A stretch of 64,000 bases of DNA, from the NCBI GenBank assembly GCA_008632985.1, contig QPGO01000044.1:310001-374000 (forward strand), written 5' to 3'. The position numbers and the translations under genes were made by a program. Origin of the DNA: Psammoneis japonica (lineage: Eukaryota). The notes under the pieces are model-generated. The model did no database searches. It was not told the origin of the DNA and worked only from the letters and a program-made list of their open reading frames with translations. Below, in pieces: positions 1-64,000 of this stretch (its first letter is position 1; each line of letters starts with the position of its first letter).

Positions 1-310
1 ATAAAAATTTTTATTAAAATATTGGCTTATGTGAAATAAATTACCACGGATATTCGACACTACTTACGCCTAGTAGTTATTAAAATATCATATAGGCATG
101 TATATGATGATTATCCGTTATGCGTTGGGAACCTGATGCTCACAAAATCGCATGCGCCTCTTTCGTTTTAAATTGTGTGCTTGTCCTTCAATTCGATCAA
201 TCTTATTACATCAATCTTCGACCGAGCTTGTGACAGTGTTGGAAAAGCTGGAGCGAAGAACATCTACAAATCACTTGCTTGTCGCTAGCCTTCACAGTAG
301 AATACAAAGA

Positions 311-1705
311 ATGGCAACAGCTCCTTTCATAAAACTTCTTGGAATTGCGGTTGCCGTACTGTTGTTCTTGCAGTTATCCTCCTTCTCTACCCTACAGCGA
401 TTCCACGTGTTTGAAAGTAATCTCGTCCTAGATTCTCCGTCAGCATTGTCGTCGACGCCATCGTGGTATGCGGACGCAACGACGGTCCAGGAACAAACTA
501 CCGGAACCATTACGCTGCACAATGTGTGTGTTCAACGGCAACAACAAGCAGTGAAAATATTTTCCCATGGTCCGATATCGGGTCATAACGGAACGAACGC
601 TGGGCTTCCTGACAATGTTGAGAAACTAATGAAGAATCTCAACTTGGAACAATGGAAACTCCTTCATCAAAAACACAAGAATGGTTCATCATTGTCTACC
701 GTTACATATGTTCCTCAGGATACGATATGGATTGATCTGTGTCGCTACTGTACGAACGTTGGACATTGTCTTAATGATTTGACCTTTTCCATCTCGATGG
801 GCATGTTGAGCAAAAGCAACAGCAACATTGGCGAGACAGGTGCGACAATTACGAAGGCCCCATTCTATCCGCGATACATCTACGCAAACTCAACGTACAT
901 ACACTCAAATTGCTCTGGCAGCTGTTGTGCCATGTTGGACGAAAGATTTGGAATCATCGACAGGAATTCCATTGTCACCACCTCCCATGACGACGACATT
1001 ATTTGTTTTCGAAGTCTTGTCTTCCCCTATATGGAAAAGCTACGGCATCCTCCACCGACGATCGAAACCAACTTGGCTCTTCAGCAATTGCAAAATCGTG
1101 CCTTTGACCTGCTGCATCTAGAGTATCGACCCTGGACGTCGCCGTCAAATAATGAGGAAGCGCAACAACAAAGAAAAGGGCAACAGCAACTATTGCCAAC
1201 TTCAACAAAGAGACCAACCGTGCTTCTCTTTGATCGCTCGGATGCAACTTCAAGAGTTTTAGTCAACGCATCTGTCATCAAGCAGCAACTCGAGTTGCTG
1301 TATGATGTGCAAGTCGATTTATGGGGAAAAGACGAATGGAAACATCACGAAAAGAATGCAACTCGACAAGCTCAAATATTCAACTCGTACCAATATATTT
1401 TGAGTCCTCATGGTGCTCAGCTGGTCAACTTGATGCATTCACGTCCCGGCACCAAAGTGGTGGAAATTCAGTGTTCCACTGGCGGAAATCGTCGTTGGAT
1501 GTGGCACCAGCAATGGTTTGCGGACTGGGTAAAGCCTGAAAGCGTCGGAATTCATCTTCGAGTTTATCTCGAGATTGAGGGTTGCAAGGACGAGTATGGT
1601 AGAATTAGTCCTACCTATTCCCCCCCTCAGGTTTCAATCACCAACATTTCTGACCTAGTGGCAATAGCCGCAGAGCATTTTGAACTCCAAAGGAAGGAGT
1701 CGTAA
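311..1705 (+). CDS. Type II membrane glycosyltransferase, GT61/DUF563-like
   Basis: ATG 311 is followed by a TM anchor (LLGIAVAVLLFLQL). C-terminal motifs LLFDRSD..RVLVN and SPHGAQLVNLMHSRPGTKVVEI match the GT61 HGAxLxN...PG..VVE motif. The ORF is open from 152. Confidence 0.7.
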   Translation: MATAPFIKLLGIAVAVLLFLQLSSFSTLQRFHVFESNLVLDSPSALSSTPSWYADATTVQEQTTGTITLHNVCVQRQQQAVKIFSHGPISGHNGTNAGLPDNVEKLMKNLNLEQWKLLHQKHKNGSSLSTVTYVPQDTIWIDLCRYCTNVGHCLNDLTFSISMGMLSKSNSNIGETGATITKAPFYPRYIYANSTYIHSNCSGSCCAMLDERFGIIDRNSIVTTSHDDDIICFRSLVFPYMEKLRHPPPTIETNLALQQLQNRAFDLLHLEYRPWTSPSNNEEAQQQRKGQQQLLPTSTKRPTVLLFDRSDATSRVLVNASVIKQQLELLYDVQVDLWGKDEWKHHEKNATRQAQIFNSYQYILSPHGAQLVNLMHSRPGTKVVEIQCSTGGNRRWMWHQQWFADWVKPESVGIHLRVYLEIEGCKDEYGRISPTYSPPQVSITNISDLVAIAAEHFELQRKES

Positions 1706-2662
1706 ACTTGAACTTGGGACAGACGGACTAAGAATCGGTCATGGATCTTCGCGTCAGGGTGGCATAGGAAAAATCCACAGATTAGAGGATGTTGTGGGAG
1801 CGTTACAATGCTCGACTACCTGCTCGCGCTAATGAGATCAGAATGCGGAATGGCGTAATCGCAGCTTCCGGGGAATTGTCTTGGCGCATTGAGGGTGAAA
1901 ATTAGCTTGCCGTGATGCATCAACGTCTCCACCATCATAACAAGCATTACAGTTGGGTTCGTAGCACTTTAATCTACCTTGATCCACATTAGTATGCATT
2001 GATGTCACATTAGGACATGTCATGCCTCGATGCTCCCGGTTTCGTGAGGCAAAATCAGGATTTCTTTTGTTGCTGCGCTGTTGCCGGTTTGCGTCTTTGA
2101 CGTGTCAGGTTCGAAATTTGCTGAAAATTGACCTCTCCTCTCCCCCACTCTTCAACGTACGTGCGCTCCGAGATCCGGCCTCAAATAAAAGGAAAAATAG
2201 GATCGCGCTGTTCTCGAACAACGGCACATCGTTGCTTGTTCATGGTTGCACAAACATGAGACTCGTCACCACCAACAGGAAATGCGATGATTCCGTCTAT
2301 TGTCTTGTTGACACTCGTACCGGTACCTGATGCCAGCTCTGCTAAAGAGCATAGGGCCTCTCTAGCTAGCTAGCTCTACTACTAGCTAGAGAGGGCGGGC
2401 CTGAAGGAGAGTTGGATCTTGCTTGAAAACGCGATCTTTCGAAATTTTTGTATATATTTCTATTCATGACGTGATAAAAAATTTCCTGGATTTGCATTTC
2501 TCAACGCATCCATCGGCACGACCAAAAACACGACCACGACCAGCACCTCATCCGAATCAAATCAACAGCCTCAATAGTTTTCACAAAAGGGCTTTTTGTC
2601 CTCTCGTTGCTTTACAAACCAGACTGGCACAGACGTTTGTGCACAGTCGTTTGTGTTACTCA

Positions 2663-5600
2663 ATGGTGCTACTCAAAAAGCAGGTGAAGCAATTGGAATT
2701 TCGGTTGTGGTCGTGTTGCTTGTGGCGATAACAATTCAGTTCCGAATAAATCATCCTCGCAGTTCCTTCCCGGAGAAACCTGAAATTGTTAGTGCCGTAG
2801 CTTCCTCTCAAGCAAATGGATTCATTGCGACAAATGTGTTGATTAGTGGCGATTCATTGCGGTGGCACAGTATGCCCAGTACGAGTCCTCAATGGATCTA
2901 CGTTGAGTTTGAACGGGCCCAGCAAGTTCGTCAAATCGTGTTGGAGTGGAACGAGAATGCATTCGCTAAGAAATTTCGAGTCGAGAGTTCGAAGGGTGGA
3001 AAAGAATGGAAGTTTGAATATGAAGAACTTAACGGCTTTGGTGGAAAGGATGTCATTCACTTGAGTACACATGCAAAATACATAAAAGTGATTGGACTCG
3101 AGAGCGGCACAAAACGTGGATACTACTCATTGAACAACATACTGATTGAATCGGACAACGCTGTTGAAGAAGAGAAAATGCAAGTCTCACTGCCTACAGC
3201 TTCCCCACGTCGACGAGCTACGCAAGATAAGGCCACTCTTCCGGCTCTAGAATTTGTGGGGAACAACGGAAATCCACCGTCAGCTTTTCCTCTTGGTCTG
3301 TGCCAAGGAGACTGTGACCGAGACGAAGACTGCCAAGGGACATTGGTCTGTTTTCAGCGCGATGATGCCTTACCCAACCAAATCCCTGGATGTAGCGAGA
3401 CGGAAAGATTTAATTTCAACGATTTTGTAAGTTCCAATGCCTTGCTCCATTACTCTATGGTTTTGAATGTGTGTGCAGACTCACGTTTAGACTTTTTTGA
3501 TCCAATGACAGTGTTATTCTGGCGCATCTACTACTCCCACAGTAAATCCAGCCGCTTCGCCGACAGCAAACCCGACACTACTATTGACTGTCGATCCAAC
3601 AATAGCGCAAACATCGAGTCCGACTAATCTCCCAACGCCGTTGGCATCTCCAGACCCTACACCAGACCCTACACCTGCCATTACACCCAATCCAACACCA
3701 TCCACCTCGGCTCCGACGCCAACTACTCCGGCTCCAACAATAGAGGCCTCAACCGTTTTGACTTCCAACCCAACCATCGTGACAACGCCGAATCCGACAA
3801 ATCTTCCTACACCTTCGGCAACGTCAGACCCTACATCTGTCGTTACACCTACTCCGACGGCGTCAACCTCGGCTCCGACGGTACAACCTGTCGGAACTCT
3901 ACCAGCTCTAGACTTTGTAGGGAACAATAGAGTTCCGGCAATTGCGTTCCCTCTAGGCCTATGCGAAGGAGACTGTGACACAGATGACGATTGCCGAGGG
4001 TCGTTGGTGTGTTTTCAGCGTGATGAGGCTCTGCCCAACCAAATCCCTGGCTGTAGCGAGACTGGAAGATTTGGTAGGAACGATTTTGTAAGTGCCGATG
4101 CCTTGTGCTTGAATACGTGGTTTCAAATGCGAATGCAGACTCACGTTTAAAATTTTTGATCCAATGACAGTGCTATTCTGGAACATATCCTGCTCCTACG
4201 ACACCTGTCGTTACGCCTAATCCAACACTATCCACCTCGGCTCCGACGCCAGCTACCCCGGCTCCAACAATAGATGCATCAACCGTTTTGACTTCCAATC
4301 CAACCATTGTCACAACGCAGAATCCGACAACCGCCCCTACACCTTCGGCAACGTCAGACCCTACCCCTGTCGTTACACCTGCTCCAATGCCGTCAACCTC
4401 GGCTCCGACGGCACAGACAGTCGGAAATCTACCAGCTCTAAACTTTGTAGGGAACAATAGAGTTCCGGCAGTTGCATTCCCTCTAGGCCTGTGTGAAGGA
4501 GACTGTGACACAGATGAAGATTGCCAAGGGTCGTTGGTGTGTTTTCAGCGCGATGTGGCTTTACCCAACCAAATCCCTGGTTGTAGCGAGACGGGAAGAT
4601 TTGGTAGGAACGATTTTGTAAGTATTCTTTTGTTTGGATTTTGTAAGGACACCCATCGCTGTTCCTCTGAGGCGTTTGTAGTCTCTCTCCTGACTTGAAT
4701 CTTGTGTTTCTCGTCTTCCTTCACTATGTCATTATAGTGCTTCTCTGGCGTACGGTTGCTAACACCTCCAACTGCACAACCGACTCCGGGGCTACCAACT
4801 GTGCCGCCCACTGTAGGTCCTACTCCTCCTCCGGGCTCTCTTCCAATCACATACTTTCCAGGCGATTTATCTCTTCAAGATTTGGGATTTAAACTCTCTC
4901 GTGGATTGGAAATCCGCCAAATAGCAACCACTGGAAACCGCATTAGATTTCATAATGGCGCGTTGTCTGACCAAACCTTCCACAATCTCCCAGACGGAGC
5001 GGAATGCTATCCGCATCCCGACGGACCAAGCTCTGGCTTTGCCTATCTGACGAATTCTGAAGACGACGGAAATGGTGGTGTTCAAGGCATTTACTTTGAC
5101 AGTGCCGGAAACGTTATTGGACACAAGCAGCTTCTCTCAAATACGAGGAGAAATTGTGGTAGGGAACGCCTTCCTAAGCTTCTTGAAACTGTTTCCATCC
5201 CTTTTATTTCATGCATCCTTCCTTTCTTTCTCATTCTCGATGAATGTAGGGGCTGCAGGTACTCCATGGGGCTCGTTCATGAGCATGGAAGAATCAGGGA
5301 GAGGCCAAGGAATCTGGCAGGTTGATCCTTGGGAGAATCGCTCACCGGAGTTGACAGCTGTGGGTGACGGTCCCGATAGGTATGAGAGCTTTGCCTATGA
5401 CATGAGAGATCCCGCGAACCCAAAGTTTTTCTTTACAAATGATCGAGAAGATGGTCCGCTAGGAAGATTTATCCCGACGGCTTCTACCATCACCACTGAT
5501 CCCAATCAACAGTGGGACATGCTAAATGATCAAAATGGTGAACGACGATGGCTGGTACTCAACGATAACGGTACATTCCGCTGGTCCCAGAACAAGTCTA

Positions 5601-6064
5601 CTGGAGAGGCGTCTGCTCTAGCTAAATTTAAATTTGTGGAAGGGATTGAGCATCATGATGGTATTCTATATTTTGTCAGCAAGCGACAAAAGGAGTTGTT
5701 CATTCTTGATCTTGACCAAGAGCAATGGACAAAGACAACGACAACCAGTGGCAGCAACTTTCGAGGGACGCCCGACCAACTACGTTTCCAACGTGATACA
5801 CTACTCAGCGACCCAGATCATCCAATTCTCTATTTCACTGAAGAATCGAGCAGGAATGGAATTCATGCTCGCACCATCGATGGGAGGTGGTTCACTGTGG
5901 TAGAACAGACGTCCAGTAGCGGTGAAACGGCGGGTATCGCCTTCAGTCCCGATATGAAGTTTCTGATCTTTAGCGTACAACAGAGCGGAATTATTTATCA
6001 GGTATGGCGAACAGACGGGCGCTCCTTTGACGATGTTAATGCAGGAACAAGTTACGTTAGATAG
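2663..6064 (+). CDS. Membrane-anchored protein: TM + F5/8C (discoidin/CBM32-like) domain + 3 frustulin ACR repeats with Pro/Thr linkers + PhoX/DUF839-like beta-propeller; 5 exons
   Basis: Exons are about 2663-3426, 3512-4087, 4171-4617, 4738-5158 and 5250-6064, with GT..AG introns that keep the frame. Repeats read FPLGLC(Q/E)GDCDxDxDCxGxLVCFQR. PhoX-like motifs: PDG..YLTNSE..GGV, NCG|AAGTPWG..MEE, WQVDP, PDQL, ETAGIAFSPD. ATG 2663 needs one extra A in the A5 run at about 2675-2679 to join the TM frame. Confidence 0.8.
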
Positions 6065-6863
6065 ACTCTAGACCCACCAGAGGTGGTACAATGGCCAAGT
6101 AATTTCTGCCCACTCTTTCTTCAGGAAGTCGAATCGCCTGAGGTGTGCCTTGCGCCCATGCGTAGCGTGGATTCAAACTGTTCTCGCATTTTCGCCTTCT
6201 GTTCTTCCTAGCTTGTCGCCTTAGTTTTCTTCTGATACAGAGTCTCCACACGCTCTTTGCTGCTGCTTGAGCTGCTTTTCTTCGAGCTGTCAAGTTCGTT
6301 GTGCACCTCGACAAGACCAATTTCGGAGAGGAGACACTGCAACAATTTCCAAAAGTTTTTTTTTCTCATTCGTCCCAGCTGATACCTCCGTCAAACTCCT
6401 AGGGCGCCACATCCGCGAATAAGTGGTCCACGGGAGAACGGAACTCACCGTCTCAGCAGACTTCTTCTATTTGCGGTCCCGACAGCAGCACAGCCTGCAG
6501 CACAGCGTGACAATGTCTTCCTGCAAAAAAGGTGTAGCAGCTCGCTTTCTGTCAACTTCCGGCGCTGTCGTCAAGAAGAAACGAAAGGAGTACCCTTCCA
6601 TCATATTCCCTGACGTTATCAGGCCATAGTTCAGTCATCAGATAAGAATTTTAAGGGAGAAAGCCGCACTCGTTGCTACTAGCTAGAGCGGTTCATACGC
6701 TTTCCCGCATGGGTGCAGTGAGCAGCGCAGGAGTAAACAATCTGGAATGATGAAATACGCCGGAGACTCTTCTATGAATACCCGTTCTTTCCCGAATGAA
6801 ATAGAGAAATTACCACGAAGAATTTTGATTGCCGGCACAGCATGGAGAGCATGCTCGTATTGG

Positions 6864-8607
6864 ATGAAGTCTTGTATTCTTCTGGCGCTGATGAGCACCG
6901 CCGCGCAAGACACCGATAGCCTTCCTTGCACGCTTTGTTCGGGTGGGCAAGAAACGCCTCTTTTAGAAAAGCAACTCGACTCTGTGGACTGGCCAATTTC
7001 TGCCTCGAATTGCTCCGTGATGGATGATTACGCCAGATCGCTTCAAGCAGATTCGAACGAATGCAACAATGTGCAATCGATTGGTACCATCTGCGGCTGT
7101 CCTGTGCCGGAAGCTTCATGTAATCTGTGCCCTGAGGGTTCAATTACACTACCCCAGAAGAGGCTGCCTTTTCTCATGTCAGATTTTGGGGGAATTACCC
7201 CCACTTGCGAACTGTTTGTTTCTTTTCTACATTCAGTGCAATCCGATACTCGGAAATGCTCGGAAGCACAGGCGGTAGGCCCTGCCTGTGGCTGCCCAAT
7301 CGCTCCAGATGCATGTGACTGGTGTCAAGGCACCAATATTACGGCCCTTGATCATGAACCACCGCTTTTTAAAGCGAAAACGCGAGAATGGGTCATGGAG
7401 CCAAACACGTGTGAGCTTTTAGATTCTCTGGTGTATGCAAAAATTAAAGACAATGCTTTCAACTGTAAAGAAGTCCATGAGGTGGCTTTCCTCTGTGGGT
7501 GCAACACAGAGCTCTATCATCGCCAGAAAATTCTTGCATGGATGCCGCGAATTTCAGGAATTCTGTCCTTCCTTGTAAGTGCTCTTCGTCGTTCATGTAT
7601 CTTTTCTTTCTTCGAACCTCTAACGCACCGCTTCAACAACTACTGAAAACAGGGTTCGTCGTTCATCATTTATGATGTTTTGAGAAACCACGCTTCAAAA
7701 CTAACAGCGCAGCATGACGTGCTCCTCGGTATGAGCTTTGTCGACTGCTTGTCTTCTATTGCTTGGGCGCTCTCATCGCTTCCTATTCCAGCGGAGTACT
7801 GGCATTACGGGGCTAAAGGGACGGAAGCAACGTGCAAAGCTCAGGGTTTTTTCATTCAGCTTGGCTTGTCGGTGCCCTTTTTTAATCTTGCACTGGCAGT
7901 TTACTACCTATTGATCATTTCTTACGGACTAAGAGATGGTCAGGTAAAGAGATTTAGAGTCTTCTTTGTTGGCATACCTTTGGTGTGCGGTTTGGCTCTT
8001 GCATTTGCGGGGATCCCTTTTTACGGTTACAGTGTCACAATGTGTTATATTGATCATGATTATCGAAAGTTATTTCTTACAGTTCCGATTGCCACAGTGA
8101 TGGGCATTGCAACACTCTTGATGGTGAAGATATATGTTGATGTTTATCGTCAGGAAAAACGTTCTCGGCAATATAGTATGAGGTCGAGGGATCGTGTCAA
8201 TCTATCCAGGATTGTTTTTTTGGCAAGGCTTCTGGTACCTTGCGTGCTTTTATGTGTCGTGGCCTGTTGTCTTTGTTCTTGAGGCGGTTGAAATGGGCTT
8301 GTATCAACGATTTGGATTCCTTTGCTTTGCTCTCTTTGTCACTCCGCTACAGGGGTTTTTGAATTTCATCAATTACTCTCGACCTCGGATCCTCCGCTTT
8401 TGTAAGCAACGCTCTTGTTGTCGTCGTCGTGAGGACGGGGATCGCACACCCACTGCAACAGGACCTCAAGAGTCCACCAATGAAAGCAATGAAAATGGGG
8501 ATTGCGTCACCAGCGACTCAGCGATTGCTGAGACGGAACAAGCAAAGAAAAATAACAACGACTCGTCTATTCTGCAGCCCGGGGACATCGCTGTGACGGA
8601 TGCATGA
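6864..8607 (+). CDS. GPCR-like 7TM receptor (cAMP-receptor/Git3-like TM region) with Cys-rich extracellular repeats
   Basis: Signal peptide MKSCILLALMSTAAQ and three CxLC..TC..CGC repeats. An intron at 7575-7652 gives ILSFL|GSSFII. TM motifs LLGMSFVDCLSS, TCKAQGFFIQLG, LAVYYLL and PLQGFLNFINY. One extra T in the run at about 8215-8221 shifts the frame. Confidence 0.75.
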
Positions 8608-8922
8608 GGTAGCATATCTGGAATGAAAATAGAAATAAAACAATGCAGGGGGGCGCGGCTCATCCATCAAGGTCTCCAACACCAACAAGTTCATTGCGCA
8701 ATAGTCTTTCCATCCGGAAACGACAGCCTCTAGAGCAGGTTCAGGAAAGCTCATCGAAGATCTTCTCCAATGAATAATTCTCTACGGTATGAGCATACTA
8801 GAGAGTTGCTTTGTGAGTTCTTTATACACAAGGCTACTAATAGAGAGTCAACCGTGCCGTACTCACAAACGCGGCGAGGAATTGACAAACTGCTAGACAT
8901 GTAGTTTACGCAGTACGTAGGC

Positions 8923-11076
8923 TTAACTGCTACCCACATCACGAACAAAACCGCACTCGTACAACAAGACCTCGTTCTTGAAGCCCTTGAGATGCACCTT
9001 TTCAGCAAAAGATGTCTTCAAGTCGTCGTCTAGCTCAGGGGGCTCGGCAGTGGCCATGCCAATGTAGACACTACCGACTTTGGTCGCCGAGGCCACACGA
9101 GCAGCTCGGTTCACGAGTTTTCCGAAATAGTCAACTCTGCCGGAAGTCGGGTCCAACTGAAAATACTGGAACCTTCCCTCGTGCAGTCCAATCTTTAACG
9201 ATGATTTGAGATCGACTCCGTTAACAATTTCGTTTTTCCCACTGCGCTGCAATTTGAGACCGAACCGGACCGCGTCGGAAAGGTTGGCAAACGCAAGCAT
9301 ATTATCTTTGCACTGATATCCGCTCGATCCTTCAGTGACTGCTTCTCGTTCGATTGCCATTGCGAGTCTGCCTAGGATAGACTCTTGCTCTTCGGCCCCT
9401 TCCTTTGCCATGTACAAGAAGCAAATCGTAATCTTTTCGCCCTTTGGGGCGTCGTTGAACCCAGGCGTCAATTGCTGGTACTTGGACAAATTACGAAACT
9501 GACGTCCATGAACTTCCTTCCTGAAAATATTACAAACAAGCTTTTGAGAATTGGTGTTCTTGTAGTACCTCCTGTAGTCAAACGCAAGAATTTTCGGAAC
9601 CAGCTGGAACAAATGCACTTCAGCGAGTGCTGGCTTTGCCTCATTCAAGTGCCTCACGTTTTTTGTTTGGACAAAGAACAATCCTAAGTCAATGACTTGC
9701 GGCGACGATTCCAACTCATTTATATTGACACTTCGCCAAACTTCACTCGTGACAACAATCTGCCCTCCCTCCGCAAGACCCTCGACTTCCCTTGCAATGT
9801 AATACGTTTCACCCGAGTATTCAACTCGTCCGTGGCGAAGTGAGCTCCGGCGACATGTGACAGGTCCTTGATGAATACTCACACGGACACGCAGACCACG
9901 AAACATGCCTTTTCTGTCATTTGAGGCTTGGGGCAATGCCAACAGAGATTTGCTCCATGGTGCATTGTACAACTGCTCCTGCACTGCTAGAGCAAACTGT
10001 ACTGCATCCAAAGCCTCATGAAAAGCCACATGAAAGGCATCTCCTTCGGTTGCTACCTCGTATCCATGATTCGCTTTGATGCAGCCCCGCATGATTTCAT
10101 TGTGCAAGTTGAGCGCCTCGCCGTAGACTTCGTCACTGGCATCGCTCAAGGCAGTCGAATCTTGAATGTCGGTAAACACGAGCACTGCAAAACCCTCTGG
10201 AGGAGCATTCTTTTCACGGACACCGATTCCCGACCGAGACGCCCAAGGCTCAGACACTTCCAAGGGAGTTACTGCCGAACCGATCGAAGCTCGGTCAAGA
10301 TTAAGATCGAAGGGGCGTGCTTGAATATCCACAAATTCTGCCGACTGCGGCTTGCTCCAGCGCCCCAATGTAGCTGGAAAGCGATCTCGCAAACCCATTT
10401 TCTTACTGAACAGCAACTGGAACAGTCGCTTGTTCATTGTTGCCCTGCCTGGATAGTTTTGGAGCAGCTCTTGCCACTCGGATTGCTCTTGTTCCGTCAA
10501 GTCTTGGGAATAGTCGTAGTTGCAGTACGGTAACGTGCTGTCGAAATGATACTTGGAGTACCAATGCATGCCATACTGAGACCAGGTGGGAATCTTCATG
10601 CTGTACAAGGCTTGTGCGCGATCCATGGCGACGCCGAAACCAAGAATCTGTTCGATCCTTCTCAATTTGAACTTTCGGATGATCTCGTCTTCAAAGGCGT
10701 CCGCGGCCTGGGCCCCGTCCTTGTCGCGAACCTTGTTCCATAGGTCAACAAGTTCATAGATGAGTTTCAGAATTGTCTTTCGATCCTCATTGAGCGACAA
10801 TGAACTGGCATCGTTGTGGTTTCGAAGTGCCACGTAAACTCTTCGGGCCCATTCCTCGACATTTTGGCTTCCTTGACTGTAACGGAGACGTTGCAAACAG
10901 TCTGTGAACTGTGGTTCATTGTACTTGTTCACAAGTGTTCGCAGTTCGCTGGTAGCCCAATTCGAATCTTCGAGTGAATGAGTTGTACTTGCTGCGTTCA
11001 GTCCATCGAGTTCGCCTGAGTTCTGTTCCGAAGTTGCGGTGGCAGAATCTTCTGTCGCCCGGGCGGGAGTGCTCAT
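8923..11076 (-). CDS. Class III nucleotide (adenylate/guanylate) cyclase with two cyclase-like domains
   Basis: Domain 1: VFTDIQDST, EVATEGDAFHVAF, FRGLRVRVSIHQG, GGQIVV. Domain 2: LKIGLHEG..GRVDYFGKLVNRAARVAS. Likely ATG 11076; uninterrupted ORF. Confidence 0.85.
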   Translation of the reverse strand: MSTPARATEDSATATSEQNSGELDGLNAASTTHSLEDSNWATSELRTLVNKYNEPQFTDCLQRLRYSQGSQNVEEWARRVYVALRNHNDASSLSLNEDRKTILKLIYELVDLWNKVRDKDGAQAADAFEDEIIRKFKLRRIEQILGFGVAMDRAQALYSMKIPTWSQYGMHWYSKYHFDSTLPYCNYDYSQDLTEQEQSEWQELLQNYPGRATMNKRLFQLLFSKKMGLRDRFPATLGRWSKPQSAEFVDIQARPFDLNLDRASIGSAVTPLEVSEPWASRSGIGVREKNAPPEGFAVLVFTDIQDSTALSDASDEVYGEALNLHNEIMRGCIKANHGYEVATEGDAFHVAFHEALDAVQFALAVQEQLYNAPWSKSLLALPQASNDRKGMFRGLRVRVSIHQGPVTCRRSSLRHGRVEYSGETYYIAREVEGLAEGGQIVVTSEVWRSVNINELESSPQVIDLGLFFVQTKNVRHLNEAKPALAEVHLFQLVPKILAFDYRRYYKNTNSQKLVCNIFRKEVHGRQFRNLSKYQQLTPGFNDAPKGEKITICFLYMAKEGAEEQESILGRLAMAIEREAVTEGSSGYQCKDNMLAFANLSDAVRFGLKLQRSGKNEIVNGVDLKSSLKIGLHEGRFQYFQLDPTSGRVDYFGKLVNRAARVASATKVGSVYIGMATAEPPELDDDLKTSFAEKVHLKGFKNEVLLYECGFVRDVGSS

Positions 11077-12151
11077 GCTGCAGTGCTTTATAGGCAAGCT
11101 TATCACAATCCAGGTGAGCCTATAACACGCTCTCAGATACAGATGGAGGCAACTTGGATGTTCAGCTGGTCAGATGAGATGCGGCTGATCATCAACAGAT
11201 CTCATCAGATTGATGTGTTCATCTGTCGGTCAAATCTATTAATATCCGCGATTCCGCGATGTGTCTGGACAGCTACGGGTCACCCCCGCGTTTATCCTAG
11301 AATTACCGTTGCATTTGAATAAGATTTTTTATAGTGCTTATTTTTGAATACAACAATTATTCATAGTCACACCCGATCGCGCACGAAAACGAGAACCATC
11401 AACACCGCGATCGAAGCACGACGATGATGACAATCATCGACATTTCTCAAAAACGTAGCGTGCCGTCTATCAACTTTTCATGCATACACAATCTTTGATA
11501 CATAACAAACATAAAATAAATGAGAGTTGGTAGACGGACCACCTCCGTCACAGACTTATGGCTTGTTGTTTTCACCACGGTGAAGCACGGTGAAATTCAG
11601 GAAAAATCATGCAAAACACGAGCTATTCGACCGAATTCGAGCTAAAAAAAGTAGCGACTGACCCGCTGTAACAGCACCCAAAGAAATTCTGCCCACCTGT
11701 GCGTTTGCTGGCTTTGTCAGTGCAATTTCAACGTACAGAGCATGAAAAAGGTGTAGAGTCGTCTTCACCGAATTTGCCGAACACCCCATTCACACTGATT
11801 GACAGACTGTTCCAGTTCAAATCCTCTCTCTAGCTAGCCAGCTGCACACTTGATTGTTCGGACAGAAGCTGTCCAGACAAGCCCCCCTGGGTTGCTCACA
11901 GTTCACAGGTCACATGCCCGCTGTGTGCTGGGCACACAAAATGTGCCAGAGGACACCGGAACACACCCTGTGCATGCACAACCCTGGCACATTGTCTGTC
12001 TGAATTCTTGGTGAGAGTCCATGTTGTGACCCTGGCATGCAATGCATGTGTCATGCATGGTGGAGAGAGTGTTGCTGGTGTTGTGTGGCCAGCTGAGCCA
12101 CGGGCATGTGCGCACGCAACAACTGTCCTCTCTGTTGCCATTCACACACAA

Positions 12152-13342
12152 GCTTAGTTTGGTTTTACCCATTTGGGGATTCCCCAAAATGGCCAGGGTG
12201 AGGGGGAGTTGCCATGCCCTTTTGGGGGAATCCTGGGAAATGAGGGTAATTTTGCGGGAAGGAACGCCTGAAAGAGCTCAGGGGAGGGGAACAAAAAACA
12301 AATGGAATGCGGCAATGTATGGCATTAACATTTAGGCCGGTGTGCTTTGTCCCCATGACTGTTGAGCATGCAAGCAAGTGAGCGCCGCACTGTGCAATGC
12401 ATCGACACATCGACACAAAGCGGCCTCTTGTGGCAGAGCAAGGAAAGAAGAAACTTTGCCATTGATTCAGCCACGTTAATGTTGCTTGTGTGAGGTTCTG
12501 TTTTCGCCTTGCTCTTTGCTCTGGAGCCCTTGTGGCTTGCATTTGTGACCACGCGACACAAGAAGGAACACATGATGCACTGCATTCTGCACACAAGATG
12601 GGTCAAAGGAAAGAATGAGCATGACCACTCAATCCGCCACATTTTTGTTGGCCTTGTGAGGTTCTACTTTTGCCTTGGCCTTTGTTCTAGATGCCTCATG
12701 GTTTGCATTTGTAGCTGCACAACAACAAAGTGATTCGAGACGATTCGCTTCATTCTGCACACAAGATGTGTCAGTTGGAAGAACAAACATGACTGTCCAA
12801 TCCGCCACATTTTTGTTGGCCATGTGCGGTTCTACTTTTGCCTTGGACTTTGCCATGAACACCGCATGGCTTGCATTTGTGATTGCATGACAAAAGAACA
12901 AGTGCAACGATCAATGCACCAGTTTTCTGCTCAAAATCATCTGTCACACTTCTGTTTCATTTTGTCTTTTACACCATAGATCGTAATGTCACTCAAGAGA
13001 TTGACTGGTGTCATCATTGCTTGACAAAAGCCGTCACAAATGGGGTGCAAATGCGCCATGGCGTGTTGCCAATTTTTGTTGCGGTTGGTCGATGGTCGAT
13101 GATTGTTGCGCGTCTGATGGGTGGTTCCGTGCGTGCCGGCACGTGGAACACGTGGAAATGTATGAGAGGGGAAGAACCGGGAATTGCCAATGCACAATTT
13201 TTTATTCGTGCATTTAGCACGCACACAACGAAGGGCAATTCGTGGCGATTCCCCGGGAATTCACCCTTTCCGTAGAAAAATGGGGTAAAAGGTGGTGATC
13301 CCGGGGAATTTTGTTCAAAAACACGGCAAAACCAAACTAAGC
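12152..13342. mobile_element. Non-autonomous TIR DNA transposon (about 1.19 kb) with 6-bp flanking direct repeat
   Basis: Left end GCTTAGTTTGGTTTTACC versus right end GGCAAAACCAAACTAAGC (18-bp IR, 1 mismatch). ACACAA flanks both sides (12146-12151, 13343-13348). Confidence 0.7.
12465..12900. repeat. About 168-bp tandem repeat, 2.5-3 copies
   Basis: AATCCGCCACATTTTTGTTGGCC..GGTTCTACTTTTGCCTTGG at 12631 and 12799, with a degenerate copy at about 12465. Confidence 0.75.
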
Positions 13343-16300
13343 ACACAAGCTGCCATCTGATTGTTGGCACTGCTCTTTGCTGTGCAAAGCAAGGTGAGAT
13401 TTCTGCCAACATCCCACAAAGGCGTTGGCTCTGGCTGCCCTCTCACACACAATGTTGTGTCCATTTTTGCATGATTTTGTGGTTTTCCACATGAAGTGTG
13501 GCTCCATGAATGCTTTGAAGTGCTGGCTCAAAACTTTGACTCACAAAACATGTGTGTGTCTGTTTTCAATTGGACTGGAACAGAGGACAAGTGAGAGCAA
13601 AGCACAGTGTGAACTCTTGCACATTGGTGCTCTGTGCAGCACCACGGGGGCACCACAGCACAAAAACAGTGTGATTTTTTTTTAAAATTTTTTTCAATCT
13701 TTCTTCTCATGCACACTGCTGGCATCTGATTGCACCAAAGCTGTTGGGACAAGTGCAGGTGGCATGGTGGTTGGCAAAGTGCCCACCAGCAATTTCTTGC
13801 TTTGGCCAGTCTCTTCTTGGCAGTCGCTCAAGCAAGAGCATCACCCCAGCCAATCTTCTTCTGGGCAATCCAGAAATTTTCTTGAGACAGCCCCCAGTTC
13901 TCCTCACAGACATGGCAGAGCACAAAGTGGCGCTGCCCACCACCACAATGACAAAATCTCTCATCATGATGATGAGAGATGGCTTTCATTGTGACTGGCA
14001 GCTTTCAGTGCAGAGTCTGGCCACTCACACTGCCAATGTTTGTGGCTCTGACCCTGCACCCCACACTCATTTGTCTGGCCAAATGTCACCCTGTGCAGTT
14101 GCTCCTGACTTTTGACTCTTGTGTTCTCATGCCCCCCCCCCCCCCCCACACACACACACACACACACATGAGAGGCAGCAGAGAAGAAAAGAGCGGGGGC
14201 ACCAAGTGTGTGGCACGCACTGCTGCCGCTGCAACAAAAACCATTGAAGGAGCGCCCCAGCAGAATGCACAGCCTCCACCCTGTTGTACATTCTTGGTGT
14301 TTGCAGAGTGCTTTGTGAGCACTGGCTCCCACAACAAAAGTGAAAAATGCTCAACTTTTCTTGCCTTGTCACTCTTGGAAATTTTTCCACCCTTCGCCTC
14401 TTGGTGCGCCTTTTAGAGCTAAATTTTTCGTCGCGCACATGTGTCTGATGTGCGTGAAAGAAATGCTACGAATTCGGAAACAATTGCGCGTTTTCGTGCG
14501 CGAAGCTCAAATTTTCGTCCCGAAGCAACGATCGGAGCTTCGCGCAAGATTTGTGTAGAAATCATGTAGAAACATACTGAAAGCGAAACAGAGCATCTTC
14601 TGGATACTGCGTGCTTCGTATTAATTCATACCTATCACAGAATGATGTTGTTGCGTCCTTCGTGAGCGTTTTCTTTGTATCATGCCACTGACAAAGAAAC
14701 CAAAGCATCGTATCTCTGCTCAAAGACCTCAAAATACAGTGCCTCATCCTTCTTGCGGTCCGAATTCGTGTAGTGTCGAAAAAAATCAAACGCAACGACA
14801 ATCAGTTGCGGCTCACTATCGCAAGATACATGACACCGTTTGAAAGTCTAATGTGGAATGCGTTATGTTGGGACCCATGACTTTGATAATGTAATTACAT
14901 AAGATGGTTTTATAAGGCATAAGCTTTTTTTTGTGGTGTTTTATGCGTCAAAAGAAAAGCAAAAGCGACCCATGTATCATGCATCTACCTTGTTACTGGC
15001 GCCATAATCGACAATCAAATCGACCAGCTGTGTTCTCAAACTCGTTCGAAAGTATCAATCTATGGTCCGGATGCCACCATTTATGAGCAAGTGAGACGAT
15101 CCTGGGCAGTTATCAGGAGTCAAAATTTTATTCAAAGACCTGAGGTGCAGAAGACAGTTAGACTCGAGATTGGATGAATCTACAAGAACAAACCAAATCG
15201 ATTCGTTAAAGAATCTACTCTATTCAGGATATGCAATATTAGCAACAGCAAAAGTCAACAAATGCAATTAGTGACATTGAATCCCGATAGTAGAGCTAGG
15301 TTTGATCCAGACTTTGGTTGTGCGCAAGTAGTTCTCTCTGCAGCAGGGATCCAAGTGCTAGACCATCATTGCCGTGATGAGAAAAGCTTTGTTACTTTAT
15401 TACAGAGAAATGTGGAAAAGTAGTTTGGACTAGTGCTTTTAATAGCTAACTGTATCTTAGGAGCTACGCACCACGACCTCGAATAGTTTTACCACATGGC
15501 TTGACAACGGCCCTTCCAAACCTGGCATGCCGAGAAACACTCGTATCAATATCTATTCTTGACTGAAATGAATGGTCTCGTTCCCCAATACTGCAATTGA
15601 ATGATCCGATTGTTGAAACGAGATACTGTACAACAACCAAGAAAGACAATGTGCTATCCCAAGAGTCCATAGCACCAGCCACAATGAGTGCAACCATCAT
15701 TTCAACATGCAGCATGACAAAAGCACTCACAATAGCCCCCTGATTGTTGAAACATGCCCTGTGAGTATCACTTGCACACAAGAGAAGTCTAAGATTTCCA
15801 TGAGCAGGGTTGAGCTTACCTGTCGCGTCCTTTGCAAACTCGATGGAATTGTGCTTTTTAACACCGTTGCCCACCCAAAAGGTGGCATGCGAACCCGGCT
15901 TCCCATGCTGGTAGTGACCGTCTAGGTCAATTGCTGTATAATAATGCCCTGTGAGTATCTTGCATATAATAGAGAAGTCAAAGACACCAGTGAATCGAGT
16001 CAAGCTTACGTACCTGTGTCATTTACAAAGTCGACCACAACCTATCATCCTCGCATCCACGCCCTAGAAAAGACGTTCTCGGCTCTCAATCATGAATTCA
16101 ACGCCTGTGAGCATTATTCATATTTTGAACAAGACAAAGAAGTCATTCGGAAGCACACATTATCCACATATTTTTCTTTTTCACTCGAAAGTATTGATCT
16201 CAACATCCCTTCGTCCAAAAAGTGGAACCACGATCCTTCTTCCGACCCAAAACGAGACAGCGCTTCAACCCTGTTACAGAAATTATACCTTGAGTGTCAT

Positions 16301-16919
16301 TCAAATCATTTTAAAGAGACTATGGCTACAAGTTATTTGTTCATTCTTACCTAGGTCGTTTCTTACCCACCCTCACTGATGTTTTCCCGGCCGCTCAGAG
16401 CTCAGAAAATACGAGGGCGCGACCTGTCGGGGTTTCAAACGTGACCTCATGACTGATTGCTGCAATACTTAGCCCTGAACGGCGTACTTATATGATAAGC
16501 AAAGTGGAAACATTGTATCTCAATTGTATCGTACACCAACGCATTGAAAGTCCTCATTTTTTTGGAGTCGCCACATCCACCAGCCACAGCAGTTTGGTTT
16601 CATGAGTTGATCAATGATTTGATCACGGCTTGGCTCAGGATATCAATGCAGTAGTTTCCGTATGAATTTTCTTCAATGAGAGAATCAGTATCAGCATCGC
16701 ATCGACGATGAGCCCGTTGAACCGATCCGCTCATGGTGAGTACTTCTCCAGAGAAAAAATAATGAACGATGCGGTTACCTCCAGCAGCGTCCCTCAGTAT
16801 TTTTTATACGTATTTCTACACATATTATCGATCCCGTCTGACCGTGGCCACCAAAATTTTTTCACCGCGAGAAAAAAAAAAAAATTTGTGGAACGAGCTC
16901 CACCATGGCGACATCTCAA

Positions 16920-17320
16920 CCAGTTCTAATGGGCCGTTGCGGCCTCTCCATGAACCAATACGGAGCGACGCAGACATCTTCTCTTCCTATATTGAGTGGT
17001 GTGTAGCAAGAGGATATGTCCGACATGGAGATGCATTGGTGCTCGACACAATGCTTCGATTCACCCTCGCTGTCACGAGTCGGAATCTCTCGATGAGTGT
17101 CTTTTTCGATGAGTTTGGCATCTTGCTTCTATTCCTACCAACTCACCCCTCGAGTTGAATCCCATAGAGAAAATGCGGCTTACACTAGCATACTATGACT
17201 CAAAAGCTGGGACCTTCACGGTCCGCGTCCGGTGCGAGGTGCGAGACGAGCAGCGCACGCTGCTGCAGCATCATGGATTCGTTCACACATGATGACGTTG
17301 CCGTGGCGTGCACTCTATGT
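16920..17320 (+). pseudogene. IS630/Tc1-family DDE transposase C-terminal fragment
   Basis: GDALVLD..., then FGILLLFLPTH-P/ELNPIE across a frameshift at about 17150, resembling the LPxYSPELNPIE motif. Confidence 0.65.
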
Positions 17321-17399
17321 GGCTACACAAGCCAAACTAGATCACTACTAAAACAACAATAGATTGCAATTTTGATTTTGACAACTAGAGCACTAGAAG

Positions 17400-19620
17400 A
17401 TGTCAATCCACTCAGCGCGCTGGTCCGCTCCAAAACAATCTTGTGGCCTGGATCGCGGCTGCAGCGGCATCTTCTGTTCAAACACAACATAGCATTCTTT
17501 TTCTCCACACTGTCAATGAAATCAATAAAACAGCTACAAGCTTTTCACAGTCCACATTGTCATCGCAGACTCCCACATTCAATTTGCAATGTCTTGAGTG
17601 CACATTCGCTGCACCGCCACTGGAAACACCAGCACATGAGTCTTGCTTCCGTAAAAAAAAAAACAATCAATCCCAACACATGATGTCCAAATCAGATCAC
17701 TCGTCACCAGCGATGTCATTGTCGGGTGCTACACTGGATCCTTGGGAAAGCCCAAACTCGCCCATGTCATCTCCCACCTCCTCGTTGATCGGATCGAACT
17801 GCTCCTGTGCGGTGCGGGCTCTTTCCTCCTTTTCACGCTGCAATGTGTCCCATTCCCAGGTACACAAACTCATTAAACACATAAAAAGAGATTGTCAGAC
17901 AGCGAGTCATGTGGGGAGAAACCTGTTTGTAGCACAAACAAACGACTTTCGTCGATTTCACGGCAAACAACAATTTGCACATTTTTTGCCAATTCTCTCT
18001 CTTGGAACAAACCTTGCCAGTTCTTTCACATTGCAGCTTTGTCAATCATACAAAGACGTTTACAAAACGCACCTGGATGTCTCTGAGCATTGCCTGGTTG
18101 CCAAGAAAATGCACAGAAAAATTCAAGTCAGAAGCACAAAAAACATGCCAGAGCCTGCGCCACCAGTGGCGTAGAATGGTTCAGGGTGTACACAAATTTT
18201 GTACCACAGTGGCGTACGTGATTTTGACACAAGATTCTACATGCGCCTGGTGGCGTAGACCCAGCACAAAAGCAATGAATTTTTGAAGTTTTGTGGCGTA
18301 CAAAGTCAGCATGTTGTGGCGTAGATTCGACATCAACAAGACTTCGCGCAACACTCGCAACAACCAAGACAACAGACAACCGCTCGCAAAATCTCGCTCC
18401 CACTTTACACGTTGCAGCTGATGTGGTGTTGTTCATTCGTCTCACTTGTTTTCATCGTGGAACCTCCTGATGACACAGGGTGTCTTTCAGGCATGTGCAT
18501 CGGTCTGATTGCCCCCCCACTCTTTGGGCAAGAATGGGGTGTGTGGTTTGCTTCTTGAAGACACCAGACCAGCCACAAGGAGCTTGCAGTGGAGAGCTGG
18601 CAAGCAAAGCACTGGGCTGCACCACAAGGCACTGGCTGATGGGACAGCATTGGGCAAGCACAACTGCAAGCATTTTCCTGAGGGCACTTTGCACCACATG
18701 TGACAAAGCCAGAAACATGGACTGAGAAACACAGACAGAGCCAGGTTTTGCTCAGCTGGCCACCCAGAATTCAAGCAGGGGTGCAGCCGGAATGAAGAAG
18801 GCTGCAGGTCAATTTGAGGTCCCAGTGGGAACTTGCTTTGCATGTTTGTTGACAGCCTGCTGCAGAAGCCGTGGCTGCACTGGAACTCCAAAGGTGGCGG
18901 TGCGTGACGGGGTGGATCTTGCAAGTTCTCTCAAGATTTTGTGATGCACGGGGCCAAAATTTGGGTGCAGCATCCACAGATGCTTTGGGAGAGATGCTGT
19001 GAATTCGTCAAGGCAGGCACTTCTGACAGCATGGGTGGGGAAGGCCAGTGCTTGTTGCCAGGGATCTTTGTGAAGATCTTTTAAAGAGGATGACACTGCG
19101 TTTTCTCACTTGGAAACTTCAGAGAATTGTTTGGACACAGTGCTGGGGCCAAACCCGCCAAAGTGTGCACTGAATTTTGGAGAACAAAGAAGACACAGAT
19201 CCATGGCAGTGGCCACCAAGCTGGCAGGGCAAGGCTTGGAAAACAAGCTGCCCAAAATGCCATGATGGGCTGGCAGCAAAGCACTCCTCACAAAAGATGC
19301 CGCTGTCAAGCTGTGCCACAGACTGGCACAACTCCACAGTTCTCCAGCACGCTGTGGGAGCTTTGCTGCCAAGCATGTAAAACCGCAGCACCTCAAGTCA
19401 CAGACAAGCTGCTTTGCAGGCAGAAGCCCAGCCAAGGGCCGCAAGTTGACAGCCCCACAGCGTCTTCTCTTTTTCTCCTTTTTCCTTCTTTTCCTCTCTC
19501 TCTTCTCCTTTTCTCCTTTTCAGTTTATTCTTCTGGGCCGCCTCCGGCGGCCACCTCTTTCATTCTTCCCACATGCCGAAATCTCAATGCACACCGAAAG
19601 TTGATCTGACAGCATGATTG
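17400..19620. repeat. TpA/CpG-depleted degenerate repeat domain 2 (inside the nested TIR elements)
   Basis: Strong TA/CG depletion, especially 18400-19450. Confidence 0.65.
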
Positions 19621-19860
19621 TTTGATTCGCTTCCCAAAAAAAAATCTTTTCTTTCGCGCGTTGAGAATTTTTTTGGTGGCCACGGTCAGACGGGATCGAT
19701 AATATCTTTGATTGCGCGAAGCGCCGATCGTTGCTTCGGGCAGAAAATTTGTGCTTCGCGCACGAAAACGCGCAATTGTTTCCGAATTCGTAGTAAAACG
19801 CGTGGCGTCATCGCTGCGTTGTTGTCTTTTTATTTCTCTGGTTGGCAATCACAATACATC

Positions 19861-21000
19861 ATGTCGACTCAACAACAACAACAAGATACTACTACTCCAC
19901 TTCCCAACATTGTTGCTACTCGTCATCGTGGTTGGCGTCGTCGTACATCCCGTCGTGGTTCGTCGTCGGTAGTGGATTTGGCCGAATGGATCATTCAAAA
20001 CCATTCCGTCGTGTTTATTACGGGCGCCGGTCTTTCCGTCTCAAGTGGTGTTCGTCCCTTTCGTGGCAAAAATGGACTCTGGAGTGATGTAATTTGGACC
20101 AAGGCGACACGACAAGAATTTCGAAAGGACCCATTGAAATGGTACAATGAATTTTGGTTGCCTCATTTTTGTTCTTTGGAAAATCAACAACAACAGCACC
20201 AACCCAGTCCCGGACATTTGGCGTTGGAAGAATTATGCCGGAATTACAATGTCAAGGTGATTACGCAAAATGTCGATGGACTTCAAGTGCCGAGTGATGA
20301 TTTGATTGAAGCACACGGACGATTGGGTCTGTACAAGTGTTTGCCCGATGAGGATTCCGATACCGACAGTGACAGCGACGAAGATCACGGTCGGCCCGTG
20401 CATTTGGGTCATCGACGCAAGAGCCGGGGATTGAAAAAACAAGCCGCAACGGCATCCTCAAGTGTGTGTCCCTATGAATGGGAAAAATCCATACCGCTCG
20501 ATTTGGTGCAACCACCGAGTGTACGAAAAATACTAAAAGAAGGCAGCAGCAACAACAAGAACGAATCATCGTCAAGAGCAAACCAGAAAAAACGCAAACT
20601 TACCAATGCAGCAACAACAACACTCCTCACAGACCCCCCACACTGTCCATCTTGTGGAAAACCCTGTCCACCACAAGCTCTACTGTTTGACGAAGGCTAT
20701 CATTCTCATCATTTTTATCAATTTGAAAAAATGGAAGATTGGATTGCCCATGCCCGTGCATTGGTGTTTGTCGGGACGAGCTTTGCCGTGTCGGTCACCC
20801 ATGTGGCACTCCAGCATGCCCGGCATGCAGGCATTCCCGTTTTCAATTTCAACACCCAGGATGCACTCGAAAGCACCGTGAGACTCAATGTCGAAAACAT
20901 TTTGGGACCGTCCGATGCAACACTACAGACGCTACTGGAATCCTGTAAGGAAAAGGAAGAAATGAATCGACGAGAACGTAATAGCAGTAATGAAGAGTAA
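19861..21000 (+). CDS. SIR2: NAD-dependent deacylase, sirtuin (Sir2) family
   Basis: ITGAGLSVSSGVRPFRG, ITQNVDGLQ, EAHG, Zn-binding Cys residues (C...C...CPSC) and FVGTSFAV. ATG 19861. Confidence 0.9.
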   Translation: MSTQQQQQDTTTPLPNIVATRHRGWRRRTSRRGSSSVVDLAEWIIQNHSVVFITGAGLSVSSGVRPFRGKNGLWSDVIWTKATRQEFRKDPLKWYNEFWLPHFCSLENQQQQHQPSPGHLALEELCRNYNVKVITQNVDGLQVPSDDLIEAHGRLGLYKCLPDEDSDTDSDSDEDHGRPVHLGHRRKSRGLKKQAATASSSVCPYEWEKSIPLDLVQPPSVRKILKEGSSNNKNESSSRANQKKRKLTNAATTTLLTDPPHCPSCGKPCPPQALLFDEGYHSHHFYQFEKMEDWIAHARALVFVGTSFAVSVTHVALQHARHAGIPVFNFNTQDALESTVRLNVENILGPSDATLQTLLESCKEKEEMNRRERNSSNEE

Positions 21001-21574
21001 AAGTTTAATAGGTTAAGAAAAATGAGTTTCTTTCTGTTACAGATCATTGCCGGGTGAATCGTAGAGGAACGAAACTCTTGCTCTTGTTATTTGTATCTGT
21101 GCGAGGCTAGAAGAAGCATGATAGTGTGCGAGCATGACAAATCATAAGAGTTTATCATTGTTCTAATGTGCAGCAATGTTGTTAAGGCTACTACTAGTTT
21201 AGAGCTAGCTACACGAGAGGGAAGACGGTGATTTAAAGGCAGGCTTCTCTCCTTTTATTGTTTGAATCAGAAAACTATCCCTTGTGTTGGCTCTCTCGCA
21301 CCAATGGCACTCTATCTCAACTTTTTGATGACCATTCTTACTTCAAAGGTTGATGGAAGAACCTGGCGCGAATCTACCAGAGTCGAGAATGGCAACATCC
21401 ATCCGGGCAAGCGGAAGGTTGGCAAGCAGGAGGTTGGCAAGTCCTTTTCGTCTCTCTCTTGGGCTGCAAATATCTATGATTGCCTCTATATCGCGATGGG
21501 GCGTATGGTAGCGAGATCAACAAGCCATTCTCTAACACAGGGATGAAGAACGAATGAATTAAGTAACAATAAAT

Positions 21575-22474
21575 TTACATGATGCAGCAGTTGTTTGCAC
21601 CCTTCAAATCTCCCTTGCGAAAGCACTCGGTGCGACCTTCATCATCAATGATTGCGAATCGAAAGTCCAGAGGACGAGGCCTACCACAAAAGGACAGTAT
21701 CTTCTCTCCGACATCATCTTTTCCAACAGCATCGCAGACCGTAGGCATCATTTTCTTGGCACCATTGTAATGCGCAAGATTCTCGTACCACTTGGCAATT
21801 GCCTCCGTGATGTAGTCCTTTGTTGGATATACATGGCTTCCGTCTTCGGCAATGAGACTTTTGAGGTCGTCATTCCCAAGGATACGACACCACTCCATCA
21901 GTGGAGCGAATTCTTCTTCGTAGTACGAGCCGTAGGAAGCATCTTCGAAATCTTTCAGTATGGTAAGGAACCGACGAAACTCCGGCACCGACAGAAAGAA
22001 ATAACTCCACTCCGGATTCGTTCCAATGACTCCTCGCTCTTCCAATTTCTTCTGTAGATCGTGAATTTCCCCGGCAAGCTTCTGGCACTCTTGAAGCACA
22101 TCTTCGGGAGAAAGAAGATTGCGGTCATCTGCCTCCCCCTTTTGTCGCTTCTCGGCCGGTGGCTGACTATCTTGTCCATTGGACTTGACCATCTTTCCGT
22201 CACTATCGTACAGTTTGTCGAGCTCCTGCAACTCTTGTTTTCTGTTCTCGATCGGCCAAAAATCCATGCCCGAGTACGAATCCGCAGTGTGGGCATCGCC
22301 GTACGATCCGTCGGCCTCCCCGTCTCTAACAAGGCTGCGGAGGATCTCCCGAATGGGGTACCCGCCGCAACTCGTCTTGGTCTTGGCGCAATAAAGCTCC
22401 ACCCAGCGTTTCACGCTACTGTCGTCGCAGTCGGGATACAAGCCCTGAATGTACACTTCGTAGTCGCAACCCAT
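21575..22474 (-). CDS. Hypothetical 299-aa protein with N-terminal MGC and C-terminal CaaX (CCIM)
   Basis: Intact ORF with normal dinucleotide composition and lipidation-like motifs at both ends. Confidence 0.7.
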   Translation of the reverse strand: MGCDYEVYIQGLYPDCDDSSVKRWVELYCAKTKTSCGGYPIREILRSLVRDGEADGSYGDAHTADSYSGMDFWPIENRKQELQELDKLYDSDGKMVKSNGQDSQPPAEKRQKGEADDRNLLSPEDVLQECQKLAGEIHDLQKKLEERGVIGTNPEWSYFFLSVPEFRRFLTILKDFEDASYGSYYEEEFAPLMEWCRILGNDDLKSLIAEDGSHVYPTKDYITEAIAKWYENLAHYNGAKKMMPTVCDAVGKDDVGEKILSFCGRPRPLDFRFAIIDDEGRTECFRKGDLKGANNCCIM

Positions 22475-22569
22475 GGTTGTATTGTGTGCTATGTCACTCT
22501 GGCTTTCGAGTCAATGTTTCATGTTTTCGGGGGAAGAGCGAAAGAACATTTCACGGTGGAGCCTGAAAT

Positions 22570-25210
22570 CATCGTGGAAACACCCCGATTTCAAAATCTG
22601 CCCCCTGCCACTTTTTTGCTGTCTCTCACAATCCAATCACACTGGTCTTTTGTTCCATCATCATCTCACTCATTTTCTTTAATGGAGTTGTTTGCTCCTG
22701 TGGAGAGGCTTTTGAGCGAGGCAAAATGTGCCAAAAAGTCAAGGACAATGACGGCTGGCATTTCCTGTTTTTCACACAGGAGTGTCTGCCAGGTCATGTT
22801 TTAGGATGTGGCAGCCCCATTCCCAGAGAATGAAGAGGTCTGATGAAGGTGCTTGGGTCCCAGTTGCAGGACATCGGGGGGCAGCAATGGCCTGGCCCCA
22901 TGCTGAAGCCATTGTCCCCATCACCTGTTTTTGCTCAAATTGGAGCACAGGGCACTCTGCAGCACACCAGTGTGCTGCAATGAAGAAAAATCTGATTGCA
23001 CTGCAAGTGGCATCTCAGGTGCCTTTTTGTTTTTTCCTGAGGGGCGCCATCAGCAAGGAGGGTGTCCTGTGTCTGCAACCACTGGTGGAGGGTTGAAGGT
23101 TGGAGTGACCCTGCTGTCGTGCAAGGGGGCCTGGTGTGGCTTCCATCTGGCTGTCAAACTTGTTGTGCATGCCATGCATCATCAAATGGAATGAGAAAGG
23201 AGTGGCACTTCTCTGGACCCAAACATGCCAGTGTGCAGTGAGCAGCACCCCAAACATCATGCCAACAACAATGCAGAAAACAGTTTGTGCTCTTTTGTGG
23301 ATCAGTTGAGCTGTGTGATGCCAGACTGGGGGCACACATTGCAGCCATTCTGAGCTGTCACTTGTCCAACAACATGCTTTGCCATGAATTTTTTTCTCTT
23401 GTTGTTCAGTGCTGGTCTGCCGCAGACATGTCTCCCAACACCCAGCAAGGTGCCCCACATTGTGCCAATGATTTCTCCTTCTTTGTCTCAGCACAAGACA
23501 GATCAGCACCAGCCAATGAGAGAGAGAAAGAGAGAGAGAGAGAGAGCAGTGCAAGCAGAGCCTGGTGACTGAAGCTCACCTCGCTCTTGCAAAAGTTTTC
23601 TCGTTGGCACCACAGATCATGTGCACCTTGGCCCTGACATGAGGTTTTCATCAAGCAGATGTTCTCTCATCCTTCATGTGACCAAACAAGCAGCACCAAC
23701 ACCATGCCAAGTTGATGGCATGCTTTGACTGATCTTGACATCAATGAAACCTGCTTTGTCTTTGCCTTGTTGGCAGCAACCTGTCATTTGAGTTTCAGTG
23801 TGCTCAAACAACCCAAGTTGGGCCTGGCTCCACATCTGGCAGCTCTGCAAAGCTCATGATGTGTGTTTTGAGTTGCAGGTGTGTGATGGCTTTGACCTGT
23901 TGACAATTTCCAGGTGGGTGCAGCTGATGACCCACACAGGCTTGGCACCATTTTGTGAATGTTTTGGATGTGATGTCTCTGTTTTTTTTTGAGTTTTGTC
24001 AGCTTGATGTTCGTGTTTGTGTGGCCAAGACATCTTTGTTCACACTCAGGTGCTCCAGCTCTCAATCCACAGCTCATGTGCACCTTGGCCCTGACATGAG
24101 GTTTTCATTGAAGCAGATGTTCTCTCATCCTTCATGTGACCAAACAAGCAGCACCAACACCATGCCAAGTTGATGGCATGCTTTGACTGATCTTGACATC
24201 AATGAAACCTGCTTTGTCTTTTGCCTTGTTGGCAGCAACCTGTCATTTGAGTTTCAGTGTGCTCAAACAACCCAAGTTGGGCCTGGCTCCCATGTCCAGC
24301 ATCTCTGCAAAGCTCATGATGTGTGTTTTGAGTTGATGCAGGTGCGCTGGTTTTGACCTGCTGTTGACAATCTCCAGGTGGGTGCAGCTGATGACCCACA
24401 CAGGCTTGGCACCATCATTTTGTGAATGTTTTGGATGTGATGTCTCTGTTGTTTTTTGAGTTTTGTCAGATGTTTGTTTGTGTGGCCAAGACATCTTTGT
24501 TCACACTCAGGTGCTCCAGCTCAATCGGGCAATTGGCAGCACTGGCTCACACCCAACAAGAAACAGCACACTCTGTGGCTCTGTCTCACATGCTTGGGCA
24601 TGCCATTTTGTCAAATTGGCTGCATCTGATGTGCAAAGCAGACCATCTGCTGTGTCTTGACAAAGTGTGAGTGCCAGTTGGATGCAACGAACATGCTTGC
24701 GAGCAAAAGCTGTTGGCTTTCTTGGCATGGCCTTGTTGCAGTGGTCAGCATTTCTTGCCATGACCATGCACCAAGCATGATGCAAACCCAGGATTTATTC
24801 ACTGCATCTCAGGTGCAAAAGCATTTCTGGCAAAAAAGAATGAATGAATGGTCAGCATGGGTTGTTTGAAGCAGCCGAGGCAATGATTGACAGCAGGGAA
24901 AATAAGGAGAGCCATGAAAACTCAAGGTTGGCAAAACAATCAACAACAGGTTGGCAAGAATGGATTCTACATCAGAGAGACAATCCAAGTGGGAAGGAAC
25001 GTTTGTTGGTGTTTGATGAGAAATTCAGCTTGGAAGGGGTTCAATTCTTTATTGGTGTCAATGATTGCAGTGTTTGCTTTGTCGGAAGACAGGACACAGA
25101 GACTGATGCACTTCTGTTCAACAGTGATCTCAGAAAGGAGAGGGTTCCTGGTGATGTTGAGACAGCGCACAGAATGCTTCCGACCGAGAGGAGAATGTTG
25201 TAACTGCACT
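22570..25210. repeat. TpA/CpG-depleted degenerate repeat domain 3
   Basis: TA/CG depletion; contains the 457-bp tandem duplication. Confidence 0.7.
23611..24526. repeat. Tandem direct duplication, period about 457 bp
   Basis: GTGCACCTTGGCCCTGACATGAGGTTTTCAT at 23621 and 24078; the copies align through to CTCAATC. Confidence 0.9.
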
Positions 25211-25550
25211 TGCCTTAAAGCGAAAGCTCCCCTTGAATTAGGTGCATTGCCGGTGAATGGCGCCCTGCGGAATCGTTATGTGTGGGGAGAGACGGACCGC
25301 CGCCTCTATCGATAGGCACCCAGCACGAGGCGATGCCTTCCTCGTTATACGACGACGACATCCAAGGATGCTTTTCGTACATTGACTCCTGCATGGACAC
25401 TATCTTCATCAGCGAGAACAATGCTGCGCAGACATCATTGGTAAAAACCATCTCTCGAGCTGAACCAGGTAGCAAGAAATGTTCCATTTTATGCAGTTGT
25501 AGCCAAACTCTCTTATATATAGTTTGAAAGTTACGGTATGATTCTCAGTG

Positions 25551-27399
25551 TCATTGACACGATCGCCCTCGTTGTCGTCCAGACGACGATCGTGGAGGCC
25601 GTTCTTCACTTGGTATTCTCCCTTCTTCTCGTCGCAGCCGCGGTGATTTGGAACTTGCCTTCCACGACCTTGCCTTGCGTTCTTTTTGTAGTTTGGCAAT
25701 TCCACCCTCGCTGCTGGGTCGACACATGCTTCGTCCACGGCGTCGTCTTGGAGGACTTGCAAGTTCGGATCGATACGCGTGCGTTGCCTCCTTTTCCATG
25801 GCTCGCAAATTGCTCGAACTCGCACTCTTGGTAAAGGGTCGTTTGGTAGCTGTTTCACTGGAATCCAACGTGTCCAGTGTGGACATGGTGGAGTCTCCCA
25901 GAGTAGCCGCGTCATCCAAGTCGGTCGTGGGCTCTTCTTCTTCTTCCTCCTCCACCTTTTCCGCACAGGAGGTTCCACAACAAATGTCCTTGACAATCTC
26001 TTCGTTGATCGTCGCGGCCGCGTCACAGAGAAAGGAAAGGAAACCCTTTTCTTGTTCTTGTTCTTGCTGTTGTTTTTGTTCTTGACTGTGAATGGTTCGA
26101 AGTTGTGCCTTTTTGGCAAGAACTTGTTGTGAATATCCGTGTCGTGATCTCATTTCCGCCACTTCGTACATTAAAATGTACGCTTGTTGCTGCAACACGA
26201 CCGTTTCCGAAACCCGCGTCACTACCGAATCATTGCACTTGAACCATTCCTTACCGTGCTTGACATAGGCCAAATAATGACCACATTCACACGAAACACC
26301 CTGATGCACCAGCACACCCACGAGTTCATACGGCGGAGGCCGGGCCTTGTTGGCCAGCGACATGTAATTTCCAATGTGGAGCGAGAGTGGAAATTCCACA
26401 TGCTTGTTCAAACGCACCATGCGTCCAAACTTATCGTAGGCAAATCGTTTCAAGTGACACACCAAAATGGACGGTGCCGTTGCCAAGCGCAATCCCTTGG
26501 TACGTCCTGTTTGCATTGACAGACACCGCAATAGACCTTGTTTTCACCCGACAGTAATTCCGTTTTGGTAAATTCCTCCAATGCCTCATTCAGGTTGGAG
26601 GAGGATGCTATATCCAAACTCAAATCCATGTACCGATCTCGTGTCAGACTGGTGTGTTGACACGATTGACAGGTAATGGCACTTTCCAACAGTCCATCAA
26701 AAAGACTGGAAAGTTTTTTGTTTTGACCATTCATCATGAGTGTCCCCAACAATGCACGCAGAAATTCGTGCGCATCCTCTTGTTGATAGGGAACCAAACA
26801 CTTGCTGAGACGATTGGGGTGTTTGGTAATGTTACCCGGATCCACAACAACAGAAGAAGAATCATTCTTGTTGTCATTGGAAGTCATCCAAAAAACGTAG
26901 GAGATGCAGTACTACTGCTACTGTTGTTTTCTTGGGTATTGTACTGACGGGTAATGCGCGTAAGTTCCTTGGTAAGCCATCTACACGATTCTCGTCGTGC
27001 TTGTGTTTCGTCCTTGGGTGGTGAACTACTTCGTCTTGTTTTTTCCAACAAATTGGAATTGGATGAATAACGACGAAAGACAGTTACCGACTTTGGATCG
27101 AGCAATGCATGAGAGAGTGCCGTACTGAGCAAACATTGAAGAGCTGCATTCGCATAACAAGTATTACCAACATTACGAAGTCCCACCGGAACATGTTGTT
27201 GTTGTTGTTGTTGTTGTTCTTTGGGTGGATCGTTGTTGTTGTCTGTTGTAATGGGTGTCACTTGCATGAGTCTCGTTGCTCCTCCGGATAATCCGGAACC
27301 ACCGCCCATGGTCAAAAGTGAGGTATGTGTTGTCTCTTTTTTACAAAAATTTCCATTGACGCTCGCTCGTCCGGCACCGTAGAATTTGTACGGGAGCAT
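25551..27399 (-). CDS. Ubiquitin-specific protease (USP/peptidase C19, USP36/42-like), split by two frameshifts
   Basis: Cys box GLRNVGNTCYANAALQCL, QQEDAHEFL, LKRF and His box YELVGVLVHQG..CGHYLAYVK..WFKCND. Frame changes near 26890 and 26510. Start is 27399 or 27309. Confidence 0.85.
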
Positions 27400-28406
27400 G
27401 GAGTGTGTCTAGCGATGCATGGCTCGGCACTCTCTGTTGTGTTTGCGTGATAGTGACCATTACTAAAATTTTCGTGCCCATGGTATGGGCAACTCTCAAC
27501 GGAAACCCACGAGTCATCGCCAAGATGGCGTGTTGGGCGTATTTTGAAATTTTGGCGAATTATGGATAAATCGACAAAATTGGTAGTTCATTTTGGTCAT
27601 TTTGAGCGAAACGCGCATTTCACTTGAAAACCTTGGCGCCGGAGGCAAAGTTTAAATTTTGAATGATTATATCAAACATTAAATAAAATAATATCCATCT
27701 CAACGGAAGAATTTCTCCTAATTAGTATCGCATTTAGAACGTGACAGGACAAAAAATTATAGCGAGGAAATAAACTTATATATACTTATATATTTGAATG
27801 ATGGAAGGGCTTTAGTATACGTATAGGCATTCAAAACGATACACATGAAAGATGACAAGAATGGAGTCACACCGAAGCACAGCAACAAAACCTGAAACCC
27901 GGCCGCGGGTCCATTCATTGACTTCTCCGACTCCTCACTCATGACATTGACAACTCTACTCCTCCTCCTCCTCTCTCTCTACCGGTAGTAGAGAGGGCCC
28001 TCTAGAGTAGAGAGAGTCTACTCTATACTCTAGTAGTAGAGTAGAGAGCGTAGTTTAGCTAGCTACTCCTAAACTAGAGGGTAGAGGCCGGGATGTAATT
28101 ATTCAAGTAACAGTTCTTCTACAATTGAAGGATGTATTCCCATGGCCCCATTTTCCTTGCAATACGAAATAAAATGAACTAGTCTTGCTCAGCCTGCATC
28201 ACGACACGCAAGTGGTAAATCTCTTGACACCCCCCCCCCCCCCCNTCCCACCTCTTCTTTGTGACAACAACTACCATGCTAAATGTATTGCAGCGCCGCC
28301 TGCTTTGCCCGAATTGCTCCTTGAAAGTGTACAAAGTAGTTGTCGACCTCTCGCTTTCTTTTTCAAGGTCTCAAATAATACAACAACAACAACAAACCTC
28401 TTTTTT

Positions 28407-30133
28407 TTACGCTGAAACACGCGTAGCATACCAATTCAACCATTCATACTGTTGCAAGACATCATGAGCTCGTTGACACCACGTTCCAAGCTGTGCAACA
28501 GTCACATTATTTGCATTGTTGTTTGGAAGTTGCTCCAAGAGCATGTCCGGCATGCTTCGCCACGCCGCCAAGTCCTTGGGTGTTCCTGTACTGGCCACTT
28601 CACGGAGTGTTTCCATCATTTCGATATTGTCGTCACACACTTGTACCATGATTTCTTCGACGGATTCTTGTTGGGCATAATCAATCCACGATTCGACTTG
28701 ATCGGGAGATAATTGTAGGAGAGAAGCAACCATTTCACTATCAGTGTTGGCCAACTGCCGCCAATTGCCAATATCATTCTGAATGAGTGTTTGAATCCAT
28801 GATTGAATCAAGCATGGATCCACCGCGTTGTCATTTCCCGCTTGGATACAATCACGCAATTCCTCCTCATCCGTTTCCGTCGGCGTTGTGAGTTGCCATG
28901 TATCGACTTGTTCAAGTCGTGCCATGGCAGCACGTGCCGTTTCTTGTCGCAAACGGCCTCGATTGTACTCGTGGACTTGTTCCATGGCATGCTCCACGGC
29001 TTGTACGGCACTTTCGGCAGCTTGCCAATTGTTTTCTGCTTCGCCCTCTTGTCTCTTGTTTTCTCGTGCCTTTTCCGATAAGGTCTTGATGCGTGTGGAT
29101 AAAAAGGCAAAGTCCAAACAAGGAAGCAATTGTTGTAATGCGGATTCCATCGAAGTAATGGAGTTTTGTTGTTGTAAATACACTAGACTCCAAAAGACCC
29201 GTGGTGACAATTGTGCCAATTGTCGTAGTGATTCCTTGTTGGAATTGTAAATGGCCGTCACGACTTGTTCCAATAAATTTTGTGGAATATAATCGACACG
29301 TTCTTCATAATACCACGTCCTCGAGTCCCTTGGAATATTCAATCAAGAGCTTGTCGTTTTCGAGTTTGATTTCGTATTTTTTGGATTGTACGGCCGCTAC
29401 ACGCACCACGGCACGGCTGGTTTCGTATTGTTGTGCTACAGCATTTCGCATGGCACCACGCAACACTTGATCCACTTGTGTATTACTTCCATTACTACTT
29501 TGATTCAAGGCATTCAACAAGGCAAACGAAATATCGTCTTGTGACGAGAATTTGGCACGTGATTTTCGTTTGTTGGAGAAGGCCCTACCGCACTTCCATC
29601 GGCAAGACGTCGTCCTGGCAATTGAGCCATTCGTCGTTGTGCCGCAGCCTGACTTCTTGCGGCTTGCGTCGTTGCTCTATTATTGGTAGTTTTTCGCTTT
29701 TTCGCCTTTTTTGTTGTTTCTTGTTTCATCATGGCGTCTTGAGCACGAATCACATCGGCAAAGGATTCGGTAGCAGCACGTGCGGCGGAACGCTTGGAAC
29801 GTCGTGATACTGTGCCATTGGTATCAGCAACTGCTGCTGCTGCTGCTGCTGTACCATTTGCTAGCTCACTACTAGTATCGCCATTTGATGCTGCACTACT
29901 CTCCACTTGAACTCGATCATTGTTGGTAGTACAGATCGAGCCAAGACGGTGTTTTCGTCTCCTAAAACACGTGGAGGAAATCCCGCCTTGAACGTTACTT
30001 GAGCAGTAAAACCAAAATGACGAGCCGCCATGTTTTTGACTTGACCCAAAGTATCCGTATCCTTGACAACAAGAATCTTGCGGGGTTTGCCCACGGCAGA
30101 CAAACACACCTTGAATTCAGAGGATGACGCCAT
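28407..30133 (-). CDS. Hypothetical protein with N-terminal ubiquitin-like (UBX-like GFPPR) domain, split by frameshifts
   Basis: MASSSEFKV..TLGQVK..FKAGFPPRVL. Four consecutive minus-strand ORF pieces (shifts near 29930, 29520 and 29320) end in the 311-aa ORF ..SPRVFWSLV..WYATRVSA. Confidence 0.6.
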
Positions 30134-30239
30134 GGTGTTGATGCTCGCTTTGTTGTTGTTGTTTGTTTGTTGTTTGTTGTGTCGCACCCACTGGATACGA
30201 TTGATCGCGCGTGTTCGCGCGCGGCTTCCACCGCTGTCT

Positions 30240-32280
30240 AACCGTCGTCCCACATTCCAACATGCACAGGCCCACACCAACCGTGTGAGGAGTCAAAACA
30301 AAGAGCTGAGGCCAGGTGCTTGCCAATTGAAGCAATGTACAAACAATTCAAGGCAGTCAAGAGCATGCAACTTTGCAAGAGCAACAAAAAATGGAGCACT
30401 CCCCTTGGCTGCTGCCTGCACAAAAAACAACAACAAACAGCAAGAACAGGCGGAGCACGCTGCCTGGCGTGCTGCTGACCATCCATTTGCTTGCTCTTTG
30501 TCTTCTCTGGCACTGGCTTCTGTCATTGCACAGGTCTCAGGTGGACAGAAAAATCCTGTCAGGCCACACAAAAACCACCCATGCTCTTTCTTTGCGTGGT
30601 GTGCAGCTGGCTGAGTTGCGTGGCTGTGCGCCCTCTGCTTGGCTTCTTTTGAGTGCTCTGTGGCCACACCACCATGCACACACACCCCAAGGTTGGATGC
30701 AACCAGGAATGTGGCAACCACAATGCCCTGCCCATGCACATGTGGGTGGGTGGGGGGGGGGCAGCCAGCATTTCAGAGCGCAGCAGTCGGGACAGCGCAA
30801 AAACAAGCACGGCGTGGCCATTTTTCTCAGCTCTCGAAAGAGAGACACCTCTTGTTTTTGAAGCCATTCTCTGAAGGTGTGCAAACCCCTGCACACAAAA
30901 CATCTCCACCAGGGGTGAAAAGGAAAAAGCAACAAAAACAAAAATGACAAACAGCCCAAAACAACAGCAAAGTGCTGGCTGCCCCGCCAACAAGAACTCA
31001 ACCCGCCACAGCATGAGGATTTTTGTTTGTTGACAGCATGTGCTGCTGCTGCTGCTGTTGAGGATGCGGGCCTCTGGCAGCAATTTGAGTGTTTTTTGCC
31101 ACACAGCAAAGCACTGCTGGGCTGCCACCAGAGACCAAATGTTGTGACAACAACTCCAAACAACAAAACACAATTGTGGGCTTCACACATGCACACCACA
31201 CAGCAGCTGCATGACTTGACTCTTGGTGCACAGTGATGCTGGTCAATGTGCAGAGAGGGGGTCAAGCACACACCAGCTCATGACCACCAGCATTTGTCAG
31301 AATTGCAAGAACTCACAACAGACATCATTCTGGCCATGAATGACATGCAAAATTGGCAGGCATGGGAGGCCTCAATTTGCAATGTTGTTGAGCTTCAGAA
31401 GAATGTGCCTTGTCTCTGTGCAAGAAATCAGCAGGGCACAATCACTCAAGCTGACAATGTCTTCAAGAGACAGCAGATGTCAAGACATGGAAGAGCATGT
31501 CACTTCTTGGAAGACATGTCTGCTTTCATCATTGGCTAGCCAACATGGTTTGCAAAAGGAAGAGAGTTGGAGAAATTTGAAGAAACACAACCTGTGCTGG
31601 GAAGAAAAAGAAAATTTGATGAAATGAGTCTGGTGGGCATGCCTTGCTTGCACACTTTGATCAAAATTGCTTGGAGAGCTGTGCTTGTCATCTCACAGCA
31701 ATTGAAAAGGTTTGGCTGGACATGTGATTGTTGTTTGATCATGTGGGTTCTGCTTGCTCCATGAACAGCAAAAATCCAGAGCTCCTGGCGGATGGGCTGG
31801 TTTGCACACTTCTCATGTCAAAAATCCCTGCAGCAGCACTGCCAATGGCTCTGAAGAGATTGAGCCAACAACAGAGCTTTGCTTTAAAAGAACAAACACC
31901 ACACCCACCACTGGCAACTTTCCAAAATGACACACAGAGAGCGTGTGTCATGCTTCCAATGCTGGAGGTTGGAGCAAGGGATAAGACCTTCCTTGCCACC
32001 AGATTGATGCTGACATGATGTGTCAAGACTGATGTCACTCACAAAAAAGGTGGAAGAAAAAGTATTGGGTGAGGCTCTTCCTCATCGGAGTGCAACAACG
32101 GGTGATGTCAGGGGTGATGCTTGGATGTTGCTGAATCAACTTCTTAATGCCACCATCATTGCAGGCTGGCCACACTCCTGCTGCCCCAACCATTGCCCTG
32201 TCATGTGCAAAGACTCCTTTTGCAAGAGGGAGCGAAGCTTGGTGTTTTGTCCTCATGCGAAGAAGCCTCATGCATGACTC
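30240..32280. repeat. TpA/CpG-depleted degenerate repeat domain 4
   Basis: TA/CG nearly absent; abrupt left edge about 100 bp from the ATG at 30133. Confidence 0.7.
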
Positions 32281-32553
32281 TAGCTTGATGTATTGTGAGC
32301 ATGAATGTGAAAGATCAGCCTGTGTGGTAAATCGATCCCACTGTGCGATTATAAGTTCAATGCATCTTGCACTGTCTAATGCTCGGGTCGGAGAGGACTG
32401 GACCAGATTTTCAGAGCTAAATTGTAGGTGCACGCAAATGCATTTAAAGGTATAAAGAAATTGATGGCGCACAAGATTATGACCCAATGGAACGGAGACA
32501 CCTCGAACGCAAAGACAATGGCACCTTTTGGACCAAACAAAGAGGTTAATGCC

Positions 32554-33452
32554 TCATTTCTTACGACAAATCGTCACGCCATCCGCAATCGTAAGGAAAC
32601 TAACACGCTCAATCCGATCATCCTCGTAGATCTTTCTCGCGAGGCTCTTTATTGCCAAGGTGTCGATAGCATATCTTGCCTCTGTGGCAACAATTCCCTC
32701 ATCATCAGAAGTGCTCTTTTCCGCTAGAGCTTCCAACAAATCGTCTGGCATGGCAACGCGACCTCCCCAAAAGGTATTATCAACAACAACCAGGCCTCCA
32801 CTCTTGGTGAGCCTAACACATTTTTCATAGTAGTCGTGATACGAAACCTTGTCTGCGTCAATGAAGCACATATCGACAGATTCCTCACCATACTCCTCTT
32901 CTTCAAGCAAAGCACTGAGTGTTTCCTTGGCATCCCCTACTCGAAAATCAATCATATCCTCCACTCCAGCCTGTTTCCACGCCGCCACGCCAACTTCTGC
33001 AAAGTCCCTCGACACATCTAATCGACAACCTTTCTCGAGCTAGAACCCATTTTTCCATTCAGATCTTTTAGACATGAAGCAAAAGCCAGCGTCGATAGTC
33101 CCCGAAACACACCAACTTCCACGACAATCTTTGCATTCATCATTTCCAGCATCATACACAAGAGATTGGCTTCTTCGGGAGACCCAGCCATTCGCGCATG
33201 GGGCAAAGCGTCAGTCTGTGCCTGCAAGTCTTGCTGAACCTTGGTTGGTTTCAAGCTATACAAATTCGCAAATGTTTGAAGTTTCAAGGGCAGCTCCTTT
33301 GCATCATTCAAGTCGCTCTGCTCTACAACAGATGCTAGATCGGAATCCAACGCCGGAAGTTCATCGCGTAGGGTCTTGATTAACCGTTCATGACGATCGT
33401 AAGAAGCAATTGACGGCGGAGTCGAATACTTGGATGCTGATAAGTCAGACAT
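32554..33452 (-). CDS. SAM-dependent O-methyltransferase (caffeoyl-CoA OMT / Methyltransf_3 family)
   Basis: AKIVVEVGVFRGLSTL, FRVGDAKETL, DMCFIDADK..YYE, GGLVVVDNTFWGG, ADGVTICRKK. One base is missing near 33022 (KVV[GL]DVSRDF). Confidence 0.85.
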
Positions 33453-34169
33453 TTTGCAACAACAGAAGGCAATCCTGCTTCGTAGATTCAGATTAAAGCA
33501 AGCTACCGGTAGTAGCAGTGCCCTTTGCCCTCCCAACATGCAATGGAAGGTCTGGGGCCTGCAGCAACAGTAATTAACACTGAGAGCATGGTGTGAAGCT
33601 CCAAAACACCGCGCGGTACGTATTGCGCACCTCACCACCATGGTTGTTTTCGGTGACAAGTCTGAAAAGCGTGGAACAGCTGGTTATGTTGAGCAAAGAG
33701 CTTGGCGGCCAACGGTGCTGAAGAAAAAAGGTTCAACAAGCTCGAAAGCCAATGAAGCGGTGTTTAAATATGCTCTCATGCTCTCCGTTCTAGCTCCATG
33801 CCCTTTTTACCCTGTCTCAACTTCGAACTTTGCTATATAGGTCGTAGAACCAATTATCGATGCCCATCCTAACAAATTTCGTGTGTTATGTATAATCTAT
33901 GGTTCCGGCCTGCTACCATGTTCTGTTCAAAACAGGTATTTTTGGTCTTTTTACTGTACAGAAGTTTAGTGATATTGGATATGGCAGGGTCCTAGAGAGA
34001 ACAAAGTGGCTGGAAATCACAGGTGTTACTATGTACAAAACTAAAACTGCAAGCCAACTATGATACTGTTTGTAACTAATTGAGTTGCTCTTTCCCAGAT
34101 TGGTATTCTCAAAAATCTTGAAAGTAAAAAGAACGAAACAAGGCACATCACATGCTAGGTTAGTCGTTC

Positions 34170-34628
34170 GAAACGCACGGCCGCGGACAGATCACCATTC
34201 CAAAGCTTACTCTAACTCTCGACAACTTCTTAGTGCACTAACGCGAATCTCCATTACGTCTTGGGGCTTTTCTTGGCAAGAAATCGCCTGGAAAGTACGT
34301 AATTGGAAGAGCCTTCTTCTTTGGTGGAGTCGGACCACCATCGGTTGGTGGTGCTACGGTGGGTTGCGATGGAGGTGACTGAGTCGGCACGTCGGAGTTG
34401 CACCTGTGGAGATGCAGATGAATATCTTTCAGTTTTTCCAATCAGCTCCTGGAGTTCTTCGGGCGCTTTTTGAAATTCGCTAAGTAGACGTTCTCTTCCG
34501 TTCATGTTATTGTTCACAAGTGGAGTACTTGCTGGCTGTTTCATTGCTCGGAAGTGGGTGCTTATTGCCACAAGAATGATGACAATAGCAAAAGTTCCAA
34601 TAAGGCCTATGAGCTTTGAAAAGTTCAT
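34170..34628 (-). pseudogene. Truncated third paralogue of the TM/PhoX-like family
   Basis: Same TM signature (IVIILVAISTHFR). After a frameshift it reads PTVAPPT.GPTPP..ALPITYFPGD, matching exon 4 of the paralogues, then decays. Confidence 0.7.
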
Positions 34629-34959
34629 CGTGATGGCATTAGACCTTTGTATTTGACAAGCAAATTCTCGGGCATTGCTTTCGTTTTGTGAAGATGCGAA
34701 TCCGTGTCGGTCGCAAGTAAGTCGAGATCAACGCATTCATGTGTGAAAAATTGGACGAATAGGAAAGTACTCATTTTTGATAGTGGCATGTAGCGCATCA
34801 AAATTTATATGTTTTATACTTATTAGTCCACGTAAAGTGAGTTGCAAAATATATTTCCATTAGAAGCGTTGAACTGACCAGCATTCGACTCGTGATCGGG
34901 TGATGGGAGAATGATTCTTCACTCGATCATTGCCGAAGGCACGACCTGTGATGATTCAC

Positions 34960-37900
34960 TCGGTGACACAGAACTCTTGTCCACTGGGTGGCTGCCAGAG
35001 AACTTCGCATTAGTGAGCATGGGCAGAAGCAAGCCACATGTCGAGTGTGGGATCAATTCTCTGAGCAAGTGGCAAAGGAGGAGTCAAAGGCTTTTCACTT
35101 TTTTCAGGGTGTCGGCCAGACCAGAGCTTTTCTTTTGTTGCTTTTTGGGGGAAAATGCAACACACTTGCTTGTGCAAACCATGACCTGTTGTCAAACTCA
35201 GTGAGAAAGACATCAGCCAAGTTGTTGAGCAGTGGGAACTTCTGGGCTGCCTGCAAAAACCAAATGTTGCAGCAGAGGGACAAGAGCTGGTGTGCGCTCA
35301 AGACCAATGCTTTGGCTCAAGGCAGAACCTTGACATGCTGGAGTTGGGCGCAGCTCAACAAAAACAGATGTGGCACAAAATTGTGCAGTTCCTGCAAAAC
35401 AAAAATTGCCTCAGAAGCATTTTTGCTGAGCAGCCAACGTGCAAGGAAAATTGCTCATTGCGCAGGATGACAAAAAAGTGCATTGTTTGGCTCTTTTGTT
35501 GCTGCAGAACATGGCTGAAAGGACTTTTGTCATGATGGCATCCATTGTTAGATTTACAATTCTGCCACAAAACTGCCCTTTCTGTTGGTTTGAATCGTGC
35601 AATTGTCAGCCAGGCCACACGTTTTAAAAAATGCGCTGCAAACATTGTCAGTGTGCAGTCAAGCAGAAATGAAAATTTTGAACAAAATCAAAATTGTGGA
35701 TGTTCACAATGTAAAGACAGCTTGCCACCAGGCGTGTCCAAGGCAGCACCCCATTTTGCACAAGAGTGACTGTGCAGGCTGCATTTGTCACAGGGCAGAT
35801 CCAACTCTGCGCAGCTGTTGAAAGATCTTGTTGACTGAGATGATGCCAAAAATTGGCCAACAAAGAACAGCCAATGACAGCACTGTTTTTGGACAGCAAG
35901 GCTGCACTCAAACATGAGAGCGTGCAAAGAGCCAGCTGGTGTGTCACTGGAGCTGCCACATTTTGACCCATCCAAGGTGCGCGTCAGTGCTGCATGGCAC
36001 AGATTTGCTTCAGGTCCTGTGCAGCTCAATTTCCACTGAAACAACATGGCAGAGCAGCCATTGCAGAAAATGTGTTGTCTTTTTGCATCTTTTCTGCCAT
36101 CTGCTGTTGGAAAAAAACCGATTTTGAAGGAGTTTGTTGCGCCAAATGCAAAATGGCCAGTGGTGGGAATCGAACCCTCGCGCATTGCCTGGAGCTGGAA
36201 CAGGCCCATTGCACCTTTTTTTGGGCTTTTCAATGTTGCTGCATGTCGTCAACTTGTGTGACTCATTTGAGCAAGAAGCTCGCAGCATGATGGCCAAGGC
36301 AACAGAAAATTTCAGCTGTCGCTCTCTTGCCAATGTTGTCAGTGCAACGCATCGTGTCGCACATCATGTCAAACAGCAGCTCAGCACAGCGAAGATGATT
36401 TTTCTCATTTTGCTCATGTGTGTTGTGACAACTGCTGTTTAATTTGTTGCTCTGATGCAGCTGATGAAAACAGTTTGTGTGAAGGCTTTTGAGTGTCAAA
36501 ATGTCCCAAAAACTCCCATGGCTGCTTTGACTCCCTTTTTGGAGCCCATGGTGCACACTTCAATGAGAAAAGAGAATGGCGGCAAGGAGCTGTGGATTTT
36601 GCATGCAACAGCACATTTCATTGGCCAAACACTGAATGATTTGAAAAGATTGATGATGGCGAGATCAAGCTGATGGCTGCTGCAGCACTGTTTTTAAAAT
36701 TGTGTCATGTGGGTGGCACTCAAACTCCAAACCCTTTTGGTGGAGACACTGCACATTTTCTTGTCTCTTGTTTGCAAATGACTGAGATGTTGCAATTGGA
36801 AAAAGCAGCGAAGTTGCCAGGAGCAATGTGTTGCACCCATCAACTGCAATCTCAAGTTGGCAATGAAAGCTTCTGGCAACACTCTTTTGGGCAACAAGCT
36901 GTCCAGAAATGTGGGCCACAGCATCATGGCCAAGGCAATGTAGAAAATCTCAGTCATTGCGTTGCATCTTGCGCAAGAGGCAGAGCATGAGTCTTGTGTC
37001 ATTGGCAGATCATGTTGTCAAAAAGCAGCACAGCACAAAGAAAATGAATGATTTTTCTCATTTTGCTCATGTGCACTGCAATGGCTCCAGTTGATGTTTT
37101 TGCTCCACCATGGCAAAGCCAGCAAATTGCTTGGTGAGGCATCACACACACATCCACAAGCTGGCCAGCAAATGATGGGTCCTCCTCTCAGGCAGCCTGT
37201 TGGGTGATGACAATCAAGAAACTCTTTGATCCTGGCCAGTTGGTGCTGGAGAGGCCTGACAGCATGCCATGGTGCCAAAGCCATTCTCCTGGCTCTGCTG
37301 GAGCAAAAGCCAAGGAACAAGCCTGTGGCGCAGATCAGCTTTGTGCTGCTGGACCAGAAGCAGGCATCAAGGGTGGTGTTCACACAATGAACATGCTGTG
37401 AAAGCAGCCCAAGCTCAAGAATGACTGCATTTTTCTGTTTGTTGACATCTTCAGCAGATTCAACAAGCTGATGAAGTGCTGATGTCACACAACATGAGAC
37501 ACACACTTGGTCATCTGGCACTGGTTCTGCTTTTTAAATTTTTGCAAGCACCAGGTGATTTTAATCATCTGGGCTTGCTTTGGCATGATTGCCTTCCCAT
37601 TTGGCAAGGAAGATGTTGCTCAAGGAGGTGATCCACTTGGTGTGGCAGTGCATGGACTGGGGCTTCTTCCAATGACCCAGCAAATGAGTGCTCAATTTCC
37701 TGAACCATTTGCACCCCTTGACACACCAATGACTCGGCTGCTGCTGAAGAAACCTTGGCATCCTCTGGCAATTTTTCTTCACACTTCAGACCATTGAACC
37801 CAAGCATGGTTGCTGCCCTGTTGGCAACTCTGGGAGCACTCTGGTTTGTCCCAGAGCACAGTCAGGATGATGCCAAGAACTGCTTCAGGGACCTGGGATT

Positions 37901-39490
37901 TGCTGTTGCTTCAGGCAGCCAATTCCTGGGAGGTTTCATTGGCAAGGAAGTGGTGTGCAGCCAGTGGACAACAGCAGAAAAATCCAAGGTGTGGACCTTT
38001 TTGGCAGTCAGCAGTCTTGCCACAATCATCATTCAATGTGCCATTGCCCATGGACTGCCTGTGCCAGTCTTCAGAAGACCCTCAACAGGAGCAGCAATGT
38101 GCGCCAAACACAGTTGAAGGCTGTGGTGAGTTGTTTGTGGAGGCAGCAGAAGATGCTGTCAAGCACCACCAATTTTTTTCTGGTGTTGACTGGCAAGACT
38201 CTGGTGGATGACAACCTGACATTGGCCTCATCAGCCCTCCTGGATGAAACTTGCTGGACTGCCCATTGGCACCACCAGATGCCCTCATGGGAAGATGGTG
38301 CTGGTCTGTCCCTCTGCAAATGCTGGGTCAAGTCAAAAGAGGAGGCAGATGCTGTGAGTTGAGATGGAGTGCCATCTTTGCTCGGGGGAAATTTTGTGCC
38401 CCATCTTTTCAGATTTGTGCCAGATGTCCCAGTGGGAGGATGGCGCTGGTCTGCTTCCTTCACAAGTGCTGGGTCAAGTCAAAAGAAACAAATGCTGGAG
38501 CCAAGATGGAGCATCAAAGTGCTGTGATTTTGGCTGCAACTGCCCCTCAGGAGGACAGCCAGAGCCCAGCTGCAAAATCAGACTTGGCACCAGATTCCTT
38601 TCAAATCATGTGCAAAGTTTGCAAATTACATGCAAAACTCAGCTCTGTGTTTGTGTGACTGCATTGACTGCACAAACCCCCTTTTCCTTCCATTCACAAA
38701 AAAAACCTGAGCGCAGGCTTCTGCAGCAAAATGCTCCAAATGCATCTGCTCGAGCTGGAGCATGCTTCAACTTTTTTGTCAGAGCCAATGATGGTCACCT
38801 CAAAGAGACAAAAGAATGAAAGACAGGAGCAACAGATTTTGTGTGCAACTGTGCATTCAGTCACAGCTAGAATGGCTGCTCTGGCAGTGCTCTGTCTTTT
38901 AAAATTTTGTTGCCCGTGTGGCACTCAAACTCCAAACCCTTTTGTGGAGTTGCTGCAAATTTTCTGGTCCCTTGTTGGCAAATGATCAAGTTGTTGCATT
39001 TGGAGAAAGTCACCAAGTTGCTGGGAGCAATGCATTGCACTTGTTGGCTGCAATCTCAAGCTTGGCAATGAAAACTTTCAGCTGGGTGCATTTGCTGTGC
39101 CACATGGGAAGTTCCAACACTGTCAGCGGCCACAAGACTGAAGCTGGCTTTGGGGGGTGTTGTGCAAGTTGTCATCTTAACATTGGTCAAACCACCTCCT
39201 TGTGAAGGTCACCAACCAGCTCTGATGGCTGGTGGCTAGATGTGCAGATCGAAAATGGACAAATGATGTGAAGTCACAGAGCCCATGGAATTTGATGGCT
39301 CTACGTTGGAGTGTTGTCTTGTTAGGCTGCTGTTGATGGTGGTGCATGTGCATCATTGCACCGCTCATTTGCATCTTCTGATTTTGGATCTGCCAATGAC
39401 AGTGGATGCATTGTGCAAATCTGTGCTGGAGGGGAGTGTTGTCATTGTAGCCCAATGCATGAAAACACAGTACAAGACAGACAAGGGTTT
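34960..39490. repeat. TpA/CpG-depleted degenerate repeat domain 5 with internal direct repeats
   Basis: TA/CG depletion. Repeats at 36285-36420 vs 36918-37075, 36673-36870 vs 38872-39075 and 38275-38345 vs 38420-38490. Confidence 0.7.
37150..38200 (+). mobile_element. Degenerate non-LTR retrotransposon reverse transcriptase (CRE-like)
   Basis: Fragments AKEQACGADQLCAAGPEAGIKGGVH, EDVAQGGDPLGVAVHGLGLLP and FRDLGF..GSQFLGGFIG resemble the CRE-clade motifs DQLCAG.EAG.EGA.H, QGDPL..YG..LLP and RYLGGFIG. Confidence 0.6.
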
Positions 39491-39543
39491 TTGACGACCT
39501 GTGTTCTATATTAGCAAAATGCCAAGCCGTTCTCGGTGTGCTT

Positions 39544-42500
39544 TCACATGTAGTTTATACCAGCATTCACATCATCAAAGGAGCGACCATCCGTTCGCCA
39601 TACCTGATAAAGTCTTCCTGGGTCTGTCTGAATTCCGAAAAACATGAATTTGTTATCGGGGCTAAATGCGATTCCTGACGTTTCACTTCGGCCTGACTTT
39701 CTTTGCAAGACAGTGAACCATCTTCCATCGATCGTACGAGCGTGAATGCCATTAAAGCTGGCTTCTTCAGTAAAATATAGAATTGGGTATATCGGATTCC
39801 CAAATGAATCGTATTGGAACCGAAGCTGATCTGGAGTTCCCTGGAAGTTTCCACGTTTTGTTGAAGTTGAAGTCCAGCGCTCTTGGTCAAGATCAAGAAT
39901 AAACAACTCCCATTGCTTCTTACTGACAAAATAGAGATTGCCGTTGTGATGCTCAATGCCTTCTGTAAAAGTATACCTGTTCCGCGCCGATGCTTCACCC
40001 TCAGATTTGTTGCTAGACCATCGGAATGTGCCGTCACTATTGAGTACAAGCCAGCGTCTCTCACCGTTTTGATCGTTGAGCATCTCCCACTGCTGGCTGG
40101 GATCAGTGGTTATTGTAGCTGAGGTTGGAACAAATCTTCCGAGCGGACCAGATTCTCGATCATTTGTGAAGAAAAACTTTGGATTTGTGGGATCTCTAAA
40201 GTCAGAACAAAGCTCTCGTACATATCAGGACCGTCACCAACATCCGTCAACTCCGGTGGCCGTATTTCCCACGGATCGACTTGCCATATTCCTCTGCCGC
40301 TTAATGATTCTTCCATACTCACAAACGATCCCCATGGAGTACCGGCAGCACCTGTTTCCAGTTTCGGGACAAGTCAAGGAAAGTGTGACCAAAGAAAGTG
40401 ACAAAGCTACAATATGAATAAAAGTCAAAAGCGGGGATTCCTTACCACAGTTCCTTCTTGTACCCGAAAGGAGCTGCTTGTGTCCAGTAATCTGTCCAGC
40501 AATATTGAAGTAAATGCCTTGAACACCCCCGTTTGTATCATCTTCAGAATTCATCAGATAGGCAAAGCCAGAGCTTGGTCTGTTTGGGTCAGAAAAGCAC
40601 TCGCCGCCATCAGGTATTAGATGGAAGTTCAATCCCGACAACGTGCCGTCTTCGAGTCGAACTTGGGTCCCACTGATTCCAATTTGTCTGATTGCTAATC
40701 CCCTGGAAAGTTTTAATCCTAGAGCTTCAATGGACAGGTCTCCTGGAAAGTATGTGACTGGAAGAGAGTTTGGAGGAGGCGTGGGACCTACAGTGGGCGG
40801 CAAAGTTGGCAGCCCCGGTGACGGTGGCGCAGTTGGTGGTAGTACCCGTACGATGGAAAAGCACTAAACGAATACCACCAAGACATAGCGAAGAGAAATG
40901 GGTGCAACAGATTGTTGCAAGTTTGGAGCCAGAATACAAAGTATTCAATATCTTTAGTGACAAAGGAGAGAGCAGACCATTTTTGTAAAATCCAAACAGT
41001 GAATACTTACAAAATCGTTATGCCGGTATTTTTCCGTCTCGCTACACCCAGGGATTTGGTTTGGTTTAGCCTCATCGCGCTGAAAACACACCAACGACCC
41101 TTGGCAATCTTCATCTGTGTCACAGTCTCCTTCGCATAGGCCTAGAGGGAACGCATATGGTGGCCTTCCATTGTTTCCCCTCTGGGTGAGGGGAGGCCCC
41201 GGTACCGTAGCACTTGGCTGTGGAGTTGGAATCGGAGACGGAGTTGGTGTTTGAGGTGGAGTGGGTTTTCTAGTTGGACTCAAAGTCGTTTTTCGTGTCG
41301 GACTTGTTGTAGGAATCACGGTAGGACTTTGTGGATTCTTGTTTTTGGTGGGGCTGCTAGTAGGATTTAGCGTCGGGTCCTGTGTGGGGCTTTCTTTAGG
41401 AACGTTTGTCGGCATTGGGGTAGGAGTAGCTTGCTGGGGTGTGATGTCGTAGCACTGCACCACATTTTGTGGGTGGAGTTCAAGCAAACAAGGGTTGAGA
41501 ATGTTGACTCTGGTTTGTTACATGTCGAGACATTGCAACATCATATAACAAAAAACAAAATCACGAAATTGCCATGCGAAACGAATATCACATATCCTCA
41601 TGCCGGGTGTGCCAAGTGCATCGCCACACAAAGAATACTTACAAAATCGTTATGACGATGGTTTTCCGTTTTACTGCACCCCGGGATTTGGTTTGCCTTA
41701 GCTTCATCACGCTGAAAGCACACCAACGACCCTTGGCAATCTTCGTCTCGGTCGCAGTCCCCCTCGCATAGGCCTAGAGGGAATGCATATGATGGCCTTC
41801 CGTTGTTTCCCCTTTGAATAAGGGGTGGCCCAGGTACCGCAGGATTTGGCAGTGAAGGTGATGGGTTAGGTGTCGGCGGTGAAGTGAAAGATGTTGGATT
41901 CGGTGTCGGATTTGGCGGTGATGGTGTTGGGCTAGGTGTCGGCGGTGAAATGAAAGCTGTTGGACTCGGTGTCGGATTTGGGGTTGCGCTGGGATTTGGA
42001 TTAGAAGTGGGGCGTATAGTAGGATATTGTGTAGGCTGTGTTGTTGGCACAGGAGTTGGAGAAGATTGGAACGTCTGATCATAACACTGTTCGGTCGTAC
42101 ATTTTGGAGCATATCACCAAGAAACACATGAAAATATTGTGAAGACCGATTTAGTCAGGTGCAAACTGCAAAGCATTCAATGTTCAATGGGTTCCCAAGT
42201 GGAATGATGACACAAATCCAAGCACAAACGGATACTTACAAAATCGTTATGACGGTGTTTTTCCGTCTCGCTACACCCAGGGATTTGGTTTGCCTTAGCC
42301 TCATCGCGCTGAAAACACACCAACGACCCTTGGCAATCTTCGTCTCGGTCGCAGTCCCCTTCGCATAGACCCAGAGGGAACGCATATGATGGTCTTCCAT
42401 TGTTTCCCCTCTGATTAAGGGGTGGCGCGAGGTCTCTTTGCGCCGTCATTTTCGCATTTGTGCGTTCACGATGATAGTTTCGTCGGAACTGACTGCTTAT

Positions 42501-42563
42501 TTCCATCAAAATAATGGACATGACGAGACTTCCAATGGCATAATATAGCATTAGAGCCGACAT
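39544..42563 (-). CDS. Paralogue: TM + 3 frustulin ACR repeats + Pro/Thr linkers + PhoX/DUF839-like domain; 5 exons, one frameshift
   Basis: Exons 42563-42240, 42086-41643, 41454-41011, 40863-40446 and 40351-39544. Intron positions match 2663-6064 (NDF|C and NCG|). One base is missing near 40205. Confidence 0.8.
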
Positions 42564-43030
42564 TTTGTCGTCGGACGTGGCGGCTTTATGCGCACGATGC
42601 GATTTGGCTCCTTTTTGTGTCAGTTTGTGCGCAATTTTTTGAAGTTGACCGCACGACTCGACCTCAAGTAGTCCATAATTAATTGCGTTCTTCACGACTG
42701 CATTTCAATGGAGTAGACGCGACCATGGCCGTTGGAAGCTATTTTTTTTAAAACTGTTCGTCTGGCCGTCTCTTTTCAACAAGAGCCCAGAAGGGAGATA
42801 CCGGTAGGAGATAGATCTACTAGCTCTAGAGTAGATGCGGTCACCGGTTATCGTCTTCAGAGCATAGCCTCTAGCTAGCTAGAGTTGACGCAAAAAATTA
42901 TTTGCTTCATGCTAAATGGCATGTTCTTTGATTTTTTTTGTGAAACGTCTTTAACTTAACATATATTATAGACTACTACGTTGAACAAACAGCGAAATCA
43001 CCCTCGCATCCCCATTTCAGTATCGCGAAA

Positions 43031-44948
43031 TTAGACTTTCCCTGCTTTGCTCTTTCCTGGGCTCTTGTTCCTTCCAAATCGAAGCGGTGATGCCAAACCT
43101 CGCTTGGGTGTTTTAGGCCTACTTGACGATGAACACATGGCCATTGCAGTCGAATCGATACCCACGTCAATGTTGGCGAGTCGGTCTGCAAACTTTGTCA
43201 ATAACAACTTGCATGTCCTTTTCTTGCTTGAGGTTGGACTGCAAGTCCTTTCCTAGCGTGGATACACTACTCAAGGCCTGTTCCAAGGCGGCAATCCGGT
43301 ATTGCAGCACGGCAACCTTGGCGTCTGCTGCCACACCATCACTGGACTGAGCCTTGATTTTGTCTTGCTCCATTTTGAATTTTTCGAGAATTTCAATGAC
43401 GGGTCCCATTTTGGCATTGTTCTCCATGGCACGCGCTTCTGCCAATGGGGTGTATCCAAAGCCGTTCTTGACCGTGATGGATTCGGGAAAGGTCGTCAAG
43501 AGGACAGTGACAACGCCGGTGCTTGCCGCATGCTGGCATGCGTAATGAAGGGGAAGCTTGTCTTGGTCGTCCTTGACTTGTGCGGCTCGGGGATAGACTC
43601 GAAGAGCGTACGAACGACACGCTCGGAAGCATTCTTTCGACAGGCATGGTGGAGGGGAGACGACCTTGATCGTCTTTGGACTGGGCACCCTTGGGTGTAG
43701 CCTTGAGTAGAGAGTCGATAACGCCTTCTGGTGCACCCTTACTGCATGCGTGGTGAATGGGAAGACGGCCTTCGTCATCTTTGCTCATGGCTCCCTTGGG
43801 AAACTCTCGAGAAGAATATCAACAATCTCCTGCGATGCGCCCTTGAGACAAGCGTAGTGAAGAGGGAGTCGTCCCTCGTCATCCTTGGCTTGGGCTCCCT
43901 TGGGATTGCCCTCGAGGAGAATCTTGATGACTTCCTTCGAGGCACCGTAAAAACAGGCGCAATGAAGTGGAAGCCACCCATCCTGGTCTTTGGATTTGGT
44001 GCCTTCAAGGTATGAGTTCACGAGGCTTTCCACAACCTCTTCCGAGGGTTGCAGCACACAAGCCTTGTGGAGTGGCAAGAAACGAAGATTGCCATTGAAC
44101 CCTTTTGTCACGATAAAGGTGGCAGCTTCTTCTGGGTGAAGAGTACAACGATTGGAGGCCGCTTCCCAGTCCTTCTTTACCACGAGACGGAACAGAATGG
44201 TGCGGTGCTCATAGTCCACTTCGTTGGCTTCCGGAACAAACGACCGCGACGATACCACAGTGGCGTCCATCTTTCGCACCGTGGACGCCTCTTCCACTTC
44301 GAATCGGCGCATGGCCGTAATGACTGACTCCTTGTTTTGAGAAGATGAAGCTTCCACCAAGGCGATTGGAATACGCCCCTTACGATCACGAACACGAATA
44401 GACTCGGGGTACGCGTCCAACAGAGTTAGTACCACACCCTTGCTCGCTCCGTTACGACACGCCAAGTGAATGGGAAGCATACCCTGATCATCCTTCATTC
44501 TAGGTCCCTCCGGAAAGGCTTTAATAAGAGCCTCAATCAGAGCGAGAGGAGAACGAAAGATACACGTGGCATGAAGAGGTAGCAGACGCCATCGGACCTT
44601 GTTGGTTGACTGCTCCTTTCGGCTGACCCACGTTCTTGCATCTCTGGGATTCGATTCAGCTCGTGCAATGGCACCATCCCAATCCTTTCCTTCAATCTTC
44701 TTGTAGAGATCAGTAGCACCCGCATCATAATCCGCCTCGAGATCATTATCATTGCCACGATTTGGTGGTTCAGTCGGTGTTGTATAAGCCGACTGTCCTA
44801 CGGAATAATTGTCTCCAAAGGCCGAGTGAGTCACGGGGATTTCATACGACGGTGGCACATCTTTTGGAGTGTTGTTGTTGGAGGGCATGGTCGGTGGTCG
44901 ACTTGAACCACCAAGGGTGTTGCCCGTTGCACACAACAAACTCGACAT
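43031..44948 (-). CDS. Ankyrin-repeat-like protein (LPLHxAC repeats), split by frameshifts
   Basis: Repeated KDxxGxLPLHxAC motifs. Frame changes near 43795, 43645, 43600 and probably 43193. ATG 44948; probable stop 43031. Confidence 0.8.
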
Positions 44949-45386
44949 GACTGTCACGCACAGCTAGCTCTCTTTCTTGTTAATTGCGGTCTTGTCAACA
45001 AACAGCAATGTTTTTGTTGCGGCGGTGCTTGTCGTCGCTCGTTTTCGCCAAACTTGTGAGGTACGGTACGTTGTCCGTTACATGTGTTTCTGGCGGGAAA
45101 TGAAAGTCACGCAAATGAACGGACATTTCCAGAAACAAGAAACCTCTTCGTACGAATCAGTACATTCCTACACGCCAGGTTGGCGAACGTCGAATATTAT
45201 TTTGGCGACCATAAGTAATTTTTGATCATTATTTAGAATATCAAAAGTTATATTTCTCTAATAGATATAGATAGGAATTCAATAACAGAAATTTATATTA
45301 TATTAAAGTCTTAATAAATTCGAATCATTAATATTAAAATTTGTATTCAAATCTCTCTATGACAGTATGCAAGGCTGATTATTGGC

Positions 45387-46625
45387 ATGATTCCTGTCAC
45401 AACATCGCCGATTCCATTCCCGCAAAAAGTTCCCAGCCAGTCGAGTCATAAGTCCAGATTCCACAAGAAGCATACCTACCGGTACCTCGATGATGATGCA
45501 GCAACGATGTCGGCAAAACGAAGCGGCTTTGTGGCCGCAGTATTAGCATTCATAACTGCTGTGATCTCATTGCTAATAATTTTGTCTTCGTCTTCTTTGG
45601 AAAATTCAGTCAATGGTCAAAATGGCCTGTCTACAAAACTGCAAGAAACGTTAACCACCACACAGCATGACCCGTGCTCACTGGCACTGTCGCATGCCTC
45701 CGCAAACCAGCCTGACGAGATTGAACGAATAATTCTTTCAAAGAATTTATTCACACTTTTACATATTGGAAAGGCCGGTGGTGGAGCCTTCAAGGGACGA
45801 GTGGAGAGTCAGTGGAAAATAAAGTACAAACAATGTCATCCCGATCCGTGCTTGCAACGTTTGACGACGTCCGATAATGAAAAGACCGTGTTTGTCCTTA
45901 CCCTTCGAGATCCCATTGACCGTTTTGAATCCGCCTTTTATTGGCAAGCCATTCTCCTGTGCAATCCGGACGGTGACAAACGCAAGATTGGGGCACCAGC
46001 ACTTTTTCCAAGACGGTTTTGTCGTAGACCACGGAATCAACAGCAGCGGATTGCCCAGGAAATTGTCTATCACAAGTACAAACATAATGTCAATCATTTA
46101 GCAGAGTCTCTGTGCAACAATGACTCGTCACAATCAAGACAAAGCGCTGTCGCGGATATTAAGGAAATTGTGCATGCCAGGAATTCAATTGGTGATTGGT
46201 TGGGAGACGAGTGGAAACGAATGGCTCCGTCAGTCATGCCGATTGTTCTCGAGGAGTCGTTTGACATTTATTCACAAGTTGACCGCGCCATTCACTGGAT
46301 AAACAATCATACAAACTTTTTGAGTTCTACCGACTTGGCTCTACGACAAAATCACGTGTATCGACTCGATTGTGACCTACGACAACAACAACAAGATAAT
46401 ACAGCCAATACACGAGTGTCTCAAAAGATTACAAATCTCAAACATTCCTCCGTCACGAGCAATACTGTTCCTTTATCGTCCTTGGGCAAAAAGTGCCTTG
46501 CTCAATACTATCGTCGAGACTATGAACTGTTAAAAGAGTTAAAGGAGCTGGCGTGCAAGTCCAAGGACTGCCGAGATGCCATCCAATCCATCTTGGACCG
46601 TCGTGCGCCCTTGTTGGGCGGATGA
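45387..46625 (+). CDS. Golgi-type sulfotransferase-like protein
   Basis: TM anchor, 5'-PSB-like LLHIGKAGGGAF, 3'-PB-like LRDPIDRFESAFYW and C-terminal YYRRDYEL. Likely start 45507. Confidence 0.7.
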   Translation: MIPVTTSPIPFPQKVPSQSSHKSRFHKKHTYRYLDDDAATMSAKRSGFVAAVLAFITAVISLLIILSSSSLENSVNGQNGLSTKLQETLTTTQHDPCSLALSHASANQPDEIERIILSKNLFTLLHIGKAGGGAFKGRVESQWKIKYKQCHPDPCLQRLTTSDNEKTVFVLTLRDPIDRFESAFYWQAILLCNPDGDKRKIGAPALFPRRFCRRPRNQQQRIAQEIVYHKYKHNVNHLAESLCNNDSSQSRQSAVADIKEIVHARNSIGDWLGDEWKRMAPSVMPIVLEESFDIYSQVDRAIHWINNHTNFLSSTDLALRQNHVYRLDCDLRQQQQDNTANTRVSQKITNLKHSSVTSNTVPLSSLGKKCLAQYYRRDYELLKELKELACKSKDCRDAIQSILDRRAPLLGG

Positions 46626-47609
46626 TGATGATGAGAGAGAGCTCGAGTAACAGCTGCGCCAGTAATGAGCGCCCTTCACCTCTTGACGTTGATAAGAGAA
46701 GGGGACAGAGAAAGATTGTTTTTTTAGAAATCTCTTGCTCGTCAGGAAGTCCCGTGCCCATGATTCATTCCCGGGTGCATCACTGAAGAGTTTATGTCAT
46801 AGGAGTACTATCGTAAGCAAATTGTTCTGCCGTATGGTAGTCCTGGACGAGCGCTTCTCGTCTTTACAGTACTCAACAGTGAAAAAGATACAAACGTTAG
46901 AGACTGTAAGATTATTGGCGTCGACAATCCTTTCTACTGGAGCGGCAAACTTCAACTTATTTACCATACTAGCCAGAGTCATCTATGCCTGTGTGCTTCA
47001 AATGAGCACCTTCATACCACCAGTGAGACAAGATGGTCAAGACGTTACGACGAAAAGATTTGCCACCTTCTGCACTAGAGTGGGTGCTCGCTCGCTAAAG
47101 TGATGCCGTACTGTACAGTGCAACCATTTTCACATCCCGCTTGAGTTCGAATGCCTCTCCATGGGCTCGTAATTGATACTCGGAGATGCCCCCAAAGCGC
47201 ACACTTTTAGAGATTGACTTGCTCGTGGATGTCTTAAGCTAGACTCTTTTTTTCGACTTATTCTAGTGTACTACCGTACTAGTCGTGGTTCATCCGCCTG
47301 CAGGTGTTCCTACACATAAATATTCTTAGAGAACGCACCAGGAACCTTGTCGATTGCGATGGCATGACGGTGTCGTTTGGATCGAGCAGTCGGTCACGAC
47401 ACGAAGCCTTGCAAGAAGTGGCAAAGAAGCCCAACAACTTGTCCAAACCGAGCAATTTGGGTGGATGGGACTAGAGAGTAGTAGTACCGTGTTCTTTCAA
47501 GAATCTGTGCTCCACATATAGGATGCTGAAAGAATGCATGGCATGGTCCATCTATCCATTCCTCCAGCAGCAATCCACAAAACAGGAGTACTGACCTCAC
47601 TTGAGTCGA

Positions 47610-48059
47610 TCAGATTTGATAGTCGAGTCCACCATTGGAAGCTTCCTGATTCTTCATCGCCAAGCAAGAAAGCTCTCCCTCGGCCACCAACATTTCAATG
47701 GCATTTGCCAACAGTGCCTGATCTTGCTCACTCACTACTCCTAGGAGGCTCAATTGCCACTCGATGTGATCGAGCTGATCCGGTGTACCGAGGTAGATGA
47801 GGCGATCTCCATCGACTCCAATGCCCCCAGCATCGGACGCAAAACCATCCACGTAACGCTGAAATCCTAGCTGTACCAGCCAAGCCTCCACGTGATGGGA
47901 CGACCAGTCTTCGAGTTTGTCGGGAAACAATATTTGACGAAGAGTCCATTGCTGTTGCCTTGACAATGGATATTTCTTCAACATGAATGCCCATGTTGGA
48001 CCATAGCATGCCAACACGAACAGCCAAACACTGAGGTGGCGTAACAGTGCACTCGACAT
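47610..48059 (-). CDS. SAM-domain protein with signal peptide (possible plastid bipartite presequence)
   Basis: MSSALL..LFVLACYGPTWA-F, followed by LEDWSSHHVEAWLVQLGFQRYVDGF..VDGDRLIYL (SAM consensus). May continue past 47610. Confidence 0.55.
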   Translation of the reverse strand: MSSALLRHLSVWLFVLACYGPTWAFMLKKYPLSRQQQWTLRQILFPDKLEDWSSHHVEAWLVQLGFQRYVDGFASDAGGIGVDGDRLIYLGTPDQLDHIEWQLSLLGVVSEQDQALLANAIEMLVAEGELSCLAMKNQEASNGGLDYQI

Positions 48060-48489
48060 TTCCCTTTTTGCAAACCTCAGATCCTTTCTACTTCTTCTAT
48101 CCACACAGAAAAGAGGGACTGATCATTCAGGCCTCGATGACAGTTGTCAACTCTTTTCTTTTCCGAAATGCGCGCTTCTGTAGTGGACTGTTGTTATTGG
48201 GTCTCACGTTTCAACTTCGAGAAACAAGCGCCTTTCATCGAGGGGGGTAGTCCTCTTAGCACATGCAGTCAATCTTCCTTGTATCGAATGGTTTAGGCAA
48301 ATAAGTTGGTGGCTGTAATAACACATTCACTGCTTCGCACTTTCAGCACTTACTAGCTAGCTAGAGACCCTATCCAAGCACTCACGCTATCATTTACATC
48401 GATCGCTCATCGTTCATCGCCATCGCTCATCACACTGGCACACATAACTCGCACGTACTTACAAACCAACAAGCTAAAAAATTCGCACC

Positions 48490-50665
48490 ATGCCAAGTCG
48501 TAAACGCTTCACCTCTGCGGAAAAACAAAACACTTCTCCCCGCAAAGGTGCTCATAAGAAAAAGGGTAAAGGAGTTAATGGTAAAGCAAAACCACCAGAA
48601 ACTACTTCCTCTGACTCAAACAAAACAAACAGCAAAACGACCGATCCGAAGGCAACGCCTCGTACAAATTCTACGCAAAACTCACGTGCCAAGGAAACCT
48701 CCCCCAACGATGGTGAATGGACAACAGCAACCACCGCCAAGATCGCTCCCGGCTCGGTAACTCCTTACCAATGTTCACCTCTAGCCCGTCATACACGCAG
48801 CAGATCCAAAGATCAACAGCATGAAGACAATCCAAAACAAGGCCTTCCCTCAATGTCTGTCACCGATGAAGACCATGTGGTTTCTGCCGATCTACAAACT
48901 CCATCAACAAAGAATGCCTCCGCTCCGTTGGAGGATTACGACGACCCCGAACTGGCTGACCCAGAAGTCTCTCAGACAGTCTTGTCTGAATCAATGGAAA
49001 CGTACAACACATCCTATGATGAAGAACAAGATGACATGAAAAATCCAGTTAGCGAGAATCACGTGGATTCCTCTTTTGACGCCGATCCAAATGATCAAGA
49101 CTCCGACGCAGATTTCCCAGTTGCGGATCCACCAACGACAGAGGAAGAGGACAACAATGATGGCAATGATGACGATGAAGAAGAAGGAAAAGAAGACGAA
49201 GAGGAAGAAACCCCTCTAGAAAAATGCTCATCCGACGACGACAAGTGCGACTCTACGAACAAAAAGAAAGAAAACGAAGACGAAGACGATGAAGATTGTG
49301 AAGTCGAAATGGAAGAATCCGGTGAGGAATTGGACGACGAATGCTTCGTGGAAACTGAAGAAGCAGACCCAATCTGGAACGAAATCAGACACAACGCGTG
49401 GTTGGCTCTTCAACCCACCAAAAAACCCTTTCAACAGGCTCAGCAAATTTTGGGACAGGCTCTCGAGATCACTCAAGAGGTGTCAGGCAAAAACGTGTGC
49501 ATCGGGACCTGGGATGAAGAACCAAGTGATGAATGCGGTGAATGGAAAACGGTGGACGACCTTCCAGAAGGCTCTGCGAAAGAAAGGATGAAGTTCAGCG
49601 TCATGCTTGGAACCGATTGCTTCAATCCAAGAGTCAACGATGAACACACGACTTGCTGCAAGATTCGGTTCCCAGCAGCAGGAGATGCCGATGCACCACT
49701 CCCAGAGTTTGGCAAAGCTCTACAAGGTGTGTTTGAAGACAACGAAAATGGTGGCTTCAGTGTCACACGGAACCCCATTCCATGCCAATCATGCCGAGTT
49801 GAATGCATCGGATGGTCATGTGGCAGCTCCAAAACAATGTCCGAGAACACGCTGCATGACGCGATTTGTGCAAGATTGGGTTTTGAAGATCATCCCGAAA
49901 AATTAGGAATCCAATGGCGCTCCATTGCAGGACCAGACGGCAAGCGCCCGAAATGCGACCCATCGGACCCAAAGAAAAATCCTCAGGCGCTACACATCGA
50001 TGTGGAGGAACACTCCGCTCATGAAGCAAGGATGGCAGCAGAAAGGCTCTGGCGAGCAGGCGCAAAGAAAAGGTGTCTCGGACTCACCATGCGATTCGTT
50101 CCATGCTGCACGTCAACCATGATGCAGTGCGCACCAGACGATGTGAGGAAGAACATCTCAGAGCTCGCTCAACGCCAACACCACTTTACGGAGCAAGTGC
50201 TCGGCCAAGTCGATTTTGGTTTCTTCAAAGACCTCGATGAACTTGTTGTCGACGAGAATGGGAAAAAATGGTCCCTGCGTCACTTTTTAATGCGCAAACG
50301 CGTTCAGGATCCAACGGCAGAAAAGAAAAAGTTCATTCCCCTCATCCACCATGTCGACACTAAGTGGAACCGTCCATCAGATCACGTGGTTACGTTCCCA
50401 AAGAAAAACTTTGCTGAAGCAATGGCAGAGTTGAACAGAGTTGTCCCGGAGACCTTGCACATCTTTGGTCAAGAAGCTGCCATGTGGTTCAAATCATCAG
50501 GTGTTGCCGCCTGTCGCACCACGGTCTATGACGCCGAGACAGGCAAGACCACGTCCTCTGAAAGTGCAACAATCTCGAAGATTATCCAAGATGATCCATG
50601 GGGGCTGGAAGAGGACTGGAAAACGAATGTCTCGACAAACAATGCTTCCAAACGTCAGAGTTCTC
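48490..50665 (+). mobile_element. Large acidic ORF, probably ORF1 of a diatom non-LTR retroelement, 3'-truncated and TpA-eroded
   Basis: Basic then acidic N-terminus and motifs IGWxxGS, LGIQWR, ALHIDV, MRFVP. Tyr almost vanishes after about 49020. It runs into antisense Copia sequence (ORF stop 50799). The family assignment is an inference. Confidence 0.5.
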
Positions 50666-53174
50666 AAAGCAAACCGTCTGTCCTCAGCAAGGATGTACAG
50701 TGGCGAATCGGAGCAGGGGTTGTCCTGAACCTTAACACCAAAGTGCCGCAGCTGGTTTGGGTTAACCAGCGAGTGCTCCATGGACTCCGGCATCCATGAG
50801 CCCTCGTGGAAGACCAGAATGAAAGTTGCTCCCGATGTCGGTGAAGTCCACACCGTGGCTGCCGAGACAATTGGGACACTCTTGATGGACTCGCATCCCT
50901 CGTTAAAAGGCGATGCATCACATTCTCGTCCAGGGTGACCCAAGAGGGTAAAGTTTTGACCAAAAACAGTGGTGTCAGCATGCGAATCCATTTCAAGACG
51001 CCCATGCTGTGCCTTGCTCACATCACGGATGTGGGTGATTCATGTGGTGTCAGACCGCGTTGCCGACACACGTCTCGTCGAGGCAACAACCTCACAGATG
51101 CGTTTGACACAGGCACGTGGACACTGCTCCTTTGATCGATGTGGCTGTCCCCCGCCCCATTGCAGCAACCACAACAAGAAGTTTATGATGCAACCAAGCA
51201 GGGTCCAGCTTGGCAGTCATTTCTGCTTTCCTCGGCGCTTTTCGCTGCGACCACCGAATGCGTCTCCGGCATTGTCTCCATCTCTGCCGCCAGCCCCTGA
51301 TTCATCATCGCCAGAATCGGCACTGACATTAGTGTTCAGGGCGGAGATTTTGCGGTTCGCTTCTTTAAGCTGCGACGACAGCTTCCGATTCTTCTTCTTG
51401 AGCGACTTGACGGATGCAGCACGGCGTTTGGTTGGTTTAGGTTGTTTGGCGACACCCAGACGCACGCGCTCGTCGACAACCTTCTGTTTGTCCTCCTCAC
51501 TCAACTGGTGCCAGTTTTTGTGGCATCCAGTGTCAATGGATCCATCCTCATTGTAAATGGTGCCACCCTCTCTTCCTCCTCCAGAGGCAACTGCGGCAAT
51601 CGCACGACGATGCGCAATCGTCTCTGGAAGGGTGGCGACTTTGGCGGCAAGATGATTGGCCGCTGTGGTGAACGTGATGCCTCCTCCAAACTCATTCTGC
51701 GCCTTCAAGGTTTCAACTGCTGCTTGTAGTGATTGGTGCTGCGTCTTCTCAAAAAGGATCCGCAACTTCTGGGCCTCCGTTTTCGGTTCGTCGTTCTCGT
51801 CAAAAATGTTGAACATTTCTTGGAGCTCATTTACAAACGACTCAAACGGCATGGCGCGTTCACTCTTGTAATGAAGGGTGTTCTCCATGCGCTCGGCTTC
51901 AGAGATGCGGCGGGAGGTGTCACCTTCTCCCTGGAAATGGTCGCACAACGCCCTAAAGTCAACTCGTCCGTTCTGTTCATTCTTGTGGTCCTTCAACCAT
52001 TGCTCACTGGGTGTGCCCGTGGTTGGGGACTCGATGAGCAGATGAGCCGTACGAGCGTCAGCCTCGAAAGCTGGGCCTTGGAGGGGTGCACATGCAATGC
52101 ACTTCTGGACGAAAGTGTTGTGGCCTTGAGGTTCGGGTGCATCGTTTTGACGAATGCAACACACCAACGGTGCGCCAGAAACTCCCAGCATGATGCCAAG
52201 CACATTCGTCAAACCAGTGCTCCACTTGACCCAATCCTTTTCGCTCTCTAACATTCCGGGCGACGCCTCTTTGCTAAGAGAGTCAGCAGTGGCCTTGGTC
52301 TGGGAGCGGATCTCGGCGCGACTAAGTGCCGTCTGGAGAGCAGCACGGAAAGTGGCTTGATCAAGCCCATCCAGAGTGGGATTCTCGCTCACGCGACCAA
52401 AGTCCTGAACCCAATGTATAAGAGCTTTGAGTCAACGACTGCGGGCCAAACCAAAATGAATGCGCCCTTCAGCAACCGTCCTCCTAGCGTACGAAGACGC
52501 AAGAGAATCGATGTCCTCTTCCTTGAGGTCTTCTAAATCGTCAAAAGACGCAAAGTCCGCCATGAGCGGGACTCGCTGAGCTGGATCAACAAATCCGATC
52601 CATTCGAGCACTGTCTCGATAGGATCCGGAGGAGCAGCCACCATGGTGGCACCTGTGCCAGTGGGAAAACAGAGTTATGTGAGAAATCATAAATTCAAAA
52701 GGATGTCTCAGTTTGTGTTGGCGATGACACACAGCCATCAGAAGCATGGAGACTGGCCATGTCTCCTCACTGCTCGTGCATTCACTGATGCCAGGCGATG
52801 ACAATCATCATACACCCTTCGATCGACTGGCATTCGTCGCCATAACCCTGCCACAATGGCACGACCGTCTCTTTGCAGTTGTTCAATGCTTTTCGTCAAA
52901 CCAAACTTGAGTTGACGACTTGGCTCTGACAAAGCGAGTAAATCTAGCTGCCGAACAGGCTCAGCCACTCACAGTCTTAGTACGATAACGCGAATACAAC
53001 CGATAAGATGCTTCTAGGCCTGTTACAACTACAACGGATGCAACAAGTGAGACCAATCGATGGTCATGGTCACTTTTCCACCGACACCACGTCACAGTCC
53101 CGCCACTTCAACTTATAGAGCGCACTAGACAGACTCTGATACATCGGATTTAATTCGGCATCAGACACCGAACA
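50665..53174 (-). mobile_element. Truncated Ty1/Copia (CoDi-like) LTR retrotransposon: LTR, gag, protease
   Basis: Gag 52644-51217 has one in-frame TGA at 52432-34. Protease LEMDSHADTTVFG and HSLVNPNQLRHFGVKVQDNP. No integrase or RT remains. Confidence 0.8.
53021..53174 (-). repeat. Putative 5' LTR of the Copia element
   Basis: TGTT...AACA termini and TATA-like CTATAAG on the minus strand, upstream of gag. There is no second copy in the window to confirm it. Confidence 0.4.
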
Positions 53175-53531
53175 CCGTTAAAAAAAAACATTTATTGGAA
53201 GAAATAATGTGAAATGTCCGAGATCAACGTTCCCACTATCTGCAATTCCCGAAACAAATCCGGCGAACAAAGGCACACAAGCCCACGAAAACAATAAACC
53301 TTTGGTAAGAAGACACTGTCACCCTTCCATGTCTCCTTGTTCCCAATGCGGAGTGACATCAATGCTACATAGTTCGCCGCAAATTTCATCTTCACCCACC
53401 GGAGCTGCGCGCACCCTTTGTTTCTCAGTCGTGCCAACCATGCCGTTGTAACTCATCTTGCTACACTCGATCTTTGACACCGTAAAGGTCATAGTTTTCT
53501 CTGGTTAGATAAATTGAGAAGGCAACAAAAG

Positions 53532-55330
53532 ATGCGGTTCGACGTTCTCTGCGTGCAGTTCTTGATGCTTGGCATTGGCCATCGACTCGTGCTGTCCACA
53601 GTTGCTGTATCGGTGGACGATCCTGAATTCAAAGAGAAAGCCGAAGACGCGATGCGCTCCATCTCAGAGGAGATGAACGGGATTCTCCCACATGGGCTGC
53701 TGCGTGCTCATAACAAGCTCACTACGTCACAGAAAGCCCTACAAGATAGTCGAAATTTGATGGTAGATGGACAATGGATGCAAGTTGGAAATGATATTGA
53801 TGGAGAAGCATCAAATGACGAGGCAGGTTCGGCAGTGGTCATGTCAATGGATGGGACACGAATTGCGGTTGGTGCGCGTTACAACGACGACAAATACACA
53901 AATGGCGGCCACGTTCGCATCTTTGAGCTGGAGGGATCCATGTGGAAACAGCTTGGCGGTGCTATTGAGCCCCGTGGCAAAAACATGTTTGCCCTAGAGG
54001 GTTATGGCTCTACTAAAATGGCCATGTCTGGAAACGGGCAAAGGTTTGTGATTGGATCACCAGGTTTTTCTCCCGGCACATCAACAATGCGGGATACGTG
54101 AGCATTTACGATTGGAATGGAAATAGTTGGAGGAGGACAGTCATCGATGGGACTAATGCTTTTGAAAGAAAGGGACTGGACGTGACGTTGTCAGACGATG
54201 GTCGCCGCATGGGATTGCTTACCAACAAGTGGGCTGAAATCTACGAGAGAAATGGGCGGGATTGGAGCATTATTGGTAAAATTGGCGCTTTAAGCAGACT
54301 CCCATCCGGACTAAACAGTGGCACAATTGTTCTTTCTGGCAGCGGAGAGCATGTTGCTATTGCAGATTTGTCTGGTGCTCGTTCCTTTGGCGTTCAAGTC
54401 TTTGAGTACAAAGAAAGCACTTGGACACAACAAGGCTCAAATATTCCAGGTTTCCTCACCAAACATGCATGTCTATCATTCAATGGAGATCGAGTAGCGG
54501 TGTTTGACACAAATTCCATGGTTAATCCCCGCCCGGGATTTGTTCGCGTGTATGATTGGAACGGGAGCTCTTGGAAACAAACAGGAAACGACATAGTTGC
54601 TGATGGCTTGGAGTCCCTGTCAATGTCAAGTGATGGTCGCCGCCTCGTGATTGGTCGCCTCTATCCTGGTATCGCCCGAGTTTATGAGCAGGTTGACTTG
54701 TCTTGGGTACAAGTTGGCACTGACTTGCTTCCTGAGGCAGAAAATGATTGGTTTGGGAATGCAGTTGCTATTTCAGGCCAAGGCGAATATGTTGCTGTCG
54801 GAGCACCACGCAATGATGGCGTCAATGGCAGCTTCTCTGGTCACGCCCGCGTCTTCCGATTTGAAACAGGCTCCTCCAAAAAGTTTCCGGAAGATTTCAA
54901 CAAGGTCACGTGTGCCTACTCTACATGTCTTGATGAGTTGCTCGATGAGTACGACAGCAGCATCAATTTTGGCAGCTCGAAGAAGGCGTATGCCACCTCC
55001 AGGCGAAAGGCGGTGTACTCTAGAGAAATACTTGCCAACGGAGGCAAGGTGATTGCATCCATAGAGAGAATGAAACAAGCCATGAAATGGATTGAGGAAC
55101 TTAAAAGTACGTATCCTGAATTTTCCAATAATATCGGAATGGCCGCGAGTACGTGCACACTTGACTTTGCAAGCGATTTCATCGCGGCCTTCCGTGGCAT
55201 CGGCATTCTGGATGATACGCTTCTTGATGATCTGATTGATACAAGACTGGAGGCGTCTAAAAAGGACAGACAAAAGAACGGTATAAGCTCAGCGTCTGGA
55301 ACAGCAAGGGAGCTATTCGGAAACTTATGA
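53532..55330 (+). CDS. Secreted FG-GAP/integrin-alpha-like beta-propeller repeat protein
   Basis: Signal peptide and repeats WxQxGxDI.G..D..G.AV..S.DG.R.AVGA..ND...GH.R.F. Frameshift near 54065 (GSPGF..NAGYVSIYDW). Confidence 0.75.
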
Positions 55331-55699
55331 AGGAATTGGACGAGACCTCTGTTCCACCGTGTATAGCCTAGCTGAAGGATGCGATGCACACTATTGATAC
55401 ATCCTGTTGGACATACGGTAGGCGAAGCTCCGTGAAGTTGTCCGGGAGGAGTTGTTCATCTAATGAAAACTGTACTCAACCCGCAAAATAAGACCTATGT
55501 CTACTAGCTAAAGCAGAGAGTAGAGCCTACCCAAACGGACGAACGAAGGTATTAAGAAGTTTCAATAGAGGTCTCATTTTGTTAGACACTTTTGTCCCCT
55601 CCTCTCTAGCTACGTGTGCAACAACTCAACTCCTGCCTGTCAATCACGCTCTAGCTACTAGCTGTAGAGATAAGCTCTGTGTACACCAGTGAACTCAGC

Positions 55700-58600
55700 G
55701 ACTCTAAGTTGCACTGTAGATCGTAGCATACGTCGAAGCCTGATTGTCGCCACCACACCGATGGGCACTTTGCTTGTCAGAGAAAAGGTACGATGTGATG
55801 ATGGCCGCTCTAACTGGCCGAGCGTTCAGTGGATCCAGTCTTCAGGACCCAATGTCACTGCCGTGGAGCAGAAACTGATGCCTCCTGGAGGCCCTTCAGC
55901 TGATGATCTCAATGGAGGAGAAGGTCCAGAGTCAGGTTTTGTTGACAACACGGAGGAGGATCGTCTCCACTGAATTCCACCAACTGCAGACACTTCTCAC
56001 AAACTTGAGGGCATTCTCCTAGAACCACATGTGTGCCCCTGTGTTTTTTTCTCTTGCTGGAAACAACTGTGTCCACCATCTTGTCATTCCATGTAGCCAG
56101 GAACCTGTCCTTTCTTGTGGAAGCTGCTCCTTTGGCATGTCCTGCCTTTCCCTTCTTCTTGATGGGGCTTGATCTTGTCCTTCTTTCCACCTGGCTTTCA
56201 TCACATGAAAAAAGCAAGTGAGGCAACATGTGCAACCTTCCCAATGTGTCCATCAGCAATGGCAGTGTTGAGTTTTCTCAGCATGCTGGTGCAGATTTGT
56301 TGCTCTGCATGAAACCATCATGAACACAAAGAGAAAAGTCCGCCCCAGACATTTTTTGCCATGCAAGGACATGTTGCCAACAGCACTCTGCAATTCATCT
56401 TGCTTGATCCCATCCTCTGTGCACCAAAGATCCCCCAGCCTCATAGATGCAAGTGCAGCTGTGACCACTTTCTTGAAATTGAACAAGCAAAACACTCTTT
56501 CCATCTTTGATGACCCACAGCCATGACCACAACTGAAAGAAGCAGGTTTTCCCAGAACCAGGAGGACCTGTTGTTGTGCAAAGCATTGTCTTGTTAGATT
56601 TTTTCCAGAACTCCTCCGTGACCACCACCTTCTTAAGATGCACCAAGACTCTGCAAACAAATGGAGCTGCGCCCCATTTCTTCCTTGGTTTGTGGAATGT
56701 TGCTGACATGGAGCCTGCTCCATTCACGGGCAATTTCTTGTTTGCATTTGCTGGGGCTGCAGGTCTGTTGTTTGCAGTTTGAGGTGAGCTGGAGACTTGG
56801 AGTTGACAGTGATTGAGTGTGTTGTGGTGTGTTGTGGGTTGTGAGAGAGCCGCGTCATGCCAGATTTTGTGGGGGGGGGCTCTGCGTGCAAAACGCACAT
56901 TGCATGAGCACAAACAAAGGACCTTCACCAGCCCAGATGGTCTGGCCCTCTGTCTCCCAGTCCCTTGCTCATTGCATCTTGTTGGTTCTCAAGGTGGCAC
57001 GGGTGCAAAAGTGGGCCAGATTCTGTGTGCGCAAAGCCCAGCGTGTTTTCTGCACAAATCCCTTGCCAACTTCAACCCTCTCCAGGATGAAGACACCAAA
57101 AGGCCTGGTCTGGGAGATTTGGCATGAGGAGGTGACATGGCCTTGTTGCTTGCAAAGCACCACAAGTGTGTCTGCACCAATGTTGTCCAGATTGGGTTGC
57201 TTCTTGAGAGTCCAGCCTGCTTGGACAGCTGCCTTGCAAGTGCTGCCATTGTTGGGAATGAGGGTTTTGCATTTCTTGGGCCTGCTCTGTCTCAGCTTGA
57301 CAGGTGCTGCAGGATCTGTGGGCAAATCATCTGCTTCAGAGGTCAAAGGCACTGAATTGGCAGCCGCAGCTGCAGAAGCAGGCTTTTTTGCACAGCAGCA
57401 GCAGCAACCAGTTCATCAGAAGTGACTTTTTCCTCTGCTTCTGATTCTTTTGGATGACACAAAAAGTTCAGCATGACTCCATCTGTCCACCGATTTCTTG
57501 GGGAGCAGCATTTTCAACTCTTGAGAAACCTTCTGAGTGGCAGCTTCTGCAACCAACATCCACTGAACTGTGGGTTGTTGCTTGGCACCAGCTTGTGGTT
57601 TGGGGACAGGCGTGGACTCTGCTTGGTGTGGTGAGTCGGCAACAGCACTGTGATGAGAGACCTGGACAGAATCGGCGTTTGCTTCTGGCCTGTCTTTCAC
57701 CTTTTTGTTGGCTTGGGTGCATGTGACGACGGGACATGCTTGGGCATGGATCCCTTGAGAGACTGCAACTTCCTGTGTCCCATGAAGTTGTTGTGCTGGC
57801 ATTGGGCAGCCCCCCCCCTGCCTTGCACTGGTGCAAAAAATCTGCAGAATTGATGCAGTTGTCCTCACACGCCACATTTTTCACCACGCACTTTGCGCAC
57901 CAGGCAAGAACCAGAAGGGAAGGCTGAGAACAACCCTTGTTGTTGTTGCAAGTGCATGCTTCACACTCAATTGACACCTTTCCCTTTCCCCCAAGGATTT
58001 GTCAAGAGCCAGCACGCACCTTGCATTTTCTTTTCTCTTTTGATTTGTGGGAGTGACAGCCTGGATGATGCAAACAATGCACCCATGTGTGCAGTGCAAG
58101 GAGCTCAGGGAAATGGATTTGGAAAAGAAGCTCCATTTTGCATTTGCACAGAAAATGGCCAGGTTAAATGTGGCAGTCTTTGGCAGCTTCAACACGTGTG
58201 CAGGAATGCTCCCTCAACGTGTGGTTTGGATTGGCCCCGCCAAAATGGCATTGACCCTTTGCCAGCTCCCCTTTTGAGCTGATCTCAACAGGCTGTGCGT
58301 GCCATGGCTCTTGATTTAGAAACCAATCAAAGACAGCTGTGGAAGGGAACAGAGTGTGTGTTTGACATGCCACAGCACCTGCTGCATCTGGGAAGACCGC
58401 CAGTCTTCTGCCAGTGTTTCTTGACAGTGCCAAAAGTGCCCAAACCGAATCTTGCCTGGGTGTGTCCTTTTTGCACTGCATCTGTTTGCTGAGCAATGGG
58501 AGTGACTGGTGAGATGCACATGGAAGAATGTGGTGCAGCATTTGTGCCACAGTGCCTGGTCAAGTTTCTCAACAATGAGTGTGGTGCGGTCCATCCTAAT

Positions 58601-61600
58601 GTGACGACTGCTCCAGTTGTTGAAGATGTCCAAAGAGACATGGAAAACTTGCTCAAACAATGTGCGCCAGGAGGCAGATTCCTCATCCACATTGACAAGC
58701 ATCAGAAAATGACAAGTGGCCTGGATCAAGAGAAGGCAGCTGTTCCACCAACAAGGTGCTGTTCAAACCTTGGTGGAGATTCCTTGCATTGTTGTTGTTG
58801 CTGTGCACACAATGCTTCTCATGGAGATTGATGCTGCTGGGAGCCTCAATGCATGCCATCACCCACTTGCTGTCCCATTGCTTGACATTGATGCAATGGC
58901 CAAGATGTTGACAGAGTTTGACGCGCAGCTCCCTGGAAGGGGCTTGACGACCACTGAATCCAGTCTCCTGTCATCTGTGTGCTTTTGCCTTGCCCAGAAG
59001 ACATCAAGTGTTGCGCTCTTGTTTCTTCATGGTGTTGATCAGGCAAACAAGATGGAGTCACTTTTAAGTGAAACTTTGTGCATGCCATGCAATCTGCACA
59101 AGACATGAAGAACTGCCTCCAGAAACTTCTTTCCACAGCACAATTGAACGTGTTGTTGCAAAAGGAAAAGACAATGTCTGCAGAGGCTGCAAAGTTGCCA
59201 TGTGGTGTCCCTGAATTGAAGTGGGATTCTGGTTTGGTTGAGCATCAAGTCAGGGACATGCTCCTTGCTCCTGCTGGCTGTGTGACAACTTGAATGGATT
59301 CCTTGTTGCAGATGCGTGATTCAACATGTGAGGCATTTCACTTTGGAAGGGATCATTTTAATAAGATCATGCACAGTCACGACCATTCTCTTTTGTCTTC
59401 CACTCCAATTGAGGCAGCGCATGCATGGGTGCTTTCTGTTTGCTCTGTGATGCAAGGCGAGACAGACTTTGGTGCACACACATTCTGTGCAGAATGTGAG
59501 CACTTGTCTGGTGGGCGGCTTTTCACAAAGGGTTTTAAGGAAGATTTTGAACAATGGCACAACAAACTGGAAGTGAACACATTCCACTTTGCACTGGAAG
59601 GTCCCAACACAAGCCATGGGCAAGATCACCCCCTTTGTGACCTGTTCTTAAAGACAGGGGATGACTGTTTGGTTCTGGTTGATTTTGCTGCTTTTGATGA
59701 TGCCAAGTTTGCAACAAAGCAGCCCAACAAGCTGCCCATGGGAATGAAAAGAAATTGCATGATTAATTTTGTCAAGACTTGGAAAGGGAAGTGCAACCAG
59801 ATGGGTGTGCCACACTCAATGGTGTTGTTCTTGCACTGTTCAATGCTGCCAATTTTGATGAGACAAAATTTGATGGGAACTCTGTTTCAATTGTCTGTGG
59901 AGCCAAAGCCACATGTGTCATTGTGCTTGAATTGAAGCAAGTTGCTGAAGGTGCTCCAGCAGTGGCTTTCACAGCCAAATCTCACAAGCAGCTGGTGCGG
60001 CATGTTGGAATCAGGCTGCAGATGGAGGCTGCGGGACAAAAGCAGCCTGTTGCTGGGTTTGTCATCATTGTGTGCAACCATGGCACATCTTATGTTGTGC
60101 AAAAGCTGCATGGATCATGGTTGATTTCTGCTTGCTCTGCATTCAAAACTTCCATGTCAAAGGAAGAGGAAGCAAATCTCGTCCTGGAACAAGCTCCTGA
60201 CATGCTGGACAAGATTTGAGATCAAATTCAGAGATTAGATTCCATTTTTAGTCCAACACCTGGCAGCAAATTTCACAGGAACAAGCTGTTGACATGATCA
60301 TCTACGTGGTGTTGAGTGTTTTGGCCTTTCTCAATGTCTGTGTGGATGAAATGTGCGTGGTGCTCCACTTTGTTGATGCGATTCATGATGTCATCATCCG
60401 CCAATGATTTCTTTTTGAATTCGTTTCTTTCAGCCTTTCTGTTCTTGCCTTGGTTTTGATTCAGGCCGACCAAGATGAGTGTGACTTTGGTGATTGGTGG
60501 CTCTGGTGAAGGCTGTCTGCTGACAGAAGAGCTGTGTCTCCAACTCAGCTTCATGCCAGACAGTTTGCGTGTCATTTGGCATCCATGGTTGAGGTGGCCA
60601 TGGTTGCCAATGTGGCTTCATCTTTGCCAGCCACTGTTTTGTTGCGTTTGGCACAGTCTGAGAGTTTGAAAAAGTCTGTCACTTCATTTGCAGGGGCATG
60701 TGGCTCTTTGGCCATTGTCATCATCATCGTTGTCACCAGCGAACCTCTTGCACTTGACTGGTTGTTCTCAGGTGGCCAATCAGACTTGACAAATTTTAGA
60801 TGTTTTGGCATTTTGTCTTTCCACACTTCACCAAGCTTCTCTGCTGCTGCACTGCTGGCTTGCTTGTTGTCTGACAGCTCTGGTGAGCTGCCAGCAACTG
60901 ACAATTGTCTTTGAAGAGAGCCAACACATCGTGCATGTGTGCCTTGCTTGCTTTCCCCTCAGATCAGGTGATGCACCTCTTCAATCACCGCGGGATCATT
61001 GGCATTCCTGTTCCATGCTTGTGGCAATGATGAACAACAGGCTGTTGTTCTCTGAAACAAAAAACAGCTTGCACTTTGCAGCCATGCATCCATTGCAGTC
61101 ATGCATTTGATGTGGTTGTGACGGGTGGGCTCCTTTGCTGTCTCACCGACATGATGATTGTGCACCTCCTGCCACAAATTGGAAACCCCCTTGTGAAATT
61201 CAGTCCAATGGATGTTTCCCAGAGCTCTCACTCATTGTCCATCTTTGCCACCTTCATTGCCCACCTGGGCAATCAAGGTGACGTTTGCTGTCCCACCATT
61301 TGATGGTGAAAGTCATTGCCTTTGTGGCAAAGTGCAGGAAATCATGCTCCCAGACCAGTTTTTAGACACTTGAGTCCTTGTTTTGCAGGGGGTGGTGGAT
61401 TCATCATTTGTGACAATGATTGAGTGCCAAATGTTGGATGTCAATGCATGATTTTGGTGACCACCAGTGACCCCCAAAGTCTTGTGTCATGAGGAAGCAG
61501 CACCCCCAATCAAAAAACTTGTCTTTGACAAAAAGACAGTCAAGTCACAGTTCATGGCCCTTGTCAAGACCATGCACAAGCAAGGGTGTGAGCAAAGCAC

Positions 61601-64000
61601 TCAGAGTGGGGCAAGTTGCCAAAGGAAAGATGAACTGCTCCATGCCAAATTTCATGAAATGGCAGTCATCAAATCTCACAGAAGCAGCTGAGAATTTCTC
61701 AACAGGGTCTCTTTGAAGCAAGGTTTGTGCCCACTGGCAGCCATGGCTCCAGACAAAATGATGACAATGATCTGGTGCAAGAATCCACTCAAAGATTGTG
61801 ACACTGTAGAAGCAGTTCATGTCAGAAAGATCTTTGACTTTGTTGAATTGGAAAAGCATTTTCTGTTTGAGAGAGACTTGGATGAGTGTGCACACATTTG
61901 TGAGCACGGCTGAGTGCAAGCAAAAAGGCACTAGAATCTCATTGTCTGCAGTCAACAAGAAAGTTGTGGCCAATGTGTTAAATGAGGGGTGACTGGCTGA
62001 GGTTAATTCAGGAGTCAAAGAGGATGATGTCACTGCATTTCATGAGGCCACACCCCCAGTGCTGACTGTCACAATCATGAAAGAGTTGTCTCAAACATGT
62101 TGAAGGCACAGAGGTCATCATCCTGCATGAGATCTCACACACCTTGCAAGCAAATGTGTCACAACAAGATTGTCCATTGAACACTCTTTGTTTGTGAACA
62201 AACAACTTGCTTGTTTGTTTTCTTAAAATGATGTTGCCCTTGAACTTAAGCCAGTCAAATAAAAAAATTGGCCACACACACATTGTGATCAACCAACATG
62301 TGAAACAAGAAATGGCTCACATTTTCTTTCAAACAATCACCTGTTGCATGAAGTCTGAACACAAACAACAACTCATTTCAATGCATTTGGCAGACTGTTG
62401 TGTGTCAACTTCCCAGTCTTGGTGCTGTCTGATGGCAACACTTGATCATCACACAAACATGCTCCACCAGCGCATCTCATTGTGCCAGCACCTCTTTCAT
62501 TTTCTGTTGCTGTCCCTGAACCCAAATGCTCCAAACCCAGGACTTTCCAAGGCATTGTCTTTTTTGCCCAGGACAAAATCAGCACAGCACAGTTCCCAAA
62601 GATGTGCCATCATGCCATGCCACATGTTGTCAAGCGTGTCACCCATGCACCCATGAACAAGCTTTGTTGCCTCTTTGCTCTGTCAAAAACAGTCAAACAA
62701 ATGCCACGCTGCAACACATCTGAAGATTGTCATGGCACCCCTTGCAACATTGGAGAATTTTGCCTGTTGGGGGGGCAGATTCTCATGATGATCCCATGCG
62801 AACATGCAAGCCAGTTCTAGAGTGAATGGCATCTGCTGTGCTGCTCTCTCAGCAGACAGAGATCATGGGAAAATGCAAGTGGTTCAAGCAAAAGTTGAGG
62901 CACAATGCAACACATGCATTGCCAAATTGCAGCCATTGATGACCATCATGAGGCGCAACCAGGTTTTCATCTGATGTCGCACATTTTCCCTGGCAAAGAC
63001 AAAAAGAAGTGGAGGCAGCACTGCTTGTGAAAAGCTGATCTCTCTGCTGACAAACCCAGTCTTTGCAAGAAGCTTTTGGATTTAGCAGACTGAGCTTCAT
63101 TTTGCATCTCCTCAGACACAGCTGGATTTTTCTTGACCTGATCAAGTGCATCTGGCATCTCTTGCAGCACATCTTGAGTGCATTGGGTGTCAACAACATG
63201 TTTCCAATCATTTTGTGATTTCTTGTCACTGCTGCTGCAGCTGTGGTTGCTCTGCTTTGTTTTAGAAACCATCATTTTGTGATGCTCTCTCATGTTGTGA
63301 CAAATGTCAATGTGGAAGCACCTCACACATGTTGTCCTTGCACTTAAAAATTCAAACGGGCAGGTGAGTGACAATCAAGAGATGTGCCCTTTTTGTCACA
63401 ATTGTGACATGTGTGAAGGTGCCACCACAGGCCACAACACAAGCAGCACTGATCATTTTAGTGTGTCACAAGCAGCAGTGATCAACAAGCAATTGATTGG
63501 CAATCAATTGACCATTTTTGTTGATTGTTGGAGGCAGGTTGAAAAAAATCTTGCTCTTGCATTTCCTGCTCACACAGCGGAACAAAAAAGCAACCCATCT
63601 GCTGCTGATTGGCTGTTGCCAATTGTTTGAGGCAGGTCAAAGAAAAAAGTCTTGCTCTTGCATTTCCTGCACACACAACAGAACAGAAAAAGTGGCCATT
63701 TTGTTGCTGTGGTTGATTTTCCACATGCAACTGGTTGGTGCTTGAGCAAATTTGTCATTGGCCCATGTGTGTGGTGACATCATCATGCTGTGGCTTCTGC
63801 GCATGAGGCAACAGCTACAACAACCATTTTGTGCATGCGCTCTGCAGCAATTCCCAAACAAAAACAATGACTGCATGCATGGCCACTCACTTCTGGGAGA
63901 ATGACAAGCCTGCTCTGCTTGGGGGCCCAATGAGATGCCATGCAGAGTGCAAGAAAAGAGAAAGCAAAATCTGTTTTGAAGGTGCTGCTGCACTTCCACC
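55700..64000. repeat. TpA/CpG-depleted degenerate repeat domain 6 (runs off the window end)
   Basis: More than 8 kb with very few TA or CG. About 100-bp tandem repeat at 63525-63720. Confidence 0.75.

Follow-up and report, generated by a model that had tools for sequence, protein, structure and literature searches.

Organisation of the locus

The features recognised in the window, that is, the whole 64-kb stretch of DNA that was analysed, are given in Table 1. The conserved domain of ORF1 was modelled by AF2 with a pLDDT of 92.8 and had 138 relatives with E<=1e-3, the best at 4e-61; neither a Pfam family, nor a fold match, nor a confirmed viral match was found for the ORF1 family. The gag gene on the opposite strand had 221 relatives, the best of them 77% identical; the only organism-named member was the diatom Fragilaria crotonensis (42%). 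The element presumably belongs to the diatom CoDi-like Ty1/Copia group. Integrase and RT are missing from this truncated copy, its LTR/leader end carries at 53132-53143 a motif that we take to resemble a PBS, and Pfam searches placed no family on gag or its neighbours. The LTR/leader end of this multi-copy element retains normal TpA, an observation that counts against a TpA mutator.

Table 1. Coordinates and strand of the features found in the window
Feature	Coordinates	Strand	Remarks
ORF1, 773-codon open frame	48478..50799	+	Spans left edge of TpA-only block, ends within antisense Copia fragment
ORF1 5' part	48478..49253	+	TpA normal to intermediate, 4 Tyr
ORF1 conserved domain, uncharacterised protein family	49375..50640	+	Heavy missense damage
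TpA-only depleted block	49254..52939	.	One TpA per ~110 bp; CpG at its normal level (TA position list)
Multi-copy Copia-like LTR retrotransposon fragment	50671..53338	-	LTR/leader, gag, protease start; truncated before expected pol
Frame downstream of gag, DSHADT motif (protease-like by eye)	50600..51219	-	Translation only; holds QDNPCS, EGCESI
gag ORF of Copia-like element	51226..52644	-	tblastn places P0002 at 52644-51226
LTR/leader end	52939..53338	-	Normal TpA (25 TA in about 370 bp)
Doubly depleted block	11751..14250	.	Partial at 12-13.5 kb; one CpG-rich bin, 13001-13250
Doubly depleted block	17501..19500	.	Partial 17501-18500, complete 18501-19500
Doubly depleted block	22501..25250	.	23001-24750: 0 TA, 0-3 CG per 250 bp
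Doubly depleted block	30251..32250	.	Dinucleotide o/e bins
Doubly depleted block	35001..39500	.	Dinucleotide o/e bins
Doubly depleted block	55751..64000	.	Reaches window end; mostly unique depth

TpA is lost and CpG is kept in one block

The reference TpA rate, taken from the normal bins of the window, was 4.0% of dinucleotides (1575 TA in 39499 bases). Between 49261 and 50520 only seven TpA were counted (o/e 0.09) together with 70 CpG (o/e 0.90), and none of the seven lay in 49261-49720. At the reference rate the probability of finding no TpA in 460 bp is 1e-8 and that of finding seven or fewer in 1260 bp is 2e-14, the latter being still 4e-7 at 2.4%, a rough estimate of the rate of the family. 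The entire region 49261-52400 held 27 TpA (o/e 0.15) and 188 CpG (o/e 0.88), and the 500-bp bins from 49001 to 52000 showed TpA o/e values of 0.10-0.25 with CpG o/e values of 0.79-1.10. Twelve TpA (o/e 0.69) were present in 5401-5640, within a host gene, and 16 (o/e 0.49) in 48490-49020, the 5' part of ORF1. An earlier sequence-only reading of this DNA had given the same TpA counts for 49261-50520, 49261-49720 and 5401-5640, all of which were reproduced, and had stated that CpG stays abundant, in agreement with the CpG o/e of about 0.9 in 49261-50520. Raw counts of CA (318) and TG (297) in the block were nearly equal, and the 13 dinucleotides other than TA, CA and TG all stayed within 0.15 of their normal-bin o/e. 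The same reading had described a positional gradient along ORF1; the fall in Tyr from four in the first ~181 residues to one in the other ~590 upholds it, but the gradient is partly compositional, the sequence 48925-49350 coding for an acidic, low-complexity tract that is T-poor.

When the 128 bins of 500 bp in the window were classified, 79 were normal, 39 were doubly depleted in TpA and CpG, nine were depleted in TA only and one in CG only. Six of the nine TA-only bins fell in the block that overlaps ORF1 and the Copia fragment, and no other long part of the window combines low TpA with retained CpG, as expected from the earlier claim that the effect is separable from CpG decay. Decay of CpG driven by 5-methylcytosine was rejected as the cause of this block on its CpG o/e of 0.79-1.10: the loss of TpA with CpG intact needs a second process, independent of CpG decay. 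Some CpG to TpG change has also taken place in the block, where two R to C changes were seen (ORF1 column 464 and gag column 163).

Conserved tyrosines of ORF1 and gag are replaced by cysteine and histidine

The sequence-only reading had noted that Tyr was nearly gone, with Cys and His in its place, in the peptides DEDCEV, DECFVE, TTCCKI, VPCCTS, QHHF and IGWSCGS, which were all located in ORF1, and in LVCCIR, QDNPCS and EGCESI, which were located in the minus-strand Copia frame. Codon counts in the ORF1 domain bear this out, TAY/TGY/CAY being 1/16/14 there and 30/11/18, 12/10/15 and 13/5/5 in three host ORFs. In a column-by-column comparison with 45 of the 138 relatives, the domain contained 0.2% Tyr, where the relatives averaged 2.64% and never fell below 1.1%, and 3.8% Cys, where they averaged 1.24% and did not exceed 2.8%. 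None of the nine columns with at least 40% Tyr (305, 376, 381, 393, 513, 517, 569, 644 and 663) retained this residue, and four of them held Cys or His (305 H, 381 C, 393 C, 569 H), which also stood at the further aromatic columns 341, 448, 493, 544, 636 and 679. At column 394 the C found here corresponds to L in the family, so that not all Cys and His derive from Tyr, and several conserved-Tyr columns of ORF1 and gag hold M, S, A or N.

A similar picture was obtained with gag, whose Tyr content was 0.5%, compared with a mean of 2.06% (minimum 0.9%) in 120 homologues. Cys replaced the Tyr present in 118 of the 120 homologues at column 91 and in 62 at column 303, and His that present in 87 at column 304; at column 92, C stands where the family has V. 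Amino-acid changes of the TA type numbered six in the forward and one in the reverse direction; the homologues averaged 0.6 and 0.5, and none had more than three forward changes. At these sites the relatives of ORF1 and gag do not already have Cys and His but carry Tyr or other aromatics. Since both TGY (Cys) and CAY (His) replace Tyr within one ORF, both strands must have been hit.

Both gene families might nevertheless be intrinsically poor in TpA and Tyr, by codon usage or by avoidance of UpA, with no hypermutation at all. Avoidance of UpA in cytoplasmic RNA is described as a general eukaryotic feature (PMC3829696), the normal bins here have a TpA o/e of 0.57, and in 50 related metagenome loci that of gag was 0.28-0.49 (mean 0.40), so that the value of 0.22 found here is only about two-fold below the family baseline. 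It was, however, the lowest of the 51, and the relatives hold Tyr where Cys or His stands here. Neither the TpA o/e of about 0.1 and the single Tyr in 422 codons of the ORF1 domain, nor the o/e of 0.00-0.1 reached in doubly depleted blocks that are non-coding, nor the TA-centred differences described below fit such a composition, and we consider this explanation improbable.

The affected DNA is a contiguous territory

The sequence-only reading had taken the process to be targeted to repeats, which the distribution of copies does not support. Only 50671-53338 was piled with diverged copies, reaching a summed depth of 1580-2467 against 54-75 in the flanks (667-bp bins), and the ORF1 part (48.0-50.67 kb) had a summed contig depth of 54-75, equal to that of the unique flanks, as had most of 56-64 kb; in most of the doubly depleted blocks, too, extra copies were not piled up. 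This comparison was made at >=80% likeness and summed depth is not copy number, so that older diverged copies may exist. The target is a contiguous territory and not a single element, as it takes in, besides the Copia fragment, ~1.4 kb of the neighbour gene on the opposite strand, a share that shows no pile-up of extra copies.

Such a territory bears on whether an ADAR-like enzyme could have hyperedited the transcript of the retrotransposon, A to I, with the result then being fixed by reverse transcription. The element is of the proper kind, and ADAR-type enzymes prefer a U before the edited A (bioRxiv 10.64898/2026.01.13.699255). Yet the depletion runs unbroken into the neighbour gene on the other strand, and the LTR/leader was spared, though it belongs to the same RNA. 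Moreover, editing of the sense strand gives only Tyr to Cys, whereas His, which requires a sense T to C change, was seen in both ORFs; CA and TG are about equal in raw counts, and differences of the TA type arise in situ between the window and the second data set. ADARs are also, to our knowledge, confined to animals. The His at Tyr columns, the crossing into the neighbour and the sparing of the LTR/leader led us to reject hyperediting fixed by retrotransposition as very unlikely.

Differences between the window and a second data set

The second data set, X1, consisted of contigs and not raw reads, and its sample label is shared with the likely source of the window. Differences in ORF1 and its flank were drawn from 40 of the 484 variant rows listed. 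Among these, at least 13 difference events were found in 48582-49742, eight of them centred on TA: three were changes between TA and CA or TG and five were flips between adjacent CA and TG. A bias towards the TpA context is thus present among the rows listed (8/13). The 5' part of ORF1 already differed from X1, with TA/CA at 48582 and TG/CA flips at 48867-8 and 48915-6. At least 19 letters differed in ~1.16 kb of ORF1 and five in 2509 bases of normal flank, again among the rows listed; X1 contigs over 57419-63348 had 32 other letters in 5758 bases, and over 20 kb there were 400 places with transitions and 77 with transversions, all unpolarised.

A flip between CA and TG is the outcome expected when two lineages independently resolve one palindromic TpA. 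Flips between paralogous copies were commoner in depleted blocks (nine of 112 difference events) than in normal DNA (five of 438; Fisher p 3.6e-4). The process may still be segregating or active at the locus, and X1 and the window may represent haplotypes rather than time points.

Flips of this kind would also be produced by strand-dependent misreading, if 6mA, inosine or some modified form of T at TpA had been read as G or C, and the platform of neither the window nor X1 is on record. X1, however, does not restore TA in the block; its contigs are TA-poor there as well, at a full and not halved word depth (about 53, the baseline being about 55), whereas at a true two-haplotype spot (45551-45653) the depth splits, 33.9 of 65.1. 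Flips concerned a minority of sites and not about half, and the changes at the protein level, the sharp blocks and the joint loss of CpG elsewhere fit real sequence, making an artefact of assembly or base calling hardly probable.

Doubly depleted blocks and surviving TpA

Taking TA-only and doubly depleted bins together, the footprint covered 48 of the 128 bins, and the edges of the depleted blocks were sharp, being resolved within <=250 bp. CpG o/e was 0.19 overall in the six doubly depleted blocks, where the depletion was accompanied by a gain of TpG and CpA. None of 110 ORFs in these blocks reached the Pfam cut-off. In normal bins the o/e values were 2.40 for CA+TG, 0.57 for TA and 0.93 for CG. 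In TA-only bins CA+TG rose to 2.83 (+0.43, unpolarised), for a loss of 0.40 in TA and 0.06 in CG, and in doubly depleted bins to 3.65 (+1.25), exactly the sum of the losses of TA (0.51) and CG (0.74).

The 81 TpA that survived in doubly depleted bins were not a random sample: a T stood before 58% of them, compared with 22% in normal bins, and an A after 43%, compared with 20%, TTAA (25) and TTAG (16) being the prominent contexts, and ATAN and NTAT were reduced to 7% (normal 27%) and 4% (normal 26%), respectively. This points to an enzyme with an extended context preference. TTAG outnumbered its complement CTAA by 16 to 2, which pure strand symmetry does not predict and which counts against it.

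The bias of the survivors to TTAA and TTAG implies some sequence-specific filter, and would also be compatible with selection against TA motifs, which might serve as targets of transposons that insert at TA or TTAA, as a nuclease site or as regulatory signals, with no mutator involved. Selection cannot plausibly clear nearly all TpA from kilobases of sharp-edged non-coding DNA, nor would it destroy conserved Tyr, and the exact mass balance of CA+TG points to transitions; we regard it as extremely unlikely.

Proposed mechanism

Taken together, these results indicate that the TpA-only block is probably the footprint of an in-situ, DNA-level conversion of TpA to TpG or CpA on either strand, of the same kind as the hypermutation of Bigelowiella natans. 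The strand-symmetric A to G and T to C change at TpA put forward by the sequence-only reading is supported by the presence of both Cys and His at conserved Tyr, by the similar numbers of CA and TG, and by the mass balance.

In such a process, A:T to G:C transitions would be confined to TpA and would destroy Tyr codons (TAY to TGY or CAY), and stop codons, according to the genetic code, could only be removed or converted (TAA/TAG to CAA/CAG/TGG; TAA to TGA), none being newly made. The 773-codon frame would have stayed open despite heavy missense change because the process never creates a stop codon. The lesion may be an enzymatic deamination of adenine to hypoxanthine, read as G, and the enzyme might be similar to tRNA adenosine deaminases (ADAT2/TadA-type), which naturally act on A34, the base after U33. 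Targeting would depend on a silenced chromatin state and not on repetitiveness. Erasure of TpA would be fast and come first, and loss of CpG slower and later, most simply through deamination of 5-methylcytosine; in that order the TpA-only block would have become a target recently, and the six blocks that are doubly depleted long ago.

Tentatively, and with the possibility that it does not hold as a whole, we propose that the host, probably a diatom rather than the chlorarachniophyte of the first report, may have an active defence that deaminates adenine in DNA, acts on silenced chromatin territories rather than on repeats, strips TpA fast before methyl-CpG decays, follows a context rule of its own (ATA/TAT cleared, TTAA/TTAG spared) and has rewritten more than one third of this 64-kb region.

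Comparison with known systems

Repeat-induced point mutation (RIP) of filamentous fungi changes C to T at CpA in duplicated sequence. It resembles the process described here in that dinucleotide-specific transitions are directed against mobile DNA, in situ and on both strands, and can leak into neighbours. However, the direction is opposite, TpA being formed from CpA in RIP and lost here, with CpA and TpG enriched; RIP needs duplicated sequence, and here parts without extra copies are affected; and RIP creates stop codons, which the TpA process only removes or converts. RIP was rejected as an explanation, since TpA is depleted and not raised and parts without extra copies (>=80% likeness) are affected.

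In methylated transposons, deamination of 5-methylcytosine causes CpG to decay, with TpG and CpA as products. The palindromic YpR target and the products are the same as here, and the six blocks depleted in both dinucleotides show the pattern of such decay, but it leaves TpA untouched, and the TpA-only block shows the opposite, CpG being kept (o/e 0.79-1.10) and TpA gone.

ADAR and ADAT2/3-type enzymes, the latter being the TAD type responsible for A-to-I editing of fungal sexual-stage mRNA (PMC11156358), also convert A to I, which is then read as G, and strongly favour a U/T immediately before the edited A; they are described as editing RNA, a change that is not inherited, whereas in the window it is DNA that carries the change, fixed on both strands and over contiguous territories. 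APOBEC3 is likewise a deaminase-driven hypermutation system defending against retroelements and viruses, but as summarised in the same preprint (bioRxiv 10.64898/2026.01.13.699255) it deaminates C (plus-strand G to A), has as its substrate the single-stranded cDNA present while reverse transcription is under way, and is asymmetric between strands, unlike the strand-symmetric process at TpA.

The sequence-only reading knew of no described pathway. This no longer holds, because hypermutation of TpA to TpG/CpA has been described in viral DNA integrated in B. natans (Mettrop et al., bioRxiv 10.64898/2026.01.13.699255), the one other alga from which a TpA-erasing mutator has so far been reported, in that 2026 preprint. 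Of the 231 de novo changes that arose in two integrated viral regions of its mutation-accumulation lines, 230 were A to G or T to C, and every one of these lay at TpA; one of the two regions is single-copy and silent, and TE domains are enriched among the TpA-poor coding sequences. B. natans and the window have in common the change from TpA to TpG/CpA, its strand symmetry and discrete regions, clusters that are TpA-poor and CpA+TpG-rich, and the involvement of single-copy DNA and TE-like genes (silent foreign DNA in B. natans). The target region is also more diverged between two samplings in both, these being of the same line in B. natans, whereas X1 and the window may be haplotypes.

There are differences as well. 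The organism is apparently another one: TpA in normal DNA is 4.0% of dinucleotides here and a reported 6.0% in B. natans, the ORFs of the window are long and uninterrupted, a host cyclase had a best match of 46% identity, and an identical protein was found for none of three ORFs searched. The footprint is far denser here (48 of 128 bins, against 124 clusters in the B. natans genome). Most depleted DNA here is also CpG-poor, and the survivors follow a context (TTAA/TTAG spared, ATA/TAT cleared); the accessible part of the B. natans account mentions neither CpG loss nor such a context. Only in B. natans was the rate measured directly. If one enzyme family underlies the process in this host and in B. 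natans, erasure of TpA would be a widespread and overlooked genome-defence pathway of the SAR supergroup, by which large portions of some genomes would be shaped.

Recount of TpA in the flagged block

The sequence-only reading had drawn attention to a block with few TpA and abundant CpG at 49261-52400, delimited here as 49254-52939 (the flagged block), which spans a Copia fragment and part of an open frame, ORF1. All of its counts were obtained again with the same values, and every peptide string that it quoted was found in the translation; the TpA depletion was confirmed. Between 49261 and 50520 there were 7 TpA (observed/expected ratio, o/e, 0.09) and 70 CpG (o/e 0.90), with no TpA at all from 49261 to 49720. 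A host stretch of 240 bp (5401-5640) held 12 TpA (o/e 0.69), and the 5' part of the ORF1 frame (48490-49020) held 16 (o/e 0.49). TpA made up 4.0% of the dinucleotides in bins of normal composition (1575 in 39499 bases), and at that rate the probability of finding none in 460 bp was 1e-8. The TAY, TGY and CAY codons numbered 1, 16 and 14 in the conserved part of ORF1, and 30/11/18, 12/10/15 and 13/5/5 in three host ORFs.

Compositional states of the window

When the 128 bins of 500 bp were classed by low TpA (TA-only), low CpG (CG-only) or both (doubly depleted), 79 were normal, 39 doubly depleted, 9 TA-only and 1 CG-only. The o/e values of TpA and CpG were about 0.57 and 0.93 in the normal bins and, pooled, 0.06 and 0.19 in the doubly depleted ones, where CA and TG were each near 1.8. 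Six of the nine TA-only bins corresponded to 49001-52000 and the other three lay at the edges of, or within, doubly depleted blocks, making the flagged block the sole extended loss of TpA without loss of CpG in the window. Its retained CpG bore out the proposal that the process was separable from CpG decay. The reverse state, CpG loss without TpA loss, was almost absent (1 of 128 bins). In both depleted states the gain of CA+TG equalled the loss of TA+CG, as conversion of TA and CG into CA and TG predicts: in o/e units, the gain was 0.43 against losses of 0.40 (TA) and 0.06 (CG) in TA-only bins, and 1.25 against 0.51 and 0.74 in doubly depleted bins.

The six doubly depleted blocks, jointly 39 of the 128 bins, were complex non-satellite sequence, and their edges were resolved to within one 250-bp bin.

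Doubly depleted blocks of the window, with low TpA and low CpG
Feature	Position	Edges
Doubly depleted block	11751-14250	sharp
Doubly depleted block	17501-19500	sharp
Doubly depleted block	22501-25250	sharp
Doubly depleted block	30251-32250	sharp
Doubly depleted block	35001-39500	sharp
Doubly depleted block	55751-64000	sharp

An inverted 82-bp pair (14466-14547 and 19712-19793, 95% identical) flanked two different depleted blocks, close beyond the right edge of each, and was accompanied by a weaker pair (16822-16879 and 19647-19705); both pairs may be element termini. A short repeated segment sits at 56674-57340, where the summed contig depth reached about 420 within the otherwise unique-depth depleted block at 56-64 kb. 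None of the 110 ORFs of at least 90 aa in the doubly depleted blocks matched Pfam at the gathering cut-off. The closest match in these blocks was zf-BED, in an ORF at 39180-39554 on the minus strand (19.3 bits, cut-off 20.6, E 0.0011), which lies at the right boundary of the block at 35-39.5 kb and may, from this sub-threshold similarity, be the relic of a hAT-type transposase. Elsewhere, FG-GAP repeats were found in the ORFs 53478-54098 and 54017-55327, neither Rfam nor a tRNA scan gave a match in the window, and the assembly contained a single N, at 28245.

ORF1, gag and the origin of the low TpA

ORF1 (48478-50799, plus strand) runs for 773 codons without a stop. A word-indexed protein search found no homologue for it, and the idea that it lacked homologues was overturned by a full HMMER search, which gave 138 relatives at E<=1e-3 (best 4e-61, about 30% identity), all spanning residues ~300-720, exactly the TpA-free part. 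These 138 cluster representatives (P0168-P0305) form an uncharacterised family: Pfam gave no match on ORF1 and none above the cut-off on the 18 homologues scanned, and in viral contigs none of 40 pattern matches to the family was confirmed. An AlphaFold model of ORF1 (pLDDT 92.8, built on 40 sequences) predicted repeated alpha/beta units weakly resembling RRM/ferredoxin-like folds. The fold had no match in PDB or BFVD at E<=0.001, and the best result of a wide VIA search, Z 6.8 with RRM/ferredoxin-like domains, fell inside the stated noise range.

The ORF1 domain (49375-50640) contained 0.2% Tyr, compared with a mean of 2.64% and a minimum of 1.1% among 45 homologues, and 3.8% Cys, compared with a mean of 1.24% and a maximum of 2.8%. 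Nine columns of the family have Tyr in at least 40% of members (305, 376, 381, 393, 513, 517, 569, 644 and 663); ORF1 of the window kept Tyr at none of them and had Cys or His at four (305 H, 381 C, 393 C and 569 H). At the further aromatic columns 341, 448, 493, 544, 636 and 679, too, the residue in the window was Cys or His.

A Copia-like LTR retrotransposon is represented on the minus strand, from 53338 to about 50671, by its 5' portion: the LTR/leader, the gag ORF at 52644-51226 and the beginning of a frame resembling a protease, broken off at the expected start of pol. Pfam gave no match on gag and its neighbouring frames. In a large protein collection gag had 221 relatives, the best 77% identical, and the sole one named by organism was from the diatom Fragilaria crotonensis (42% identity). 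Tyr amounted to 0.5% of gag, against a mean of 2.06% and a minimum of 0.9% in 120 homologues. Column 91, Tyr in 118 of the 120, was Cys in the window, and columns 303 and 304, mostly Tyr in the homologues, were Cys-His. Amino-acid changes of the TA to TG/CA type numbered 6 forward and 1 reverse in gag (homologue means 0.6 and 0.5).

Taken together, these comparisons suggest that the TpA loss is derived and not inherited from the ORF1 or gag families. The earlier reading would have failed if the homologues already carried Cys or His, and the family members were mostly Tyr or aromatic at those columns. Not every replacement is of the expected kind: some conserved-Tyr columns had M, S, A, N or F in the window, and Cys stood in place of L or V at two columns, changes that TpA transitions cannot yield. 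R was replaced by C at two further columns, indicating that some CpG to TpG change occurred within the flagged block too. At the DNA level, 50 related metagenome loci of gag had TpA o/e values of 0.28-0.49 (mean 0.40) and CpG values near 1.0. At 0.22 the copy in the window was the lowest of the 51, yet just about 2-fold under the family. Because the gag family itself is low in TpA, the most convincing evidence comes from the ORF1 part, where o/e is about 0.1, and from the doubly depleted blocks.

Strands and territory

The flagged block had raw counts of 318 CA and 297 TG, and a single ORF showed both Tyr to Cys (sense A to G) and Tyr to His (sense T to C) changes. The near-equal counts and the two replacements of Tyr upheld the proposed TpA to CpA/TpG change on both strands. 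The depletion was continuous from the Copia fragment on the minus strand into ORF1 on the plus strand, with no pile-up of extra copies on ORF1, and TA-type differences from the second data set described below extended leftwards to 48582. Both strands are affected and the unit is a territory, not an element. Editing of the sense RNA of the retrotransposon was excluded as the main cause by the changes on both strands and by the spread into ORF1.

In the contigs of a second, independent data set (X1) the summed word depth, which is not a copy number, was 1580-2467 over 50671-53338 and 54-75 over both flanks, ORF1 included; the Copia part has many diverged copies and the flanks none at >=80% likeness. 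The description of the process as repeat-targeted was not supported: ORF1 was depleted and showed no extra copies at that likeness, and strict repeat-dependence is poorly matched by this depletion. The normal TpA at the LTR/leader end of the multi-copy element (52939-53338, 25 in ~370 bp) speaks against the proposed picture.

An apparent sense-strand bias at 49-50 kb (o/e of TG 1.62 against 1.06 for CA) was rejected, since raw CA equalled or exceeded TG in most 300-bp bins and the o/e gap reflects the A-rich, T-poor composition. A runs test gave no strand-coordinated runs of CA or TG (|z|<2) in six of seven depleted regions; the seventh, 30338-31885, gave z -4.2, and one normal region gave -2.85.

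Comparison with the second data set

X1 consists of contigs, not raw reads, and shares one sample label with a further run, X2, that matched identically; a run X3 gave nothing that aligned to the window. The X1 contigs repeated the TA-poor sequence, and over 57419-63348 they differed from the window at 32 of 5758 bases. An artefact of assembly or base-calling, in which a modified base is misread according to strand, was unlikely: it would have halved the X1 depth and flipped about half of all sites, neither of which was seen, the word depth in ORF1 being ~53 for a baseline of ~55. At 45551-45653, X1 had two contigs of about half depth (33.9 of 65.1) with 12 differences within 100 bp, suggesting diverged haplotypes and a source organism that is probably diploid and heterozygous.

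Of the 484 differences of X1 from the window, the 40 listed included 13 events in 48582-49742: three were TA against CA or TG, five were double changes of adjacent letters, TG facing CA, one was CG against CA, and four were in other contexts. A flip between CA and TG is expected when two lineages independently resolve one ancestral palindromic TpA (or CpG) and, the flagged block being rich in CpG, the ancestor was most simply TpA. Flips between paralogous copies were likewise enriched in depleted blocks, at 9 of 112 events compared with 5 of 438 for normal DNA (Fisher p 3.6e-4), the controls being host-type paralogous repeats with normal TpA and CpG. These repeats, of 72-91% identity, lie at 4450-6045 and 39560-41178 (inverted), 3235-4623 and 40992-42426. 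A tandem duplication (23610-24061 and 24067-24522, 93% identical) lay inside a block free of TA and CG; only 2 of its 19 differences were flips, implying that erasure mostly predates the duplication.

Among the differences listed, ~1.16 kb of ORF1 held 19 differing letters, and 2509 bases of the normal flank held 5. As X1 and X2 may be haplotypes or separate preparations, the TpA change at the ORF1 locus is read as polymorphic and probably ongoing, with no measured rate.

Context preference and order of events

The 81 TpA that survived in doubly depleted bins were not random: 58% followed T and 43% preceded A, shares that were 22% and 20% in normal bins. TTAA (25) and TTAG (16) were prominent, whereas ATAN and NTAT stood at 7% and 4%, against 27% and 26% in normal bins. 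The survivors were often preceded by T-runs. The context bias suggests that recognition by the agent extends at least to the bases on either side of TpA and that TTAR is a poor substrate. TTAG was found 16 times and its complement CTAA twice, a gap that pure strand symmetry does not predict.

Transitions at TpA turn TAA and TAG into CAA, CAG or TGG, and TAA into TGA, and cannot create a new stop in any frame. As they only remove or convert stops, mutated DNA retains and extends its open frames, which accounts for the length of ORF1 and for the presence of the 110 overlapping ORFs in the doubly depleted blocks. For annotation, long "ORFs" in TA-free DNA are no evidence of genes in such genomes, and orphan proteins rich in Cys and His may be mutated relics.

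The presence of TA-only DNA and the near absence of CG-only DNA make TpA erasure followed by CpG decay the simplest order. A fast erasure of TpA would come first and a slow decay of CpG afterwards, and the flagged block would be a young target. Silencing could follow once TATA-type and AATAAA-type signals are lost.

Comparison with known systems

Fungal RIP acts in the opposite direction to the TpA loss of the flagged block, and methyl-CpG decay is a distinct process. ADAR and APOBEC editing also differ, because the change seen here is fixed in DNA on both strands. In the literature on diatoms and other organisms, searched with most subscription journals outside the coverage, the sole relevant report of TpA-specific hypermutation was a preprint on the chlorarachniophyte Bigelowiella natans (bioRxiv 10.64898/2026.01.13.699255). 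According to this preprint, 231 of 302 nuclear point mutations in mutation-accumulation lines fell in integrated giant-virus and virophage regions, the giant-virus region being single-copy and silent; 230 of the 231 were A to G or T to C, all on TpA, at about 6e-7 per site per generation. The preprint also describes 124 TpA-poor, CpA+TpG-rich clusters in the genome and an enrichment of TE domains in TpA-poor coding sequences, and proposes an ADAT2-like deaminase. The earlier suggestion of a genome defence remains plausible; its companion remark, that no described pathway was known, is out of date, as the 2026 preprint describes the same change.

TpA-specific DNA hypermutation has so far been reported once, in one alga. 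Its presence in another, apparently unrelated host, where the footprint is much heavier, would show that the pathway is not a one-species curiosity, and would make the enzyme searchable by comparison, among deaminases and methyltransferases common to the two hosts and absent from footprint-free relatives. The interest of the window lies in a host of apparently different lineage, 48 of 128 bins affected and a locus that looks currently active. The features it adds that are open to test are that TpA can be lost before CpG, that element borders are crossed, that TTAA and TTAG are spared and that frames stay open.

Relative to B. natans, the host of the window seems to be another lineage: for none of three searched ORFs did the collections contain an identical entry, the ORFs run long without interruption, and a diatom is the source of the one gag relative that has an organism name. 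The best match of a host adenylate/guanylate cyclase ORF was at 46% identity, to metagenome proteins. TpA in normal DNA is 4.0% of dinucleotides in the window, against 6.0% reported for the B. natans genome in the preprint. The flagged block agrees in kind with the TpA hypermutation of B. natans, a kind of hypermutation described only in 2026.
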